This document shows positions 1 through 64,000 of a stretch of DNA of 64,000 nt, piece by piece. The translations under genes were made by a program, and so were the position numbers. Each line of letters begins with the position of its first letter. The stretch's first letter is position 1. The stretch covers positions 1-64,000 of IMG/VR virus record IMGVR_UViG_3300013005_000037. One strand, 5' to 3'. A model generated the notes under the pieces. The model saw only the letters and a list, made by a program, of their open reading frames with translations. It was not told where the DNA came from and ran no database searches. Source of the DNA: a virus (taxonomy: Duplodnaviria; Caudoviricetes).

Positions 1-61
1 TTTAACTAAATTTTAACTAAAATTAAATGCAATTATATTTTGTCAAACCAAAACACTTTAA

Positions 62-69
62 TATATTTG
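62..69 (+). promoter_or_regulatory. Bacteroidota sigma-A -7 box (TATATTTG)
   Basis: Exact TAnnTTTG match about 45 nt upstream of ORF 115. Confidence 0.65.
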
Positions 70-114
70 TACCAATGAACTGCTAATATTAATTAATATT
101 AAAAAAACAAGGGT

Positions 115-378
115 ATGGGAACAAGTTTATTTACTTACAAAGATATGTCTAATGATTTTATTGAAAATCAAATTATAGTACTTCAAGGTCATCCTACTTC
201 TGAAAAAGACCAAAAGGAAAAATTTAGTAATTTACTAAAGTTTAATACTCATAAGTTTGCCGAAGTTAAAGTTGGAATATTAAAATGTGATTTTTGCGGA
301 TACTCTATAAATTTTAAACCCATTCCTAAAAATGTAGAAATTTGTAAAAAAAATAAAATTAACATTAAAACAAAATAA
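115..378 (+). CDS. Hypothetical protein
   Basis: 87 aa ORF downstream of promoter; one CxxC. Confidence 0.6.
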   Translation: MGTSLFTYKDMSNDFIENQIIVLQGHPTSEKDQKEKFSNLLKFNTHKFAEVKVGILKCDFCGYSINFKPIPKNVEICKKNKINIKTK

Positions 379-386
379 ATAAGGTT

Positions 387-578
387 ATGGATAATATGCA
401 CGTAATAGCAACGAATAGTCAAAAAAAAGTTATTAACTTCTATATGGAGAATAGTAGCAAGTTTGATAATATTTTAAAAATGGAGCAAAGTACTAATTGT
501 GTAATTACAATTACAACTAAAGACAACGTTTATAAAATTGGTCGATTAGGTGGGGTAACAACAAAATCTATAAAGTAA
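387..578 (+). CDS. Hypothetical protein
   Basis: 63 aa ORF in operon. Confidence 0.6.
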   Translation: MDNMHVIATNSQKKVINFYMENSSKFDNILKMEQSTNCVITITTKDNVYKIGRLGGVTTKSIK

Positions 579-597
579 ATTATTAAAAAAACAAGAT

Positions 598-681
598 ATG
601 GAAGATAAGAGAAATTTTATAATAGTTTGTTGTGTGGCAATTGTTGTTACAATTTTAATAAAAGTTTTTAAAAAAAAATAA
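598..681 (+). CDS. Small membrane peptide (27 aa)
   Basis: Manually translated MEDKRNFIIVCCVAIVVTILIKVFKKK; fills the gap between neighbours. Confidence 0.5.
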   Translation: MEDKRNFIIVCCVAIVVTILIKVFKKK

Positions 682-682
682 A

Positions 683-928
683 ATGAGAGAAATATTTTTA
701 GGAATTATGGTCATACTTTTTATAGTATGTTTTTTTAAAGCTAGTTTGTGTATTAAAAATGAAAAGCAATATGGAGTTTTAATTTTAGGGGTAATGTTCT
801 TTTTATTTGGAATTTCAATTTTATTGAATTTTGCTTTAATTTCACAAAATGACGAATTAACCGAAAAGGTTAAAAATAAATGTCCAGAATATGAAGAAGT
901 ACCTAACGTTTACATTTTAAAGAAATAA
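683..928 (+). CDS. Two-TM membrane protein
   Basis: Two hydrophobic helices, short C-terminal tail. Confidence 0.7.
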   Translation: MREIFLGIMVILFIVCFFKASLCIKNEKQYGVLILGVMFFLFGISILLNFALISQNDELTEKVKNKCPEYEEVPNVYILKK

Positions 929-931
929 GTT

Positions 932-1171
932 ATGATAGAAGTTTTTAATGTTTTGTATAAAGGAGTTGAAAAAGGGGTAACACCATTTTGTTTAGCATTT
1001 TTAAAAGAAGAAGATGCTCGTAGTTGGATTGAATCAACTTGTGAAGTAAAGTCTTATTCCATTAAATCTACAATGGGTTGGAACGAAAATATGACTACCG
1101 ATGATTATAGAGTAGAAGATGTAGAAGGTAATTCATATTACTTTGTTATTTATAGACAACAAATATATTAA
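932..1171 (+). CDS. Hypothetical protein
   Basis: 79 aa ORF, tightly packed. Confidence 0.65.
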   Translation: MIEVFNVLYKGVEKGVTPFCLAFLKEEDARSWIESTCEVKSYSIKSTMGWNENMTTDDYRVEDVEGNSYYFVIYRQQIY

Positions 1172-1173
1172 TT

Positions 1174-1584
1174 ATGGAAATAAAATATGATACAGTTATG
1201 ATTTCTTTTTTCTTTATAAGTATAATGTTTATTATATGTTTAACATTAATTTACAATTTATATTATATACCAAAACAAAAACAACAAATGAATATTGTTT
1301 ATAAAAAATTGTATAAACATATTCAAGTAAAAGAAGTGATTAATTCTTTGTGTGCGGAAATGAAAAATTGTTTAAGTCATTCAGAATATAAGATTATTTA
1401 TGTTCATTTTAAAATGCAGAAACCATCTAATAAAATTAATGTGGATTTTTATAATAATAAATATTTTACTGGTGGTAATTTTTGGTGGCAATATCATTCT
1501 ATAAAAAAAGGAGATATGTTAGAATACACACATCAAAGAAAATTATTTATATTAAAAATGATTGAAATAACAAATAACAAATAA
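1174..1584 (+). CDS. Hypothetical protein with N-terminal TM
   Basis: Hydrophobic residues about 9-30. Confidence 0.6.
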   Translation: MEIKYDTVMISFFFISIMFIICLTLIYNLYYIPKQKQQMNIVYKKLYKHIQVKEVINSLCAEMKNCLSHSEYKIIYVHFKMQKPSNKINVDFYNNKYFTGGNFWWQYHSIKKGDMLEYTHQRKLFILKMIEITNNK

Positions 1585-1589
1585 AAAAA

Positions 1590-2507
1590 ATGAGCCAAGA
1601 AATTAAAAAACTATTAGAAGCATCTTTGATTGAAAAAACAAAGTTAGATTACATTACTGAAAAGTTTAGCGAGTTTACAACAATAGCTAACGAGTGGAGC
1701 GAAAAAGCAAACGCCATAGTTGTAACTGATGAAAGTCAAATTGAGTTAATGCAACAAGCCAGAGAAGGAAGGCTTATTTTAAAAGCTAAAAGAATTGAAA
1801 TTGAAAAAACTAGAAAGTCTTTAAAAGAGCAATCTTTAAATGAAGGAAGGTTAATTGATGGTATTGCAAAAACTCTTACGTTAATAGTTGAACCAGCGGA
1901 AAAACATTTGGAGCTTCAAGAACGTTTTGTAGAGATACAAGAGCAAAATAGAAAAGCAGAACTCAAAGCAGAGCGTTACAAGTTAATGTTGCCATACGCA
2001 GACATATTAGACCCAGATACATTGCAATTGGATATAATTACCGAAGAAGCATTTAACGGTGTTTTGAAATACGCAAAAAATACTTTAGAAGCAAAAATAG
2101 AAACCGAAAGGTTGGCTAAAATAGAACAAGAGCAAAAAGCAAAAGCGGAAGCAGATGAAAAAGAAAACTTGCGACTGGAAAATGAAAAGCTAAAAGCACA
2201 AGCTATACAATCTTCAAAAGAAGTATTACAAAAGCAAATGGAAGCTAAAGAACTTCGAGATAAAGCAAATGAACTTGAAGTCAAAAAGAACGCTGAATTA
2301 AAAGCTATTTCTGATAAGATGAAAGAGCAAGGAATACAACTAAAAACTATTGCTAAAAAAGAAACAATTCAAAAAGACGAATTGCAACTGTTAAAAGAAA
2401 AATATTCAATAGCCAAGACTAGTTTGGAAGCGGTATTGTTTTTTATTGTACCAGACAATTGTAGAACTATGGTTGAAAACACACTTCTTGAATTAAATAA
2501 TAAATAA
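1590..2507 (+). CDS. Coiled-coil phage protein
   Basis: 305 aa, E/K/Q/A-rich heptad character. Confidence 0.75.
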   Translation: MSQEIKKLLEASLIEKTKLDYITEKFSEFTTIANEWSEKANAIVVTDESQIELMQQAREGRLILKAKRIEIEKTRKSLKEQSLNEGRLIDGIAKTLTLIVEPAEKHLELQERFVEIQEQNRKAELKAERYKLMLPYADILDPDTLQLDIITEEAFNGVLKYAKNTLEAKIETERLAKIEQEQKAKAEADEKENLRLENEKLKAQAIQSSKEVLQKQMEAKELRDKANELEVKKNAELKAISDKMKEQGIQLKTIAKKETIQKDELQLLKEKYSIAKTSLEAVLFFIVPDNCRTMVENTLLELNNK

Positions 2508-2554
2508 AATATGAAATATTTTAAGTAATATATCATATTTTTAAAAATATAGTT

Positions 2555-2562
2555 TATATTTG
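2555..2562 (+). promoter_or_regulatory. -7 promoter box
   Basis: TATATTTG, followed by an AACAACAAAATG leader. Confidence 0.7.
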
Positions 2563-2594
2563 TAAAAGAAAACCAATAAATTAAAAACAACAAA

Positions 2595-3116
2595 ATGAAA
2601 AAAACAATTATCTCCGCTTTAGCATTATTATCTATTAGTGCTTATTCTCAAATTAAAAAACCTTATGTAATTGAACATTGTAAAGATGCTATGACCGATA
2701 AGGAATATTACCTCCCTAGTAAAAAATTAATTTGTGCAACTCCAGAAAAAACGAAAGGATTTACAATTGTTCCAAACTTTAAAAAAGTGAATAGTGAATT
2801 AGAACAAAATGGTTTGATGTTACAGAATGTTAATATTGGTACTTGCGATGAAAATGACCAGTTAATATTTTTATTTGACGATGATTCTAAAGTTACTTTA
2901 ATTTCGTGGAATAAATTCAATTGTGATGGTAACGCTTACTTTAATATGACAGATGAACAGTTTGATGCTTTAAACTCTAAACTAATAAAAACAATTAGAT
3001 TTGTTAATGGATTCAAATATGACACGTTTACGCATAACTTGAAAATTACAGATAAAGATTTTTTTGTAAACTGCTTTTCTAATTATGTAATAAAAGAAAT
3101 AAATTGCAACGACTAA
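2595..3116 (+). CDS. Exported protein with signal peptide
   Basis: MKKTIISALALLSISAYS-Q, typical Bacteroidota signal peptide with Gln at +1; several Cys. Confidence 0.75.
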   Translation: MKKTIISALALLSISAYSQIKKPYVIEHCKDAMTDKEYYLPSKKLICATPEKTKGFTIVPNFKKVNSELEQNGLMLQNVNIGTCDENDQLIFLFDDDSKVTLISWNKFNCDGNAYFNMTDEQFDALNSKLIKTIRFVNGFKYDTFTHNLKITDKDFFVNCFSNYVIKEINCND

Positions 3117-3141
3117 TTAATAAATCTAAAAACTAACAACA

Positions 3142-3465
3142 ATGAAACTAACACAATTTTTTTTAAATCTTTTTAAACCCATTAACGAAGAAATTATTAT
3201 GGAGCAACCCCAAGTTAAACCAGTAACTAAAAAAATACAAGTTACTGAAAGACCAAACACAAAGTTTGCAAATGTAAAAAGACATTTATTTGAGAAAGGA
3301 ACTATTGATAGCTGGACTGCAATTCATCTTTATGGCGCAACTAGATTGTCAGCTATTATTTTTAAATTAAGACAAAGAGGATATAATATAGAATCTATTG
3401 CAAATAGTTCTTTTGACAGAAATAATGAAGTTTGTAATTTCACAACCTATAAATACATTCAGTAA
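3142..3465 (+). CDS. Phage winged-HTH protein
   Basis: HLFEKGTIDSWTAIHLYGATRLSAIIFKLRQRGYNI matches the common phage HTH pattern. Confidence 0.75.
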   Translation: MKLTQFFLNLFKPINEEIIMEQPQVKPVTKKIQVTERPNTKFANVKRHLFEKGTIDSWTAIHLYGATRLSAIIFKLRQRGYNIESIANSSFDRNNEVCNFTTYKYIQ

Positions 3466-3467
3466 CA

Positions 3468-3677
3468 ATGGAGTTAATTAAAACACCTTCCTTTAACGCA
3501 ATGGATAACTTATCCGATATACTTTGTAAAAACAACAAAGATTTATCTTTTGAGCAAATACACAAAAAGCTAGGAACTTATTTATTATTATCTGGTAGCA
3601 AAAAATTCGTTGAACTTTACAACGATGTTGCAAAAAATAAAAACTACACAAAAGCGTTTACTGCGCTAAATTTATAA
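3468..3677 (+). CDS. Hypothetical protein
   Basis: 69 aa ORF in operon. Confidence 0.6.
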   Translation: MELIKTPSFNAMDNLSDILCKNNKDLSFEQIHKKLGTYLLLSGSKKFVELYNDVAKNKNYTKAFTALNL

Positions 3678-3679
3678 AA

Positions 3680-3910
3680 ATGGAAAAAATAGAAATAGAG
3701 GTTACAAAGTTATACAAGATACTTATTAAAAGAGGTATGACACAAAAGGACTTGCATAATTTAATCAAAGAAACAAACAACGGACAATCTGTTTCTATGT
3801 ACATACTTAACGAAATAATAAATGGTAAAAGAACCAACTTTAATATCAATACATTAAAACCTATTAAGAAAGCTCTTAACGTATCTTACGATGACTTAAT
3901 TGATGATTAA
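3680..3910 (+). CDS. XRE/Cro-like HTH regulator
   Basis: RGMTQKDL...ILNEIING...INTLKPIKKALNVSYDDL. Confidence 0.8.
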   Translation: MEKIEIEVTKLYKILIKRGMTQKDLHNLIKETNNGQSVSMYILNEIINGKRTNFNINTLKPIKKALNVSYDDLIDD

Positions 3911-4560
3911 TGGATGTAATGCTATTTATAAAAGACTTGCGAAAAAAAGGTGCGCTATACTATCAAACGTGGATGCCTTTGCTTATTCAATATAATGGCA
4001 AAGAAGGTCAAGTTATAAAATTAAGTGTAACTCCTAATACTCCTAAAAGTACTTATTATCGAATTATTCAATATGGTATAGATATATTTCCTACTTATGT
4101 AAAAAATTATTCTTTAGTTAAAAAAAGAAACGAAATAATATTTAATTATATACAAGCTGAAATTGTTGTTGCGGAAATTATAACTCCAAAAGTTGTTTTA
4201 GAAAAAAAATTAAGACAACCCCAAGTTAAACCAAAGACCAATGATGAATTGATTGAGAAAATTATTGGATTTTTAAATGAGTGTACTGGAAAATCATTTA
4301 AGACAAATTCAAAGGTGGCTATAAGTAATATTAATGCTAGATTGAAAGAAGGTTACACGTTAGATGATTTTGTGAAAGTTATTAGCGTAAAAGCAACTAA
4401 ATGGCAAAACACAAAGTTTGAGGATTACCTAACTCCAAATACTTTGTTTGGGAATAAGTTTGAATCTTACTTAAACGAAAATATTAATACAGAAAAAACA
4501 AAACAAGAAAACGCTTATGAACAAGTTATCAAAGCAACAGAACTCGGTTTCAACAATTAG
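3910..4560 (+). CDS. Phage replication initiator-like protein (Phg_2220_C-type C-terminus)
   Basis: FLNECTGKSFK...INARLKEGYTLDDFVKVI...YLTPNTLFGNKFESYLNE. Confidence 0.8.
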   Translation: MDVMLFIKDLRKKGALYYQTWMPLLIQYNGKEGQVIKLSVTPNTPKSTYYRIIQYGIDIFPTYVKNYSLVKKRNEIIFNYIQAEIVVAEIITPKVVLEKKLRQPQVKPKTNDELIEKIIGFLNECTGKSFKTNSKVAISNINARLKEGYTLDDFVKVISVKATKWQNTKFEDYLTPNTLFGNKFESYLNENINTEKTKQENAYEQVIKATELGFNN

Positions 4561-5356
4561 TAGTTTAGCAAACACTAATTCAAAAGAGATTAGTATTTAC
4601 AATGCTTATATTACTGAAAAAAGATTAAAGGATTTTTCTACAAAAGAAGATTTGATGTTAATGAACTCTTTAATTGTGCGGTGGGCAACTTATGTTGGAA
4701 TTGCAACTCCAGAAGCAACCGAAATAAATATGTTGGCTAATTTTATTAAAGAACACTTTCCAACTTTCAATGCGTATGATATTAAAGAGTGTATTAATCT
4801 TTTAACAAATCAAACGCTAGATACAGATGCCGAGCATTATGGTAAATTATCTCCAATTTACATTTCTAAAGTTTTAAGAGCATATCAAGAGCATAGAAAT
4901 AATGTTGTTTTTAAAGTTAGAGATAACATACAAAAATTAAAAGAAGCTGAAACTGTTCCAATATCTGACAAAGATAGAATTGCTAATTTTAAACAATTAC
5001 TTACCATAGCAAAAAAAGAAAATGTGCAAGGATTAACGTATATTGATGCTGGGGATTCTTTATACAATTTTATTAAGTTTAATAAATTAATGCCGATTAC
5101 TAAAGACAACATTGACCAAGAATTAATTGACGAAGCAATGAATTACGGTAACAAGTTTTATATGGAGCAAAGAAAAAAGAAAGTAACCGAAACTGTCATT
5201 AAGAACGAAAGCTTTAAAAAAGTGGCGGATATGCAGTTTGATAAAATGGACATTATTCGTAAATATGCCAGAGAGTTTGTGGTAAATAGATTTTTACTAA
5301 ATTTAGATTTAGCGGATATTTTACAAAAAATTAATATGGAAATGTTAAAGTATTAA
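4517..5356 (+). CDS. Putative replication accessory protein
   Basis: 279 aa, overlaps the initiator 3-prime end; position suggests helicase loader; no Walker A. Confidence 0.55.
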   Translation: MNKLSKQQNSVSTISSLANTNSKEISIYNAYITEKRLKDFSTKEDLMLMNSLIVRWATYVGIATPEATEINMLANFIKEHFPTFNAYDIKECINLLTNQTLDTDAEHYGKLSPIYISKVLRAYQEHRNNVVFKVRDNIQKLKEAETVPISDKDRIANFKQLLTIAKKENVQGLTYIDAGDSLYNFIKFNKLMPITKDNIDQELIDEAMNYGNKFYMEQRKKKVTETVIKNESFKKVADMQFDKMDIIRKYAREFVVNRFLLNLDLADILQKINMEMLKY

Positions 5357-5392
5357 AAAAAATATTTAATTTTACTTATAATAATTTTCTAT

Positions 5393-5698
5393 ATGGTAGT
5401 AGTGGGTAAAATAATAGATATAATTAATGCTACTGATACAGTAATACAAGTGGTTATTAGGGTAAAAAAAGATGATATATACTTGCCAGTTTCATTTGTT
5501 TGTTACCAAGATATAAAAGCGTTAATTTTGCAATTAAGGTTTGAAAAAGGGGATTATGTAAAAATTACTTATTACCTAAAATCAAAAAAATACAAGGACA
5601 TTTATTACACCAGCGCAATAGTGGAAAAAATATCTATAACGCAAAAAGCAACAAAACAATATTCAGTTAATATGTTAACTGGAGAAATTACAGAATAA
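5393..5698 (+). CDS. SSB-like OB-fold protein (DUF3127-like)
   Basis: VVGKIIDI...FEKGDYVKITYYLKSKKY...YYTSAIVEKI. Confidence 0.6.
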   Translation: MVVVGKIIDIINATDTVIQVVIRVKKDDIYLPVSFVCYQDIKALILQLRFEKGDYVKITYYLKSKKYKDIYYTSAIVEKISITQKATKQYSVNMLTGEITE

Positions 5699-5733
5699 AT
5701 AATTAAAAATATAAACATCTAAACATTATTTTT

Positions 5734-5829
5734 ATGCTTAACCCGAAACATAAAGAACAAATTATTGCAATTATAATCTTCGGATTAATAATATTGGCTG
5801 GAATACTAATAATTAAACAAACAAATTAA
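5734..5829 (+). CDS. Small membrane peptide (31 aa)
   Basis: Manually translated MLNPKHKEQIIAIIIFGLIILAGILIIKQTN. Confidence 0.5.
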   Translation: MLNPKHKEQIIAIIIFGLIILAGILIIKQTN

Positions 5830-5838
5830 ATCAAGAAA

Positions 5839-6192
5839 ATGAAACCAACAAAAGAAACATTAGAAGCAATCAAAGAGATTGAAAAAAAAGTAGCCGAAGT
5901 TTGCGATGAAAAAAAATCAAGACAAATTGAAGTAAAATTAAGTTTTGGAACATCTGCTCCAAGTTTAAAACATCAATTAGAAGAACAAGGTTTTACTCTT
6001 TCTAAAGGGTTTTTAAAAGATGCTGACATCATTAGAGTTGATTTATTAGCACTAAATCAAGCTGGAATTTTAAATGGTAAGCAATTATGGAAATGCTTTA
6101 ATAAATTAAGTAAGCAAATCAGTAAAATGGTTGTCAACTCACAAATTAAAGATGGCGAAATTGCTAGACATATAGAAACCAAAAGATTTTAA
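5839..6192 (+). CDS. Hypothetical protein
   Basis: 117 aa ORF. Confidence 0.65.
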   Translation: MKPTKETLEAIKEIEKKVAEVCDEKKSRQIEVKLSFGTSAPSLKHQLEEQGFTLSKGFLKDADIIRVDLLALNQAGILNGKQLWKCFNKLSKQISKMVVNSQIKDGEIARHIETKRF

Positions 6193-6202
6193 TTTTAAAA
6201 CT

Positions 6203-6337
6203 ATGGAAAACTACGATAACTGGAAATTACAAACGCCAGACGAACCAATGTACAACGAATGTGGATTTTGCGGAGAGCCTTGTGAAGAAACGTATTGCAC
6301 AAAAGCTTGTAAAAAAGCATACGAACTAGAAAATTAA
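6203..6337 (+). CDS. Small Cys4 zinc-binding-like protein (44 aa)
   Basis: Manually translated MENYDNWKLQTPDEPMYNECGFCGEPCEETYCTKACKKAYELEN. Confidence 0.65.
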   Translation: MENYDNWKLQTPDEPMYNECGFCGEPCEETYCTKACKKAYELEN

Positions 6338-6340
6338 GTT

Positions 6341-6688
6341 ATGGGTAAAAATAAATATATAACCGCAAGAATTATAAGTGTACTGACAAATGATATTCCT
6401 TGTAGAGATAGTTATATGCGTACAATTCAAATATTGCACGATGAAGAACTTAACTTTATGAGAAAAGACCAATCCGATTATTATAAAATGTTTTTTGATA
6501 AAAAGCTATCGAGCGTAAACACAATTATTAGAATGTGGAGAAAAATTCAAGAAGTACATATTGAATTAAGAGGTAAAAATTGGGAGGAAAGACAAGTTCA
6601 GTCTGCTGAATTTAGAAATAAAATTAATGTGTACGGAAAAGACCAATTACACCTTTTTGATAACCTTGAAATATTAAATGATGTATGA
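6341..6688 (+). CDS. Hypothetical phage protein
   Basis: 115 aa ORF, ATGA overlap with the next gene. Confidence 0.65.
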   Translation: MGKNKYITARIISVLTNDIPCRDSYMRTIQILHDEELNFMRKDQSDYYKMFFDKKLSSVNTIIRMWRKIQEVHIELRGKNWEERQVQSAEFRNKINVYGKDQLHLFDNLEILNDV

Positions 6689-7311
6689 AACTAATAATAG
6701 GAATACCAACGCTAAATAGGGCGGACTTGCTTAACGAAGCATTAATAAAATATTTTGAGGACTTTGAAAATACCGAAATATTCATTGTAGATAATGGAAA
6801 TCAATCCATAATTACCAGAGAAGAAAAATTCGCAATTTACAGACCAACAGAAAATTTAGGAGTTGCTAAAAGCTGGAATCATATAATGGATTATGCAGAT
6901 AAAGTAGATGCTACTCACGTTTTAATGCTCAATGATGATATTTACTTGGGCAGAACAGAACACGGAATAAAACTATTAATCAGTACCAATTCAAATGCCG
7001 ACTTTATTAATTCTATGCAAAATTGGTGTAGCTTTATTCTAACAGTTGATATGTGGAAAAAAGCTGGTAAATTTGATGAAGAATTTTTTCCAGCATATTT
7101 TGAGGATAATTCATTTGACCACAAAATGAGTTTGGTAAAAGCTCAAAAATCTTGGACTTCTTTTTTAGACCCAGTTGTATATCGTAACTCAATGACTATT
7201 GCTAAAGACCCAGCTTTAAATAATCGTTTTGAACACAACAGACAATTGTATATTAGAATGTGGGGCGGAATACCAACGGAAGAAAAGTATGTAACTAAAT
7301 TTAATCAATAA
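6685..7311 (+). CDS. Glycosyltransferase family 2 (GT-A)
   Basis: IGIPTLNR, IVDNGN, NLGVAKSWN, MLNDD, FDEEFFPAYFED. Confidence 0.88.
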   Translation: MKLIIGIPTLNRADLLNEALIKYFEDFENTEIFIVDNGNQSIITREEKFAIYRPTENLGVAKSWNHIMDYADKVDATHVLMLNDDIYLGRTEHGIKLLISTNSNADFINSMQNWCSFILTVDMWKKAGKFDEEFFPAYFEDNSFDHKMSLVKAQKSWTSFLDPVVYRNSMTIAKDPALNNRFEHNRQLYIRMWGGIPTEEKYVTKFNQ

Positions 7312-7312
7312 T

Positions 7313-7408
7313 ATGAAAAAGTATGAAGAAGTAATTATAGAAGTTTGCGCTTGGATAATATGTATTACATTAGTTATTGTTATTTTTAAAATATTAAACA
7401 ACATATAA
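7313..7408 (+). CDS. Small membrane peptide (31 aa)
   Basis: Manual translation with a single hydrophobic helix; fills the intergenic gap exactly. Confidence 0.45.
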   Translation: MKKYEEVIIEVCAWIICITLVIVIFKILNNI

Positions 7409-7409
7409 T

Positions 7410-8093
7410 ATGGAAAATACAACACCAAACCAAAACCAAAACCAACACGCAACACTTAATGGTAGTTTTAAGTTTGTAAATAGAGGTGGTAATAACTACA
7501 TACACCCTACCGCCATTATTGGCGATGATGTGGTATTAGGCGAAGATAATTATATTGGTGCTTTTTGCTATATTACTGGCAATACCATCATTGGTAACAA
7601 CAACCGCTTTGAAGCATTTTGCTCAATAGGTACAGAGCCAGAACACAAAGATTATTTTGACGAACCAAATCAAGGAGTTGTAATTGGTAACTATAATAGG
7701 ATTAAAGAATTTGTTACTATTAATTCTGGATGTCAAAAGCCAACCACATTACACAATAATATTCTTGCACTACGAGGTTGCTACATTGGACACGATTCAA
7801 GTGTCTATGATAATTGCATTATTAGTGCTAATGTTTTAATTGGAGGTCATTCTTTATTGGGGTATGCAGTTAATATGGGGTTAGGAAGTATTTGTCATCA
7901 ATTTTCTAAAATAGGAAGTTATGCAATGATTGGTATGGGTGCTATTATAACTAAAAAAGTAAAACCACAATGCTTTGGAGTTTATGTTGGAAACCCAGCA
8001 AAGTACATAAAGGAAAATGATTATCATAAGCAAAACTTTACTGGAGAAGCAGTAAATAGTATATGTAAAAAATTTGAAACTTTAGAGTTATGA
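7410..8093 (+). CDS. LpxA-like hexapeptide-repeat acyltransferase
   Basis: IHPTAIIG start, hexapeptide repeats, IGHD, GGH and HQF motifs as in LpxA. Confidence 0.85.
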   Translation: MENTTPNQNQNQHATLNGSFKFVNRGGNNYIHPTAIIGDDVVLGEDNYIGAFCYITGNTIIGNNNRFEAFCSIGTEPEHKDYFDEPNQGVVIGNYNRIKEFVTINSGCQKPTTLHNNILALRGCYIGHDSSVYDNCIISANVLIGGHSLLGYAVNMGLGSICHQFSKIGSYAMIGMGAIITKKVKPQCFGVYVGNPAKYIKENDYHKQNFTGEAVNSICKKFETLEL

Positions 8094-8205
8094 AAGAAGA
8101 TACAATTCCATACTACAAATGGTGTTACGGAAAATTTATTTTAGTAGGTTATGTTGAAAAAGATTAAAACAAATTAATTATAATTAACGCAAAACAAAAA
8201 GGATT

Positions 8206-8691
8206 ATGAAAAAATTATTAATTACCATTTTGTTGATGTCAACAATATGTTTTTCTCAAATTAATTTGCAAGATGAAGATAGATTTTCAATTCAAATTAC
8301 AACCGATAATGTAGTATTTCAAAAAGGAATATTTTATGGAGGGGTAGAGTTTCAAGCTGAATTTAGCAATGGAATTTATATTCGACCTCAAATACACTAT
8401 GCTGATTTAAAAGATGGTTATTTAGAGATAGCTTCTGGAATCGGATTAAATTTTGCAAGTAGTCTTTACGATGTAAGAACAAATGTTTTTACTGGAATAA
8501 AATTAGGAGTAATTAATAGGTCTGCCACTAACGCAATATTTGGATTTGAATCTGGAGTAGAAGTTAAAGTATTGCCGAAAGTTTCATTAGGTATTAGAGG
8601 GTCGTATGATTTTAGGGGCGATGCAAAATTTTATGAAGGAAAAGATTGGGTTTACAACAGTCAAGGATACATTAAATTTATAATAAATTAA
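8206..8691 (+). CDS. Small outer-membrane beta-barrel protein
   Basis: Signal peptide (TICFS-Q), alternating hydrophobic strands, aromatic C-terminal strand YIKFIIN. Confidence 0.7.
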   Translation: MKKLLITILLMSTICFSQINLQDEDRFSIQITTDNVVFQKGIFYGGVEFQAEFSNGIYIRPQIHYADLKDGYLEIASGIGLNFASSLYDVRTNVFTGIKLGVINRSATNAIFGFESGVEVKVLPKVSLGIRGSYDFRGDAKFYEGKDWVYNSQGYIKFIIN

Positions 8692-8693
8692 TT

Positions 8694-8954
8694 ATGACAC
8701 TAAAAGAAAAGTTTCAACAATGGTTTATCAATGATGAAGAAGATGAACACTATGAAGGTATGGTAGAACTTGTATCTATTGAACACGAAAAAGTAGCAGA
8801 TGAATTTGCTATTGGATTTGCGGAGTGGAGTTCTTTTTATAGAGATAAAAATAGAAATTCAAAACTAGATATGTTACATTCAAAAAGTAAGTATGATGAA
8901 AGTTATACTACAAAAGAACTATTAGAAATCTATAAAAAAGAAAAAGGATTATGA
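8694..8954 (+). CDS. Hypothetical protein
   Basis: 86 aa ORF. Confidence 0.65.
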   Translation: MTLKEKFQQWFINDEEDEHYEGMVELVSIEHEKVADEFAIGFAEWSSFYRDKNRNSKLDMLHSKSKYDESYTTKELLEIYKKEKGL

Positions 8955-9577
8955 GATTAACATTATCAATGGCTTCTTTTGGCAGACCACAAAGAACCAT
9001 AAGAGCAATAAACTGTATTGCAAATCAAAACATAAATGGATGGGAAGCCTATGTTGTAGGAGATGGTTGTCCAATAATGCAAGATTTTATAGATAGCGAA
9101 TACTTTAACGAATTAATTGAACAATGTTCATATAATGGAAATGATTTGATGATTTGTAATAATCCAATTAATCAAGGTGGAAATGGATTTGCAGTTATTA
9201 ATAACAACATTCAATTAGCACAAGGTAAATACTTTGTATTTTTTGCCAACGATGATATTATTCTACCAAACCATTTTGAAAATTATCTTTCTCAAATAGA
9301 AGATACTGATTTGGATTTTGTTTACTTCAACTCGGAAGTTAAACCAGTAAACGCATTAAGGATTTCTCGTCTTGAATATGGTATGATAGGTCATAGCGAA
9401 CTAATTGTAAGAACTGACTTTTTAAAACAAATGCCTTTGCACAACGAACACTACGGACACGATTGGGCGTTAATACAAAGTATGATGCAAAATGGTAAAC
9501 ACAAAAAAGCAGAAAATTGTCCAGCTACCTACCACGTTATGAGTTTGTCGGATAGGAGAGAACGAGGAATTGATTAA
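8951..9577 (+). CDS. Glycosyltransferase family 2 (GT-A)
   Basis: WEAYVVGDGCP, GKYFVFFANDD, GHDWALI. Confidence 0.85.
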   Translation: MRLTLSMASFGRPQRTIRAINCIANQNINGWEAYVVGDGCPIMQDFIDSEYFNELIEQCSYNGNDLMICNNPINQGGNGFAVINNNIQLAQGKYFVFFANDDIILPNHFENYLSQIEDTDLDFVYFNSEVKPVNALRISRLEYGMIGHSELIVRTDFLKQMPLHNEHYGHDWALIQSMMQNGKHKKAENCPATYHVMSLSDRRERGID

Positions 9578-9582
9578 TTTAT

Positions 9583-9590
9583 TATATTTG
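9583..9590 (+). promoter_or_regulatory. -7 promoter box
   Basis: TATATTTG, then GAAACTTAAAACAACAAATTATG leader. Confidence 0.7.
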
Positions 9591-9616
9591 TAACAAGAAA
9601 CTTAAAACAACAAATT

Positions 9617-10891
9617 ATGAAAGTCGTACACCGCAAAAAAGAAATACAAAAATCATTATTAGTATATGCTGATTGGAATTGCACAACTGGATTCGGAGCA
9701 GTAGCCAAAGAGCTAGTTGATGAATGGTCAAAAGACAAAAATTTAAGTATTGTTATTTTTGCTATTAATGATAAGAGTAAAGCAGTTTACGATTACCTAC
9801 CAAACGTAAAAGTGATACCAGCTTTGCAAACTGGAGATAAAGACACCAGAGGAGATATTTACAGACGAATTGAATTGCTTCAAATAATTTATCAAAACGA
9901 TTTTGATGCTTTGTTTTTTTTACAAGATGTAGAAGTTATTAATGCAATGGCTGACAATCTAAAAGAAGTCAAAAATAAAAAGAGAGAGGAAAACCGACCT
10001 AACTTTAAGTCGATGATTTATTTTCCAATTGATAGTGAGCCAAGAATGGCTGATTTAAAAGTATTGTCATTTTTTGACGAAGTAGTTACTTATACGCAAT
10101 ATGCTAAAGGAGTAATGAAACCTTTGCTTTCTGACACGCAATTCAAAAAGATTAAGATTATACCACACGGAACTAATACAACCGATTTCCATCCTTATTC
10201 TCCACTTGCCAAAGCAAAAGCAAAAAGCGATATTTTTGGTACGGAAGATGTGTTTGTATTTGGAAGCGTAAACAGAAACCAAGTTAGAAAAGATTTTGGA
10301 AGTCTTATTATGGGATTTGCTATGTTCAAACATACAACTGGTGCAAACGCCTTGTTATATCTTCATTGTAATCCAGTTGACCCAATGGGAATAAACATTT
10401 TTAGATTATGTGATAGAGTAGGATTAGAAGTAGGTAAAGATGTAATAATTCCAAAAGACTATTCAGAAAATAAAGGTTGTTCCCTAGAGGAATTGAATAA
10501 GATATATAATTCATTTGATTGTTTTATTACAACAACTACTGCGGAAGGTTGGGGATTGACAATTACCGAAGCTATGGCAACAAAATGTCTGGTAATATGT
10601 CCAAAACACACTTCTTTGACCGAAATAACAGACAACGGAGAAAATTCTTTGAACTTTATGTTTAGTCAACAAGCAGTTTTTGTAAATGACTTTGAGAAAA
10701 TAAGAATCACAACAAACCCAATGGAAGTTAAAACTCTATGCGAGGTAGCTTATGGATTAAAAGATGAAGTACCAGAACTACAAGAACAAGTCAAGCAAAA
10801 AATTGAAAATGCCTACAACAAAGTTTCAGCTATGAAGTGGGATGGTATTGCAAAGCAGTTTAAAGTGATTATTGATAGATTAGTAAAATAA
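9617..10891 (+). CDS. Glycosyltransferase family 4 (GT-B)
   Basis: TGFG N-terminal loop, IIPHGTN, VNRNQVRKD, EGWGLTITEAMA. Confidence 0.88.
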   Translation: MKVVHRKKEIQKSLLVYADWNCTTGFGAVAKELVDEWSKDKNLSIVIFAINDKSKAVYDYLPNVKVIPALQTGDKDTRGDIYRRIELLQIIYQNDFDALFFLQDVEVINAMADNLKEVKNKKREENRPNFKSMIYFPIDSEPRMADLKVLSFFDEVVTYTQYAKGVMKPLLSDTQFKKIKIIPHGTNTTDFHPYSPLAKAKAKSDIFGTEDVFVFGSVNRNQVRKDFGSLIMGFAMFKHTTGANALLYLHCNPVDPMGINIFRLCDRVGLEVGKDVIIPKDYSENKGCSLEELNKIYNSFDCFITTTTAEGWGLTITEAMATKCLVICPKHTSLTEITDNGENSLNFMFSQQAVFVNDFEKIRITTNPMEVKTLCEVAYGLKDEVPELQEQVKQKIENAYNKVSAMKWDGIAKQFKVIIDRLVK

Positions 10892-10926
10892 AAAAAGCCA
10901 CCATAATAGGTGGCTATTTTTTTTTC
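10891..10926. terminator. Bidirectional intrinsic terminator
   Basis: AGCCACC-ataata-GGTGGCT stem (10896-10915) flanked by an A-tract and a T-tract between convergent genes. Confidence 0.85.
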
Positions 10927-10943
10927 TTTAAAAAATAATATGA

Positions 10944-11063
10944 TTACTTTCTAAACGCTCCAACTTTGTAAGCGATTAATACCAATAATACAATTTGAAT
11001 TGTGTTATGGACATTAGTTCCGCCTAACCATTCTGGACTTTTGATGTCTAAAATTCCTCCCAT
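10944..11063 (-). CDS. Small antisense-strand membrane peptide (39 aa)
   Basis: Manually translated MGGILDIKSPEWLGGTNVHNTIQIVLLVLIAYKVGAFRK; has its own promoter and the terminator downstream. Confidence 0.7.
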   Translation of the reverse strand: MGGILDIKSPEWLGGTNVHNTIQIVLLVLIAYKVGAFRK

Positions 11064-11092
11064 TTTAAATTTATTTTATTAATTAATAAATA

Positions 11093-11100
11093 CAAATGTA
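11093..11100 (-). promoter_or_regulatory. -7 promoter box on the minus strand
   Basis: Reverse complement TACATTTG, 30 nt upstream of ORF 11063. Confidence 0.6.
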
Positions 11101-11232
11101 TATAATTATAAAATATTATTTTAAATAATATTAAAAATAACTGAAATTTTTTTTGTTGTAAGTAATTCAGTTTAAAACAAATGACAAATACTTATTATTT
11201 AAAATATAAGTAAATCATTCAATTTAATTAAT

Positions 11233-11240
11233 TATATTTG
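11233..11240 (+). promoter_or_regulatory. -7 promoter box
   Basis: TATATTTG upstream of the HNH/polyvalent operon. Confidence 0.65.
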
Positions 11241-11263
11241 CTTTTTATAATACTAAAATCGTT

Positions 11264-11803
11264 ATGGATAATTTAGAAATCTGGAAAGATATAAACGGTT
11301 ACGAAGGATACTATCAAGTTTCAAATATTGGTAGAGTTAAGTCTTTAGCAAGGGTAATTGAATACAGAAAAGGTATTTATGGAAATAAAAAAGAAATTAT
11401 TTTAAAAACATTTAAAGATGGAAAAGGGTATTTAAAATATAAACTTTGTAAAAATGGAAAAGAAAAATCAGTTATATCACATAGATTAGTTGCTATTGCT
11501 TTTTTACATAATTTAAATCAAAAGCCAGAAGTTAATCATATAAACGGAATAAAAGATGATAACAGACTTGAAAATTTAGAATGGTGTACAAGTTCAGAAA
11601 ACACAATACACGCTTTAAACCAAAAACTTAAAATACCACAAAAAGGTTCAGAACACGGAATGTCAAAATTAACGGAAGAAAAAGTTTTAGAAATAAGATT
11701 AATAGGAAGAACAAAAACTACAAAAGAACTTGGCGAAATATATAATGTACATAGGACTTTAATTAGTCAAGTGTTATTAAATAAAATTTGGAATCACGTT
11801 TAA
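11264..11803 (+). CDS. NUMOD4-HNH homing endonuclease
   Basis: EIWKDINGYEGYYQVSNIGRVKS (NUMOD4); HRLVA...VNHINGIKDDNRLENLEW; C-terminal HTH. Confidence 0.93.
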   Translation: MDNLEIWKDINGYEGYYQVSNIGRVKSLARVIEYRKGIYGNKKEIILKTFKDGKGYLKYKLCKNGKEKSVISHRLVAIAFLHNLNQKPEVNHINGIKDDNRLENLEWCTSSENTIHALNQKLKIPQKGSEHGMSKLTEEKVLEIRLIGRTKTTKELGEIYNVHRTLISQVLLNKIWNHV

Positions 11804-11812
11804 GATAAAAAA

Positions 11813-14800
11813 ATGGCAAAAGGAAAAGTAAAATTAACCCAAAAAGGTGCTGAAAATTCTCCAGCTGGAGGTGTTGTTGTGGGAGAAAGAAATGGTCAAA
11901 CTATGATTTATGACGATGCTTCTGTTGGCGGTTATTTTGTGGGGAAAACACATAGTAAAGGCGGAATTAAAATGGTTAACAAATCTAGTGGGCAACAACT
12001 AGAAGTTCAAGGCTCGGAGGTTATTATTACTGCTCCAGCGGTTGCAGACCAAACCAAAAACGAGTTTAATGGTAAAATGATGACTAACAGAGAAGTGTTA
12101 TCTGCAATAAATGAAAAAGGTGGTGGCGTATCATTTGCTAAAGGTGGAGATATTCCTAAAAACATAAAACGTACTGGAGCAAGTTATAAGTATGGTGGTA
12201 AAACAATGACCGACCACGAAATATATAAAAAAATTACTGGAGGACATTTAGCCGAAGGAATGACACTTTCTAAAATTGCAAAAAAACATAATGTTTCTTT
12301 AAAGGATTTACAAAGACAAGTTGATATGGGTATGAAAGCTGAAAGCGAACATACTTCAAGCAAACGTGAGCAAATGAAAATTGTAAAAGACCATTTGTTT
12401 GAAAATCCAAAGTATTATTCTTTGCTAAAAAGAGCTGGATTAAAACACGGTGGCGCAGTTCGTAGAAGTAGTCTTGTTAGAGATTCAAAAAAAGGAAACA
12501 CACCAGCAAGGGATTTAAACAATTACAACGATGTTCTTGATATGGATGCCGATGGTGTATATGGTGCTGAAACTGGATTGTATGCTGGTGGAGGGGTAAC
12601 ACCATACGATGCAAATATGGAAGGAGATAGTGCTGATATGATGTTTGCAAAAGGGGGTGCTACTGATGTTGTTGTAGATAACTGGAGTGATATACCAGAT
12701 GAATTTAAAAACATAAGATTGCCAAAGCAAATTGATTGGAACGCAAACCCTAGCGATGATGGGTTAAATGAAATTGTAAAACCATTTTTAAGCAAAGAAC
12801 CATTAAGACCAGCGATGGAAGGTATAAACTTTGATGATAATGGAATAACAGTTACAAACGCACATATTTTATTAACTATACCTACGGTTGACCACGAGTT
12901 TCAAGGAATTTATAAAAAAGAAAAATTATCATCTAAATCTTTACAAGAAGTATTTCCAGATGGGGTTATAAAAATTGATGCAAAATTTCCAAATTACGAG
13001 CCAATAATTCCTAAACAATCAGAAATTAAAAAAGTTTTTTATGTTGATGTCTTAAAACTACTAACGTATTTTAAGGTAGCTAAAAACTATTCGGACAACA
13101 CGCAAATTATATTTAAAATTGATGGTTCAGAAATGTCTGTTGCTCCAGATTTAATGATTAATTTTTTAACCTCCTTAATCAAGCTTGGTGGTAATCAATT
13201 TATGTATGTTAGCTTTCAAACAGATAAAAGAGCTTTAATTTTTAGCTACTATTCAACTTTTTCGTTAGGCAAAGATGTTATTGGATTAATAATGCCTTAT
13301 GTTTTTGATAAAGGAGAAACTTACGGTGCAGTAAATGAAGAAAAAAAAGCAGAGTTAAATGTTTACTTTGACTTTGATTACAATGTAATTCGTAATGCTG
13401 ATGATAGTATTGTTGATTTAACTCCAAAGCCTACAAAAACAAGAGCTAAAAGAACGCCAAAGACAACTCAAAGTCAAACCAGTACACAAAAAAGTAAAAC
13501 CATTACCGATGAAGATGTTGAAATTAAAAAACTAATTTTAGAATTTATAAATCAAGCTGGTTGGATTTTAAAAAAAGAGATTAAGAAAAAAATAGGAGAA
13601 AGTTTTTATAAAGATTTTTATAAATCAGACCCGCCTACTATTTATCGATTAACCGCTATTACCGCAGAAGGATTATATCCTACTGACGAAAAAACATTAA
13701 AGTTTTTAGAGAAAATTGGAATGTATGATGACTATGAAGAACCAGTAAAAGAAACTTCGTCTGAAAAATTTACTGCTGGAGAAATTGATATGTTTAACCA
13801 AATAGATGCAATTGTTAATAGTTACGGTATAACAGTTGTAAGCACAATGTCTTGGAGTAAAGGCACATCAAAAACAACAGATTTTGATATAGTAAATACA
13901 TTAACTGGAGATGTTTTTGAATTAAGAAAATATAATCTCTCTTTAGGTGTTCAAGACGATGATATTGAAAAAGAAAAGTCAAGAGAATTAATTAAAGATT
14001 ATAATGAATGGAAAACATTAACGCCTACTAAAGATGTAGAAAAACAAGAAAAAGTAGAAGTTTTTAAATTAATTGGTTTATCAAGTGATGGAACTGAATC
14101 CGTTGTTGGGATTTATAGTGCTACTGAATTATTGAAAAATATAAAACGTTTAGAAAACACATTCCCATTTAGAGAAACATTCCCATTTCGTATTTACGAT
14201 AATAATGGTAAAGAATATGGTTCAATAACTTTTGGTAAAGGAATTACAACACTACCAGAACTTGAAATATCTATTATTGATAGTCCTATATTTGATGATT
14301 ATAATTGGACAGAATTTGTAAATTATGATAAAGAAATTACTCCATTTGAACAACCAAAACCGAGTAAAACCGAAAAACCAAAACGTAATTTTGAGTTAGA
14401 ACGTAAATACTTGTCGCAAAGGATTTCAGATTTGGCAAAAGAGTTGGATTTAAAAAAACCAATACTATCAAATGAAGAAGTTGCTTTTTACCAAAGAGAG
14501 ATTAATTCATTTATTTTAAAGTTAAGAAAACTTAACGATGCTGAAATGAGTTTAAAATCTATTGAGGAAAGAGTAAGGGGTGTATATGAATTAAAGATTT
14601 CAAGTTTTGACAATCAGTACACGGAAACAGATATGACCTCTATAAACGCCTTAAAATCGCAATTAACAGAAAAGGAATATTTTAATGTTAGAACGCCAGA
14701 GTTTAAATCGTTTTTTGGAGATTGGGAAACTGCGTATTTGAATGATAGTTATGCTGGAGTATCGAAAGTTATAAATCCAGTTACAAAAGAACCTCAACCA

Positions 14801-15391
14801 GTATTTCACGGAACAAACGTTTTATTTGTAAATTGGAAAACATACGACACTAACAACGCACATTATTTTGCAGTTAAAAGAGAGATGTCGGAGTTTTTTG
14901 CTACATCGTGGGAAACAAGAGCAGATAAAGCTGGGGTAGATTCTGAAATTCTTAAAAAGTTAAATCCAAATAGAGGTACTTTTTTATTAAGATGTTTTAT
15001 TGATGTAAAGAACCCAATTGATTTTTCAAGATTTGGTGTTGAAAAATATCCTATTAGAGAGTTTCTTACTTTTTTAAGGGTAAACTATAATATTGGAGAT
15101 TTTGATTTCTGGACTAACATAACTTCTCATAGCGGATTCACACAAGATACAGAAGTGTATGCTTGGCAGATAATTAGATTGTGGCAGTCTTTTACAAAAT
15201 ATGTAAAAGTGTTCACAACTTATGATGGTTATATTTTTTACGAATACATACCAACAAAACCTTATGGTGGATTAGAAAACGCATCGCTTTCTTATTGTGC
15301 TTTTGATAGCAACCAGATTAAGTTTACAGATGCCTACGAGTTTAACGCATTGTCTAATGATTCAAGATTTGATTTAGGAGGAATTTTATAA
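11813..15391 (+). CDS. Large polyvalent protein: GxxHxxGG N-domain, DUF5661-like, beta-clamp-like and ART-PolyVal-like ADP-ribosyltransferase domains
   Basis: GMKAESEHT...DHLFENPKYY; LRPAMEGINF...KFPNYEPIIP...GLIMP; VRTPEFKSFFGDWE...PVFHGT...YDGYIF...FDSNQIK. Confidence 0.8.
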   Translation: MAKGKVKLTQKGAENSPAGGVVVGERNGQTMIYDDASVGGYFVGKTHSKGGIKMVNKSSGQQLEVQGSEVIITAPAVADQTKNEFNGKMMTNREVLSAINEKGGGVSFAKGGDIPKNIKRTGASYKYGGKTMTDHEIYKKITGGHLAEGMTLSKIAKKHNVSLKDLQRQVDMGMKAESEHTSSKREQMKIVKDHLFENPKYYSLLKRAGLKHGGAVRRSSLVRDSKKGNTPARDLNNYNDVLDMDADGVYGAETGLYAGGGVTPYDANMEGDSADMMFAKGGATDVVVDNWSDIPDEFKNIRLPKQIDWNANPSDDGLNEIVKPFLSKEPLRPAMEGINFDDNGITVTNAHILLTIPTVDHEFQGIYKKEKLSSKSLQEVFPDGVIKIDAKFPNYEPIIPKQSEIKKVFYVDVLKLLTYFKVAKNYSDNTQIIFKIDGSEMSVAPDLMINFLTSLIKLGGNQFMYVSFQTDKRALIFSYYSTFSLGKDVIGLIMPYVFDKGETYGAVNEEKKAELNVYFDFDYNVIRNADDSIVDLTPKPTKTRAKRTPKTTQSQTSTQKSKTITDEDVEIKKLILEFINQAGWILKKEIKKKIGESFYKDFYKSDPPTIYRLTAITAEGLYPTDEKTLKFLEKIGMYDDYEEPVKETSSEKFTAGEIDMFNQIDAIVNSYGITVVSTMSWSKGTSKTTDFDIVNTLTGDVFELRKYNLSLGVQDDDIEKEKSRELIKDYNEWKTLTPTKDVEKQEKVEVFKLIGLSSDGTESVVGIYSATELLKNIKRLENTFPFRETFPFRIYDNNGKEYGSITFGKGITTLPELEISIIDSPIFDDYNWTEFVNYDKEITPFEQPKPSKTEKPKRNFELERKYLSQRISDLAKELDLKKPILSNEEVAFYQREINSFILKLRKLNDAEMSLKSIEERVRGVYELKISSFDNQYTETDMTSINALKSQLTEKEYFNVRTPEFKSFFGDWETAYLNDSYAGVSKVINPVTKEPQPVFHGTNVLFVNWKTYDTNNAHYFAVKREMSEFFATSWETRADKAGVDSEILKKLNPNRGTFLLRCFIDVKNPIDFSRFGVEKYPIREFLTFLRVNYNIGDFDFWTNITSHSGFTQDTEVYAWQIIRLWQSFTKYVKVFTTYDGYIFYEYIPTKPYGGLENASLSYCAFDSNQIKFTDAYEFNALSNDSRFDLGGIL

Positions 15392-15393
15392 AT

Positions 15394-16491
15394 ATGAATA
15401 TTCAAGAAAAAATAAAAGAGTTAGGATTAGTTCCTTTGTTTCCAGATTACTATTATTTTGATAGTAGTAAGTCAAGTGAAAATGATACTTTGAAAATAAA
15501 GTCTGATGAAGTTGATTTTCTTCAAAGAATGGTTTTTAAAAGAGAATTAATTGGATGTACTTTATACACAAAACTGGAAATTTTTAACGATACTTTTGAA
15601 AGTGAAATGAACTTCATTATAAGGCAAAAAGGCGAAAAAGTAGAAGAAATATACAGAGAAGAATATGAAAATTTAAAATTTGACAATTTGCCAGATGTTT
15701 TGAATTTTTTTAATGAAAAATATGAAATTGTTGCCAAAGTTTTTAATGAAATGCTACTTGAAAAATTGAAAGAGGAATTAGAGGAAGAAAAAAAGAAGCA
15801 AGAGGAAAAAGAACAACAAGAGCAAGAAAAGTCTGAACAAGAGCAAGGCGAAGAAGAAGGCGAAGAAGAAGGCGAAGGAGAAGGAGAAGGAGAAGGAGAA
15901 GGAGAAGGAGAAGGAGAAGGAGAAGGAGAAGGAGAAGGAGAAGGAGAAGGAGAAGGAGAAGGAGAGCCAAAGGAAATGTCGGCAAAAGATATTGAAAAAT
16001 TATTAGAGGAATTAAGCAAAGACCAAAAAGGGAAATCCAAACAAGGTCAAAACGATAATTCTGGAGATGAAATTGATTTAGAAGATTTTTTAGATAAGGT
16101 TGAACAAGGAGAAGCGGAAAACGATTTTACTAAAGGCTACAAAGACAAAGACCTTAAAGAAAAAATTGATGATGAAAAAGGTGGAGGGCAAGGAGAAGGA
16201 GAACCAGATGATATGGATTTTGATTTACCAGATTTTCCAGAGCCACCAGCCAATTCTGATAAAAGGATTGAAGGAGTTTTAGATGCTATTGTAGATATGC
16301 TAGATACTGACAAAGAAGATATTAAAAGACAATTCCCAACGCAAAAATCGGCAAAATCTTTTGTAAGTTTGTTGTCGCCAAATGAATTAGATTTTATAAC
16401 TACGCAAGTTGGCTTATCCGAAACTTTAAGTAGATTTGAAAAACAAAAATTAATAACAAGTAATTTCATAACAGAATTAGAAAACATATAA
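15394..16491 (+). CDS. Highly acidic protein with (EG)n tract
   Basis: 365 aa, E/D-rich centre; immediately upstream of the MoxR ATPase. Confidence 0.8.
   Translation: MNIQEKIKELGLVPLFPDYYYFDSSKSSENDTLKIKSDEVDFLQRMVFKRELIGCTLYTKLEIFNDTFESEMNFIIRQKGEKVEEIYREEYENLKFDNLPDVLNFFNEKYEIVAKVFNEMLLEKLKEELEEEKKKQEEKEQQEQEKSEQEQGEEEGEEEGEGEGEGEGEGEGEGEGEGEGEGEGEGEGEGEPKEMSAKDIEKLLEELSKDQKGKSKQGQNDNSGDEIDLEDFLDKVEQGEAENDFTKGYKDKDLKEKIDDEKGGGQGEGEPDDMDFDLPDFPEPPANSDKRIEGVLDAIVDMLDTDKEDIKRQFPTQKSAKSFVSLLSPNELDFITTQVGLSETLSRFEKQKLITSNFITELENI
15874..15963 (+). repeat. Perfect hexanucleotide repeat (GAAGGA)15
   Basis: Counted directly; in frame, encodes (EG)15. Confidence 0.95.
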
Positions 16492-16494
16492 ATT

Positions 16495-17862
16495 ATGACA
16501 AGAGAAGAATTAGAACTAGTAATTAGCGACACTACATTATCACAAGAAACAAGAGATGATGCTAAAGGTCAACTAGCAAAATTGGATGCCTTGCAAACTT
16601 CGTCTGGAGTACAAGGTATAAACAATGATATTTTATTTGCGGTACGAGAGTTTAATCAATCAATCGACAAATTGGCAAAAGCTGGTGTTGATAAGAAGCA
16701 AGTTGAAGATATTGTAGATGATAAATTCAGAGATACTAAAATTGGTAAAAATAATTTAGATTCTACTGTTTTAGAACTTATCGGAAAAACACAAACTGTT
16801 CAAATTATTAACTGGCAGAATGTTGTTGTTAAAACTGGAGATGGCAAGAAAAGAAAGATTTTTGATTTAATGCTTTCTGATTTTGAAGCTGGTAACAATA
16901 TTTACCTATACGGTGGTGCTGGAACTGGAAAAACCTTTATAGCAAAAGAAGTAGCAAACGCCTTAAACTACAAATTGATAACCTTGAACTGTAATCAATT
17001 TACTTCGCCTTTGGATATAGTTGGAGGGCAAACGATTGAGGGTTATCAAGAGGGTAGATTAATTGATGCCTTTGGATATACTGATGCAAGGAAAGAAATG
17101 AATAAAAGAACTGGAAAATATTTTTCTGGTGCAGTTTTATTATTAGATGAATTACCAAAACTTGACCCGAATACTGCTGGGGTATTAAATGATGGTTTAT
17201 CAAAAATTAAAGACCCTTCTGAAAGAACGCAAGATGGTTTAGAAATACGACCAGAAATTACGAATGGTAGAGGAGAAATTATTACAAAAGGAAATGTGTT
17301 TGTTATAGCAACTGGAAACTCTTTGTTAAATGAAGCTGATGTAAACTATGAAGCCAACTTTAAACAAGATTTATCGTTACAAGATAGGTTTGCTGGAAGC
17401 ACATACGAATTGATTATTGACCCACAATACGAATTAGATAATTTGATGTCTAATATTAAGATTGAAGATGAATTAGCAAATTTCACTTTTATTTTTAATT
17501 TCTTATTCAAATTAAGAACCGCAGTAGAGGACAATAATTTTTCAAGTAGAGCTTTTGTTTCTCAAAGGTTAATGATTTCTATGAGAGATACCTATATCGC
17601 TTTTAGACTTAACGAAAGACAAGGCGAAAAAAGAATAAAAAGTCCAAAAACTTTGCAAATTGCAGTTAAAACATTTTTAGATTTGTTTACAGAGCAACAA
17701 AGAAGTGTGTTGGAAGCTGATGTAAGAGTAGATGAATTTTTTGATTTAGTAAATAATAAAAATTTAAAACCGTTAGATTCTTTAGATTCTCCAGAGGACA
17801 AAACGGAAGCAAATTTATTGATTAAAGCATTTGATTTAAAAAACGCAAACAAAATTAAATAA
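16495..17862 (+). CDS. MoxR/CbbQ-like AAA+ ATPase
   Basis: Walker A GGAGTGKT, Walker B LLLDE, ATGN sensor, LQDRF. Confidence 0.88.
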   Translation: MTREELELVISDTTLSQETRDDAKGQLAKLDALQTSSGVQGINNDILFAVREFNQSIDKLAKAGVDKKQVEDIVDDKFRDTKIGKNNLDSTVLELIGKTQTVQIINWQNVVVKTGDGKKRKIFDLMLSDFEAGNNIYLYGGAGTGKTFIAKEVANALNYKLITLNCNQFTSPLDIVGGQTIEGYQEGRLIDAFGYTDARKEMNKRTGKYFSGAVLLLDELPKLDPNTAGVLNDGLSKIKDPSERTQDGLEIRPEITNGRGEIITKGNVFVIATGNSLLNEADVNYEANFKQDLSLQDRFAGSTYELIIDPQYELDNLMSNIKIEDELANFTFIFNFLFKLRTAVEDNNFSSRAFVSQRLMISMRDTYIAFRLNERQGEKRIKSPKTLQIAVKTFLDLFTEQQRSVLEADVRVDEFFDLVNNKNLKPLDSLDSPEDKTEANLLIKAFDLKNANKIK

Positions 17863-19436
17863 TGCCAAAAGCAAAAGATAATTATATAGTATTTGGATTT
17901 GACCCCTATAAGTTTATAGAGGAAGGATTGGATATTGTAAAAAAAGATGGTTTAAGGACAATTTATAGCGAAAGTTCAGTTACAAGCGGTATGAGTGTCA
18001 GTGGTAAAGATTACAATTGGCACGGATATAAAAGCGGTTCGTCAAAATCTTTTGCAGAGCAATTTGATGTTAATTCTGGATTAGGAAGTTTTTTAGACCA
18101 AGATTTATTAACAAAGGTAGAGCAAGTTTATTCCAATATAAATGCCAAGTTAGATTTAGGTGGAGATTTTAAAGCATCGAGAATTAGATTTACTGAAAAA
18201 CCATTAGGAATATTTTCATTTGCACAAGCTAGTAAAGGTTTGATTAGACCAGTAGAATATTATTCAAAAGAGGAAAATAAAATAATACCTCCAGATGATG
18301 TTTTTAAGGGCGAATTTAAGGAGCTAGATTATTTTTATTATAAACACGATGGCAGAGAAGTTATTGTGGAAAGAAGGCAAGAAGGCACTACAAAGATAGC
18401 CGAGAGTTGCACCGATGTACTTTTAAAAGAAGATGAACAAAGCAAATTGTTTTTGCCATACAATGCAGAAGGTAAAATTGTAAACGAGTGTAAAGGAAAT
18501 AAATTGAGATATGCTACAACCACAAAAAAGGTTTATGCTTATCGAGAAAAAAAAGGTGGAGGTATTGCTCCTTATGTAGATTTATACATTTCTACTGGCG
18601 GTATAGGTAGTGTTAATCCAGAACAAATGATTATACGTTCATTGCCAAATATTCTATTATCAAGGATATTGGAAAAAGCTGGTGTAAGGGTTAGAATATT
18701 TGCTTATTGGTCAAATAGAGATTACAATAAAGACAGAGATTTTAACACTATGTTTATGTTAAAAAACTATGGAGAAACTATTGATTTAAACAAGATTGCA
18801 GTATTTTCTTCTGATACACGTTTTTATAGATATTGGTTAGCAAACTCAACTGTTGGTTGGTATAAATTTATGTGTGGAGATGCTAAAAGTGGTTTTGACA
18901 CAACTGGTACGCTTGACCCAACAACGTTTATGAGAGATATTTTACCAATGGTTAGAAACTATGTAAGCTATAAAATCAATGTAGGAGAATTTCCATCGCA
19001 AGTTGTAAATAAGAAATTGATGTTATTTGCAAATATGGATGTTGATGGTAGCGACAAAATAGAAACTCCAGAAATTGAGAAAAAAGTAATTGAAAAGTTT
19101 TATTCTATTTTAGATTATATTCAAATGCAGTTATCCAATACTCCAAGAAAGGTGTTGCAAGACATTATTAAAAGAGAAAAGGATAATGGAAAGTCTGAAA
19201 GTGAAATTAAAAGATATATTAGAAGCTCAATTACCAATGTATTGTCGCCAACCAAAGAATTTCAAAAACAAAGTCCAGCAGAATTGAAAAAGATGTTGGA
19301 TAGCGGAAGTTTGACTAAAAAGGAATACGAAGAAAAATTAAGAGTGGAGATTATGTTAGACACACCGAAAGATGCAGATGATATAATCGAGGAGAGAGAA
19401 AAATTATTAAATATATTAAATACTTTAATACTATAA
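17862..19436 (+). CDS. Degenerate vWA-like partner of the MoxR ATPase
   Basis: VDLYISTGG...LSRILEKAGVRVRIF...LKNYGETIDLNKIA; directly coupled to the MoxR gene. Confidence 0.55.
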   Translation: MPKAKDNYIVFGFDPYKFIEEGLDIVKKDGLRTIYSESSVTSGMSVSGKDYNWHGYKSGSSKSFAEQFDVNSGLGSFLDQDLLTKVEQVYSNINAKLDLGGDFKASRIRFTEKPLGIFSFAQASKGLIRPVEYYSKEENKIIPPDDVFKGEFKELDYFYYKHDGREVIVERRQEGTTKIAESCTDVLLKEDEQSKLFLPYNAEGKIVNECKGNKLRYATTTKKVYAYREKKGGGIAPYVDLYISTGGIGSVNPEQMIIRSLPNILLSRILEKAGVRVRIFAYWSNRDYNKDRDFNTMFMLKNYGETIDLNKIAVFSSDTRFYRYWLANSTVGWYKFMCGDAKSGFDTTGTLDPTTFMRDILPMVRNYVSYKINVGEFPSQVVNKKLMLFANMDVDGSDKIETPEIEKKVIEKFYSILDYIQMQLSNTPRKVLQDIIKREKDNGKSESEIKRYIRSSITNVLSPTKEFQKQSPAELKKMLDSGSLTKKEYEEKLRVEIMLDTPKDADDIIEEREKLLNILNTLIL

Positions 19437-19439
19437 AAA

Positions 19440-21149
19440 ATGAATTTAGATAGAATTAGTATAAAAATGGGTGGTGCAAATACATCGTATATGTCTTTAG
19501 CTAAAATTTCTGATTTTAGTAAGTTATATACAACTATCTTATTTATAGAAAAATCAAGTCCTCAAAAAATAAATACTGGAGATAGTATTCAAGCGTTTAA
19601 TTTTAAAAATATTGAACAATTTAAAGGATTAAGACCATTTAATGCTTATACGCAAGAACAATTGCTTTTTTTGTATAATCAATATGGTTCAGATTTTCTA
19701 TATCAAACAAAGCTTCATTCTGGGGATTTAGTTAGGTATAATGGATTGAAGTATGTAGTATTAGGTATTGTGGTAAACACATACGCACAATGGAATATGC
19801 CAACACCTTTGTTGTTTAATCCAACTAACGTAAATAACGATTACAAATCTTTATACGGAAGCAGATTAACCGAAGAACAAATTAACAATAAAATCAATGA
19901 TAATTTCCAAGCTGGAAAATATGATGCTGATATGGTTATTCCTTTGGTAGATGCAAATGATTTTTCAGAATACATAACTGTAATAGAGCCAAGACCAACA
20001 AAGGAAGAAGTAGAATTAATGTTTGATTCAGTTAAAGCAGAAAAAGACCTTACAATTAAATCTCAAAAGGATGTTTTTATTGATACTATGTTGCGTTTGA
20101 GAGGTAATGAAATAAATAAAATCAAAGAGGTTAATGAAGATTTATTTAAAGGTGTTCAAACTTTGTTATTGTCGGTAAATAAAGCGGTAAACGAGCAAAT
20201 AGAAATGCTACCAGAACCAGCAGTTGAAAAACCAGCAAGAAAACCAAGAGAGAAAAAAGTTGTTGAAGAAGTAGAGCCAGTTGTGGAAATAGATTCAGAT
20301 GAATTGCCAGATTTTATTGCTGAATTTACAATTGTAAAAGATTTGCCAGAGCCAATTATCAAATTAGCTCGTTTTAGAAGAAAAAAGCAAGGTAAAAGGG
20401 GAGATATTGATTTAGGACTTACATTAACAAGTGCTTTTAATTGGGATGATAGTTCAGAAGGTTTAAATTTTTGGATGAAAATATCAAATAAAGGCGATTT
20501 AAGAGAGTTCAAAAAACTTTATGGTAACAAAGGAGAAAAGGTTGATACATTAATTGCAAAAGAACCAAAAGTTACAACGCAAGAAGTTAAACGTGTAGAT
20601 ATAATTTTATATCCACCAGAGGGAGGGGTTTTAGAAATTAAAACAGATTGTTTGTATGAATTATTTGAGGTTAGTAGATTTGTTTTAACTAAATATAAAA
20701 GCACTACAAGAAAGTTTAATTTTCAAGTAATTACAGATTCTGGAAGTCATACAACAGAACTTTATTTTAGCGGAGATGATTCACAAGATGAATTTTTAAA
20801 ATCATTAGTTGAACGGTATTATACTTTTGTAAAGCCAGAATTAAACTGGAAAAATTTTGATGAAAGACAAGCTGATATTGATAAGATTAAATTAAACGAA
20901 GAAATTATAAATGATGCTTATCCAGAACCAAAACCAAAACCAGTTGAAAAACCAAAACCAGTAGCGGTAGAAAAACCAAAACCAGTTAAAATAGAAAAGC
21001 CAAAGCCAGTTAAGGTAGAGAAGCCAAAACCAGTTGTAGTTGAAAAGCCAAAACCAGTCAAGGTAGAAAAACCAAAACCAGTTAAAGTAACAAAACCAAA
21101 AGTGGAAGATGACCTTTCCTTTTTAGATGATTTAGACAATATATTTTAA
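19440..21149 (+). CDS. Multidomain protein with Pro/Lys-rich C-terminal repeats
   Basis: 569 aa; AFNWDDSSEGLNFW motif; (KPKPVxxE)n followed by an acidic aromatic tail. Confidence 0.75.
   Translation: MNLDRISIKMGGANTSYMSLAKISDFSKLYTTILFIEKSSPQKINTGDSIQAFNFKNIEQFKGLRPFNAYTQEQLLFLYNQYGSDFLYQTKLHSGDLVRYNGLKYVVLGIVVNTYAQWNMPTPLLFNPTNVNNDYKSLYGSRLTEEQINNKINDNFQAGKYDADMVIPLVDANDFSEYITVIEPRPTKEEVELMFDSVKAEKDLTIKSQKDVFIDTMLRLRGNEINKIKEVNEDLFKGVQTLLLSVNKAVNEQIEMLPEPAVEKPARKPREKKVVEEVEPVVEIDSDELPDFIAEFTIVKDLPEPIIKLARFRRKKQGKRGDIDLGLTLTSAFNWDDSSEGLNFWMKISNKGDLREFKKLYGNKGEKVDTLIAKEPKVTTQEVKRVDIILYPPEGGVLEIKTDCLYELFEVSRFVLTKYKSTTRKFNFQVITDSGSHTTELYFSGDDSQDEFLKSLVERYYTFVKPELNWKNFDERQADIDKIKLNEEIINDAYPEPKPKPVEKPKPVAVEKPKPVKIEKPKPVKVEKPKPVVVEKPKPVKVEKPKPVKVTKPKVEDDLSFLDDLDNIF
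20921..21100 (+). repeat. Imperfect 24-nt coding repeat (EKPKPVxx, about 6 units)
   Basis: Visible in both DNA and protein. Confidence 0.85.
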
Positions 21150-21160
21150 AAACAAAGATT

Positions 21161-23926
21161 ATGACTATTAAACAAAAATTCAGTTCAATTGACCAAAGCA
21201 AATTAACTGCCGACCAAAAATCATTTTTAGATAAAATTAAAAATGTAACAAAAAACTTTTCCGATGCTGAAATGAATAAAAAGGTGGAACAACCTTTGGA
21301 TAACTTTATTTCAAAAGCAAAAGAAAAAATGCCAGAAGCAATTAAGTCTGCTCCAGTAAAAAAAACTGCTAGTGCTAAACCAAGTCAAACCAGAAAACCA
21401 AAACGTACTGCAATGTCTTTGGCTAAAGAAATTCGTAAAGAAGGCGAAAGTTGGTCGGATGCAAGAGCAAGAGCAAGTAAAATGATGAAAGAAGATAGTA
21501 AGGATTTAAGCAAAACTGTTGAAACCGAACTTGACAAATTAAGTAAACTTGTAAAAAGTGCAAAAACAAGAGCTAAACTTGCTGGTATTTCTGGTACTGA
21601 TATTAAAAGAGATGCGGTAAGAAGGGCAAAACCAAGAGGTGCAAGAAAGGTAACTCACTCTGGAGAAACTTCTAATCAATATGGAACGTTTAGTAATAAG
21701 CTAGGTAGAAAATACTACGAGAGTAGAGATAGGCACTCTGATAGACTTGCTCCAAATTATCCAAAAAATGCTCCTTTGTTAGAAAATGGTGCGTATTTGA
21801 CAGACCCTACATTTGGTAGTTTTCAAAATCAAGTTTTAGCCGAAGGTGGAGATATTAATGCCTTTACTTTAAGAATGGTAAAAAGCAATGGTATGCAACC
21901 AGCGGAAGTTTTGAAAGAAGATACAAATGTAAAATATGCTGGTGGTGGAATATTTGGAAGTAGCAGACCAAAGTCAGCTTTAATGAGAGATAGAAAAAAT
22001 GTAAATCATTCAGAAGATTATGAAGTAAGATATTCTAAACCAAGACCAAGTAGAAGTGGTTATAGCGGTAATAGAAAATTTGCTGGAGGAGGTAGAGTAG
22101 AATCTTTAACTAAAGAATTGCATAAACTTCAAAGAGAGCTTAATAGCAGTCGTTTAAGTACTTATATAGAAGGAGATGTTTCACAAGAAGCTATTAATAG
22201 AGAAAATGAAAGAGCAGTAAAACTTGCTCGTTTTAATGAAGTTTTGAAAGAATTAAGAGAATCAGATGCAAAATTTGCATTAGGTGGAACTGTTGTTTCA
22301 GATTTAGCTGGACACACTGCTGGTGGCGATGGAGGTTTAAATGCTGGTATGCCTTTAGATGGTTTTAGCAATACTTCTTATACTGGATTAGTTGGAGAAA
22401 CTGGTGCGATGTCAAGTGGAGAAATGTTTATGGCTGGTGGTTCTGTTAATCCAAAATTTGATTTAACTGGTTTTAAAATGTTGAGAATGTTTAAAACTTT
22501 AATTGAAGCAAAAAATTATGCCGATGAATCAAGAAAAAAATTTCCTAATGAAAAAACAATAGTAATTGATACTGGTAAAGACACCTATCCTTATGAAGTT
22601 TACGGAACTGAATCTTTTAATAAAGGCAAATTTGGTAACAGAGTTTATGCAAATGGTGGTGGACTTCCAGAATTTTCACAACAATCTTATATGATTACAG
22701 AAGCATTAGGAAACCCAGCACAACATTTTAAAGTTGGAGGTACAATAAAAAATCAATATGATGGAAGAACGCCAGAAGATATTTGGGATAGTTTAAGTAT
22801 TCAACAAAGAAAGCATTTTTTATTAGACCATTACTATATTAATGAAGAAGAATTTGAGCAACTTCAATATAAGCGTTTAGAATCAGAAGATAAAGAAATT
22901 ATTGATTATTACGCTAATAGAACTTGGAAAAAATTATCTGGAGATGTTAGAAAAGCATTTACTTCTCACGTTAAAGAAGGTCAATATAATAAAGGCGGTG
23001 CATTAACAAACGAAAGATTACACGTTAACCACGATGAAGATTACGAAGTAAGATACGCTAAACCAAGACCAAGTAGAAAAGGTTACAAAGGAGTAAGAAA
23101 ATTTATGGCTGGAGGAATGAACGAAAACACACCAAGAATTTACGTTGCTGATTTAGAAGCCTACAATAGCGGAAGATTAGTTGGAGAATGGTTGGATTTA
23201 GCTGACTATAACGATGCTGATGAATTAATGGATGCTATTCAAAATTTATTAGATGGTTGGGGAGTTGAGGAATATGCTATTCACGATGTTGAGTATGTAC
23301 CAAGCAGTATGTATTCAGAATATATGGGCGAAAGAGATTTTAAACAATTATATGAAATGATGGATTTAGCAAAAGATAACAATTTGCCATTAGAAGTAGT
23401 TCAAGAAATTGTTAGTCAATATAGCGAAAGTGCAGTTGATGAATTTCAAGGGAAATACGATAGCGCAACTGATTTTGCTGAACAATTAGTAGATGATTTA
23501 GGTGGTATTCAAAACTTTAATGATTTTGAGTATTATTTAGATATTTATGAAACTGATAGAAGATTATTAGCGCAAGAAATGGCTGATAGCTATGTAGATG
23601 ATATTGTAGGCGAAGATGGCGGAAATAGAATAATTGAGGAAGCTGGTTTAAATGTTGACGAGTACGAAGATGCAAGTGAGGAAACTAAAGAAGAATTGAT
23701 TGATTTGGCAAGAAGTATGGTTTATGATGAATATTACGATACTTGGTACGAAGGATTAAATGACCCTTATAACTTTTTAGTAGAAGAACAAGGAATGTAT
23801 GATGCTGAAAGTTTTGCCAACGCAAGTTTTGTAAGAGTTGATTATGATAAATTAGCAGAAGCATTAGAGCAAGATTATACTATGATTAGCTACGATGGAG
23901 ATGTTTATGTGTTTAATATTAGATAA
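21161..23926 (+). CDS. Polyvalent/polyprotein-like protein with C-terminal ArdA anti-restriction domain
   Basis: After FMAGG: MNENTPRIYVADLEAYNSGRLVGEWLDL...EEYAIHD, strongly acidic (23117-23926); nine hydrophobic-x-x-GG motifs. Confidence 0.85.
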   Translation: MTIKQKFSSIDQSKLTADQKSFLDKIKNVTKNFSDAEMNKKVEQPLDNFISKAKEKMPEAIKSAPVKKTASAKPSQTRKPKRTAMSLAKEIRKEGESWSDARARASKMMKEDSKDLSKTVETELDKLSKLVKSAKTRAKLAGISGTDIKRDAVRRAKPRGARKVTHSGETSNQYGTFSNKLGRKYYESRDRHSDRLAPNYPKNAPLLENGAYLTDPTFGSFQNQVLAEGGDINAFTLRMVKSNGMQPAEVLKEDTNVKYAGGGIFGSSRPKSALMRDRKNVNHSEDYEVRYSKPRPSRSGYSGNRKFAGGGRVESLTKELHKLQRELNSSRLSTYIEGDVSQEAINRENERAVKLARFNEVLKELRESDAKFALGGTVVSDLAGHTAGGDGGLNAGMPLDGFSNTSYTGLVGETGAMSSGEMFMAGGSVNPKFDLTGFKMLRMFKTLIEAKNYADESRKKFPNEKTIVIDTGKDTYPYEVYGTESFNKGKFGNRVYANGGGLPEFSQQSYMITEALGNPAQHFKVGGTIKNQYDGRTPEDIWDSLSIQQRKHFLLDHYYINEEEFEQLQYKRLESEDKEIIDYYANRTWKKLSGDVRKAFTSHVKEGQYNKGGALTNERLHVNHDEDYEVRYAKPRPSRKGYKGVRKFMAGGMNENTPRIYVADLEAYNSGRLVGEWLDLADYNDADELMDAIQNLLDGWGVEEYAIHDVEYVPSSMYSEYMGERDFKQLYEMMDLAKDNNLPLEVVQEIVSQYSESAVDEFQGKYDSATDFAEQLVDDLGGIQNFNDFEYYLDIYETDRRLLAQEMADSYVDDIVGEDGGNRIIEEAGLNVDEYEDASEETKEELIDLARSMVYDEYYDTWYEGLNDPYNFLVEEQGMYDAESFANASFVRVDYDKLAEALEQDYTMISYDGDVYVFNIR

Positions 23927-23934
23927 TTAAAAGT

Positions 23935-25137
23935 ATGAAAGAGATTAAAAAAAGTGCCAGTTTTACAAGTAAGCAAAAAGGTAAAGATGTAAAATTCAAT
24001 ATTGATTTGAATTATAGTCCAGAATACGATAGTTTTATTATTAAAATAAAAGAGGGCGAAGGATTTATGGCTTATAGTTCAAATATTGAACGTATGCCTT
24101 TAAAGGTAATTCAAAAGCTAAATGAAATGCTGGAAGAAGTTTTGATTAAAGCTGGTTCTGAAACAGAAATGGAAAAACAAAAAATGTCAAATGGTGGCGA
24201 TTTCCAAGCTGGGGTTTATGCTAAAGGCGGTTCGCTTCAAGCACACGGAATTGAAATAGGAGATACATTTGTAAAAACTATTTCTGGAAACATTCAGAAA
24301 ATAAAAGATAAAAACGGAAAAATTGTTTACGTTGATTTATCTACTGGAGAAAGAGATTCACAACCACCACTACCTTTTGAAAATGGTGGTGGAATTGGTA
24401 TGGAAGAAGATAAAGATACTTGGCAAAATTTATTAGAGCAATTTGGATTCAAAAAGGGTCGAAGTAGGTATGGTTTAGATATGTATTATAAGAATGGTTA
24501 TACTGCTTCTGTTGATAAAAATTTAAGAAACGTTGATTTAATGTTTGAAGATAATGTTCTTTACAAAGGATATAGTATTCAAGGTTTATTATATACGTTA
24601 GAAAATCAATTTGGAAAAACCAAAATGGCTACTGGAGGTGCGTTAGTAGGAAACCAAAAGCGTATTGATATGAACAAAAATGGTAAAATTGATGCAGAGG
24701 ATTTTAAACTTTTGCGTTCTAGTATGAATGGTGCGTGGAGAAACGAAAGGAAACACGTTAATCATAATGAAGATTACGAAGTACGTTATGCCAGAAAAAA
24801 ACCAAGCCGAACTGGTTACAAAGGTAAAAGGAAATTTGAAGGTGGCGGTGGAATATCAAACTTTGAAAGATTTTCAAACGTAGTAGCCAAGAATTACGAA
24901 GGAAAGTCAGTTAAACCAAAGTACCAAAAAGAGTATGGCAAAACGTATAGTAAGTCAGAAGCTAAACAAGTTGGTAATAGGGTAGCTGGAAAAGTTAAAA
25001 TGATGAAAAAAGCTGAATCTGGTGCAGAAGTAAAAAAAGGCAATAGAGGTGGAGTTATGGTTTTAGCTAAAAAAATTCGTAAGGATGGAGAGAGCTGGAA
25101 GGATGCTTTGAAAAGAGCTGGACAACAACTGAAATAA
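23935..25137 (+). CDS. Basic repeat-containing protein sharing modules with the ArdA polyprotein
   Basis: Five hydrophobic-x-x-GG motifs; NHNEDYEVRY and LAKKIRKDGESW modules; DMNKNGKIDAED EF-hand-like loop. Confidence 0.8.
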   Translation: MKEIKKSASFTSKQKGKDVKFNIDLNYSPEYDSFIIKIKEGEGFMAYSSNIERMPLKVIQKLNEMLEEVLIKAGSETEMEKQKMSNGGDFQAGVYAKGGSLQAHGIEIGDTFVKTISGNIQKIKDKNGKIVYVDLSTGERDSQPPLPFENGGGIGMEEDKDTWQNLLEQFGFKKGRSRYGLDMYYKNGYTASVDKNLRNVDLMFEDNVLYKGYSIQGLLYTLENQFGKTKMATGGALVGNQKRIDMNKNGKIDAEDFKLLRSSMNGAWRNERKHVNHNEDYEVRYARKKPSRTGYKGKRKFEGGGGISNFERFSNVVAKNYEGKSVKPKYQKEYGKTYSKSEAKQVGNRVAGKVKMMKKAESGAEVKKGNRGGVMVLAKKIRKDGESWKDALKRAGQQLK

Positions 25138-25180
25138 TTAAAAACTAGGCATTTATTTAATATTACTAATAATAATTTTT

Positions 25181-25188
25181 TATATTTG
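25181..25188 (+). promoter_or_regulatory. -7 promoter box at the start of the morphogenesis region
   Basis: TATATTTG. Confidence 0.7.
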
Positions 25189-25220
25189 TGCAGTAAATCA
25201 AACTTAATAATATAAACACT

Positions 25221-25634
25221 ATGGGAAAAATTGAAATTTTATTAGAAAAATTAGACAACACAATAACATCTTCTTTGGCTAAAAGATTAGATACATTAGA
25301 TGATTTAAGTGAAAAACTTGAAGCTTCTGGAGAGGATTATGAAAAAAATCCATCGGATGAAAACAGAGATAGTTACAATGAAGTAATTGACTATGTTGAA
25401 AAAATGGAGAATGGTATTATACGAGATTTAGAAGCGTTATTAGACAAAAGAAAAGCGGAGGAATTAGCTAAACAAACACCAGCAACACCACCAGCACCAG
25501 AAACACCACCAGTAAACCCAACCCCACCAAGTAGTGAGGAGAAAAAAGAAGGTTCTGGAATTTTGACTTTGGTTGTGGGTAGTGTTTTATTAGTTGCAAG
25601 TTTGGGGGCAATTAATTACTTCCGAAAACAATAG
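25221..25634 (+). CDS. C-terminally anchored membrane protein
   Basis: Acidic helical domain, Pro-rich linker, TM followed by RKQ. Confidence 0.8.
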   Translation: MGKIEILLEKLDNTITSSLAKRLDTLDDLSEKLEASGEDYEKNPSDENRDSYNEVIDYVEKMENGIIRDLEALLDKRKAEELAKQTPATPPAPETPPVNPTPPSSEEKKEGSGILTLVVGSVLLVASLGAINYFRKQ

Positions 25635-25668
25635 TAAACAATAATTAATAAGTTAAAAATTAAAAAAA

Positions 25669-26007
25669 ATGGTAAACAAAAAAGTAATTTACGGAGTTGG
25701 AGCAGTAGTTGTATTAGGCGTAGCTTATTATGCAATGAAAAAAAAGAAAGGATTACCTAGTTCTTCAAGTAATGTTCCAGCAGTTTTGGCAAAAAACAAT
25801 TATCCAGTTAGTTTGAGTGGAGATACACAAGGTAGTGTTTGGATAGTTATTGATGGAAAAAAATATGCGGTTGGAGGTACACAAGCTCTAATTGATTATG
25901 GTCTTGACCCAGCAAAATATCCATACACAGTACTAACACAAGCCGAGTTAGATGCAATACCAACTGACGGACAAATTAATCTAAAAGGCGTAATTCAAAA
26001 ATATTAA
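25669..26007 (+). CDS. N-terminally anchored membrane protein
   Basis: TM followed by KKKK and a small beta domain. Confidence 0.75.
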   Translation: MVNKKVIYGVGAVVVLGVAYYAMKKKKGLPSSSSNVPAVLAKNNYPVSLSGDTQGSVWIVIDGKKYAVGGTQALIDYGLDPAKYPYTVLTQAELDAIPTDGQINLKGVIQKY

Positions 26008-26019
26008 ATTATTTTATAA

Positions 26020-26313
26020 TTGGCTTATAAAATTTTACCATATAGCTTTAGAAAGGCAAAGGACTTGGGGGTGGAAATAAAACCATCCTCAAATGTCCTT
26101 AAAAAAATTGATGTCTATAAAAAGGGTAAAAAAGTTGCTTCAATAGGTGCAAAAGGTATGAATGATTACCCAACTTATCTAGCAAAAGAAAAAAAAGGGT
26201 ACTATGAAAAAGGGTACGCTAATAAAAGAAGAAAATTGTATAAAGACCGACACGAAAAAGACAGACACGTTTTAGGTAGTGCTGGTTATTATGCGGATAA
26301 AATTTTATGGTAA
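26020..26313 (+). CDS. Basic conserved viral protein (DUF5754-like)
   Basis: KKIDV...IGAKGMNDY...RRKLYKDRH...SAGYYADKILW; TTG start. Confidence 0.65.
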   Translation: MAYKILPYSFRKAKDLGVEIKPSSNVLKKIDVYKKGKKVASIGAKGMNDYPTYLAKEKKGYYEKGYANKRRKLYKDRHEKDRHVLGSAGYYADKILW

Positions 26314-26481
26314 ATGGCAAATAAAAAGAAAATAATATTAATATCAACCGCTATTATATTAGCAGTAGGTGGGTTTGCAATTACGCAATGGTGGATAAAA
26401 AGAGTAACAAGGATTAGAGGTGGTATTGTTGTTAAACAAGAATATACAGAGCCTACTAATACAGAACCTTTAACAGAATAA
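26314..26481 (+). CDS. Small N-anchored membrane protein (55 aa)
   Basis: Manually translated MANKKKIILISTAIILAVGGFAITQWWIKR... Confidence 0.7.
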   Translation: MANKKKIILISTAIILAVGGFAITQWWIKRVTRIRGGIVVKQEYTEPTNTEPLTE

Positions 26482-26483
26482 TT

Positions 26484-27197
26484 ATGTTTAGTAAAGTTAT
26501 AATTACATATCCAGATTTGAATAGAAGTTACGCTGAAAGTAAAAGCGTAAACTACTCTCAACCAAATATTATAAGAGGAAACACCGCTTTATTAAAATCT
26601 ATTTTTTTAACAAATAAAACTTCTATAAAAAAATGGGGTACTATTTTTGAAATAGATGATTCTATTATAGCTAATTTTATAACTGCTGAAAGTGGTGGTA
26701 AAGATTTAGCTCCTAGAGGTTCTGCTCAAATTACTGGCTTAATGCAAGTTTCAACAGACACAGTTTGGGAAGTTTTAGCTAAATGGAAGTCAATGACTGG
26801 TTCTGATTTACCTTTGGAAGCAAAGGCTTATTTTGAAAAAGTATTACCAGAAATTAAAAATTTCAATCCAAATGTTTTACCTAATTCTACTTTGAAAAAT
26901 AAAATAGCAAATCTTTTGTTTAAAAATAGAGAGTTTAGTATTGCTATTGGTACTGCAAATATTAGATGGTTGCTTGAAGCTTACTCTAACGGTGTTACTT
27001 CTCCTATCAACAAGGTTATGGTTGGGTATAATGCTGGATATTATGGAACAAAAGCAAAAATGAAAGGCAGTCCTACTACTTTAACTTTAGTAAGCAACAA
27101 ATCATTGCCTTTAGAAAGTAGAAATTATCTTTTGAAGATGCTAGGGAAAGATGGATTTATTCAATTGTTTTTTGATAATAAAATGAACCTTTTGTAA
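26484..27197 (+). CDS. Lytic transglycosylase (SLT-like)
   Basis: ITAESGG (catalytic Glu), GLMQV, GYNAG motifs. Confidence 0.85.
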   Translation: MFSKVIITYPDLNRSYAESKSVNYSQPNIIRGNTALLKSIFLTNKTSIKKWGTIFEIDDSIIANFITAESGGKDLAPRGSAQITGLMQVSTDTVWEVLAKWKSMTGSDLPLEAKAYFEKVLPEIKNFNPNVLPNSTLKNKIANLLFKNREFSIAIGTANIRWLLEAYSNGVTSPINKVMVGYNAGYYGTKAKMKGSPTTLTLVSNKSLPLESRNYLLKMLGKDGFIQLFFDNKMNLL

Positions 27198-27198
27198 T

Positions 27199-27885
27199 AT
27201 GGCAAAATATACTAATATAATTAGTTTTATTAAAGACAAAGAGGGTGGATTAAGTTCCGCAACTACCGATACTGCAAGTAGAAATCCTTCTAATTGTGGC
27301 AATGGTTCAAATGGAAAACCCTATCATACTAACAAAGGCGTTACTTGGACTACATTTAAAGGATTATCAAACAAATTAGGGTATTCAGCAAGTTGTGAAA
27401 ACTTTATAAAAATGCCAAACGATATTTGGGGTAAAATTTACAAGGAAGGATATTGGAATCCAATTCAAGGCGATAGAATAAAAAATCAAGCTATTGCAAA
27501 CACATTTGTAGAAATGGCGTATATGAGTGGAGTTGGAAGTAATACTTCAACAAGGGGCGCAATACCTTATCTAAAAAACTTTTTTAAATCAAAATACAAC
27601 AAAAGTTTTGACAACATTACTCAAATTGTAGATTACGTTAATGAATTAGATGATAAAGGACAAACACCAGAATTATTTGAAAAACTTATTGACTTTAGAA
27701 AAAGCTTATATACTTCATTTAATCAACCATCTAATATAAAAGGATGGATTAATCGTTTGGATGCTTTTTATGTTTTTAACAAGCCTTACGCATTATCAAC
27801 TGCTACAAAATCAAGTATTGCGGTTGGAATTTTATTAATTGTTGCTGGAGCAACATTATATTATAAATATGGTAGAACTAAATAG
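27199..27885 (+). CDS. GH108-like lysozyme with C-terminal TM
   Basis: FIKDKEGG, TNKGVT, YKEGYW, GWINRL; hydrophobic C-terminus. Confidence 0.8.
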   Translation: MAKYTNIISFIKDKEGGLSSATTDTASRNPSNCGNGSNGKPYHTNKGVTWTTFKGLSNKLGYSASCENFIKMPNDIWGKIYKEGYWNPIQGDRIKNQAIANTFVEMAYMSGVGSNTSTRGAIPYLKNFFKSKYNKSFDNITQIVDYVNELDDKGQTPELFEKLIDFRKSLYTSFNQPSNIKGWINRLDAFYVFNKPYALSTATKSSIAVGILLIVAGATLYYKYGRTK

Positions 27886-28033
27886 TGCGGAAAAACAAGA
27901 AGTAAAACAAGAGGTAAATTCTCAATTACATAAACACCTATCTACAATTTTTGTTGTGGTAGGCATTGTGTCTTTTACTTTAGGAGCAATAGTAAATTAC
28001 TATACAATTAGAAGATTAAACGGTAAAGCATAA
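27869..28033 (+). CDS. Small membrane protein (start revised from 27839)
   Basis: MVELNSAEKQ..., one TM. Confidence 0.7.
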   Translation: MVELNSAEKQEVKQEVNSQLHKHLSTIFVVVGIVSFTLGAIVNYYTIRRLNGKA

Positions 28034-28452
28034 TGGAAATAAGTGGCAAAATATTAGACAGTACAAACGAACCGTTATATTTGGCTAACATTACTATTAT
28101 AACTGGAAGTCAAACCAATAAATTTGGAACAGTTGCAAATGAAAATGGAGAATTTAAGTTAGATGGAGATATTATAAACGCAGATTCACAATTTAAAATT
28201 AGCTATCAAGGTTTTAGACCTCAATTTTTTAGAGCAAGTGAATTACAAGGTAGAACAATAAAACTAGAGGAAGATATAGTTGGACTAGGGGAAGTAATTA
28301 TACGACCAAAAGAAAAACCAAAAAATATAATTGCATTAAAGCAAGACAACAACATAAAACAACATTTACAAAAGCATAAAATTGCTTACGCTGGATTAGG
28401 AAGTATAGTAGCAGTAGCACTAATAGCAATATCAATTAAAAAATTAAAATAA
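28033..28452 (+). CDS. CarboxypepD_reg-like domain protein with C-terminal TM
   Basis: ISGKILDSTNEPL...GTVANENGEFKL...ISYQGF...LGEVII, a Bacteroidota TonB-receptor-type N-domain. Confidence 0.85.
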   Translation: MEISGKILDSTNEPLYLANITIITGSQTNKFGTVANENGEFKLDGDIINADSQFKISYQGFRPQFFRASELQGRTIKLEEDIVGLGEVIIRPKEKPKNIIALKQDNNIKQHLQKHKIAYAGLGSIVAVALIAISIKKLK

Positions 28453-28453
28453 A

Positions 28454-29062
28454 ATGGCAAACGAATTTGACGATTGGAGAAGTAAGTACGATACTATGAC
28501 TAGTAGTGAGCAAGTGGAATATTATAATGAAATAGAAGAATTATATCCAGAACAAGCGCATTATAACTATGAAAATGTAAAAATAGTATTAGAATTAGGT
28601 AAAAAAAATGCAGATGTTTTAGAGTTCGGAACGTGGAAAGCAGATTTATGTGAAACCGCTTTGAAAGAATATGAAATTAATAGTTGGACTGGAATAGAAA
28701 TATGCAAGTCAGCTATTGATAAAACAAGATGCAAAGACCCAAAATTAAAATATATTTTTCCATCAAAATTTGATTGGTTCAATGATAATGATAGACCAAA
28801 ATGTGATATTGTAATTGCTACTCACTTTATAGAGCATTTAAGCAACGAGCATTTTAACGCATTAGCAAAATATTGTGAAGGAGTAGAATACATTTACTTT
28901 GAAGCACCATTAAGCGATAATGGAGAAGATTGGAGTGGTTACTTTGGTACACATAAATTATTTTATGGTTGGAATCAAGTAGTCGAAGTTATGGCTCAAA
29001 ATAATTTTGAGGTAGTTCATAACTTAAATCAAGGTAAAATTTTTAAAACAATTAAAAAATAA
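28454..29062 (+). CDS. Class I SAM-dependent methyltransferase
   Basis: VLEFGTW, WTGIEIC, DIVIATHFIEHL. Confidence 0.75.
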   Translation: MANEFDDWRSKYDTMTSSEQVEYYNEIEELYPEQAHYNYENVKIVLELGKKNADVLEFGTWKADLCETALKEYEINSWTGIEICKSAIDKTRCKDPKLKYIFPSKFDWFNDNDRPKCDIVIATHFIEHLSNEHFNALAKYCEGVEYIYFEAPLSDNGEDWSGYFGTHKLFYGWNQVVEVMAQNNFEVVHNLNQGKIFKTIKK

Positions 29063-29066
29063 AATT

Positions 29067-29390
29067 ATGGAAGCACCAGCAGTAGCAACACCAGATGTAG
29101 CACCAGCACCAGCACAAGCAGTAGCACCACCAGCAGTAGCACCAGCACCTCAAATGGCAGATGGTGGAGCAATGGATTCAGTTGCAAAACCAAAAATGAA
29201 TACAAAAGATATTATCATTAGCTTATTGCTAATTACTGTATCTATTTACGGAATTGTTTATTACAGAAAAGCAATCAAAACTCTTGACGAACAAATAACG
29301 CCAGAAGAATTTGATAACATTGCTGGAATGGTAGATGAACACGATGTGAACTTGAAAAAAGCTTTGGGTGGTAAATATAAAAAAATGTAG
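29067..29390 (+). CDS. Membrane protein with Ala/Pro-rich leader ending in MADGG
   Basis: AP-rich N-terminus, GG motif, TM. Confidence 0.75.
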   Translation: MEAPAVATPDVAPAPAQAVAPPAVAPAPQMADGGAMDSVAKPKMNTKDIIISLLLITVSIYGIVYYRKAIKTLDEQITPEEFDNIAGMVDEHDVNLKKALGGKYKKM

Positions 29391-29392
29391 TT

Positions 29393-29809
29393 ATGGGAAC
29401 GTTTGGAATAACAGATTTTGATAGTAGTAATGCTCTTTGTAAAGATGGAACAATAGATAAAAATAACCCATCAAATCCTTGTGTTAATAATGGAGGCGTT
29501 AATTTATTTGGTGGAACAAATAAAATTCATTCTCCATTTGGCGGTAAAAAACCAATAGGGTATATTGTTCCAAAACTTAATACAAATCAACCAGAAACAT
29601 TTACAAAAGTGCTTTGTAATGATGGAAGTACACAAATGGTAGGAAGTAATCCACTTGGTGGTAGAGTAGATGTACCTTGTAGAAGTAATGGTGGAGTTTC
29701 AGAAAATCAATCACTACCCGAAACATTTCTACAAAAATACAAAACCAACTTACTAATTGCTGGAATAATAGTATTAAGTTACTTCGCATACAAAAAATTT
29801 AAAAAATAA
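29393..29809 (+). CDS. C-anchored protein with duplicated Cys motif
   Basis: LCKDG...PCVNNGGV and LCNDG...PCRSNGGV; C-terminal TM. Confidence 0.75.
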   Translation: MGTFGITDFDSSNALCKDGTIDKNNPSNPCVNNGGVNLFGGTNKIHSPFGGKKPIGYIVPKLNTNQPETFTKVLCNDGSTQMVGSNPLGGRVDVPCRSNGGVSENQSLPETFLQKYKTNLLIAGIIVLSYFAYKKFKK

Positions 29810-29812
29810 ATT

Positions 29813-30394
29813 ATGGGAACTTACAAATTAAAAGAAGATATTGTATGGGGTTTTTTACCAGATACTAATGGTAAGCCAAACATAATCTTTAAAAAAGGAG
29901 ATATTATACAAGGGGATGAAAAAGAAGTATTCGTTTACAACCAAATGATGAAAGGAGTTTCAGCAAAACCTACTGTTGAAGGAGCTAGGGTAGAAACCGC
30001 AGATGGATTGGCTTTTTCACCACTTACAAATCTTGAAAAAATATCAGAAAGTCAAACAGTAGCAGTGCAATATAAAACCCCAACACAAGCAGAGCCAGTT
30101 TCGGATTTAAAATATTATACAAGTGCTAATTTTTTAAAAAGAGCAAGTGTTTCAATTATTCCAGTTGGTTTAATTGGTGTATATTGTTACAAGAAAAAAT
30201 TTAGTTTATTAAAAAGTGCATTATTAGTTTCTATACCTATTATTGCTATAACTGGAATACAATATGCAGTTATGGGTGGAGGTAAAAATTCTTATTGGGG
30301 TATTTTTACACCACCTAGCACAAAAGCAAATTATAATGCACAATTAAGAGAAATAGAATTGAGTACTGGTATGCCACAAAAAGGCTATAAATAA
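29813..30394 (+). CDS. Membrane protein with two TMs and an SH3-like N-domain
   Basis: FKKGDII beta-barrel pattern; two hydrophobic helices. Confidence 0.65.
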   Translation: MGTYKLKEDIVWGFLPDTNGKPNIIFKKGDIIQGDEKEVFVYNQMMKGVSAKPTVEGARVETADGLAFSPLTNLEKISESQTVAVQYKTPTQAEPVSDLKYYTSANFLKRASVSIIPVGLIGVYCYKKKFSLLKSALLVSIPIIAITGIQYAVMGGGKNSYWGIFTPPSTKANYNAQLREIELSTGMPQKGYK

Positions 30395-30402
30395 ATACAA
30401 TT

Positions 30403-30747
30403 ATGGCAACTATAAAAGATAAATGCTACAAAACCGCAAAAGCTACTTATGATGTTTTTCCTTCGGCAAGAGCATCACAGTCTATTGCAAAATGCAGAAA
30501 AAAATCTGGAGTAGTAAATAAGTCAAAAGAAGGTTTAAGTTTAAAAAGGTGGAACGCAGAAAAATGGATTGATACATTAACTGGAAAACCTTGCGGTGCT
30601 GGTGGTAAAAAAGAATATTGCAGACCAACAAAAAAAGTTTCATCTCAAACGCCTAAAACTGTTCAAGAAATTAGCAAGTCAAAATTAAAAGCTAAACAGA
30701 ATGAAAAGTTAAAAGTAGGAATGGGTAAAAAAGTTAAGAAAATTTAA
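30403..30747 (+). CDS. Basic protein (DUF5872-like)
   Basis: VFPSARAS...CRKK, LKRWNAEKW, YCRPTKKVS. Confidence 0.65.
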   Translation: MATIKDKCYKTAKATYDVFPSARASQSIAKCRKKSGVVNKSKEGLSLKRWNAEKWIDTLTGKPCGAGGKKEYCRPTKKVSSQTPKTVQEISKSKLKAKQNEKLKVGMGKKVKKI

Positions 30748-30757
30748 AAATAATATT

Positions 30758-31060
30758 ATGTCACAAATAAGTAGCACACAAGAACTTATTCGCAGAGATA
30801 CGAATGGTAATCCATTAGTAAGAGAATTACAAAGTAAAGAGGAAATTGCTAAAAGAAAGAATGAAGAAAATTCTAAAATTAAATTTCCTTTAAAATCAAC
30901 AATATTATTGTCAGCAATTCCTTTATCACTTGCTTATTACTCATATTACAATAAATATAGTTTAGCAAAAGGTATAGCAGTATTAGTAATAGGAACTCCA
31001 GTAATTATATACGGTACATTAATTTTATACGCTACTATTGGCAATAAAAAATTTGTTTAA
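30758..31060 (+). CDS. Two-TM membrane protein
   Basis: Hydropathy pattern. Confidence 0.7.
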   Translation: MSQISSTQELIRRDTNGNPLVRELQSKEEIAKRKNEENSKIKFPLKSTILLSAIPLSLAYYSYYNKYSLAKGIAVLVIGTPVIIYGTLILYATIGNKKFV

Positions 31061-31071
31061 AAATAATAATT

Positions 31072-31164
31072 ATGAAAGATAAAAGAATATTATATATTGG
31101 ATATGCAATTGTAGGTTTATATTTTTATTTTAAATATAGACAAATTGAAAAAATGAAAAGTTAA
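31072..31164 (+). CDS. Small membrane peptide (30 aa)
   Basis: Manually translated MKDKRILYIGYAIVGLYFYFKYRQIEKMKS. Confidence 0.55.
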   Translation: MKDKRILYIGYAIVGLYFYFKYRQIEKMKS

Positions 31165-31187
31165 AAAAAAATTAAAAAAATAAAATT

Positions 31188-31325
31188 ATGGCAAAAGCGG
31201 TAAATGGGTATTTCAAAGCAATGTTGGAAGCCAAAAAGAAAAAATCATCATCGTTTGTTTATAACGGTAAAACTTATGTAGCTTCAAAAACAAAGACTGG
31301 AGTTATGGTATATAAAGCTAAATAA
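31188..31325 (+). CDS. Small basic protein (45 aa)
   Basis: Manually translated MAKAVNGYFKAMLEAKKKKSSSFVYNGKTYVASKTKTGVMVYKAK. Confidence 0.7.
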   Translation: MAKAVNGYFKAMLEAKKKKSSSFVYNGKTYVASKTKTGVMVYKAK

Positions 31326-31336
31326 AACCAATACAA

Positions 31337-31699
31337 ATGGATTTTTATAAATTAACAAAAGACACGGTAGTTTCAAAATACAATCCAGAAAAGAAAAATG
31401 TTTATGGAGGTGTAGGTGTAGAATTTGTTAAATATTTAAAAAAAGGAGATATTGTTTTAGTAAACAGAGTTGAACCAAACGACATTGAGAAAGATTTAAT
31501 AAAAGCGGAAAACTATTTTATTAGTAGAAATAATTTTATTTCAGTTAGTCAATATACTAATCAATTAACCGACAGTATAAATACAAAAGATATTATTACA
31601 TTTGCTTATGAAAAAGCAAAAGAACCAAAAAGCATAGTTATAATAGGGGTCTTAATTGCAATTATTATTGGAACAAAGGCATTAATAAAAAATAATTAA
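31337..31699 (+). CDS. C-anchored membrane protein with SH3-like N-domain
   Basis: YLKKGDIVLV; C-terminal TM. Confidence 0.7.
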   Translation: MDFYKLTKDTVVSKYNPEKKNVYGGVGVEFVKYLKKGDIVLVNRVEPNDIEKDLIKAENYFISRNNFISVSQYTNQLTDSINTKDIITFAYEKAKEPKSIVIIGVLIAIIIGTKALIKNN

Positions 31700-31963
31700 A
31701 TGATACAGAAAAATAAATTACTGGTATATGGAGTAGTGGCATTATTAGCCTATTACCTATACGATAGAAACAGAAAAATGAGATTAGTTTCAGACTTAAA
31801 AGATGGAGCTAATACTGATTTTGTAGAAGAAGTTGCGGATATAAAACCAAACTGTCGTCAAGAATGGGTACAAAAAATAGGTAGCAAAACAAAATTTCGT
31901 AGTGCAGAAGCTTTAGCAAAATCTCAAAATGATTACATTTCATCTTGTCTAAAAAATAAATAA
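31700..31963 (+). CDS. N-anchored membrane protein
   Basis: TM followed by a Cys pair (CRQEW...SSC). Confidence 0.7.
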   Translation: MIQKNKLLVYGVVALLAYYLYDRNRKMRLVSDLKDGANTDFVEEVADIKPNCRQEWVQKIGSKTKFRSAEALAKSQNDYISSCLKNK

Positions 31964-32608
31964 ATGAATTTAAACCAAGTAACTTACGGAAACCCAACAC
32001 GAGAAAATAAAAAGTTTATTGAGGAAAAAGGTTTTATGGATAGCCTTTTTGTTCAGTTTGACGAGGATTCATTTCCTCTTAATGATTCAGAATTAGTTAA
32101 AGATGAACTAAATGAAATTGTTGATTATGTAAATTCAATAAGCGATGAAGAAAACAAATCTTTTTTAACTAGGTATAAATCATACGATAGAAGTTTAATT
32201 CAGACCATTGCTACTACTTTTAAACAGAAAGGTATTGATGTTGAAAGTATATGTGAAGATATTATTGATGATACCAAAAATTTAATTTACAAATTAAAGT
32301 ATTTTTACCAACGACCAAGACCTTTTCAATTAGCACAATACTACAAATTAAAATTATTTCCTTACAATAGTTTTAGTTCTAATACACCATCCTATCCTTC
32401 TGGACACACCTTACAAGCTTATGTTATTTTAAATGTAATAGCTAGTAAGCACCCTAATCAATTTCAATTTTGCAAAGAGATGATTGACGATATTGCGTAC
32501 AGTAGATTGTATTTAGGATTACACTACCCAAGTGATAATGATTTTTCAATAGAAATAGCCAAGAAAATTTTACAACACCCAGATTTCACTAAAAAATATG
32601 AAATATAA
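31964..32608 (+). CDS. PAP2-superfamily phosphatase
   Basis: KYFYQRPRP, PSYPSGH, SRLYLGLHYPSD (all three PAP2 motifs). Confidence 0.9.
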   Translation: MNLNQVTYGNPTRENKKFIEEKGFMDSLFVQFDEDSFPLNDSELVKDELNEIVDYVNSISDEENKSFLTRYKSYDRSLIQTIATTFKQKGIDVESICEDIIDDTKNLIYKLKYFYQRPRPFQLAQYYKLKLFPYNSFSSNTPSYPSGHTLQAYVILNVIASKHPNQFQFCKEMIDDIAYSRLYLGLHYPSDNDFSIEIAKKILQHPDFTKKYEI

Positions 32609-32622
32609 CAATATGGATAATT

Positions 32623-33009
32623 ATGAAACACCACGAATACGACCTACAAGTTGCGGTTTGTAGATATTTGAACTACCAATACCCAGATGTAAATTATATG
32701 TCTGATACTATTGCTAATTTAAAATTAACAAAGACACAAGCCATTAGGAATAAAAAAATTCAAAAAGATGGATTTAAAACGCCAGATTTAATTATTTTTG
32801 AGCCAAATAATACATTCATAGGATTATTTATTGAACTAAAGATTGACACACCTTTTAAAAAAGATGGTACAATTAAAGCTTCAACTAACGACCATTTAAA
32901 ATTACAATTAGAAACTATTGAAAAACTTAATAAAAAAGGTTATTCAGCACATTTTAGTTGGGGATTTGATATGACAAAAGAAATTATTGATAATTATTTA
33001 AACCAATAA
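32623..33009 (+). CDS. VRR-NUC-type nuclease (resolvase-like)
   Basis: EYDLQ...PDLII...GLFIELK...QLETIEKLNKKGY. Confidence 0.8.
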   Translation: MKHHEYDLQVAVCRYLNYQYPDVNYMSDTIANLKLTKTQAIRNKKIQKDGFKTPDLIIFEPNNTFIGLFIELKIDTPFKKDGTIKASTNDHLKLQLETIEKLNKKGYSAHFSWGFDMTKEIIDNYLNQ

Positions 33010-33010
33010 T

Positions 33011-33451
33011 ATGAACCAAGAAACAAACAACATCTCCAGCTTACTGTTGGAAATTAACAAAACGATTCAAGTAATAGGAACAGAAAAGCTTTTGGACTTA
33101 TTGAAAATTTCAAGAGAAAACAATAGTGATTTAGGCGATGAAGTAAAGTCAAAATCTCAAATGGTTATCAAAATAGTCTGCGATGAATTTAACATTGAAA
33201 TTGATGACTTTTATTCCAGAACGAGAAAGAACAATAGAAGATATGCAATAGGCATTACTGCAATGATTTTGAAAGATTATCTAAAACTTGATGTAGCGGA
33301 TATTTCGTATTTAATTAAAAAACCTAATAATCTTGTTTCAATATATTGTAGTGAAGTTCACGAATTAAATCCCAATCATAAATCAGATATTTACATAATT
33401 GAAAAAATTAACAACATAAACATAAAACTTAATAACTTAAAAAATGACTAA
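33011..33451 (+). CDS. DnaA C-terminal-like HTH protein
   Basis: IVCDEFNIEIDDFYSRTRKNNRRYAIGITAMIL. Confidence 0.65.
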   Translation: MNQETNNISSLLLEINKTIQVIGTEKLLDLLKISRENNSDLGDEVKSKSQMVIKIVCDEFNIEIDDFYSRTRKNNRRYAIGITAMILKDYLKLDVADISYLIKKPNNLVSIYCSEVHELNPNHKSDIYIIEKINNINIKLNNLKND

Positions 33452-34493
33452 TCAAGAAACAATTGTAGAAGCACAAATAATGGATGATTTTTCGCCTTTA
33501 GATGCTCCAGTAAAACAGAGGTCTTATACCCAGCACAAAGTATATTCAGATTCAGAAGTAGTGGCAGATTTAGAAGAACCAACTTTTCAAGCACCTAACT
33601 TTAATGATTTTGACGACCCAAGTGCGGAAGAAGAAAAAGAACCAGCAAAACCTTTTAATGAAGCTTATAGCGAGTTAGATGGTAAAGAAAAGACAATGGG
33701 TGCGGAAATGATGGCAGAAATGACATTAGACATCTATGAAAAGGGTTGTGGATTTTTAGGTAAGCTACCAGAGATAAGCGAAAGCAAACTTGACCAATTA
33801 ATTGCAGAAGGAGAAATAGACCCAGATATTCAGTTACCAACTGAAAGTGGAAATATAGGCGTTAAAGATTTTGCAGTTGAGTATAACAGTAGTATTAAAG
33901 ATGCTTTTGAAGTAAGTGAAGATTTTAAAAATAATGTAAGACCACCGCTTATTCGTGTTTTCAAAAAACGTGGAATAGGAATGACTGACGAGCAATTGTT
34001 AGCGTATTACTTTGTTACGGATTTAGGAACTAAAACCGCACAAGCATTAATGTTGCGTAAGACATCAAAAAACATTTTAGATTCTTTAAAAGAAAATACA
34101 ATGGCTATTAGAGAAAGTCAAAGACCTACTGCAAAAGCTCCAACACCAACTGCTCCAGCACCACAAAAAGAAGAAAGCATTGATTATTATGAAGAAGTTT
34201 CGGAAGTAGAGGAAAGAGTAATTAGACAACCAAGAGCAAAAGCTAAAACTAATTTGGAAGAACAACTTCAATATTTTGAACCAGAAGAAGATGGTGTTTT
34301 TTCTAATTTAAACGATAGAGGTGGGTTTAAAGAAGAATTTATTGAGCCAAGTGGTATGCCACAATTCGGAGATAAAGATATGTTGTCTAAACTTGAAAAA
34401 TTAAGTCAAGAACCTACAAAACCAGTTAGAGCAAGAAGAAAATCAGCAACAACAACAACTAGAAAACCAAGAACACCAAGAACCAAAAAATAA
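33444..34493 (+). CDS. Acidic protein upstream of the packaging ATPase
   Basis: 349 aa, acidic termini, basic tail; coupled to the ATPase gene. Confidence 0.75.
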   Translation: MTNQETIVEAQIMDDFSPLDAPVKQRSYTQHKVYSDSEVVADLEEPTFQAPNFNDFDDPSAEEEKEPAKPFNEAYSELDGKEKTMGAEMMAEMTLDIYEKGCGFLGKLPEISESKLDQLIAEGEIDPDIQLPTESGNIGVKDFAVEYNSSIKDAFEVSEDFKNNVRPPLIRVFKKRGIGMTDEQLLAYYFVTDLGTKTAQALMLRKTSKNILDSLKENTMAIRESQRPTAKAPTPTAPAPQKEESIDYYEEVSEVEERVIRQPRAKAKTNLEEQLQYFEPEEDGVFSNLNDRGGFKEEFIEPSGMPQFGDKDMLSKLEKLSQEPTKPVRARRKSATTTTRKPRTPRTKK

Positions 34494-35314
34494 TGGAAGA
34501 AAGAGAGCCAAAATTAGGTGTTGCGGTAGGAAGAAAAGGTTGTGGTAAAACATATCAAACAACAAAAATGATTCAGAGCTACATAGTGGGCAACCCAGCA
34601 AAAGGGGTTGCTCCTCGTAGAGCTTTAATTTTAGATGTTAATGATGAATTTGAAGATTTTAAGGCATTAAAACTTTCAGATGTAATGCGATTTTCAGCAC
34701 ACCCCAGAATTGAAGCGAGAAGGATAAGACCTTTTCACGACAACGGACAAAGAATGACAATTAATGAAATACAAGATACTTTATTTAAAATTTTAAATGA
34801 CTTTAGAGGTGGACTATTACTTATTGAGGATGTTAACAGATATATTTCGGATTATTTACCAAACGACCTTGTTGGTGCTATATGTACAAATCGTCATACC
34901 GACACAGATATTATATTGCACTTTCAATCAGTGGGTAGGGTATCTCCGAAGATATGGCAAAATTTGAGTTGGATTAGGTTTCATAAAAATACAGATAGTG
35001 TTGACAAGCACCGAACCAAATTTGAAGATAAGTATGAAATGCTTAAACTTGTAGAAAATTATGTAAATAATGAGTATCATAACTTTAACAATCAAAGGTA
35101 TTTCTGTTATGTGGATATTGAAGATGAAAAAATTAAAGGAGTAGATAGAAAAAGATTTGAAAGTATTGTTGAACAGTATATTGGGGAAAATTATAAAAAG
35201 CTAATTTCTCCAATGTTACAAAGGAGGGATTTGGGCAAAGGCTCTAAAGTACATACGCCAGAATCAGCAGTAAAATTTCAAAAGCAAAGAATTATAAGTT
35301 ATTATTTAGATTAG
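34493..35314 (+). CDS. A32/FtsK-HerA-type genome packaging ATPase
   Basis: Walker A GRKGCGKT, Walker B LLLIED, then RHTDTDIILHFQ (RH...hhhhQ motif of A32-like ATPases); 273 aa, no nuclease domain. Confidence 0.8.
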   Translation: MEEREPKLGVAVGRKGCGKTYQTTKMIQSYIVGNPAKGVAPRRALILDVNDEFEDFKALKLSDVMRFSAHPRIEARRIRPFHDNGQRMTINEIQDTLFKILNDFRGGLLLIEDVNRYISDYLPNDLVGAICTNRHTDTDIILHFQSVGRVSPKIWQNLSWIRFHKNTDSVDKHRTKFEDKYEMLKLVENYVNNEYHNFNNQRYFCYVDIEDEKIKGVDRKRFESIVEQYIGENYKKLISPMLQRRDLGKGSKVHTPESAVKFQKQRIISYYLD

Positions 35315-35315
35315 T

Positions 35316-35516
35316 ATGAGCAGACAAGAATATATTGACAAATATTTATCAAAATGGGTTAGTAGAAAACTAATAGTTTTTTTAGTAGCATCAACTGGAC
35401 TTTTTATTAAATCAATTGAAAGTGGCGATTGGGTAATAATTGCAGTAACTTATATGTCAGTAGAGGGAGCAATAAACGTAGTAGAGAAAATTTATAAAGC
35501 AAAAAATCAATTATGA
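35316..35516 (+). CDS. Putative holin
   Basis: SRKLIV followed by two TMs; directly before the endolysin. Confidence 0.7.
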   Translation: MSRQEYIDKYLSKWVSRKLIVFLVASTGLFIKSIESGDWVIIAVTYMSVEGAINVVEKIYKAKNQL

Positions 35517-35980
35517 GAATATCGACACATTTAGACTTGGTTGAAGTAACCAGAAGTGAAACTGCAAAAAGAAATAACATAAGCAATCAACCAACCGCAG
35601 AGCATCTAGCAAATTTTAAAAAATTAGCTGAAAACATTTTTGAACCTATTAGAAAACATTTTGGAGTTCCAATTCATATTTCTAGTGGATATAGAAGCGT
35701 TGCTCTTAATAAATTTATAAAAGGTAGTACTACTAGTCAACATCTTTTAGGTCAAGCATTAGATATTGATATGGATGGAAGTTCAAGCGATGTTACCAAT
35801 AAAATGGTTTTTGATTTTATAAAAGATAATTTAAACTTTGACCAATTGATTTTTGAGTTTGGCACAAAAGACAAACCAGATTGGGTACACGTTTCGTTTG
35901 AATGTAATGGAAAACAAAGAAAGCAAATTTTAAGAGCTATAAAAAAAGGAAGTAAAACTACTTATCAAACTTATGCGTAA
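35513..35980 (+). CDS. Peptidase M15A endolysin
   Basis: EPIRKHFGVPIHISSGYRS, SQHLLGQALDI, WVHVS. Confidence 0.92.
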   Translation: MRISTHLDLVEVTRSETAKRNNISNQPTAEHLANFKKLAENIFEPIRKHFGVPIHISSGYRSVALNKFIKGSTTSQHLLGQALDIDMDGSSSDVTNKMVFDFIKDNLNFDQLIFEFGTKDKPDWVHVSFECNGKQRKQILRAIKKGSKTTYQTYA

Positions 35981-35992
35981 CAATTAAAAATT

Positions 35993-36643
35993 ATGATTAC
36001 AACAATTAACAAAAATAGAATATACATATCGGTATTGCTTACGGTATGCTTAATACTAGTTTCACAATTATTTTCAAAGTGCGAAAGCGAGAAATTACAA
36101 TTGGCTAACGTAAAAGCCTTAAATAGTAAGGTTATAGTTTATAAACTTAAAAATGGAGATTTAGTAACTAGCGTTGAAAATTTATCATACACCAATAGTC
36201 AGTTGAAAAGCTCTATTATGATGAAGGATAAAAAAGTAAAGGAATTGACTAGTAAATTTTCTAAAGTCAAAGGGATTACTAAATATGTTACAAACACAAA
36301 ATTTGATACAATTAAATTAACATACAAAGATTCTATTCCGTGTAATTTTGAAAGAAATGGAAGTGTACTTGAAGAATGGTATCATATAGCATATAATTCA
36401 AATCAAAAAGGTGTTGATATTTATGAATTAAGTATTCCAGATAGTGTTATAGTTGTAACTGGAGAAAAGCGTAAATGGTTTTGGGGAAAACGAACAAGCG
36501 TAACCGATATTACACACGCAAATCCATTTGTAGAAACAGAGAGTATCCAGCATATAGAGGTAAAGGAAAAAACCAAATGGTACGATACTACAATTTTTAA
36601 AGTTGGGGTTGGTTTTCTTGGTGGAGCATTATTGTTAAAATAA
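35993..36643 (+). CDS. Spanin-like protein (DUF6549-like)
   Basis: N-terminal hydrophobic segment ending in Cys, coiled coil, hydrophobic C-terminus; follows the endolysin. Confidence 0.6.
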   Translation: MITTINKNRIYISVLLTVCLILVSQLFSKCESEKLQLANVKALNSKVIVYKLKNGDLVTSVENLSYTNSQLKSSIMMKDKKVKELTSKFSKVKGITKYVTNTKFDTIKLTYKDSIPCNFERNGSVLEEWYHIAYNSNQKGVDIYELSIPDSVIVVTGEKRKWFWGKRTSVTDITHANPFVETESIQHIEVKEKTKWYDTTIFKVGVGFLGGALLLK

Positions 36644-36795
36644 ATAAAACTTTTTAAGTAGGCGTTTATTCAGTTTATTTTTTAAAAAAGTTGTTTTAAT
36701 AATATTTATTTGTTATACTTTTGAAAAATGATATTGTATCTGCATATAAATATCATTTAAAATTGTTTTCATAATTTCTAATTATTCATTCTGTA

Positions 36796-36930
36796 ATGAA
36801 AAACGAGTTAATAACATTATTAAAAGCTATCGGAGTTGTAGTTGTAGGCGTTCTACTTGCAAACACACTAGAAAGAAAACTTTTATCAAGCAAAGTAGAT
36901 GCGCCAATGGTAGCACCGACAAAAGAGTAA
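36796..36930 (+). CDS. Small membrane protein preceding the capsid candidate (44 aa)
   Basis: Manually translated MKNELITLLKAIGVVVVGVLLANTLERK... Confidence 0.75.
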   Translation: MKNELITLLKAIGVVVVGVLLANTLERKLLSSKVDAPMVAPTKE

Positions 36931-36964
36931 AAAAATCAAATTAAAAATTCTAAAAATAGAAAAA

Positions 36965-37660
36965 ATGTCAAATGTTCGTAAATATTTAGCCAATGCACAA
37001 AGAAATGCAATGGAATCTTTCTCAAACGCTGATGGTTTTATCGATAACGATTTATCGTTCACTGGAGAGGACTTTTTCAACGCTGGAGGAATGGGGGGCG
37101 GAAACGTTCAAACTTCACAACCATACATATTAGATATTACATCTACTAGTGGTTCAGCAGTTACAAATTTTGAAGTATTAGGTTCTTACCAATACATCAA
37201 CAACGCTGGTTTCCAAGCAAATGGAGATTTAGTAATTGGTTCAATCACAATTAGCTCTGGTATTTCAGATGTTAACTATCGTGAAATGTTATACCAATTT
37301 ATGAATAATCCTTATTCAGTTGGTTTAACTTACATTCAGTCTGCAACTGCAAACCAAGTGTTAGAAACTCTTTCTGTTAACACAAGAGATTCAAATGGTA
37401 ATTTAGCGCAAAAAACACTTGTGCCTACAATTGACCCATACCAACAACAAACTAACATTATCGCTATGAAGTATGCGTATAGAATTGATGGTTTCACTAA
37501 AATTATCATTCGTCAAGTATTGGCAAATGCTACTGTGAAATTATACTTCTACCCAGCAGACAACATAAACCTTGCAAGAGCTTTAGGTGGTAATTCAGTA
37601 AGCAGACAATTCGGTACACCTCCAGTTACTAATGGTCAAACTATTAGAATTAAAGGATAA
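36965..37660 (+). CDS. Candidate major capsid protein (beta-rich, single jelly-roll size)
   Basis: 231 aa, alternating beta pattern, no TM; TAC/ATC/AAC/TTC/CGT codon bias suggesting high expression; near the ATPase; strong terminator downstream. Confidence 0.6.
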   Translation: MSNVRKYLANAQRNAMESFSNADGFIDNDLSFTGEDFFNAGGMGGGNVQTSQPYILDITSTSGSAVTNFEVLGSYQYINNAGFQANGDLVIGSITISSGISDVNYREMLYQFMNNPYSVGLTYIQSATANQVLETLSVNTRDSNGNLAQKTLVPTIDPYQQQTNIIAMKYAYRIDGFTKIIIRQVLANATVKLYFYPADNINLARALGGNSVSRQFGTPPVTNGQTIRIKG

Positions 37661-37697
37661 TATCTTTATGAGATAAAATCGAATTATTGTATAATTG

Positions 37698-37741
37698 AAA
37701 AAAGGGCAAGTATGATTCAATTCTACTTGCCTTTTTTTTTT
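37698..37741 (+). terminator. Intrinsic terminator
   Basis: GGCAAGTA (37705-12) / TACTTGCC (37724-31) stem followed by a T10 tract. Confidence 0.85.
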
Positions 37742-37753
37742 AAATAACAAAAT

Positions 37754-38140
37754 ATGTCAGTATATCAATATGTTGCGGATAACGACCCAAAAGGTGCGGA
37801 GCTTATAATCAATTCATTTGGTTATGAAGTTACTAATAGAAGGGATTTAGGTCAAAGTTTAAGTGAATTAGTTTCAGAGGTTGGAGAACCAGCTTTGAGA
37901 AAAGTTATGGAATATCATCCAGACAGAGAAATTATTTTAGAGTTAAACGGAGATGATAAAAAGTCTGAATGTGGTTGTGGTAATTGTAAACAAACAAGAA
38001 CGCAAGAACGTTATATGAACGCTAGTGGTGCTGAAACACCAAAAGAAGCGAAGCCAGATACTTTGGCACATCAAACTAATGTAATATTAGTTGTAGCTAC
38101 ATTATTTATTGTAACCGCTTTAATCTATAAAAATAAATAA
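37754..38140 (+). CDS. C-anchored structural protein (paralog family A)
   Basis: Helical N-domain, CGCGNC, YMNASG motif, TM. Confidence 0.8.
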   Translation: MSVYQYVADNDPKGAELIINSFGYEVTNRRDLGQSLSELVSEVGEPALRKVMEYHPDREIILELNGDDKKSECGCGNCKQTRTQERYMNASGAETPKEAKPDTLAHQTNVILVVATLFIVTALIYKNK

Positions 38141-38141
38141 A

Positions 38142-38738
38142 ATGACTTCAAACTCAAATTTAGGAGCATACGGAATTATGTATGTAATTAAAACTAAAAA
38201 AAACGAAGTAATATCTTTATTGCTTAAAAATGGCGTTACTGTTCCTAGTAATGCAAATGATATGCAAATAGGTATAATAGTAACAAAATTACTAAAATCT
38301 TCAAAATCATTCTATAAAGAATTTTCAAAATTATTATTAAGTCAAGATGTAGTTGTTGGTATGTCATCTAATATGAGTGGTTCTTATGCAAATGCAAATG
38401 GAATGTTTGACTTTAGTAAATATCAAATTGACCCTTCTCCATTTTCTGATTCTACTACAACACCTAGCACAACTAGTAAGCCTACAACAACAAGTTCAAA
38501 TACTAATTGGCTTAATCAAGGTTTAAATATTTTACAAACTGGTTTTCAAGGGTATTTGCAGTTAGACGACAATAAAACCAAAAGAGCGTTGGCTGATGCG
38601 AGTGTAATAATTTCTGAAAATCCAACTATTGCACCTCCTCCTCCAACTGGTTTGAGTACTGGTGCTATTATCGGATTAAGTCTTTTAGGAATTGCGGTTG
38701 TTGGAGCGATAGCTTATGTAATAATTAAAAAACAATAA
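38142..38738 (+). CDS. C-anchored structural protein (paralog family A)
   Basis: Helical N-domain, YANANG motif, T/S linker, TM. Confidence 0.8.
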   Translation: MTSNSNLGAYGIMYVIKTKKNEVISLLLKNGVTVPSNANDMQIGIIVTKLLKSSKSFYKEFSKLLLSQDVVVGMSSNMSGSYANANGMFDFSKYQIDPSPFSDSTTTPSTTSKPTTTSSNTNWLNQGLNILQTGFQGYLQLDDNKTKRALADASVIISENPTIAPPPPTGLSTGAIIGLSLLGIAVVGAIAYVIIKKQ

Positions 38739-38739
38739 G

Positions 38740-39063
38740 ATGGAATCATATAATAATTTAACTGGTTCAGAATATACTCAAATTGGAACTTCTTTATTTG
38801 GCGGTGTATCTGGATGGCTTAACAGTAAAGAACAAGCAAAAGCATCAAAAGCACAAGCAGACGCATTAATTGCACAAGGATTATCGCAAGTAGAAGTTGC
38901 TAAAATTATGCAAGAAACTGAAAGGTTGAAGCTAGAAGCATTAAAATCTGGTGCTGGAGCTGGTACTAAAGCTGGAAGTACAGTATTGTATGTAGCGGTA
39001 GGCGTTGGCGCAGTAGTCATTTTAGGGGTTGTAATTTTTGCAGTAACTAGAAAAAAAGCATAA
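38740..39063 (+). CDS. Pilot-like C-anchored protein (paralog family B)
   Basis: MESYNNLTG, Gly-rich amphipathic helix, coiled coil, TM. Confidence 0.8.
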   Translation: MESYNNLTGSEYTQIGTSLFGGVSGWLNSKEQAKASKAQADALIAQGLSQVEVAKIMQETERLKLEALKSGAGAGTKAGSTVLYVAVGVGAVVILGVVIFAVTRKKA

Positions 39064-39067
39064 TCCA

Positions 39068-39295
39068 ATGGAAGAAGAAAAAACAAATTATTTACAAGAG
39101 GTAAAAGACATAGTTAGCAAAGACAAACGAGATGTTCTTATGCTTACTACAAAAGCATCTGTAAATGGTGCGGTAACTGGTCTTGTATTAGGTTTAATGG
39201 TTGGATACTACAAAGGCAAAAATGTTTATGTAAGTGGTCTAATTGGCGCAGTAATAGGCGGAGTTGCAACCGCAATGATTGTTAATAAAAAGTAA
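39068..39295 (+). CDS. Gly-zipper two-TM protein
   Basis: GAVTGLVLGLMVG...GLIGAVIGG. Confidence 0.8.
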   Translation: MEEEKTNYLQEVKDIVSKDKRDVLMLTTKASVNGAVTGLVLGLMVGYYKGKNVYVSGLIGAVIGGVATAMIVNKK

Positions 39296-39312
39296 TTTTA
39301 AAAAATAGAAAA

Positions 39313-39423
39313 ATGAAAACACCAAATTTAGTAGGGGCAGTTTTAGGACTTGCATTGTCATTCGCAGTAGTTTACGGTTATTCGTGGGTTATTGGAAAAG
39401 GATGGAAAAAATCACAAGAGTAA
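39313..39423 (+). CDS. Small membrane protein (36 aa), paralog of 39458
   Basis: Manually translated MKTPNLVGAVLGLALSFAVVYGYSWVIGKGWKKSQE. Confidence 0.8.
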   Translation: MKTPNLVGAVLGLALSFAVVYGYSWVIGKGWKKSQE

Positions 39424-39457
39424 AAAATAATTAGTAAATTTATAAAAAAATTAAAAG

Positions 39458-39613
39458 ATGGAATTAGCAGAAAAAGCAACAGAAGTAAAAAAAGATTTAA
39501 AATCAACGTTAACTACTCAATATTTAGTAGGCGTAGGAGTTGGATTAGCAGTATTGTTCGCAACCGTTTGGGTTGTAGGTAAAGCTTGGAAAAAAAGTCA
39601 AAAAATGGCTTAA
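39458..39613 (+). CDS. Small membrane protein (51 aa), paralog of 39313
   Basis: Manually translated ...YLVGVGVGLAVLFATVWVVGKAWKKSQKMA. Confidence 0.8.
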   Translation: MELAEKATEVKKDLKSTLTTQYLVGVGVGLAVLFATVWVVGKAWKKSQKMA

Positions 39614-39645
39614 TTAAATTATTCAGATAACTTTATTAAAAGAAT

Positions 39646-39786
39646 ATGAGCAAAAAAGAAATTATTGGAGTTATCTTAATAGCTGGTGGAGTAACCGCAC
39701 TGTCTTATTTGTACAGTGCGTATTACAAAGCTTACGCAGAAATTAGGAAAGAAAAAGCACAAGAAACCAAAACAACAACAAAATAA
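39646..39786 (+). CDS. Small N-anchored membrane protein (46 aa)
   Basis: Manually translated MSKKEIIGVILIAGGVTALSYLY... Confidence 0.7.
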   Translation: MSKKEIIGVILIAGGVTALSYLYSAYYKAYAEIRKEKAQETKTTTK

Positions 39787-39789
39787 AAT

Positions 39790-40152
39790 ATGGATAATTT
39801 TAAAAAAAGTGCAAATCAGCTTTGGAAGGAAAGTAATACTACTTTGACTTTTAAAACTTGGCTTGAAAGAGAAAAGGAAAAAGGTCAATTTATACCCAAT
39901 AAAAAGTTTATTGGTGTAAATGGTGTAGATACTAGTGAATTAGATAAGGTTCTTGAAGAAGCTAACGCAAAAGCAATTGATACTCTTGGTTTAGATTCAG
40001 ATAAATTTGAAAAGAAAATAGGGATAAAAAATAACATAGGTATATATCGAAATGAAAATAAATTTATTGGTCTTAACAAATGGTTATTGATTGGTAGTTT
40101 AGTTTTAATTAGCGGTGCGGTAGTTTATAAAATTTATTACAAAAAAAAATAA
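39790..40152 (+). CDS. C-anchored membrane protein
   Basis: ANQLWKES...FKTWLERE N-domain, FIGVNG, TM. Confidence 0.8.
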   Translation: MDNFKKSANQLWKESNTTLTFKTWLEREKEKGQFIPNKKFIGVNGVDTSELDKVLEEANAKAIDTLGLDSDKFEKKIGIKNNIGIYRNENKFIGLNKWLLIGSLVLISGAVVYKIYYKKK

Positions 40153-40153
40153 T

Positions 40154-40939
40154 ATGAATTTTAGAATACAGACTAGATACGATGAAATGTGTTTGTGCGT
40201 AAAAATATCGTGTTCAACCCCAACGGTTGTAAGGATTAAAATTTACGATGAAGAAAAGCCTAAAATTGTATTTACCGATAGGTATAAAACAGTTTCAAGT
40301 GCAGAAACATTTTACATTAGATTACCTATAACATCAAAATCGGTTATTCTTTCCGTATATGACGATAAAAAAGGTAATACACCAAAAGAGCAAGAGAAAA
40401 ACATAAGCGTAGTGTCTATTGATAAAACGCCTTTAGAAAAAAGAATGGATGTCGTAGATATTCAAAACAAAAGCGTAAAGCATTTTGTAGATTTTGCACA
40501 AAGATTTTGTTTTAATGCGCCATATTTGGAAACTGGAAAAACATATCAGTCAGACAACGGAGAGTTTATGATTGAGTATTTGCCACAAATAATAAATCAA
40601 GATGGTAGAGTTTTGACGACACCAGCAAGGATTTCAAGAGTTACTGGCAGAATACAAGTTTCTAAAAAACAATTTGACGATTATACAGTTCCTATGCGTT
40701 TTGCTATTCTTTGCCACGAGTTTAGTCATTTTTACGTTAATGATAATATGGATGATGAATCAGAAGCCGACATCAATGGTTTGTTGATTTATTTAGGATT
40801 AGGATACCCACGAATTGAAGGATACCAAGCGTTTCTGGAAGTATTTAAAGATGCTCCTAACCAAAACAATAAAAAGCGTTTTGATAGAATTGATAATTTT
40901 ATTAAAAACTTTGAGAAAAATAAAATGGTAATAAGATAA
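40154..40939 (+). CDS. Zincin metalloprotease (M48-like), candidate maturation protease
   Basis: AILCHEFSHF...DDESEADINGL (HExxH plus downstream ExxAD); soluble gene among membrane structural genes. Confidence 0.75.
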   Translation: MNFRIQTRYDEMCLCVKISCSTPTVVRIKIYDEEKPKIVFTDRYKTVSSAETFYIRLPITSKSVILSVYDDKKGNTPKEQEKNISVVSIDKTPLEKRMDVVDIQNKSVKHFVDFAQRFCFNAPYLETGKTYQSDNGEFMIEYLPQIINQDGRVLTTPARISRVTGRIQVSKKQFDDYTVPMRFAILCHEFSHFYVNDNMDDESEADINGLLIYLGLGYPRIEGYQAFLEVFKDAPNQNNKKRFDRIDNFIKNFEKNKMVIR

Positions 40940-40941
40940 TT

Positions 40942-41865
40942 ATGAAAAATATGAATCTCTTAATAGGTGCTGGAGTTGTAATTGCTTTTATATGGGCAAT
41001 CAATAAATGGATAAAGAGTAATTTCATACCCAAACTATATTTTGGTTTTTTAGAATATGGACAATCTCTAAATAACTATATATCTGAAAATAAATTGGAG
41101 AAAATAGTTATGATAAATGATGCTCAATTTTTAGGAAAAGACCATTATACTTATGACCCACAATTACTTATAAAAGAAATAGAGCGAGTATTACCAAACG
41201 CAAATGATAAAGGAATTTGTTTTATTGATTTAGAAGGAGAAAATCTGGAAAACATTATGAATCTGGATATACAAAGTGAATCCTTTAAAAAAAGCTTAAC
41301 ACTATTTTTAGATGTAATTAAATTTTGCAAAAAATTTAGACCGAATGTTAAGTGGGGTTATTATGCTATTCCTTACACTACGTATTGGAATCGTAATGCT
41401 GAATTTTATAATAAAATTCAAAAAATAAAACCACTTCTTTACGAGTGTGATATATTTTTTCCATCATTATATACTTTCTATGAAGATAAAGAATTGGCTT
41501 TAGAAAACGAGAAATATGTAATTGAGAATACAATAGAGATGATTAAATTAGGTCAACTTTATAATAAACCAGTTCTGGTGTTTGTCTGGCATAGATACCA
41601 TTCTAGTAACGAAAAACTTTCAGAAGAATCTTTACCAGAAAATGTTTTTTTAACCCAGATAGATAGAATAGTTAATACTACTTATAAGGGTAAAAAAGTA
41701 GATGGACTTATTTGGTGGGGAGCAGATGATTATGCTTTTAGACAAAAAACAAAAGGAGTTTTAAAAGAATTTGATGGCAATGACAAAGATTTTAAAATTT
41801 TTAATGATAAAGTTTTAGTGGATAAATCTATAAAAATAAAAACTCTTTTGGAGAGTAAAAAATAA
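40942..41865 (+). CDS. N-anchored GH56 (hyaluronidase-like) glycoside hydrolase
   Basis: CFIDLEG (DxE), RPNVKWGYYAIP, DIFFPSLY; N-terminal TM. Confidence 0.65.
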   Translation: MKNMNLLIGAGVVIAFIWAINKWIKSNFIPKLYFGFLEYGQSLNNYISENKLEKIVMINDAQFLGKDHYTYDPQLLIKEIERVLPNANDKGICFIDLEGENLENIMNLDIQSESFKKSLTLFLDVIKFCKKFRPNVKWGYYAIPYTTYWNRNAEFYNKIQKIKPLLYECDIFFPSLYTFYEDKELALENEKYVIENTIEMIKLGQLYNKPVLVFVWHRYHSSNEKLSEESLPENVFLTQIDRIVNTTYKGKKVDGLIWWGADDYAFRQKTKGVLKEFDGNDKDFKIFNDKVLVDKSIKIKTLLESKK

Positions 41866-41872
41866 TTAACTT

Positions 41873-42208
41873 ATGAAAGACAAGACAAATAAATATTTAC
41901 TTATAGGATTAGGAATAATTGTAGTTGTATGGGGAATTGACAAATACTTAAAAAGTAAGCCAAAACCAATTAATGCAGATGCTTATTCAGATTTAGATTT
42001 GAACACTATTTTATCTAAAGGTTCTAAAGGAGCAGAAGTTTCAGAATTACAAAGAATACTTATTGACCAATATGAAGTTGATTTAGGATATTCTGGAGCA
42101 GAAAGAAATGGAATTGATGGAGATTTTGGTTCAATTACCGAAAACGCTTTATTAAAAGCAAAAGGAGTGAAATCAATATCATTAAAACAAATTTTAACAA
42201 ATAAATAA
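41873..42208 (+). CDS. N-anchored peptidoglycan-binding (PG_binding_1) protein
   Basis: LSKGSKGAEVSELQRIL...IDGDFGSITENAL. Confidence 0.85.
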   Translation: MKDKTNKYLLIGLGIIVVVWGIDKYLKSKPKPINADAYSDLDLNTILSKGSKGAEVSELQRILIDQYEVDLGYSGAERNGIDGDFGSITENALLKAKGVKSISLKQILTNK

Positions 42209-42209
42209 A

Positions 42210-42530
42210 ATGAACAATAAACGAAAAGCGTTAATAGTTTCAGCTATATTAGTAGGATTAGGTGGTTTTTATATTTACAAAAATATGAAGATGAAATCGC
42301 CAGAAGTGGATAATATTGTGCCAGAAGGAACATTAGAAACAACAAAAGTTTTATCAAAAGGTTCAACTGGTTTAGAAGTAGAATCATTACAAAGAGCTTT
42401 AAAAGGCGGTCTTGTAGTTGATGGTAATTTCGGTGCTTTAACTGAAAAAAGATTAAAAGAAATTACTGGACAAACAAGTATTTCTTTGCGAGATTATAAT
42501 TTACTAATGGCAAGTAGAAAAAATAAATAA
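42210..42530 (+). CDS. N-anchored peptidoglycan-binding (PG_binding_1) protein
   Basis: LSKGSTGLEVESLQRAL...VDGNFGALTEKRL. Confidence 0.85.
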   Translation: MNNKRKALIVSAILVGLGGFYIYKNMKMKSPEVDNIVPEGTLETTKVLSKGSTGLEVESLQRALKGGLVVDGNFGALTEKRLKEITGQTSISLRDYNLLMASRKNK

Positions 42531-42573
42531 TCATTATAACATTTTAAGTCAATATTAACTGAAAAAAATTTAA

Positions 42574-42762
42574 TTGATGGAAAATAAAAATAAAATAGAT
42601 GTTTATAAAATACGCATCGAAAAAGTAATGAACAGACGCTATATGAGATTTTTATTTACCGACCCTACTTTAGAGGAATGTAATGCTATTTTAAAAAAAT
42701 TTAAAGCAGATGTACAAAAAACAATAAGGGAAAACCCTATTTATAATGGATTAATAAATTAA
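42574..42762 (+). CDS. Hypothetical protein
   Basis: 62 aa ORF. Confidence 0.5.
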   Translation: MMENKNKIDVYKIRIEKVMNRRYMRFLFTDPTLEECNAILKKFKADVQKTIRENPIYNGLIN

Positions 42763-42769
42763 AATAATT

Positions 42770-43009
42770 ATGAAAAAGCATACCACATATTATATTATTG
42801 GAGCAGTTTTAATTGGAACTGGAATTTATTTATATTCTTCAAAAAATAAAAATAAATCAGTTGTTAATCTAACTCCACCAATGGTAGTTACAGAAGAAGA
42901 AGGTGGATTTGTTACTACAACTACAACTGAAACGACAATTTTTACTGCGTTAGATAAATTAAAGGCTTTAATTGATTCAATAAAGGCAAAAAGAACATCA
43001 ACAATATAA
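42770..43009 (+). CDS. N-anchored membrane protein
   Basis: TM, Thr-rich linker. Confidence 0.75.
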   Translation: MKKHTTYYIIGAVLIGTGIYLYSSKNKNKSVVNLTPPMVVTEEEGGFVTTTTTETTIFTALDKLKALIDSIKAKRTSTI

Positions 43010-43019
43010 ATAAATAGTT

Positions 43020-43397
43020 ATGGGAAAGAGTGTATTATACATAGTTGGAGCAGTTGTACTACTTGGAGGTGGGGCATTTTTGTTTTTAAGAAATAAGAAA
43101 TTTAAAGATGAATTGTTGTTAGCCGATTTAAGCCAAAAAAAGGCTTTAGAAGTTCAAAAAGTAGCACAAGAACAAGCAATACCCGAAGCTAAAAAAGAAT
43201 TATTAAGTGCTGATGATTTGTTGGTAATTACTAAATTAGCGGAAGAAATAATTAGTTTAACTAAATTAAGAAATGGTTATAGAAAATCTAGTAGCAAGGC
43301 AAATGTTCAAGTTGTAATAGACGAAAAAATAGCATTGTTGAGAAATTATGGTTTTGTTTTAGGAATGAATAACGAATTAGTAAGTTTAAAAAAATAA
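43020..43397 (+). CDS. N-anchored membrane protein
   Basis: TM followed by a helical domain. Confidence 0.75.
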   Translation: MGKSVLYIVGAVVLLGGGAFLFLRNKKFKDELLLADLSQKKALEVQKVAQEQAIPEAKKELLSADDLLVITKLAEEIISLTKLRNGYRKSSSKANVQVVIDEKIALLRNYGFVLGMNNELVSLKK

Positions 43398-43398
43398 T

Positions 43399-43827
43399 AT
43401 GTCAGTAACAACTTGGAATACCGCACCAGATTATGACCAATGGGGTAGTGATACTTCTTGGAATTGTAACGATTGGATTTTATGGCATCAACAATTAGTC
43501 GCTAAATTTGGCAAAGCAAAAGCTAATTTTATGTGGGATTATGCTTTTGCTCAAAGTGGAAATTTAAGCAGTAATTTGAATTGTAGAACCCTTAATTCCA
43601 GCTTTAGAGATTACGTTAGAAAAAATGGATTGAATCCATACGCTAACGCTGGTATTTTTGCTCCAGTATTACAAGGAGTGGGAACTATACAAGATGTTAC
43701 TGGAGGAGTGCTTTCTGGTGTTTCGTCTGTTTTTACAAGCTCTAATGTTAAAAGCATATTGAATATCGTTGCAGTTGGAGCAGTTCTTTTTGGTGGATTG
43801 TACGCATATAGAACTTTAAAAAAATAA
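43399..43827 (+). CDS. Trp-rich C-anchored membrane protein
   Basis: WNCNDWILWH; C-terminal TM. Confidence 0.8.
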   Translation: MSVTTWNTAPDYDQWGSDTSWNCNDWILWHQQLVAKFGKAKANFMWDYAFAQSGNLSSNLNCRTLNSSFRDYVRKNGLNPYANAGIFAPVLQGVGTIQDVTGGVLSGVSSVFTSSNVKSILNIVAVGAVLFGGLYAYRTLKK

Positions 43828-43829
43828 TT

Positions 43830-43991
43830 ATGAAAAATAAGAAAACATTAATTATAGCTGGAACTTCAATTTTAGTATTAGGAGTTTTATACTTTGCGTA
43901 TAAAAAAAATAAGTTTAATAAAGACAGTGATATTACAAATGATTTTGACTTTCAAAATTTATTAAAAAAAGTAGATGAAGCTAAAAAATAA
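43830..43991 (+). CDS. Small N-anchored membrane protein (53 aa)
   Basis: Manually translated MKNKKTLIIAGTSILVLGVLYFAYKKNK... Confidence 0.7.
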   Translation: MKNKKTLIIAGTSILVLGVLYFAYKKNKFNKDSDITNDFDFQNLLKKVDEAKK

Positions 43992-43996
43992 ATAAT

Positions 43997-44539
43997 ATGA
44001 ACAACGATAAAAAATTGTATTTATACTCTGCATTAGCAATTACCATTTCGGTAGTTGCTTATGTTTTTATTACCAAAAAGGGAAAAGCAAGTGCTAAAGT
44101 AGGAGAAGTTGTTTTGCCAGATGTAGAAACTAAAACTGGAGATGTAATAAGTAACGAGCAACTAGTGATTGAAAAATCGCTTCAAGACATATTAAAATTA
44201 CCGTTATCGCAAGTTAAATCGCAAATGTTAGGACTTAATATATATACAAAAGTAGAAAATGTTAACCCAAGACAATCCCCTTATGTAAATAATGGATGGT
44301 TTGTAAATAATAGTGTTGGAGGTAAAATTACTCAAAAAGGCACTTTAATCGGCAAGGTAACAGATGTAGTAAATGATATTGGTTTGTTGCGTAATAACAA
44401 TGGTGCTATATACAAATGGTTTAAAGTACAACCATCGCCAGATGCAGTTAAGCAAATAAAAGAGGATTCAAACATTTTATTAGGTGTAACAAAAACAGAT
44501 TCTTTTTATGTTAGAGAAGATGTTATAAAATTAAAATAA
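43997..44539 (+). CDS. N-anchored protein with SH3b-like domain
   Basis: NVNPRQSP...IGKV...YKWFKV...FYVREDVI. Confidence 0.65.
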   Translation: MNNDKKLYLYSALAITISVVAYVFITKKGKASAKVGEVVLPDVETKTGDVISNEQLVIEKSLQDILKLPLSQVKSQMLGLNIYTKVENVNPRQSPYVNNGWFVNNSVGGKITQKGTLIGKVTDVVNDIGLLRNNNGAIYKWFKVQPSPDAVKQIKEDSNILLGVTKTDSFYVREDVIKLK

Positions 44540-44540
44540 A

Positions 44541-44951
44541 ATGGAAACAAAAAATAAAATAGGTGCTTTGCTTGTGTTGGGTGGAATTGCTTTACTTGGG
44601 GTTTATTACTTTAAAAAAAATAAGCCAAATGTTGCTGAAAGTCAAGCAAAAGGATTACAAGCATTATCGAATTATTATTCAACTGGAGTTGGAGCGAATG
44701 AAGAAACTTACATCAAAGGAAGTGGATATGTAGCACCAAAAGTGGAAGGTATTAGTTTTGCTAATCTTGATTATAAGAACTTAACGACTAAACAAGAGGA
44801 GGATATAAAAAAAGCAGTAGGAACGATAAGTGACCCTACGCAAAATATTTTAGACCAAATTGGCAAAAATTTAGAAAATAAAGATTTTGGAAATTTATTT
44901 CCAGTAGTAGATTGGAGTACAATTAAACTTGATAACATAAAATTACCGTAA
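44541..44951 (+). CDS. N-anchored membrane protein
   Basis: TM followed by FKKNK. Confidence 0.75.
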   Translation: METKNKIGALLVLGGIALLGVYYFKKNKPNVAESQAKGLQALSNYYSTGVGANEETYIKGSGYVAPKVEGISFANLDYKNLTTKQEEDIKKAVGTISDPTQNILDQIGKNLENKDFGNLFPVVDWSTIKLDNIKLP

Positions 44952-44952
44952 T

Positions 44953-45384
44953 ATGTTCGATTTAGATTTTCAAACTCAAAGAAACGCAGTTATTGATAGA
45001 GTTCAAAATGAATATGCGTGGAACGGTGGCTCTTGTGTTCAGTTAGATAAACTGATAAAAGATGTTAGGGATAAGGCAGTTTCGGAAAGGATAAAACCTA
45101 CACCATATAATTATGGTGTATCAAAAGGTCTTGTTATGTATCCAAGTTATTATATTCAAGCGTTAGTTGACCACAGAGCAGTTTTAGAAGTAATGTTTGC
45201 TTCAAATGATTGTTCAGATAAAATAGAAAAGTTAAGGCAAAACGAAAGTGCGGTATTAATTACCCAACAAGCTATTGAGCAAGAAAAAGCAGTTTTAAAA
45301 CCAGCCAATACAGACCAAAGAATTTATATCGGAGCTGGAGCGTTAATTTTATTAGTTGGATTAGTAATATTGGTAAAAAAATAA
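44953..45384 (+). CDS. C-anchored protein, paralog of 45387
   Basis: FASNDCSDKIEKLRQNE...QRIY followed by TM. Confidence 0.8.
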   Translation: MFDLDFQTQRNAVIDRVQNEYAWNGGSCVQLDKLIKDVRDKAVSERIKPTPYNYGVSKGLVMYPSYYIQALVDHRAVLEVMFASNDCSDKIEKLRQNESAVLITQQAIEQEKAVLKPANTDQRIYIGAGALILLVGLVILVKK

Positions 45385-45386
45385 TT

Positions 45387-45833
45387 ATGACAACTAAAAA
45401 AGAATGTTCAGATTATTGGGCAAATTGGGTAGGTGGTAAAAGTAAATTAGGAATAGATGAAGCAAAAGCCGACTATGCTAAAAAATGCGGAATGTATGAT
45501 GAAAAAGAATTAAATTGTATAAGAATAAATAGTCAATTGCAATCTGCAATACAATTAGAAGGAACAAAATCTTTATCTCCGTATGAAAGTGTAAACTTTT
45601 CGCCACCAATAACAAATATTTATAGAAAACAATTTGCGGACAATAATTGCACTCAATTAATAGAGCAGTACAGACAAGCTGAATTGGGTAGTGTAGTTGA
45701 TAAATTTACTAATTTAGATAAAGTTAGAATAGAATCTGAAAGTATATACGAGAGAAATCAAAGAATATTTTTTGGTGGACTAGTTTTAGTAGCTGGAATT
45801 GTAATATTAACAATGTTTAGTAAAAAGAAATAA
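45387..45833 (+). CDS. C-anchored protein, paralog of 44953
   Basis: FADNNCTQLIEQYRQAE...QRIF followed by TM. Confidence 0.8.
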   Translation: MTTKKECSDYWANWVGGKSKLGIDEAKADYAKKCGMYDEKELNCIRINSQLQSAIQLEGTKSLSPYESVNFSPPITNIYRKQFADNNCTQLIEQYRQAELGSVVDKFTNLDKVRIESESIYERNQRIFFGGLVLVAGIVILTMFSKKK

Positions 45834-45834
45834 T

Positions 45835-46044
45835 ATGGCAGTAAGTAACACTTCTGGAAAAACATACGATGTTGCAGAATTTGGAAGATTAGATATTTTC
45901 TTTAAGGAGCAAGAAGAAGAATTTAAAAAAATTGATTTAGAAAAATCAATTCAAAATAAAAAAATATTACAATATGTCTTGGTGTTAACTGGGGTGGTTG
46001 TAAGTCTTTATGCTTTTAGCAGACTAGTAAACAAACAAAAATAA
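45835..46044 (+). CDS. Small C-anchored membrane protein
   Basis: C-terminal TM. Confidence 0.7.
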   Translation: MAVSNTSGKTYDVAEFGRLDIFFKEQEEEFKKIDLEKSIQNKKILQYVLVLTGVVVSLYAFSRLVNKQK

Positions 46045-46045
46045 T

Positions 46046-46606
46046 ATGAAAAAAGGTTTATTATTTGGCGGTATAGCTTTAGCTGGTTTTGGATTTTATA
46101 GATACTTCAAATATCAAGTTGATATGGCTTTGAATTATGATTATAAAATAAAAAACTTTAAAATATTAGGCTATAATAATGATAAAATTACTGTTTCAAT
46201 AGAAATTGAAATTAAAAATAATTCTAGCTTTGAAATATTAATCAATGAGTACGATTTAAAAATATTTTTCAAAGGGAAAAATTTTGCAAGTGCGGTAACA
46301 AAAACTCCATTTCTAGTTTTGCCTAATAGTTCATTTATTTTAAAAACTACTGGGGATATTAACGTTAAAGAAACCAAAGTTTCGGTTTTGCCTTTTGTGC
46401 AAGATGTTTTAGCAAAAAAACCAATAGATATAGAAGTAATTGGATTTATTAAAGTTAAATTTTTAGGAATCAATTATACTTTAAAATTTGACAATGAAAA
46501 ATTTCAATATTCAGCAGATTTATTAACGGAACTTGGATTAAGCAAACAAGTCAGTCAGTTTAAATTAAAAAACCCAACATTAGCAAAATTTTTTGGAATA
46601 AAATAG
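46046..46606 (+). CDS. LEA_2 (WHy) domain protein with N-terminal TM
   Basis: ITVSIEIEIKNNSSFEILINEYDLKIFFKGKNFA...VLPNSS. Confidence 0.75.
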   Translation: MKKGLLFGGIALAGFGFYRYFKYQVDMALNYDYKIKNFKILGYNNDKITVSIEIEIKNNSSFEILINEYDLKIFFKGKNFASAVTKTPFLVLPNSSFILKTTGDINVKETKVSVLPFVQDVLAKKPIDIEVIGFIKVKFLGINYTLKFDNEKFQYSADLLTELGLSKQVSQFKLKNPTLAKFFGIK

Positions 46607-46620
46607 TTAATTTTACCCTT

Positions 46621-46645
46621 GAAACTTTAAAATAACAACAAAATG
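46621..46645 (+). repeat. 25-nt exact direct repeat, copy 1 (leader plus ATG)
   Basis: GAAACTTTAAAATAACAACAAAATG, identical at 56711-56735. Confidence 0.95.
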
Positions 46646-47044
46646 GTAGAAGGAATAGTTAAAAAAATTATGAATACTGGGATTAATAAGTATGCAAAAG
46701 CGTATGAAGTTCCATCAAATGAAGTTCAAATAAAAGTTACTAACGACCCAAATGGTACGGTTTTATACACAATGTGTAAAAACTTTAAGGAAGTTGAAAG
46801 TGTTTCTTTTTTGCAAATAATGGATAAAAAAATGGATATTTTTCAATACGAAGCTTTAGCAAATCCGTTTTTACAAAAATCATTACAATTGTTTGCAAAA
46901 GAAACTAATGACGACATAGAAAATGTTTGCGTATTTATTTTGCAAGTTAATATTAGCAACAATATTGGGTTGTCATTTTACAACAAATATAAAAATGGTA
47001 AAAACATTTCTTTAGGAAAACACTTGGGGGAATTAGGATTATAA
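46643..47044 (+). CDS. Hypothetical protein
   Basis: 133 aa ORF. Confidence 0.7.
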   Translation: MVEGIVKKIMNTGINKYAKAYEVPSNEVQIKVTNDPNGTVLYTMCKNFKEVESVSFLQIMDKKMDIFQYEALANPFLQKSLQLFAKETNDDIENVCVFILQVNISNNIGLSFYNKYKNGKNISLGKHLGELGL

Positions 47045-47056
47045 AATAAAAAAAAT

Positions 47057-47362
47057 ATGGCTTTAGCAAGAAAACCAGTAGTTAAAAAAAGTACAATAGA
47101 AGTTAGTGCATCAGATATAGAATGGATAAAACAAACTCTTTCTTCTGTAAGTTCAAAAATTCAAGATTTAGATATGAGTTTTACAAAACTAAATCAAACT
47201 GTAATTGGAGATAAAACGTATGGTCAAACTGGTTTAATTGAAAAAGTCGATGAACATACTGCATATATTGAAAAAGATAAAGAATTTAAGTCAAGACTAG
47301 TAGGCGGTGGATTAGTGCTTTCCTTTTTATGGGGATTGGTGCTAAAGTTTTGGAAAATCTAA
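47057..47362 (+). CDS. Coiled-coil protein with C-terminal TM (holin-like)
   Basis: Coiled coil, then GGGLVLSFLWGLVLKFW. Confidence 0.6.
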   Translation: MALARKPVVKKSTIEVSASDIEWIKQTLSSVSSKIQDLDMSFTKLNQTVIGDKTYGQTGLIEKVDEHTAYIEKDKEFKSRLVGGGLVLSFLWGLVLKFWKI

Positions 47363-47379
47363 AAATAAAATAATATAAA

Positions 47380-50300
47380 ATGGGAAATGTAACCAAATCA
47401 CAACAAAATAATATTACAAGTCCAAACGGTAACAGTTTGGCAGTTTTTGTCGAGGGAACTACTGGAGTAATGAAAGTGAAAGATGTGATGGGGAACATTC
47501 AACCATTATCTGATTTTGTTAGTGGTGGTGGTGGTGGTTCTAGTCCTTTTAAATATGCTACTTGTAACCCTACTGGAATTGTGCCTTGTTTGGGTAATAA
47601 TTCTGCTTTTGGTGGTTATTCAACGGTTGCTGGTGGTCAAGTTAATTCTGCTACTGGTTACATTTCTTTTATTGGAGGGGGTCAAATTAATTCTGCTAGT
47701 GGTAATAGTTCAACAATTAGTGGTGGTTATTGTAATACTGCTTCTAATTGTGGCTCAACAATTGGAGGAGGAGGTGTCAACACTGCTTCTGGAATTAGTT
47801 CAACAGTCGGAGGTGGTATATTAAATACTGCTTCTGCTCTTTCTTCAACAATTAGCGGCGGTCAAGAGAATACCGCATCTGCTCCAACTTCAACAATAGG
47901 AGGTGGTTTTTATAATACTGCTTCTAATTATGGTGCGACTGTTGGTGGAGGTTATTGTAATACTGCTTCTGGAGCTTGTTCAACAGTTGGTGGCGGTCAA
48001 GGTAATAGTGCTTCTGATTGCTATTCAACAGTAGGTGGTGGTGGGTATAATACTGCTTCTAATGATTATTCAACAGTTAGTGGTGGTTTTTTAAATACTG
48101 CTTCTGGAGCTAGTGCAACAATTGGAGGGGGTAGTGATAATACCGTTTCTGGATTTTATTCAACAATTGGTGGTGGTCGATTTAATACTACTTCTGGGTG
48201 TGCTTCAACAATTGGAGGAGGTCTTTGTAATACTGCTTCTGCAAGTTATGCAACAGTTGGTGGTGGTCAAGGTAATAGTGCTAATTATAGTCATTCAACA
48301 GTTGGTGGTGGTCTTAATAATACTGCTTCTCAATATACTTCAACAATTGGTGGCGGTTATTGTAATATTTCATCAAATTCGTATTCAGTAGTTGGTGGGG
48401 GTAGTTGTAATATTGCTTCTGGAAGTGGCTCAACAATTAGTGGTGGTTGTGCTAATATTTCATCAAATGCCTATTCATCGGTTGGGGGTGGTCGTCAAAA
48501 TACTGCTAGTGGTACTCGTTCAACAATTGGAGGTGGATATATTAACATTGCTTCTGGAAGTATTTCAACAGTTGGAGGGGGGTGTTGTAACAATGCTTCT
48601 GATTGCTATTCAACAGTAGGTGGTGGTGTTTTTAATACTGCTTCTTGTTATTTTTCAACAATAGGAGGAGGTGCTAATAATACTGCTTCTGGAGCTAGTG
48701 CAACAATTGGAGGGGGTCAAGATAATACCGTTTCTGGATTTTATTCAACAATTGGTGGTGGTCGATTTAATACTACTTCTGCAACATATTCAACAGTTGG
48801 AGCTGGTAATTGCAACATAACAAATTCAAGATATTCTTTTATTGGTGGAGGTCAAAGAAATGTAATTCAATCGCCAACAGACGAATGTTGCTCTTTTGGT
48901 GCTACAATTGGAGGAGGAATAGGAAATAATACTAATGGTGGTTATTTTGATAATATTACTGGGAATTTAGGTGGTTCAATCACTTGTTGTAATGCTGGTA
49001 GATTATCTACAATTGGAGGTGGTTTGAGAAACTGCGCTACTGGTTATCTTTCAACAGTTGGAGGTGGTCAATGTAATACTGCTTCTTGCACTTTTTCAAC
49101 AATTGGTGGTGGTTTTACAAATATTGCTTCTAGTTTTTATTCAACAATTAGCGGTGGTAAAATTAATATTGCTTCGGGAGATAATTCAGCAATTGGGGGT
49201 GGTTCAAATAATACTGCGGGTGGATTAGTAGCTACAATTGGAGGGGGTAATTTAAACACTGCTAGTGGTGTTAATTCATTTATTGGTGGTGGTAGCCAAA
49301 ATACTACTTCTGGTAGTTATTCAACAACTACTGGCGGATACTGTAATATTACTTCTGGAGATTATTCCATAATAGGAGGGGGTACTTATAATATTGTATC
49401 TGGGAATACATCTACAATAGGTGGAGGTAGTACTAATATTGCTTGTGGAATTTCTTCTACAATTGGGGGTGGAAACAGTAACACAACAAATTGCAACGCT
49501 TCTACAATTGGAGGAGGTTTTTGCAATACTGCTAACTGTGATTCATCAACTATTGCTGGAGGAGCTTATAATTTATCTTGTAAAAACGCATCATTTGTTG
49601 GGGGTGGATGTTTTAATTCATCAACTGGCGACAGAACTGTTATTGGAGGAGGATTTTGCAATACTGCTAGTGGTAATTGTTCAACAATTGGTGGTGGTTG
49701 TAGTAACATTGCTTCTGGTTATCATACTGCTATTCTTGGAGGGTGTAATAATGATACTTGTGGTTTTGCAAACTCAATGATTATAGGTTCTAATTTATGT
49801 GCTACCCAAACGTGTACTACATTTATGAATTGTGCATCGGTAGATAATTTGACACAAGGTTCTTTGGTTTGTGTAGGAGCTAATAAAGTTCTTGAAGATT
49901 CATTATTAAATGTAAGTACAATTAATAGTGGATTATTTGCTCAAACAACAGATAGTGCGCCAGTAACCGCAACTGCGGTTGAAACTTCTATAATAGGCGT
50001 TGGAGTTGGTACATTAAGCGTTCCAGCAAATGCGTTTACTATCGGAAATAGTTTTGTTGCAAGATTAGATGGTGTTATTTCGGCAGTAGGAACTGCTACT
50101 TTAGATATAAAAATAAAAACATTATCTGGTGCGTTACTTGCTGATACTGGAGCAATTGCTATGGATGCAACAACCGCAAAATCTTGGACTTTAGATATAG
50201 AATTCACAGTAAGAACTTTAGGCGGAGTTGGAGTAGCTTCTATTTCTTCTGGTGGATTATTTTCGTATATTAAAAATTCTGGACTTAATTTTGAAGGATA

Positions 50301-50436
50301 TGTATTAAGTACTGTTAACTCAACTACTTTTGATACTACAATCAATAACACATTAGTTATAACCGCACAATGGAATACAAATAATGCTGGTAATTCAATA
50401 TTGTCAAGAAATTTTGTCTTATTTAAAGTATATTAA
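47380..50436 (+). CDS. Cys-rich Gly-Gly repeat fibre/adhesin 1
   Basis: Dozens of 14-aa repeats xxST[IV]GGGxxNTAS (YadA-head-like beta-roll), distinct C-terminal beta domain. Confidence 0.8.
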   Translation: MGNVTKSQQNNITSPNGNSLAVFVEGTTGVMKVKDVMGNIQPLSDFVSGGGGGSSPFKYATCNPTGIVPCLGNNSAFGGYSTVAGGQVNSATGYISFIGGGQINSASGNSSTISGGYCNTASNCGSTIGGGGVNTASGISSTVGGGILNTASALSSTISGGQENTASAPTSTIGGGFYNTASNYGATVGGGYCNTASGACSTVGGGQGNSASDCYSTVGGGGYNTASNDYSTVSGGFLNTASGASATIGGGSDNTVSGFYSTIGGGRFNTTSGCASTIGGGLCNTASASYATVGGGQGNSANYSHSTVGGGLNNTASQYTSTIGGGYCNISSNSYSVVGGGSCNIASGSGSTISGGCANISSNAYSSVGGGRQNTASGTRSTIGGGYINIASGSISTVGGGCCNNASDCYSTVGGGVFNTASCYFSTIGGGANNTASGASATIGGGQDNTVSGFYSTIGGGRFNTTSATYSTVGAGNCNITNSRYSFIGGGQRNVIQSPTDECCSFGATIGGGIGNNTNGGYFDNITGNLGGSITCCNAGRLSTIGGGLRNCATGYLSTVGGGQCNTASCTFSTIGGGFTNIASSFYSTISGGKINIASGDNSAIGGGSNNTAGGLVATIGGGNLNTASGVNSFIGGGSQNTTSGSYSTTTGGYCNITSGDYSIIGGGTYNIVSGNTSTIGGGSTNIACGISSTIGGGNSNTTNCNASTIGGGFCNTANCDSSTIAGGAYNLSCKNASFVGGGCFNSSTGDRTVIGGGFCNTASGNCSTIGGGCSNIASGYHTAILGGCNNDTCGFANSMIIGSNLCATQTCTTFMNCASVDNLTQGSLVCVGANKVLEDSLLNVSTINSGLFAQTTDSAPVTATAVETSIIGVGVGTLSVPANAFTIGNSFVARLDGVISAVGTATLDIKIKTLSGALLADTGAIAMDATTAKSWTLDIEFTVRTLGGVGVASISSGGLFSYIKNSGLNFEGYVLSTVNSTTFDTTINNTLVITAQWNTNNAGNSILSRNFVLFKVY

Positions 50437-50447
50437 AAAATAAAATA

Positions 50448-53060
50448 ATGGGAAACGTAACTACATCTAGTCAAAATAATATTACAAGTCCAAACGGTAA
50501 CAGTTTGGCAGTTTTTGTCGAAGGAACTACTGGCGTAATGAAGGTAAAAGATGTAATGGGTAATATACAACCTATTTCGGATTTTGTCGGAGGAGGTTCA
50601 ACTAGTCCATTAGAGTATAATGCTAATGCAACTGGTATTCAACCAGTTTTAGGAACAAATGATGCTTCTGGAATTGCTTCAACAATTGGGGGTGGTAGTT
50701 TTAATACTGCTTCTGCTGTTTCTTCAACAATTAGCGGTGGTCAAAATAATAATGCTTCTGCTTGTAATTCAACAATTGGAGGTGGTTATTGTAATACTGC
50801 TTCTTTATCTGATTCAACAGTTGGTGGTGGTAGGTTAAACACTGCTTCTGGATATAGTTCAACGGTTGGTGGTGGTGGTCAAAACACTGCTTCTGCAATA
50901 TATTCAACGGTTGGTGGTGGTTATTGTAATACTGCATCTTCGGAATGTTCAACAATTGGAGGTGGTACTAATAATACCGCTTCTAGTTTTAATTCAACAA
51001 TTGGTGGTGGTTGTTGTAATACTGCTTCTGGTTGTTATGCAACAATTGGAGGTGGGTTTTGTAACACTGCTTCTAATACTCGTTCAACAATTGGAGGTGG
51101 TGCTAATAATATTGCTTCAAATATTGCTTCAACAGTTGGAGGTGGTGTTACTAATACTGCTTCAAATATTAGCTCAACAGTTGGAGGTGGTTTTCAAAAT
51201 ATTGCTTCTGCTACTTATTCAACAATTAGTGGTGGTTGTTCAAATACCGCTTCTGCAACCAATTCAACCGTAGGAGCTGGTTGTTGCAATATAACAAATT
51301 CAAGGTTTTCAGTAATATCTGGAGGTCAAAGAAATATAATTCAATCGCCTACAAACGAGTGTTGTTCTTTTGGAGTTACAATTGGAGGTGGTATAGGTCA
51401 TAATACAACTGGTGGTACATTAAACGCTACTACTGGAGATTTAACTGGTGCAATTACTTGTTGTAATGCTGGTAGATTATCTACAATTGGAGGTGGTTTG
51501 AGAAACTGCGCTACTGGCAATTGTTCAACAATTGGAGGTGGTAATAATAATAATGCTTCTGGTAATTATTCAACAATTGGTGGTGGTCAATTTAATACCG
51601 CTTCTTGTATTCGTACAACAATAGGTGGTGGTTTTTCTAACACTGCTTTTGGTAATAGTTCAACAATTGGAGGTGGTTATTGTAACACTGCTTCATTGAA
51701 TTTTTCAACCGTTGGTGGAGGACAATGTAATACTGCTTCTGGCGGTGTTTCAACAATAGGTGGTGGTTATAGAAATACTGCTTCTGGAGCTTGTTCAACA
51801 GTTGGAGGTGGTCAATGTAATACTGCTTCTAGTAATTATTCAACAATTAGTGGTGGGCAACAAAATAATGCTGGTGGTAATTTGTCTTTTATTGGAGGTG
51901 GTTCTTCAAATGTAATTAATGGACAATATTCATCTGGTACAGTTATTTCTGGCGGATGTGCTAATTCAATAGGGTCTTACAATTCAGTCGGCACAATTGG
52001 TGGTGGTAGAAATAATTGTTTAAATGGGTATATTGGTGGTTCAACAATTAGCGGTGGTCAATACAATACTGTTTCTGCTTCTGGCTCAACAATTGGAGGA
52101 GGTGGCTCAAATATTGCTGGTTATTCCGCTGGTAACATTGCTTCTGGAATTGCTTCAACAATTGGCGGTGGTTATTTTAACGTTACTTCTGGCGGTGGTT
52201 CAACAATAGGTGGTGGAGCTATTAATTCTTCATCTTATATTTTTTCAACAATAAGTGGTGGGAAGTGTAACATTTCTTCTAATTCTTATTCAACAGTTAG
52301 CGGAGGTTATTGTAATACTGCTTCTGGAGATAAGTCAACAGTAGGAGGTGGTCAATCTAATACTGCTAATGGTAATTGTTCAACAATTGGAGGTGGTTGT
52401 TTAAATATTGCTTCTTTTAATTTTTCAACAATTGGCGGTGGTGCTTATAATAATGCTTCTAATTATCATTCAACTATTGGGGGTGGAGCGTTTAACGTAT
52501 CTTCGAGTAAAACATCAACTATTGGGGGTGGTTCTTATAACACTGCGTCTGGACTTGTTTCAACAATTGGAGGGGGTGGTAAATATTTCAATAATGGTGG
52601 GTGGTATGGTTATGGTAATACTGCTTCAGGTTGTGCTTCTACAATTGGAGGAGGTCAAGGTAACACTGCTTCTAATTATTTTTCAACAATTGGAGGAGGT
52701 TGTGCTAACATTGTATCTGGTAGTCGTTCAACAGTTGGGGGAGGTCAAGGTAACACTGCTTCTAATTATTTTTCAACAATTGGAGGAGGTTGTGGTAATA
52801 CTGCTTCTGGTAGTCGTTCAACAGTTGGGGGTGGTAATGCTAATACCGCTTCTGGTGCTTATTCTGGAATATTAGGAGGACAATATAACACCACAAATAC
52901 TTGTGCTTGTGCAATGATTGTAGGTTCAAATATAACTGCTGATAGAGCTTGTACTACATTTGTAAATAATCTTTCGATTAAAAACATTCCAACTGCTAGT
53001 GCTGGTTTACCAAGTGGGTCAATATATAGAATTGGAAACGCAGTTTGTATAGTTATATAA
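50448..53060 (+). CDS. Cys-rich Gly-Gly repeat fibre/adhesin 2
   Basis: Same repeats; N-terminus nearly identical to fibre 1, C-terminus nearly identical to fibre 3. Confidence 0.8.
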   Translation: MGNVTTSSQNNITSPNGNSLAVFVEGTTGVMKVKDVMGNIQPISDFVGGGSTSPLEYNANATGIQPVLGTNDASGIASTIGGGSFNTASAVSSTISGGQNNNASACNSTIGGGYCNTASLSDSTVGGGRLNTASGYSSTVGGGGQNTASAIYSTVGGGYCNTASSECSTIGGGTNNTASSFNSTIGGGCCNTASGCYATIGGGFCNTASNTRSTIGGGANNIASNIASTVGGGVTNTASNISSTVGGGFQNIASATYSTISGGCSNTASATNSTVGAGCCNITNSRFSVISGGQRNIIQSPTNECCSFGVTIGGGIGHNTTGGTLNATTGDLTGAITCCNAGRLSTIGGGLRNCATGNCSTIGGGNNNNASGNYSTIGGGQFNTASCIRTTIGGGFSNTAFGNSSTIGGGYCNTASLNFSTVGGGQCNTASGGVSTIGGGYRNTASGACSTVGGGQCNTASSNYSTISGGQQNNAGGNLSFIGGGSSNVINGQYSSGTVISGGCANSIGSYNSVGTIGGGRNNCLNGYIGGSTISGGQYNTVSASGSTIGGGGSNIAGYSAGNIASGIASTIGGGYFNVTSGGGSTIGGGAINSSSYIFSTISGGKCNISSNSYSTVSGGYCNTASGDKSTVGGGQSNTANGNCSTIGGGCLNIASFNFSTIGGGAYNNASNYHSTIGGGAFNVSSSKTSTIGGGSYNTASGLVSTIGGGGKYFNNGGWYGYGNTASGCASTIGGGQGNTASNYFSTIGGGCANIVSGSRSTVGGGQGNTASNYFSTIGGGCGNTASGSRSTVGGGNANTASGAYSGILGGQYNTTNTCACAMIVGSNITADRACTTFVNNLSIKNIPTASAGLPSGSIYRIGNAVCIVI

Positions 53061-53072
53061 AAATAAAATATT

Positions 53073-53333
53073 ATGAATAAATTAGAAATAGTTGTCGGAA
53101 GTTTACAAATATCAAAAGATGGTGTAATAATACTTGTTATACCAAAAGATGCGTGTGCTATTGATACATTAGCTTTAGCAAATGCAACGCCTACTGCTTT
53201 AATTTTTAATAAATATTTGGCTAACTTTACACCAGTATTTAATACACCTTTGTCAAGTTGTGTAGATTCAACTAATACTGTGTTTACACCAAGTACGTTT
53301 ATAGCTTTTGCGGAAGCTAATTTAGGATTTTAA
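53073..53333 (+). CDS. Stand-alone paralog of the fibre 3 N-terminal domain
   Basis: KLEIVxGSLQIS...CAID...FAEANLGF aligns end to end. Confidence 0.85.
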   Translation: MNKLEIVVGSLQISKDGVIILVIPKDACAIDTLALANATPTALIFNKYLANFTPVFNTPLSSCVDSTNTVFTPSTFIAFAEANLGF

Positions 53334-53344
53334 AAAAAAAGATT

Positions 53345-55375
53345 ATGATAAAATTAGAAATAGTAACTGGGAGTTTGCAAATATCAAACGGAGGTTCTGT
53401 AATATTAGTAGCACCGAAAAATTCGTGTGCAATTGATGTTTTAGCTGTATATGATGCAATACCGTTTATAGTTATATACAATAAGTATTTAGGAAACTCA
53501 ACAGTTGTTTTCAATCAGCCTTTAGCTAATTGTGAAGATAGCACTGGAACACCATTTACAGTAAATACATTTATTGACTTTGCGGAAGCAAATTTAGGAT
53601 TTGATGCTGGTGGCGGTGGCGGAGGAAGTTCTCCATTTGAGTATAATGCTAATGTAACTGGTATTCAACCAGTTTTAGGAACAAATGATGCTTCTGGAAC
53701 TTATGCTACAATTGGAGGAGGTTATTGTAATATTGCATCTTCAAGTTGTTCAACAATTGGTGGTGGTAGAAGTAATAGTGCTTCTAATAGTGATTCAACT
53801 GTTGGTGGTGGTTTTGCTAATGTTGCTTCAAGTTATTGTTCAACAATTGGTGGGGGCGTATCAAATACTGCTTCTGGTTATAGTTCAACAATTGGTGGTG
53901 GTGGTGGTAATACTTCTAGTGGTAATTGTTCAATAATTGGTGGGGGCGTATCAAATACTGCTTCTGGTTATAGTTCAACAATTAGTGGGGGTTATAGTAA
54001 TAATGCTTCTGGAGCTAGGTCAACAATTGGCGGTGGTTATTCAAATATTGCTTCTTGTCTTTCTTCAACAATTAGTGGTGGGGGTTGTAATACTGCTTCT
54101 GGTTGTTGTTCAACAGTTAGTGGCGGTCACAGTAACGTTGCTTCTGGTATTACTTCAATTATTGGTGGTGGAAATTGTAATACTGCTTCTAATATTTCTT
54201 CAACAATAGGTGGTGGTAGTTTTAATATTGCTTCAAATATTGGTTCAACAGTTGGTGGTGGTCAAAGTAACACTGCTTCTAATATTTTTTCAACAGTTGG
54301 GGGTGGTGGTGGTAATATTGCTTCAAATTATTTTTCAACAGTTAGTGGTGGTTATTGTAATTATGCTTCTGGAAGTAAAGCTATAATTGGCGGTGGTCAA
54401 AGTAACAGTGCTTCTAGTTTTTATTCAACAATTGGTGGGGGTCTTTGTAACACTGCTTCTAATGTTCATTCAATAATTGGTGGTGGTCTTTGTAACACTG
54501 CTTCTTCTTGCTATTCAACAGTTGGAGGTGGATGGTGTAATACAACAAATGCAAGATTTTCTACAATCAATGGAGGTCAAAGAAATATAATTCAATCGCC
54601 TACAAACGAGTGTTGTTCTCTTGGAGTTACAATTGGAGGTGGTATAGGTCATAATACAACTGGTGGTACATTAAACGCTACTACTGGAGATTTAACTGGT
54701 GCAATTACTTGTTGTAATGCTGGAAAACTATCTACTATTGGTGGTGGTTTTAGAAACTGTGCTACGGGTGTGACTTCAACAGTTGGGGGAGGTAATCTTA
54801 ACTTTGCTTCTGGTGGTTTATCAACTATTGGTGGGGGTAATGGTAACTTTGCTTCTGGTGGTTTTTCAACAATTGGGGGAGGTAATCAAAATATCGCTTC
54901 TAGTGCTATGTCAACTATTGGTGGAGGTAATTTAAATCAATCTTCTGGTTGTTATTCAACAATTGGAGGAGGTTATGTGAACATTTCATCTGGTGCTTAT
55001 TCAACAGTTGGTGGTGGTTATAATAATACTGCTTCTGGTGCTTGTTCAATAGTTGCTGGTGGTAAAGTAAATGTTGCTTCTGGTATTTACTCAACAGTTG
55101 GAGGTGGTTATAGTAATATTGCTTCTGGTTCTACTTCAACAATTGGTGGTGGTTTTCAAAATACTGCTTCTGGTTATCGGTCTGCAATATTAGGTGGATT
55201 TAGCAACACAACAAATTCTTGTGCTTGTGCAATGATTGTCGGTAGTAATATAACTGCGGACAGAGTATGTGCTACATTTGTAAATAACTTATCAATTAAA
55301 AACATTCCAACTGCTAGTGCTGGTTTACCAAGTGGGTCAGTTTGGAAAAATGGAAATGTATTAAATATAGTTTAA
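53345..55375 (+). CDS. Cys-rich Gly-Gly repeat fibre/adhesin 3
   Basis: Same repeats; C-terminal NLPTxxAGLPSGSxW-type tail. Confidence 0.8.
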   Translation: MIKLEIVTGSLQISNGGSVILVAPKNSCAIDVLAVYDAIPFIVIYNKYLGNSTVVFNQPLANCEDSTGTPFTVNTFIDFAEANLGFDAGGGGGGSSPFEYNANVTGIQPVLGTNDASGTYATIGGGYCNIASSSCSTIGGGRSNSASNSDSTVGGGFANVASSYCSTIGGGVSNTASGYSSTIGGGGGNTSSGNCSIIGGGVSNTASGYSSTISGGYSNNASGARSTIGGGYSNIASCLSSTISGGGCNTASGCCSTVSGGHSNVASGITSIIGGGNCNTASNISSTIGGGSFNIASNIGSTVGGGQSNTASNIFSTVGGGGGNIASNYFSTVSGGYCNYASGSKAIIGGGQSNSASSFYSTIGGGLCNTASNVHSIIGGGLCNTASSCYSTVGGGWCNTTNARFSTINGGQRNIIQSPTNECCSLGVTIGGGIGHNTTGGTLNATTGDLTGAITCCNAGKLSTIGGGFRNCATGVTSTVGGGNLNFASGGLSTIGGGNGNFASGGFSTIGGGNQNIASSAMSTIGGGNLNQSSGCYSTIGGGYVNISSGAYSTVGGGYNNTASGACSIVAGGKVNVASGIYSTVGGGYSNIASGSTSTIGGGFQNTASGYRSAILGGFSNTTNSCACAMIVGSNITADRVCATFVNNLSIKNIPTASAGLPSGSVWKNGNVLNIV

Positions 55376-55404
55376 TAATAAATAATAAAACCGAAATACT
55401 TTTT

Positions 55405-55412
55405 TATATTTG
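55405..55412 (+). promoter_or_regulatory. -7 promoter box
   Basis: TATATTTG. Confidence 0.7.
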
Positions 55413-55448
55413 TGTTTCAAAAAATAAATAATTTAAAAATAAAATAAA

Positions 55449-55775
55449 ATGGAAAATTTCACAATTCACATCTTCGGTTATGGAGAAACACAAATCAACT
55501 CAAAAGATTTATCTGTAAAAGTTGCTACTGACACATTAACAACTGTAACGCCTTTAGTTGCTGGTATATTTGCTAAAAAACCAGCAGACAACCCAACACT
55601 AATTACAGAATTTCACGCAATTAACCTTTTTGGTTATAATGATGTTCGTTGGCAAGTAAAAGACAATAGTTTTAATGTTAAAGACGATGCAGACTTAAAA
55701 CCTCTTATTGATGCTTTAATAGCCGAACTTCAAGTTGCAAAAGACAATCAACCCCTAGTTGCTCCAACCGAATAA
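55449..55775 (+). CDS. Hypothetical protein, probably highly expressed
   Basis: Own promoter; TTC/CAC/ATC/AAC/CGT codon bias. Confidence 0.75.
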   Translation: MENFTIHIFGYGETQINSKDLSVKVATDTLTTVTPLVAGIFAKKPADNPTLITEFHAINLFGYNDVRWQVKDNSFNVKDDADLKPLIDALIAELQVAKDNQPLVAPTE

Positions 55776-55788
55776 ACAGAAAAAAATT

Positions 55789-55847
55789 AGTCAATGCTCG
55801 GTAAATCCTCTTTGTTAATTCAAATGAAACCGAGTGAAAGGCTTTTT
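55789..55847 (+). other. Intergenic nested hairpin (attenuator or cis-regulatory RNA candidate)
   Basis: AGTC/GGCT, GCTCGGT/ACCGAGT and TTTG/CAAA pairings followed by a T-run. Confidence 0.4.
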
Positions 55848-55869
55848 AACCAAGTAACAAAAAACAACT

Positions 55870-56688
55870 ATGAAAAAGATTTTTTTTAATTCTTCTTTGC
55901 CAAGAGCTGGTTCAACACTCTTGTCAAATTTAATTGCTCAAAACCCAGACTTTTATTGTACCCCTACCTCTGGATTAGGCGATTTAGTATTAAATGCTAA
56001 AAACACTTATGCTCATTCCCAAGCTATATTGTCGCAAGACAAAGAAGCTATGGAAAGAGCATTTTTAGGTTTTTGTAGAGCTGGTATGCAAGGTTTCTTT
56101 AATAACCTTACACCAAAACAATTTATTGTAGATAAAAGCAGAGATTGGGGTATTCACTATAACTTATTGAATATGCTAAACGAAAATCCTAAAATCGTTT
56201 GTATGGTTAGAGATGTTAGGTCGGTTTATTCTTCAATGGAAAAAAACTTTCGTAAAAACCCACATAGAGAAAGTCATATTCAAAACGCACCTCAATTAGT
56301 TGGTACTACATTAGACAAAAGAATAAATATTTGGGCAGATGGAGTTCCAGTAGGTGTTTCAATGGACAGATTAAAGGATTGTATTCAGCAAGGTATAGCA
56401 AAAAAAATGTTGTTTATACGTTATGAAGATTTAATGCAAAATCCAGAAAACGAAATGAAGCGTTTATACGAGTATTTTGAGTTGCCTTACTACGAAGCAC
56501 ACGATTTTCAAAATATAGCTCAATTAACCCACGAAAACGACCTTATTCACGGAATTTATGGCGACCATACGTTAAGAGATAAGTTTGAAATGAAGCCAGA
56601 TGATTATCAAGAAATATTAGGATATGAATTATCAAACAGTATAAAAAATACTTATAAATGGTTTTATGATTATTTTGGTTACGTTTAA
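55870..56688 (+). CDS. PAPS-dependent sulfotransferase (Sulfotransfer_3-like)
   Basis: SLPRAGSTLL (5-prime PSB loop), DKSR, MVRDVRSVYSS (3-prime PB), IRYEDL. Confidence 0.9.
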   Translation: MKKIFFNSSLPRAGSTLLSNLIAQNPDFYCTPTSGLGDLVLNAKNTYAHSQAILSQDKEAMERAFLGFCRAGMQGFFNNLTPKQFIVDKSRDWGIHYNLLNMLNENPKIVCMVRDVRSVYSSMEKNFRKNPHRESHIQNAPQLVGTTLDKRINIWADGVPVGVSMDRLKDCIQQGIAKKMLFIRYEDLMQNPENEMKRLYEYFELPYYEAHDFQNIAQLTHENDLIHGIYGDHTLRDKFEMKPDDYQEILGYELSNSIKNTYKWFYDYFGYV

Positions 56689-56696
56689 AATTTTAT

Positions 56697-56704
56697 TATA
56701 TTTG
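56697..56704 (+). promoter_or_regulatory. -7 promoter box
   Basis: TATATTTG. Confidence 0.7.
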
Positions 56705-56710
56705 AACCGA

Positions 56711-56735
56711 GAAACTTTAAAATAACAACAAAATG
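56711..56735 (+). repeat. 25-nt exact direct repeat, copy 2
   Basis: Identical to 46621-46645. Confidence 0.95.
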
Positions 56736-57215
56736 ATTTACAATTTAATCGGACAACCTCATTCTGGAAAAACTACTTTAGCAATACATTTAAAAACTGT
56801 TTTAGATTTAAACAATCCTAATCGAAAAGCATTTATAATTGATGGAGATTTTTTGCGTAAAATACTAAACAATAAAGACTATTCAGAAAATGGTCGTAGA
56901 GATAACGTTAGTAAAGCATACGCTATTGCAAAATATTTAGATTCAGATGATTCTCACGATGTAATCATAGCGGTAATTTCTCCTTTTTTAGATTTGAGAG
57001 AAGAATTTAAACTTACTGCCGATGTAATTGAAATTTATATCCATACAAAAAATATTAGAGGTAGAGAAAAATTCCACGTTGAAAATTTTGAAAAACCAGA
57101 AATGGACTTTATTGAAATTGACACAACCGATATTGACGAATTAAGCTCATTAAACGAACTCATAGAAAAAATTCAATCAAAAAAACATATAGACAATGGA
57201 ATTGATAAAGAATAG
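56733..57215 (+). CDS. cysC: Adenylyl-sulfate (APS) kinase
   Basis: GQPHSGKTT, IDGDFLR, DYSENGRRDN, AVISPF, FEKP. Confidence 0.88.
   Translation: MIYNLIGQPHSGKTTLAIHLKTVLDLNNPNRKAFIIDGDFLRKILNNKDYSENGRRDNVSKAYAIAKYLDSDDSHDVIIAVISPFLDLREEFKLTADVIEIYIHTKNIRGREKFHVENFEKPEMDFIEIDTTDIDELSSLNELIEKIQSKKHIDNGIDKE

Positions 57216-64000: not shown

Follow-up and report, generated by a model that had tools for sequence, protein, structure and literature searches.

Three giant proteins of an uncultured virus, known from metagenomes alone, are punctuated by a short motif, termed here the joint, with the consensus [FY]-x-x-G-G-x-[VLI], in which M is found less often at the first position. The three belong to the polyvalent proteins as defined by Iyer et al. 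2017 (PMC5512222), and sequence comparisons give about an even chance that the joint, as [FY(M)]-x-x-G-G-x-[VLI], serves for recognition and cleavage, punctuating this polyvalent cargo and also marking leaders or tails on a few other proteins. The virus has a linear 72.5-kb genome ending in inverted terminal repeats, and the window, meaning the whole 64,000-nucleotide stretch of DNA that was analysed, holds all three genes. Terminase, portal, HK97 capsid, tape measure and protein-primed polymerase all went without a Pfam match in the genome, which is absence of evidence only.

The joint motif and the proteins that carry it

11813-15391, + strand: polyvalent protein 1 (1192 aa, 6 joints); joints FAKGG (nt 12134-12148), YKYGG (12185-12199), LKHGG (12440-12454), (L)YAGGG (12578-12595), FAKGG (12644-12658) and FDLGG (15368-15382)
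21161-23926, + strand: polyvalent protein 2 (921 aa, 9 joints); joints 1 to 5 at nt 21836-21850, 21935-21949, 22079-22093, 22274-22288 and 22427-22441, joints 6 to 9 at nt 22646-22663, 22727-22741, 22985-22999 and 23102-23116
23935-25137, + strand: polyvalent protein 3 (400 aa, 5 joints); joints at nt 24184-24198, 24217-24231, 24376-24393, 24625-24639 and 24835-24852

The hydrophobic-x-x-Gly-Gly motifs listed in the original prediction were all found where it had placed them, and they are enriched, the three proteins together holding 18 copies of [FYM]xxGG against 2.03 ± 1.41 when shuffled (5000 shuffles, maximum 8). F, Y or M stands at position -3 of 14 of their 32 GG runs (background 0.125; p = 1e-5). 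The remaining window, with three Gly-rich fibre-like proteins left out, contains about 5 copies of [FYM]xxGG in about 15,000 aa, and in 72 unrelated phage loci (197 ORFs of at least 400 aa) no ORF has more than 2 (median 0). Among 1574 GG runs in homologues, F or Y is found at -3 in 56%, and V, L or I in 53% at +3 from the first Gly, that is, two residues past the pair. At the nucleotide level the joints differ from one another: all four Gly codons are used in their bulk proportions, and the middle codons vary as well. This variation of the Gly codons places the conservation of the joint at the protein level, and a DNA-level repeat is rejected on the same grounds.

Polyvalent protein 2 runs from a basic helical N-terminus (net +22) through eight short cassettes to an acidic ArdA domain (net -55; aa 660-795, 71.2 bits against a Pfam cut-off of 27), which begins, as had been predicted, past FMAGG (aa 648-652), Met653 being encoded at nt 23117. 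In its AF2 model, eight of the nine joints lie wholly inside segments of pLDDT<50 and every folded module is bracketed by joints within 1-16 aa. Across 120 homologues, the eight joints that start with F or Y keep this residue in 80-100% and GG in 96-100%, and the two middle residues vary while F/Y and GG are near-invariant; at the LAEGG joint the first residue is a mixture of L and F.

Polyvalent protein 1 consists of a conserved N-terminal module, DUF5661, a clamp-like region and an ART-PolyVal-like C-terminus. The domain placements proposed for it hold, in that DUF5661 (aa 154-207, Pfam 42.7 bits) lies between YKYGG (125-129) and LKHGG (210-214), and the ART-PolyVal-like stretch (aa 993-1171; 26.3 bits, under the 31.2 cut-off) ends ahead of FDLGG (1186-1190). 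Only two residues follow FDLGG before the C-terminus, and in orthologues too a joint lies two to three residues before the end. The broader statement that the motifs sit at module edges stands as regards enrichment and edge placement but does not extend to every domain border, since aa 283-1185 of this protein comprise several domains and no motif. The lack of joints in this multi-domain stretch of 900 aa is an observation against cleavage at joints as the general explanation.

In polyvalent protein 3 an EF-hand-like mini-module, a basic cassette and, at the C-terminus, a 'LAKKIRKDGESW' module are found. In its 315-aa orthologue from relatives L002-L006, precisely the segment running from YAKGG to MATGG is missing. 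Proteins of other phages that contain the EF-hand module are without the joint motif.

The suggestion that domains are swapped at the motifs was borne out by aligning homologues, where cassettes are cleanly inserted and deleted: 120 homologues cut at the motif yield 97 different cassette orders, and insertions that have a joint within 5 aa at each end make up 16.6%, compared with 1.9% at random. In the distant relative G020, DUF5824, GNAT, DUF3140, DUF5661 and ART-PolyVal (45 bits) are mutually separated by joints, and a single weak joint (LKAGG, aa 101-105) occurs inside a Pfam domain match. That the three giant proteins are modular cargo carriers, as first proposed, agrees with their ArdA, DUF5661 and ART-PolyVal-like domains. 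Like the polyvalent proteins of Iyer et al., they combine unrelated effector-type domains in one chain (DUF5661 and the ART-PolyVal-like domain in protein 1, cassettes and ArdA in protein 2), include the hallmark domains ArdA and ART-PolyVal, and are extensively shuffled between relatives; ART-PolyVal stays below its cut-off in protein 1 and scores 45 bits in the G020 orthologue. Relatives of the polyproteins were not found among cultured phages by megablast and tblastn. DUF5661 and scattered short matches were all that came up; the DUF5661 protein of a Flavobacterium myophage is without joints.

Joints or joint-like sites also occur in proteins of simpler build, two of them in the window:

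29067-29390, + strand: small single-pass membrane protein with a variable Pro/Ala-rich leader ending in MADGG
36965-37660, + strand: capsid-protein candidate, very conserved, 231 aa, with a joint-like site at about aa 36-44

Among 13 orthologues of the membrane protein the leader varies in sequence and length, and [MYF]xxGG stands directly ahead of the conserved body in 12 of them, the alignment of L097 beginning only at DGG. The site in the capsid-protein candidate, FFNAGG (nt 37076-37090), belongs to a pattern DDFF-x(2-3)-GG that is found in four genomes directly before a conserved TSQPYI core, with variable spacing; the ESM Atlas gave no lead for this protein. In relatives G007 and G009, five single-domain effectors carry a joint followed by a conserved C-terminal tail (..PDYL[KR]MFLG). 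A plain linker fails to explain joints that are at a C-terminus (protein 1), before a conserved tail (G007 and G009) or after a variable leader (29067).

Candidate processing enzymes

40154-40939, + strand: stand-alone zincin with a beta-sandwich (aa 1-96) and an M48-like metalloprotease domain (aa 124-257)
60136-60612, + strand: membrane-anchored PPPDE/LRAT-like papain-fold protein (Pfam Peptidase_C97)

Both proteins had been named as candidate processing enzymes, and their distributions separate them: 40154 fits, being found in 15 of 15 relatives reached via the polyprotein (56-89% identity), and 60136, found in 8 of these 15 and in 2 of 17 others (10 of 32), does not. The relatives were picked by polyprotein homology, so that the 15 of 15 counts as one lineage rather than 15 independent tests. 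The zincin occurs in 67 further viral loci, and joint-rich proteins are present in four of the five that were fully read. These five are more distant genomes to which the zincin alone had led, and two further distant zincin relatives are on contigs too short for co-occurrence to be judged. Judged by its sequence and distribution, 40154 is the best candidate for the processing enzyme. It could have another role, and M48-type zincins have no known preference for Gly-Gly.

H188, E189, H192, E202, E204 and D206 of 40154 are invariant in 12 sequences, down to 55% identity, and HExxH with a downstream acidic third ligand is conserved as in M48/gluzincin metalloproteases. The AF2 model (pLDDT 85) has its best fold match for aa 124-256 in BepA (6sar_A; middling VIA-align Z of 8.1, rmsd 4.3, 118 aligned), and Foldseek found no match at E <= 0.001. 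Pfam matches among 12 family members are weak (M48 in 2 of 12, E 0.015; SprT-like in 6 of 12, E 0.013), as are the ESM Atlas leads (DUF4344, 0.85; M48, 0.82). The zincin family has 722 representatives, of which the best 150 are nearly all stand-alone proteins of about 240-300 aa, with a few shorter pieces and a longest member of 333 aa, and none of these 150 lies inside a giant protein.

For 60136 the Peptidase_C97 match lies above the Pfam cut-off (30.3 against 29.2 bits) and that to LRAT below it (18.3 against 24.3), and the protein has an NCEHFV motif and a hydrophobic C-terminal helix. It is absent from three complete genomes whose richest proteins contain 15 to 31 joints, and its distribution rules it out as a general processing enzyme. 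Characterised C97 members cleave after the C-terminal Gly-Gly of SUMO or ubiquitin, and 60136 is an accessory second candidate. Members of the S78, S77, Clp, JAB and NlpC/P60 protease families were not detected in the genome. PHROGs assigned no function to 40154, to the genes of the 60136 region or to the capsid-protein candidate 36965, and phmmer searches of PDB sequences with the ATPase candidate and with the C-terminus of protein 1 were uninformative.

Explanations of the joint

On the preferred reading, that the joints are cleavage sites, the giant proteins would be synthesised as precursors and a virus protease, most likely the conserved stand-alone M48-like zincin 40154, would cut at or beside the joints. 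This would release the ART-like enzyme and the acidic DNA mimic ArdA, together with small folded modules and short peptides that are either basic or conserved, and the cutting may take place inside the particle or upon delivery. A point against this reading is that the polyprotein genes precede the block presumed to be structural.

An appreciable, though clearly smaller, probability belongs to joints that are never cut and serve for docking as short linear motifs, perhaps as a multivalent packaging signal, or as a preferred structural joint, the polyvalent proteins acting whole. The binding partner might be a protein of the capsid or membrane or a chaperone, the neighbouring AAA+ ATPase at 16495 being one example, and a conserved AAA_5 ATPase gene does lie between the polyprotein genes. 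The joints lie in predicted disordered linkers, those at the extreme C-terminus or before a conserved tail would suit a binding tag equally well, and, according to PMC5512222, transfer of the N4 virion RNAP and of the polyvalent proteins ArdC and TraC1 takes place without cutting. The variable, dispensable-looking leader ahead of the joint in the 29067 family, however, suggests removal, up to 31 copies per protein are many for a docking tag, and a strongly basic N-terminus (+22) and an ArdA domain (-55) would probably disturb each other if they stayed on one chain.

It is quite unlikely that the joints are cut by something other than 40154, be it 60136, a protease of the host, a virus protease that escaped recognition or the proteins themselves. 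The Pfam score of 60136 for Peptidase_C97 would favour such an agent, as would phage lambda, which is without this zincin and yet has the Gly-rich region of its gpH cut by an unknown agent (PMC12617516). The presence of 60136 in only 10 of 32 relatives and its absence from joint-rich complete genomes tell against it, as do its NCEHFV motif and C-terminal membrane helix, which suit LRAT/PLAAT-type acyltransferases equally, and the other protease families went undetected in the genome searches. The exchange of cassettes at joints is what would be seen if the motif were a mere by-product of such exchange, a DNA-level recombination joint or a chance or compositional feature, but this is highly improbable: the codon analysis, with its differing joint nucleotides and bulk Gly codon use, largely refutes it, orthologous cassettes keep their aromatic residue and GG, the non-modular proteins 29067 and 36965 have retained the motif as well, and the observed count was never reached by shuffles.

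Relation to known processing systems

Adenain and ASFV pS273R cleave virion precursors at Gly-Gly sites, and the joints resemble these in being a short hydrophobic/Gly-Gly code at the borders of precursor pieces, some of which are basic peptides. The analogy drawn in the original prediction is one of function only and does not extend to the enzyme or to the exact code. The candidate here is a metalloprotease and no clan CE protease was detected, a six-frame search of the complete genome having matched neither C5 (PF00770) nor C48 (PF02902) at E <= 1, which leaves room for a very divergent member; furthermore, the hydrophobic residue is aromatic and stands three residues before GG rather than two, one place further away than adenain P4. 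The prohead proteases of T4 (gp21) and phiKZ-like phages cut packaged internal head proteins at a short repeated code with Glu at P1, and some of the proteins so cut are anti-defence proteins delivered with the DNA. This differs from the present case in both code and protease fold, and no S77/S78-type protease was found here.

Nothing relevant came out of literature searches on the pentapeptides or on the processing of Gly-Gly polyproteins in phages. The claim that such a system has not been described for phages was nevertheless too strong, since a zincin-like metallopeptidase has been predicted to process polyvalent proteins (PMC5512222) and the cutting of tape measure proteins is on record (PMC12617516). 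A term search of PMC5512222 found no defined junction motif, and the words 'linker' and 'glycine' are absent. In contrast to the polyvalent proteins of that paper, the zincin here is a separate, universally conserved M48-like gene and not a domain inside the polyprotein, and the virus has inverted terminal repeats and is without detectable tailed-phage hallmark genes.

The maturation of tape measure proteins involves the cutting of lambda gpH to gpH* and gpHC and of T5 pb2 to pb2* and pb2C (PMC12617516; bioRxiv 10.1101/2022.09.20.507954). The gpH cut is placed in the Gly-rich C-terminal part (PMC12617516), its site and enzyme having been elusive for 40 years, and this same region contains two pentapeptides of the joint type, FATGG (aa 733-737) and YATGG (778-782). 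Since lambda has these but no such zincin, the code may be read by something other than 40154. In T5 pb2 the sole C-terminal GG (aa 1130-1131) adjoins the reported start of the 92-residue pb2C, but its context, RAEGG, is not aromatic. NCBIfam and BLASTP gave no link to gpH beyond the motif: TIGR01541, which scores 448.7 bits with lambda gpH, matched neither the three window proteins nor two relatives at E <= 1, the tape measure model PF10145 had none in the window proteins, and BLASTP of the proteins against the gpH C-terminus was not significant.

On a wider reading, which we consider rather unlikely, many phages would share Aromatic-x-x-Gly-Gly as a 'cargo release' code, used both in a large undescribed group of 55-100 kb inverted-terminal-repeat viruses without tailed-phage hallmark genes and in the tape measure proteins of tailed phages, including lambda gpH. 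In the inverted-terminal-repeat group the code would then be read by a dedicated stand-alone M48-like zincin, and polyvalent precursors would be split within the particle to give ArdA as a DNA mimic, an ADP-ribosyltransferase and basic core peptides like those of adenovirus. With a joint peptide in the region of gpH that holds its cut, lambda could test what the code means. The carriers are an uncharacterised and abundant group of viruses from freshwater metagenomes, with about 30% G+C. Their genomes are linear with inverted terminal repeats, and no terminase, portal, HK97 capsid or protein-primed polymerase is detectable in them. Should the joints be cut, they would provide a concrete, testable processing code and a candidate enzyme for polyvalent proteins, where earlier there was only a general prediction, and one could predict, for hundreds of uncultured viruses, which mature anti-defence products arise.

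The virus and its polyvalent proteins

The complete genome of this virus (record L001) is linear, with 72,545 bp (64 kb of them in the window) and a G+C content of ∼30%, and ends in perfect 123-bp inverted terminal repeats (window 1–123 and genome 72423–72545), with inverted terminal repeats also found in the related genomes G010 (127 bp), G018 (127 bp), G020 (653 bp), and G029 (123 bp). No near relative was found among the cultured phages searched, and the Pfam models for protein-primed family B polymerase (PF03175), terminase, portal, HK97 capsid, and tape measure had no match in the genome. A homing-type HNH/NUMOD4 endonuclease (11264–11803) lies directly 5′ of polyprotein 1, with a second NUMOD4/HNH protein elsewhere in the genome. 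Three large Gly-rich proteins (20–22% Gly) occupy 47380–55375, a segment of 35–37% G+C versus 30%, and are followed by a sulfotransferase/APS kinase cassette (55870–58403).

Three giant proteins, named by gene start, contain short aromatic-x-x-Gly-Gly peptides, herein termed joints, between their modules.

Polyvalent proteins of the window
11813–15391, + strand, polyvalent protein 1 (1192 residues)
21161–23926, + strand, polyvalent protein 2 (921 residues)
23935–25137, + strand, polyvalent protein 3 (400 residues)

With ArdA (71 bits), DUF5661, and ART-PolyVal-like domains, and GNAT and DUF2958 in their relatives, these proteins fall into the class of polyvalent proteins (Iyer et al., 2017, PMC5512222), for which processing by zincin-like metallopeptidases has already been proposed; a term search of that paper turned up no junction motif.

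Enrichment, placement, and exchange at the joints

The original prediction, that joints are protease-processing signals in injected effector polyproteins, listed pentapeptides that are all present. The three proteins contain 18 copies of [FYM]xxGG, where 2.03 ± 1.41 (maximum 8) are expected from 5000 composition-preserving shuffles, and F, Y, or M is found three residues upstream in 14 of 32 GG runs (background 0.125, p = 1e-5). The anticipated enrichment over the rest of the proteome also holds, as the remaining window proteins have ∼5 copies per 15,000 residues (three Gly-rich fibre-like proteins set aside), and unrelated phages have at most two per ORF (197 long ORFs, 72 loci). Usage of the four Gly codons in the joints mirrors that elsewhere, and the codons for the middle residues vary, so the conserved element is a peptide rather than a DNA repeat. 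The N-terminal two thirds of 21161 (residues 1–660) has >480 homologues, all metagenomic and many on contigs of 65–73 kb. In the best 120 of these, with 1574 GG runs in total, position −3 is F in 38% and Y in 18%, and V, L, or I occupies position +3 from the first Gly (two residues past the pair) in 53%. The eight joints of 21161 with an initial F or Y conserve this aromatic residue at 80–100% and the GG at 96–100%, with two variable residues between them; the LAEGG joint of this protein has an F/L mixture at the first position. All relatives examined conserve an AAA_5 (MoxR/CobS-like) ATPase (16495–17862) between the polyprotein genes; its sole joint, YLYGG, located at the start of the AAA domain hit (residue 136) and probably in the P-loop region, is a false positive.

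When 21161 was modeled with AlphaFold2 from 120 sequences, five parts were confident (1–132, 311–369, 430–484, 538–605, and the ArdA domain, 656–921), separated by stretches with pLDDT <50. Such stretches fully contain eight of the nine joints of 21161, and the ninth stops right at a boundary; each folded internal module is flanked on both sides by a joint 1–16 residues away. The net charge is +22 in the N-terminal part and −55 in the ArdA part, and these opposite charges provide a reason for separating the two. Pfam domain positions bear out the stated placement of joints at the edges of the ArdA, DUF5661, and ART-like domains. In the distant relative G020 (zincin 49% identical), joints set apart DUF5824, GNAT, DUF3140, DUF5661, and ART-PolyVal (45 bits) domains, and one of 12, a weak LKAGG (residues 101–105), falls inside a domain hit. 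An exception to this border rule is residues 283–1185 of 11813, which contain several domains and no joints.

Domain swapping at the joints, also anticipated, was seen when the 120 homologues were split at the motif and the pieces clustered, giving 97 distinct cassette orders; of 1223 insertions, 16.6% have both ends no more than five residues from a joint, versus 1.9% under random placement. In alignments, cassettes are gained and lost cleanly from joint to joint, as with a 136-residue cassette of 23935 that is missing from its 83%-identical orthologue, and exchange between the two neighbouring genes is seen as well.

Several individual modules stand out. The most conserved part of 21161 is the cassette '..DLAGHT..GLVGETGAMSSGEMF..GG' (22289–22441, residues 377–427), which has ∼25 invariant residues among 18 diverse homologues, is predicted to be disordered despite this conservation, and may be a functional peptide, such as a cofactor or membrane-active segment. 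A basic module, 'LAKxIRKxGESWxDAxxRA', a possible DNA-binding or targeting element, is common to the N-terminal region of 21161 (21410–21480) and the C-terminus of 23935 (25050–25134), and is also C-terminal in the orthologues of the relatives G007, G009, and G010. An EF-hand/dockerin-like mini-module, 'GNQKRIDMNKNGKIDAEDFKLLR' (24640–24750, residues 236–272 of 23935), occurs in joint-free proteins of ∼70 otherwise unrelated viral contigs of up to 364 kb.

Joints as probable recognition elements and their candidate readers

Joints are not confined to the giant proteins. Among 13 aligned orthologues of the small membrane protein 29067, 12 have a Pro/Ala-rich leader that varies in sequence and length, then [MYF]xxGG and a conserved body, the thirteenth alignment beginning only at DGG, and the very conserved capsid candidate 36965 (231 residues) keeps DDFF-x(2–3)-GG at about residue 40, ahead of its conserved core. 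In five single-domain effectors from two relatives, [YMF]xxGG precedes a common C-terminal tail of 15–20 residues (..PDYL[KR]MFLG).

Stand-alone effector-like proteins with joint and tail '..ES.TPDYL[KR]MFLG', beside polyprotein 1
L139:9475–12359, in relative G007
L145, in relative G009 (47238–48435)

Three of the five, judged by eye, have in common with 11813 the N-terminal sequence found ahead of its ART-PolyVal-like region. The tail, a candidate targeting peptide, is absent from the genome of the window. The C-terminus of 11813 and its orthologues lies 2–3 residues past a joint. Since joints are kept at leaders, tails, and an extreme C-terminus, they appear to be recognition elements rather than plain flexible linkers.

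Similar peptides are found in tape measure proteins. FATGG (733–737) and YATGG (778–782) of lambda gpH fall inside the Gly-rich C-terminal region from which a ∼14 kDa fragment is cleaved (PMC12617516); cleavage after FATGG would yield a predicted 12.2 kDa product. The sole C-terminal GG of T5 pb2 (1130–1131, context RAEGG) adjoins the point where pb2C, reported to have 92 residues, begins. Apart from the pentapeptide, the window proteins have no significant likeness to gpH, and no tape measure model matched them. An N-terminal module of 11813, 'GG.F.GK.H..GGI...(I/L)EV.G.EVI.T' (11930–12030, residues 40–75), is conserved in polyprotein 1 of relatives and resembles by eye the segment 'GG..(H).GE.V.T' that follows the GG sites in gpH and pb2, a homology that BLASTP did not support. 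The tape measure likeness extends the likely range of the code and makes it less likely that the zincin described below is its only reader.

Candidate processing enzymes
40154–40939, + strand, stand-alone zincin (261 residues)
60136–60612, PPPDE/LRAT-like protein

The zincin, with invariant HEFxH, E202, E204, and D206, is confidently modeled (pLDDT 85) as a beta-sandwich followed by a second domain, for which the M48 protease BepA is the best structural match, at a middling score (Z 8.1, rmsd 4.3 over 118 aligned residues). It is present in all 15 related records at 56–89% identity, and its family has 722 representative clusters, the best 150 of which are nearly all stand-alone proteins of ∼240–300 residues, none within a giant protein. 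Five more distant genomes were found via the zincin alone; joint-rich large proteins are present in four and a few joints in the fifth, and three have terminal inverted repeats of 123–653 bp. The 60136 protein barely clears the Pfam C97 cut-off and was found in just 8 of 15 relatives in one set and 2 of 17 in another; complete genomes whose richest protein has 15 to 31 joints lack it. This papain-fold protein carries the motif NCEHFV and a hydrophobic helix at its C-terminus, its gene overlaps the start of an NHL-repeat propeller gene (60549–61796), and instead of a peptidase it might be a virion-membrane acyltransferase or phospholipase. No C5, C48, S78, S77, Clp, JAB, or NlpC/P60 family member was detected in the genome. 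The zincin is the leading, unproven candidate for the processing enzyme.

The original observation is confirmed and extends to a large virus group. Putative cleavage at the joints is its best-supported reading, to which we give an even chance, the main rival being that the joint is a docking or packaging tag that stays uncut. The giant proteins themselves would be packaged and injected.
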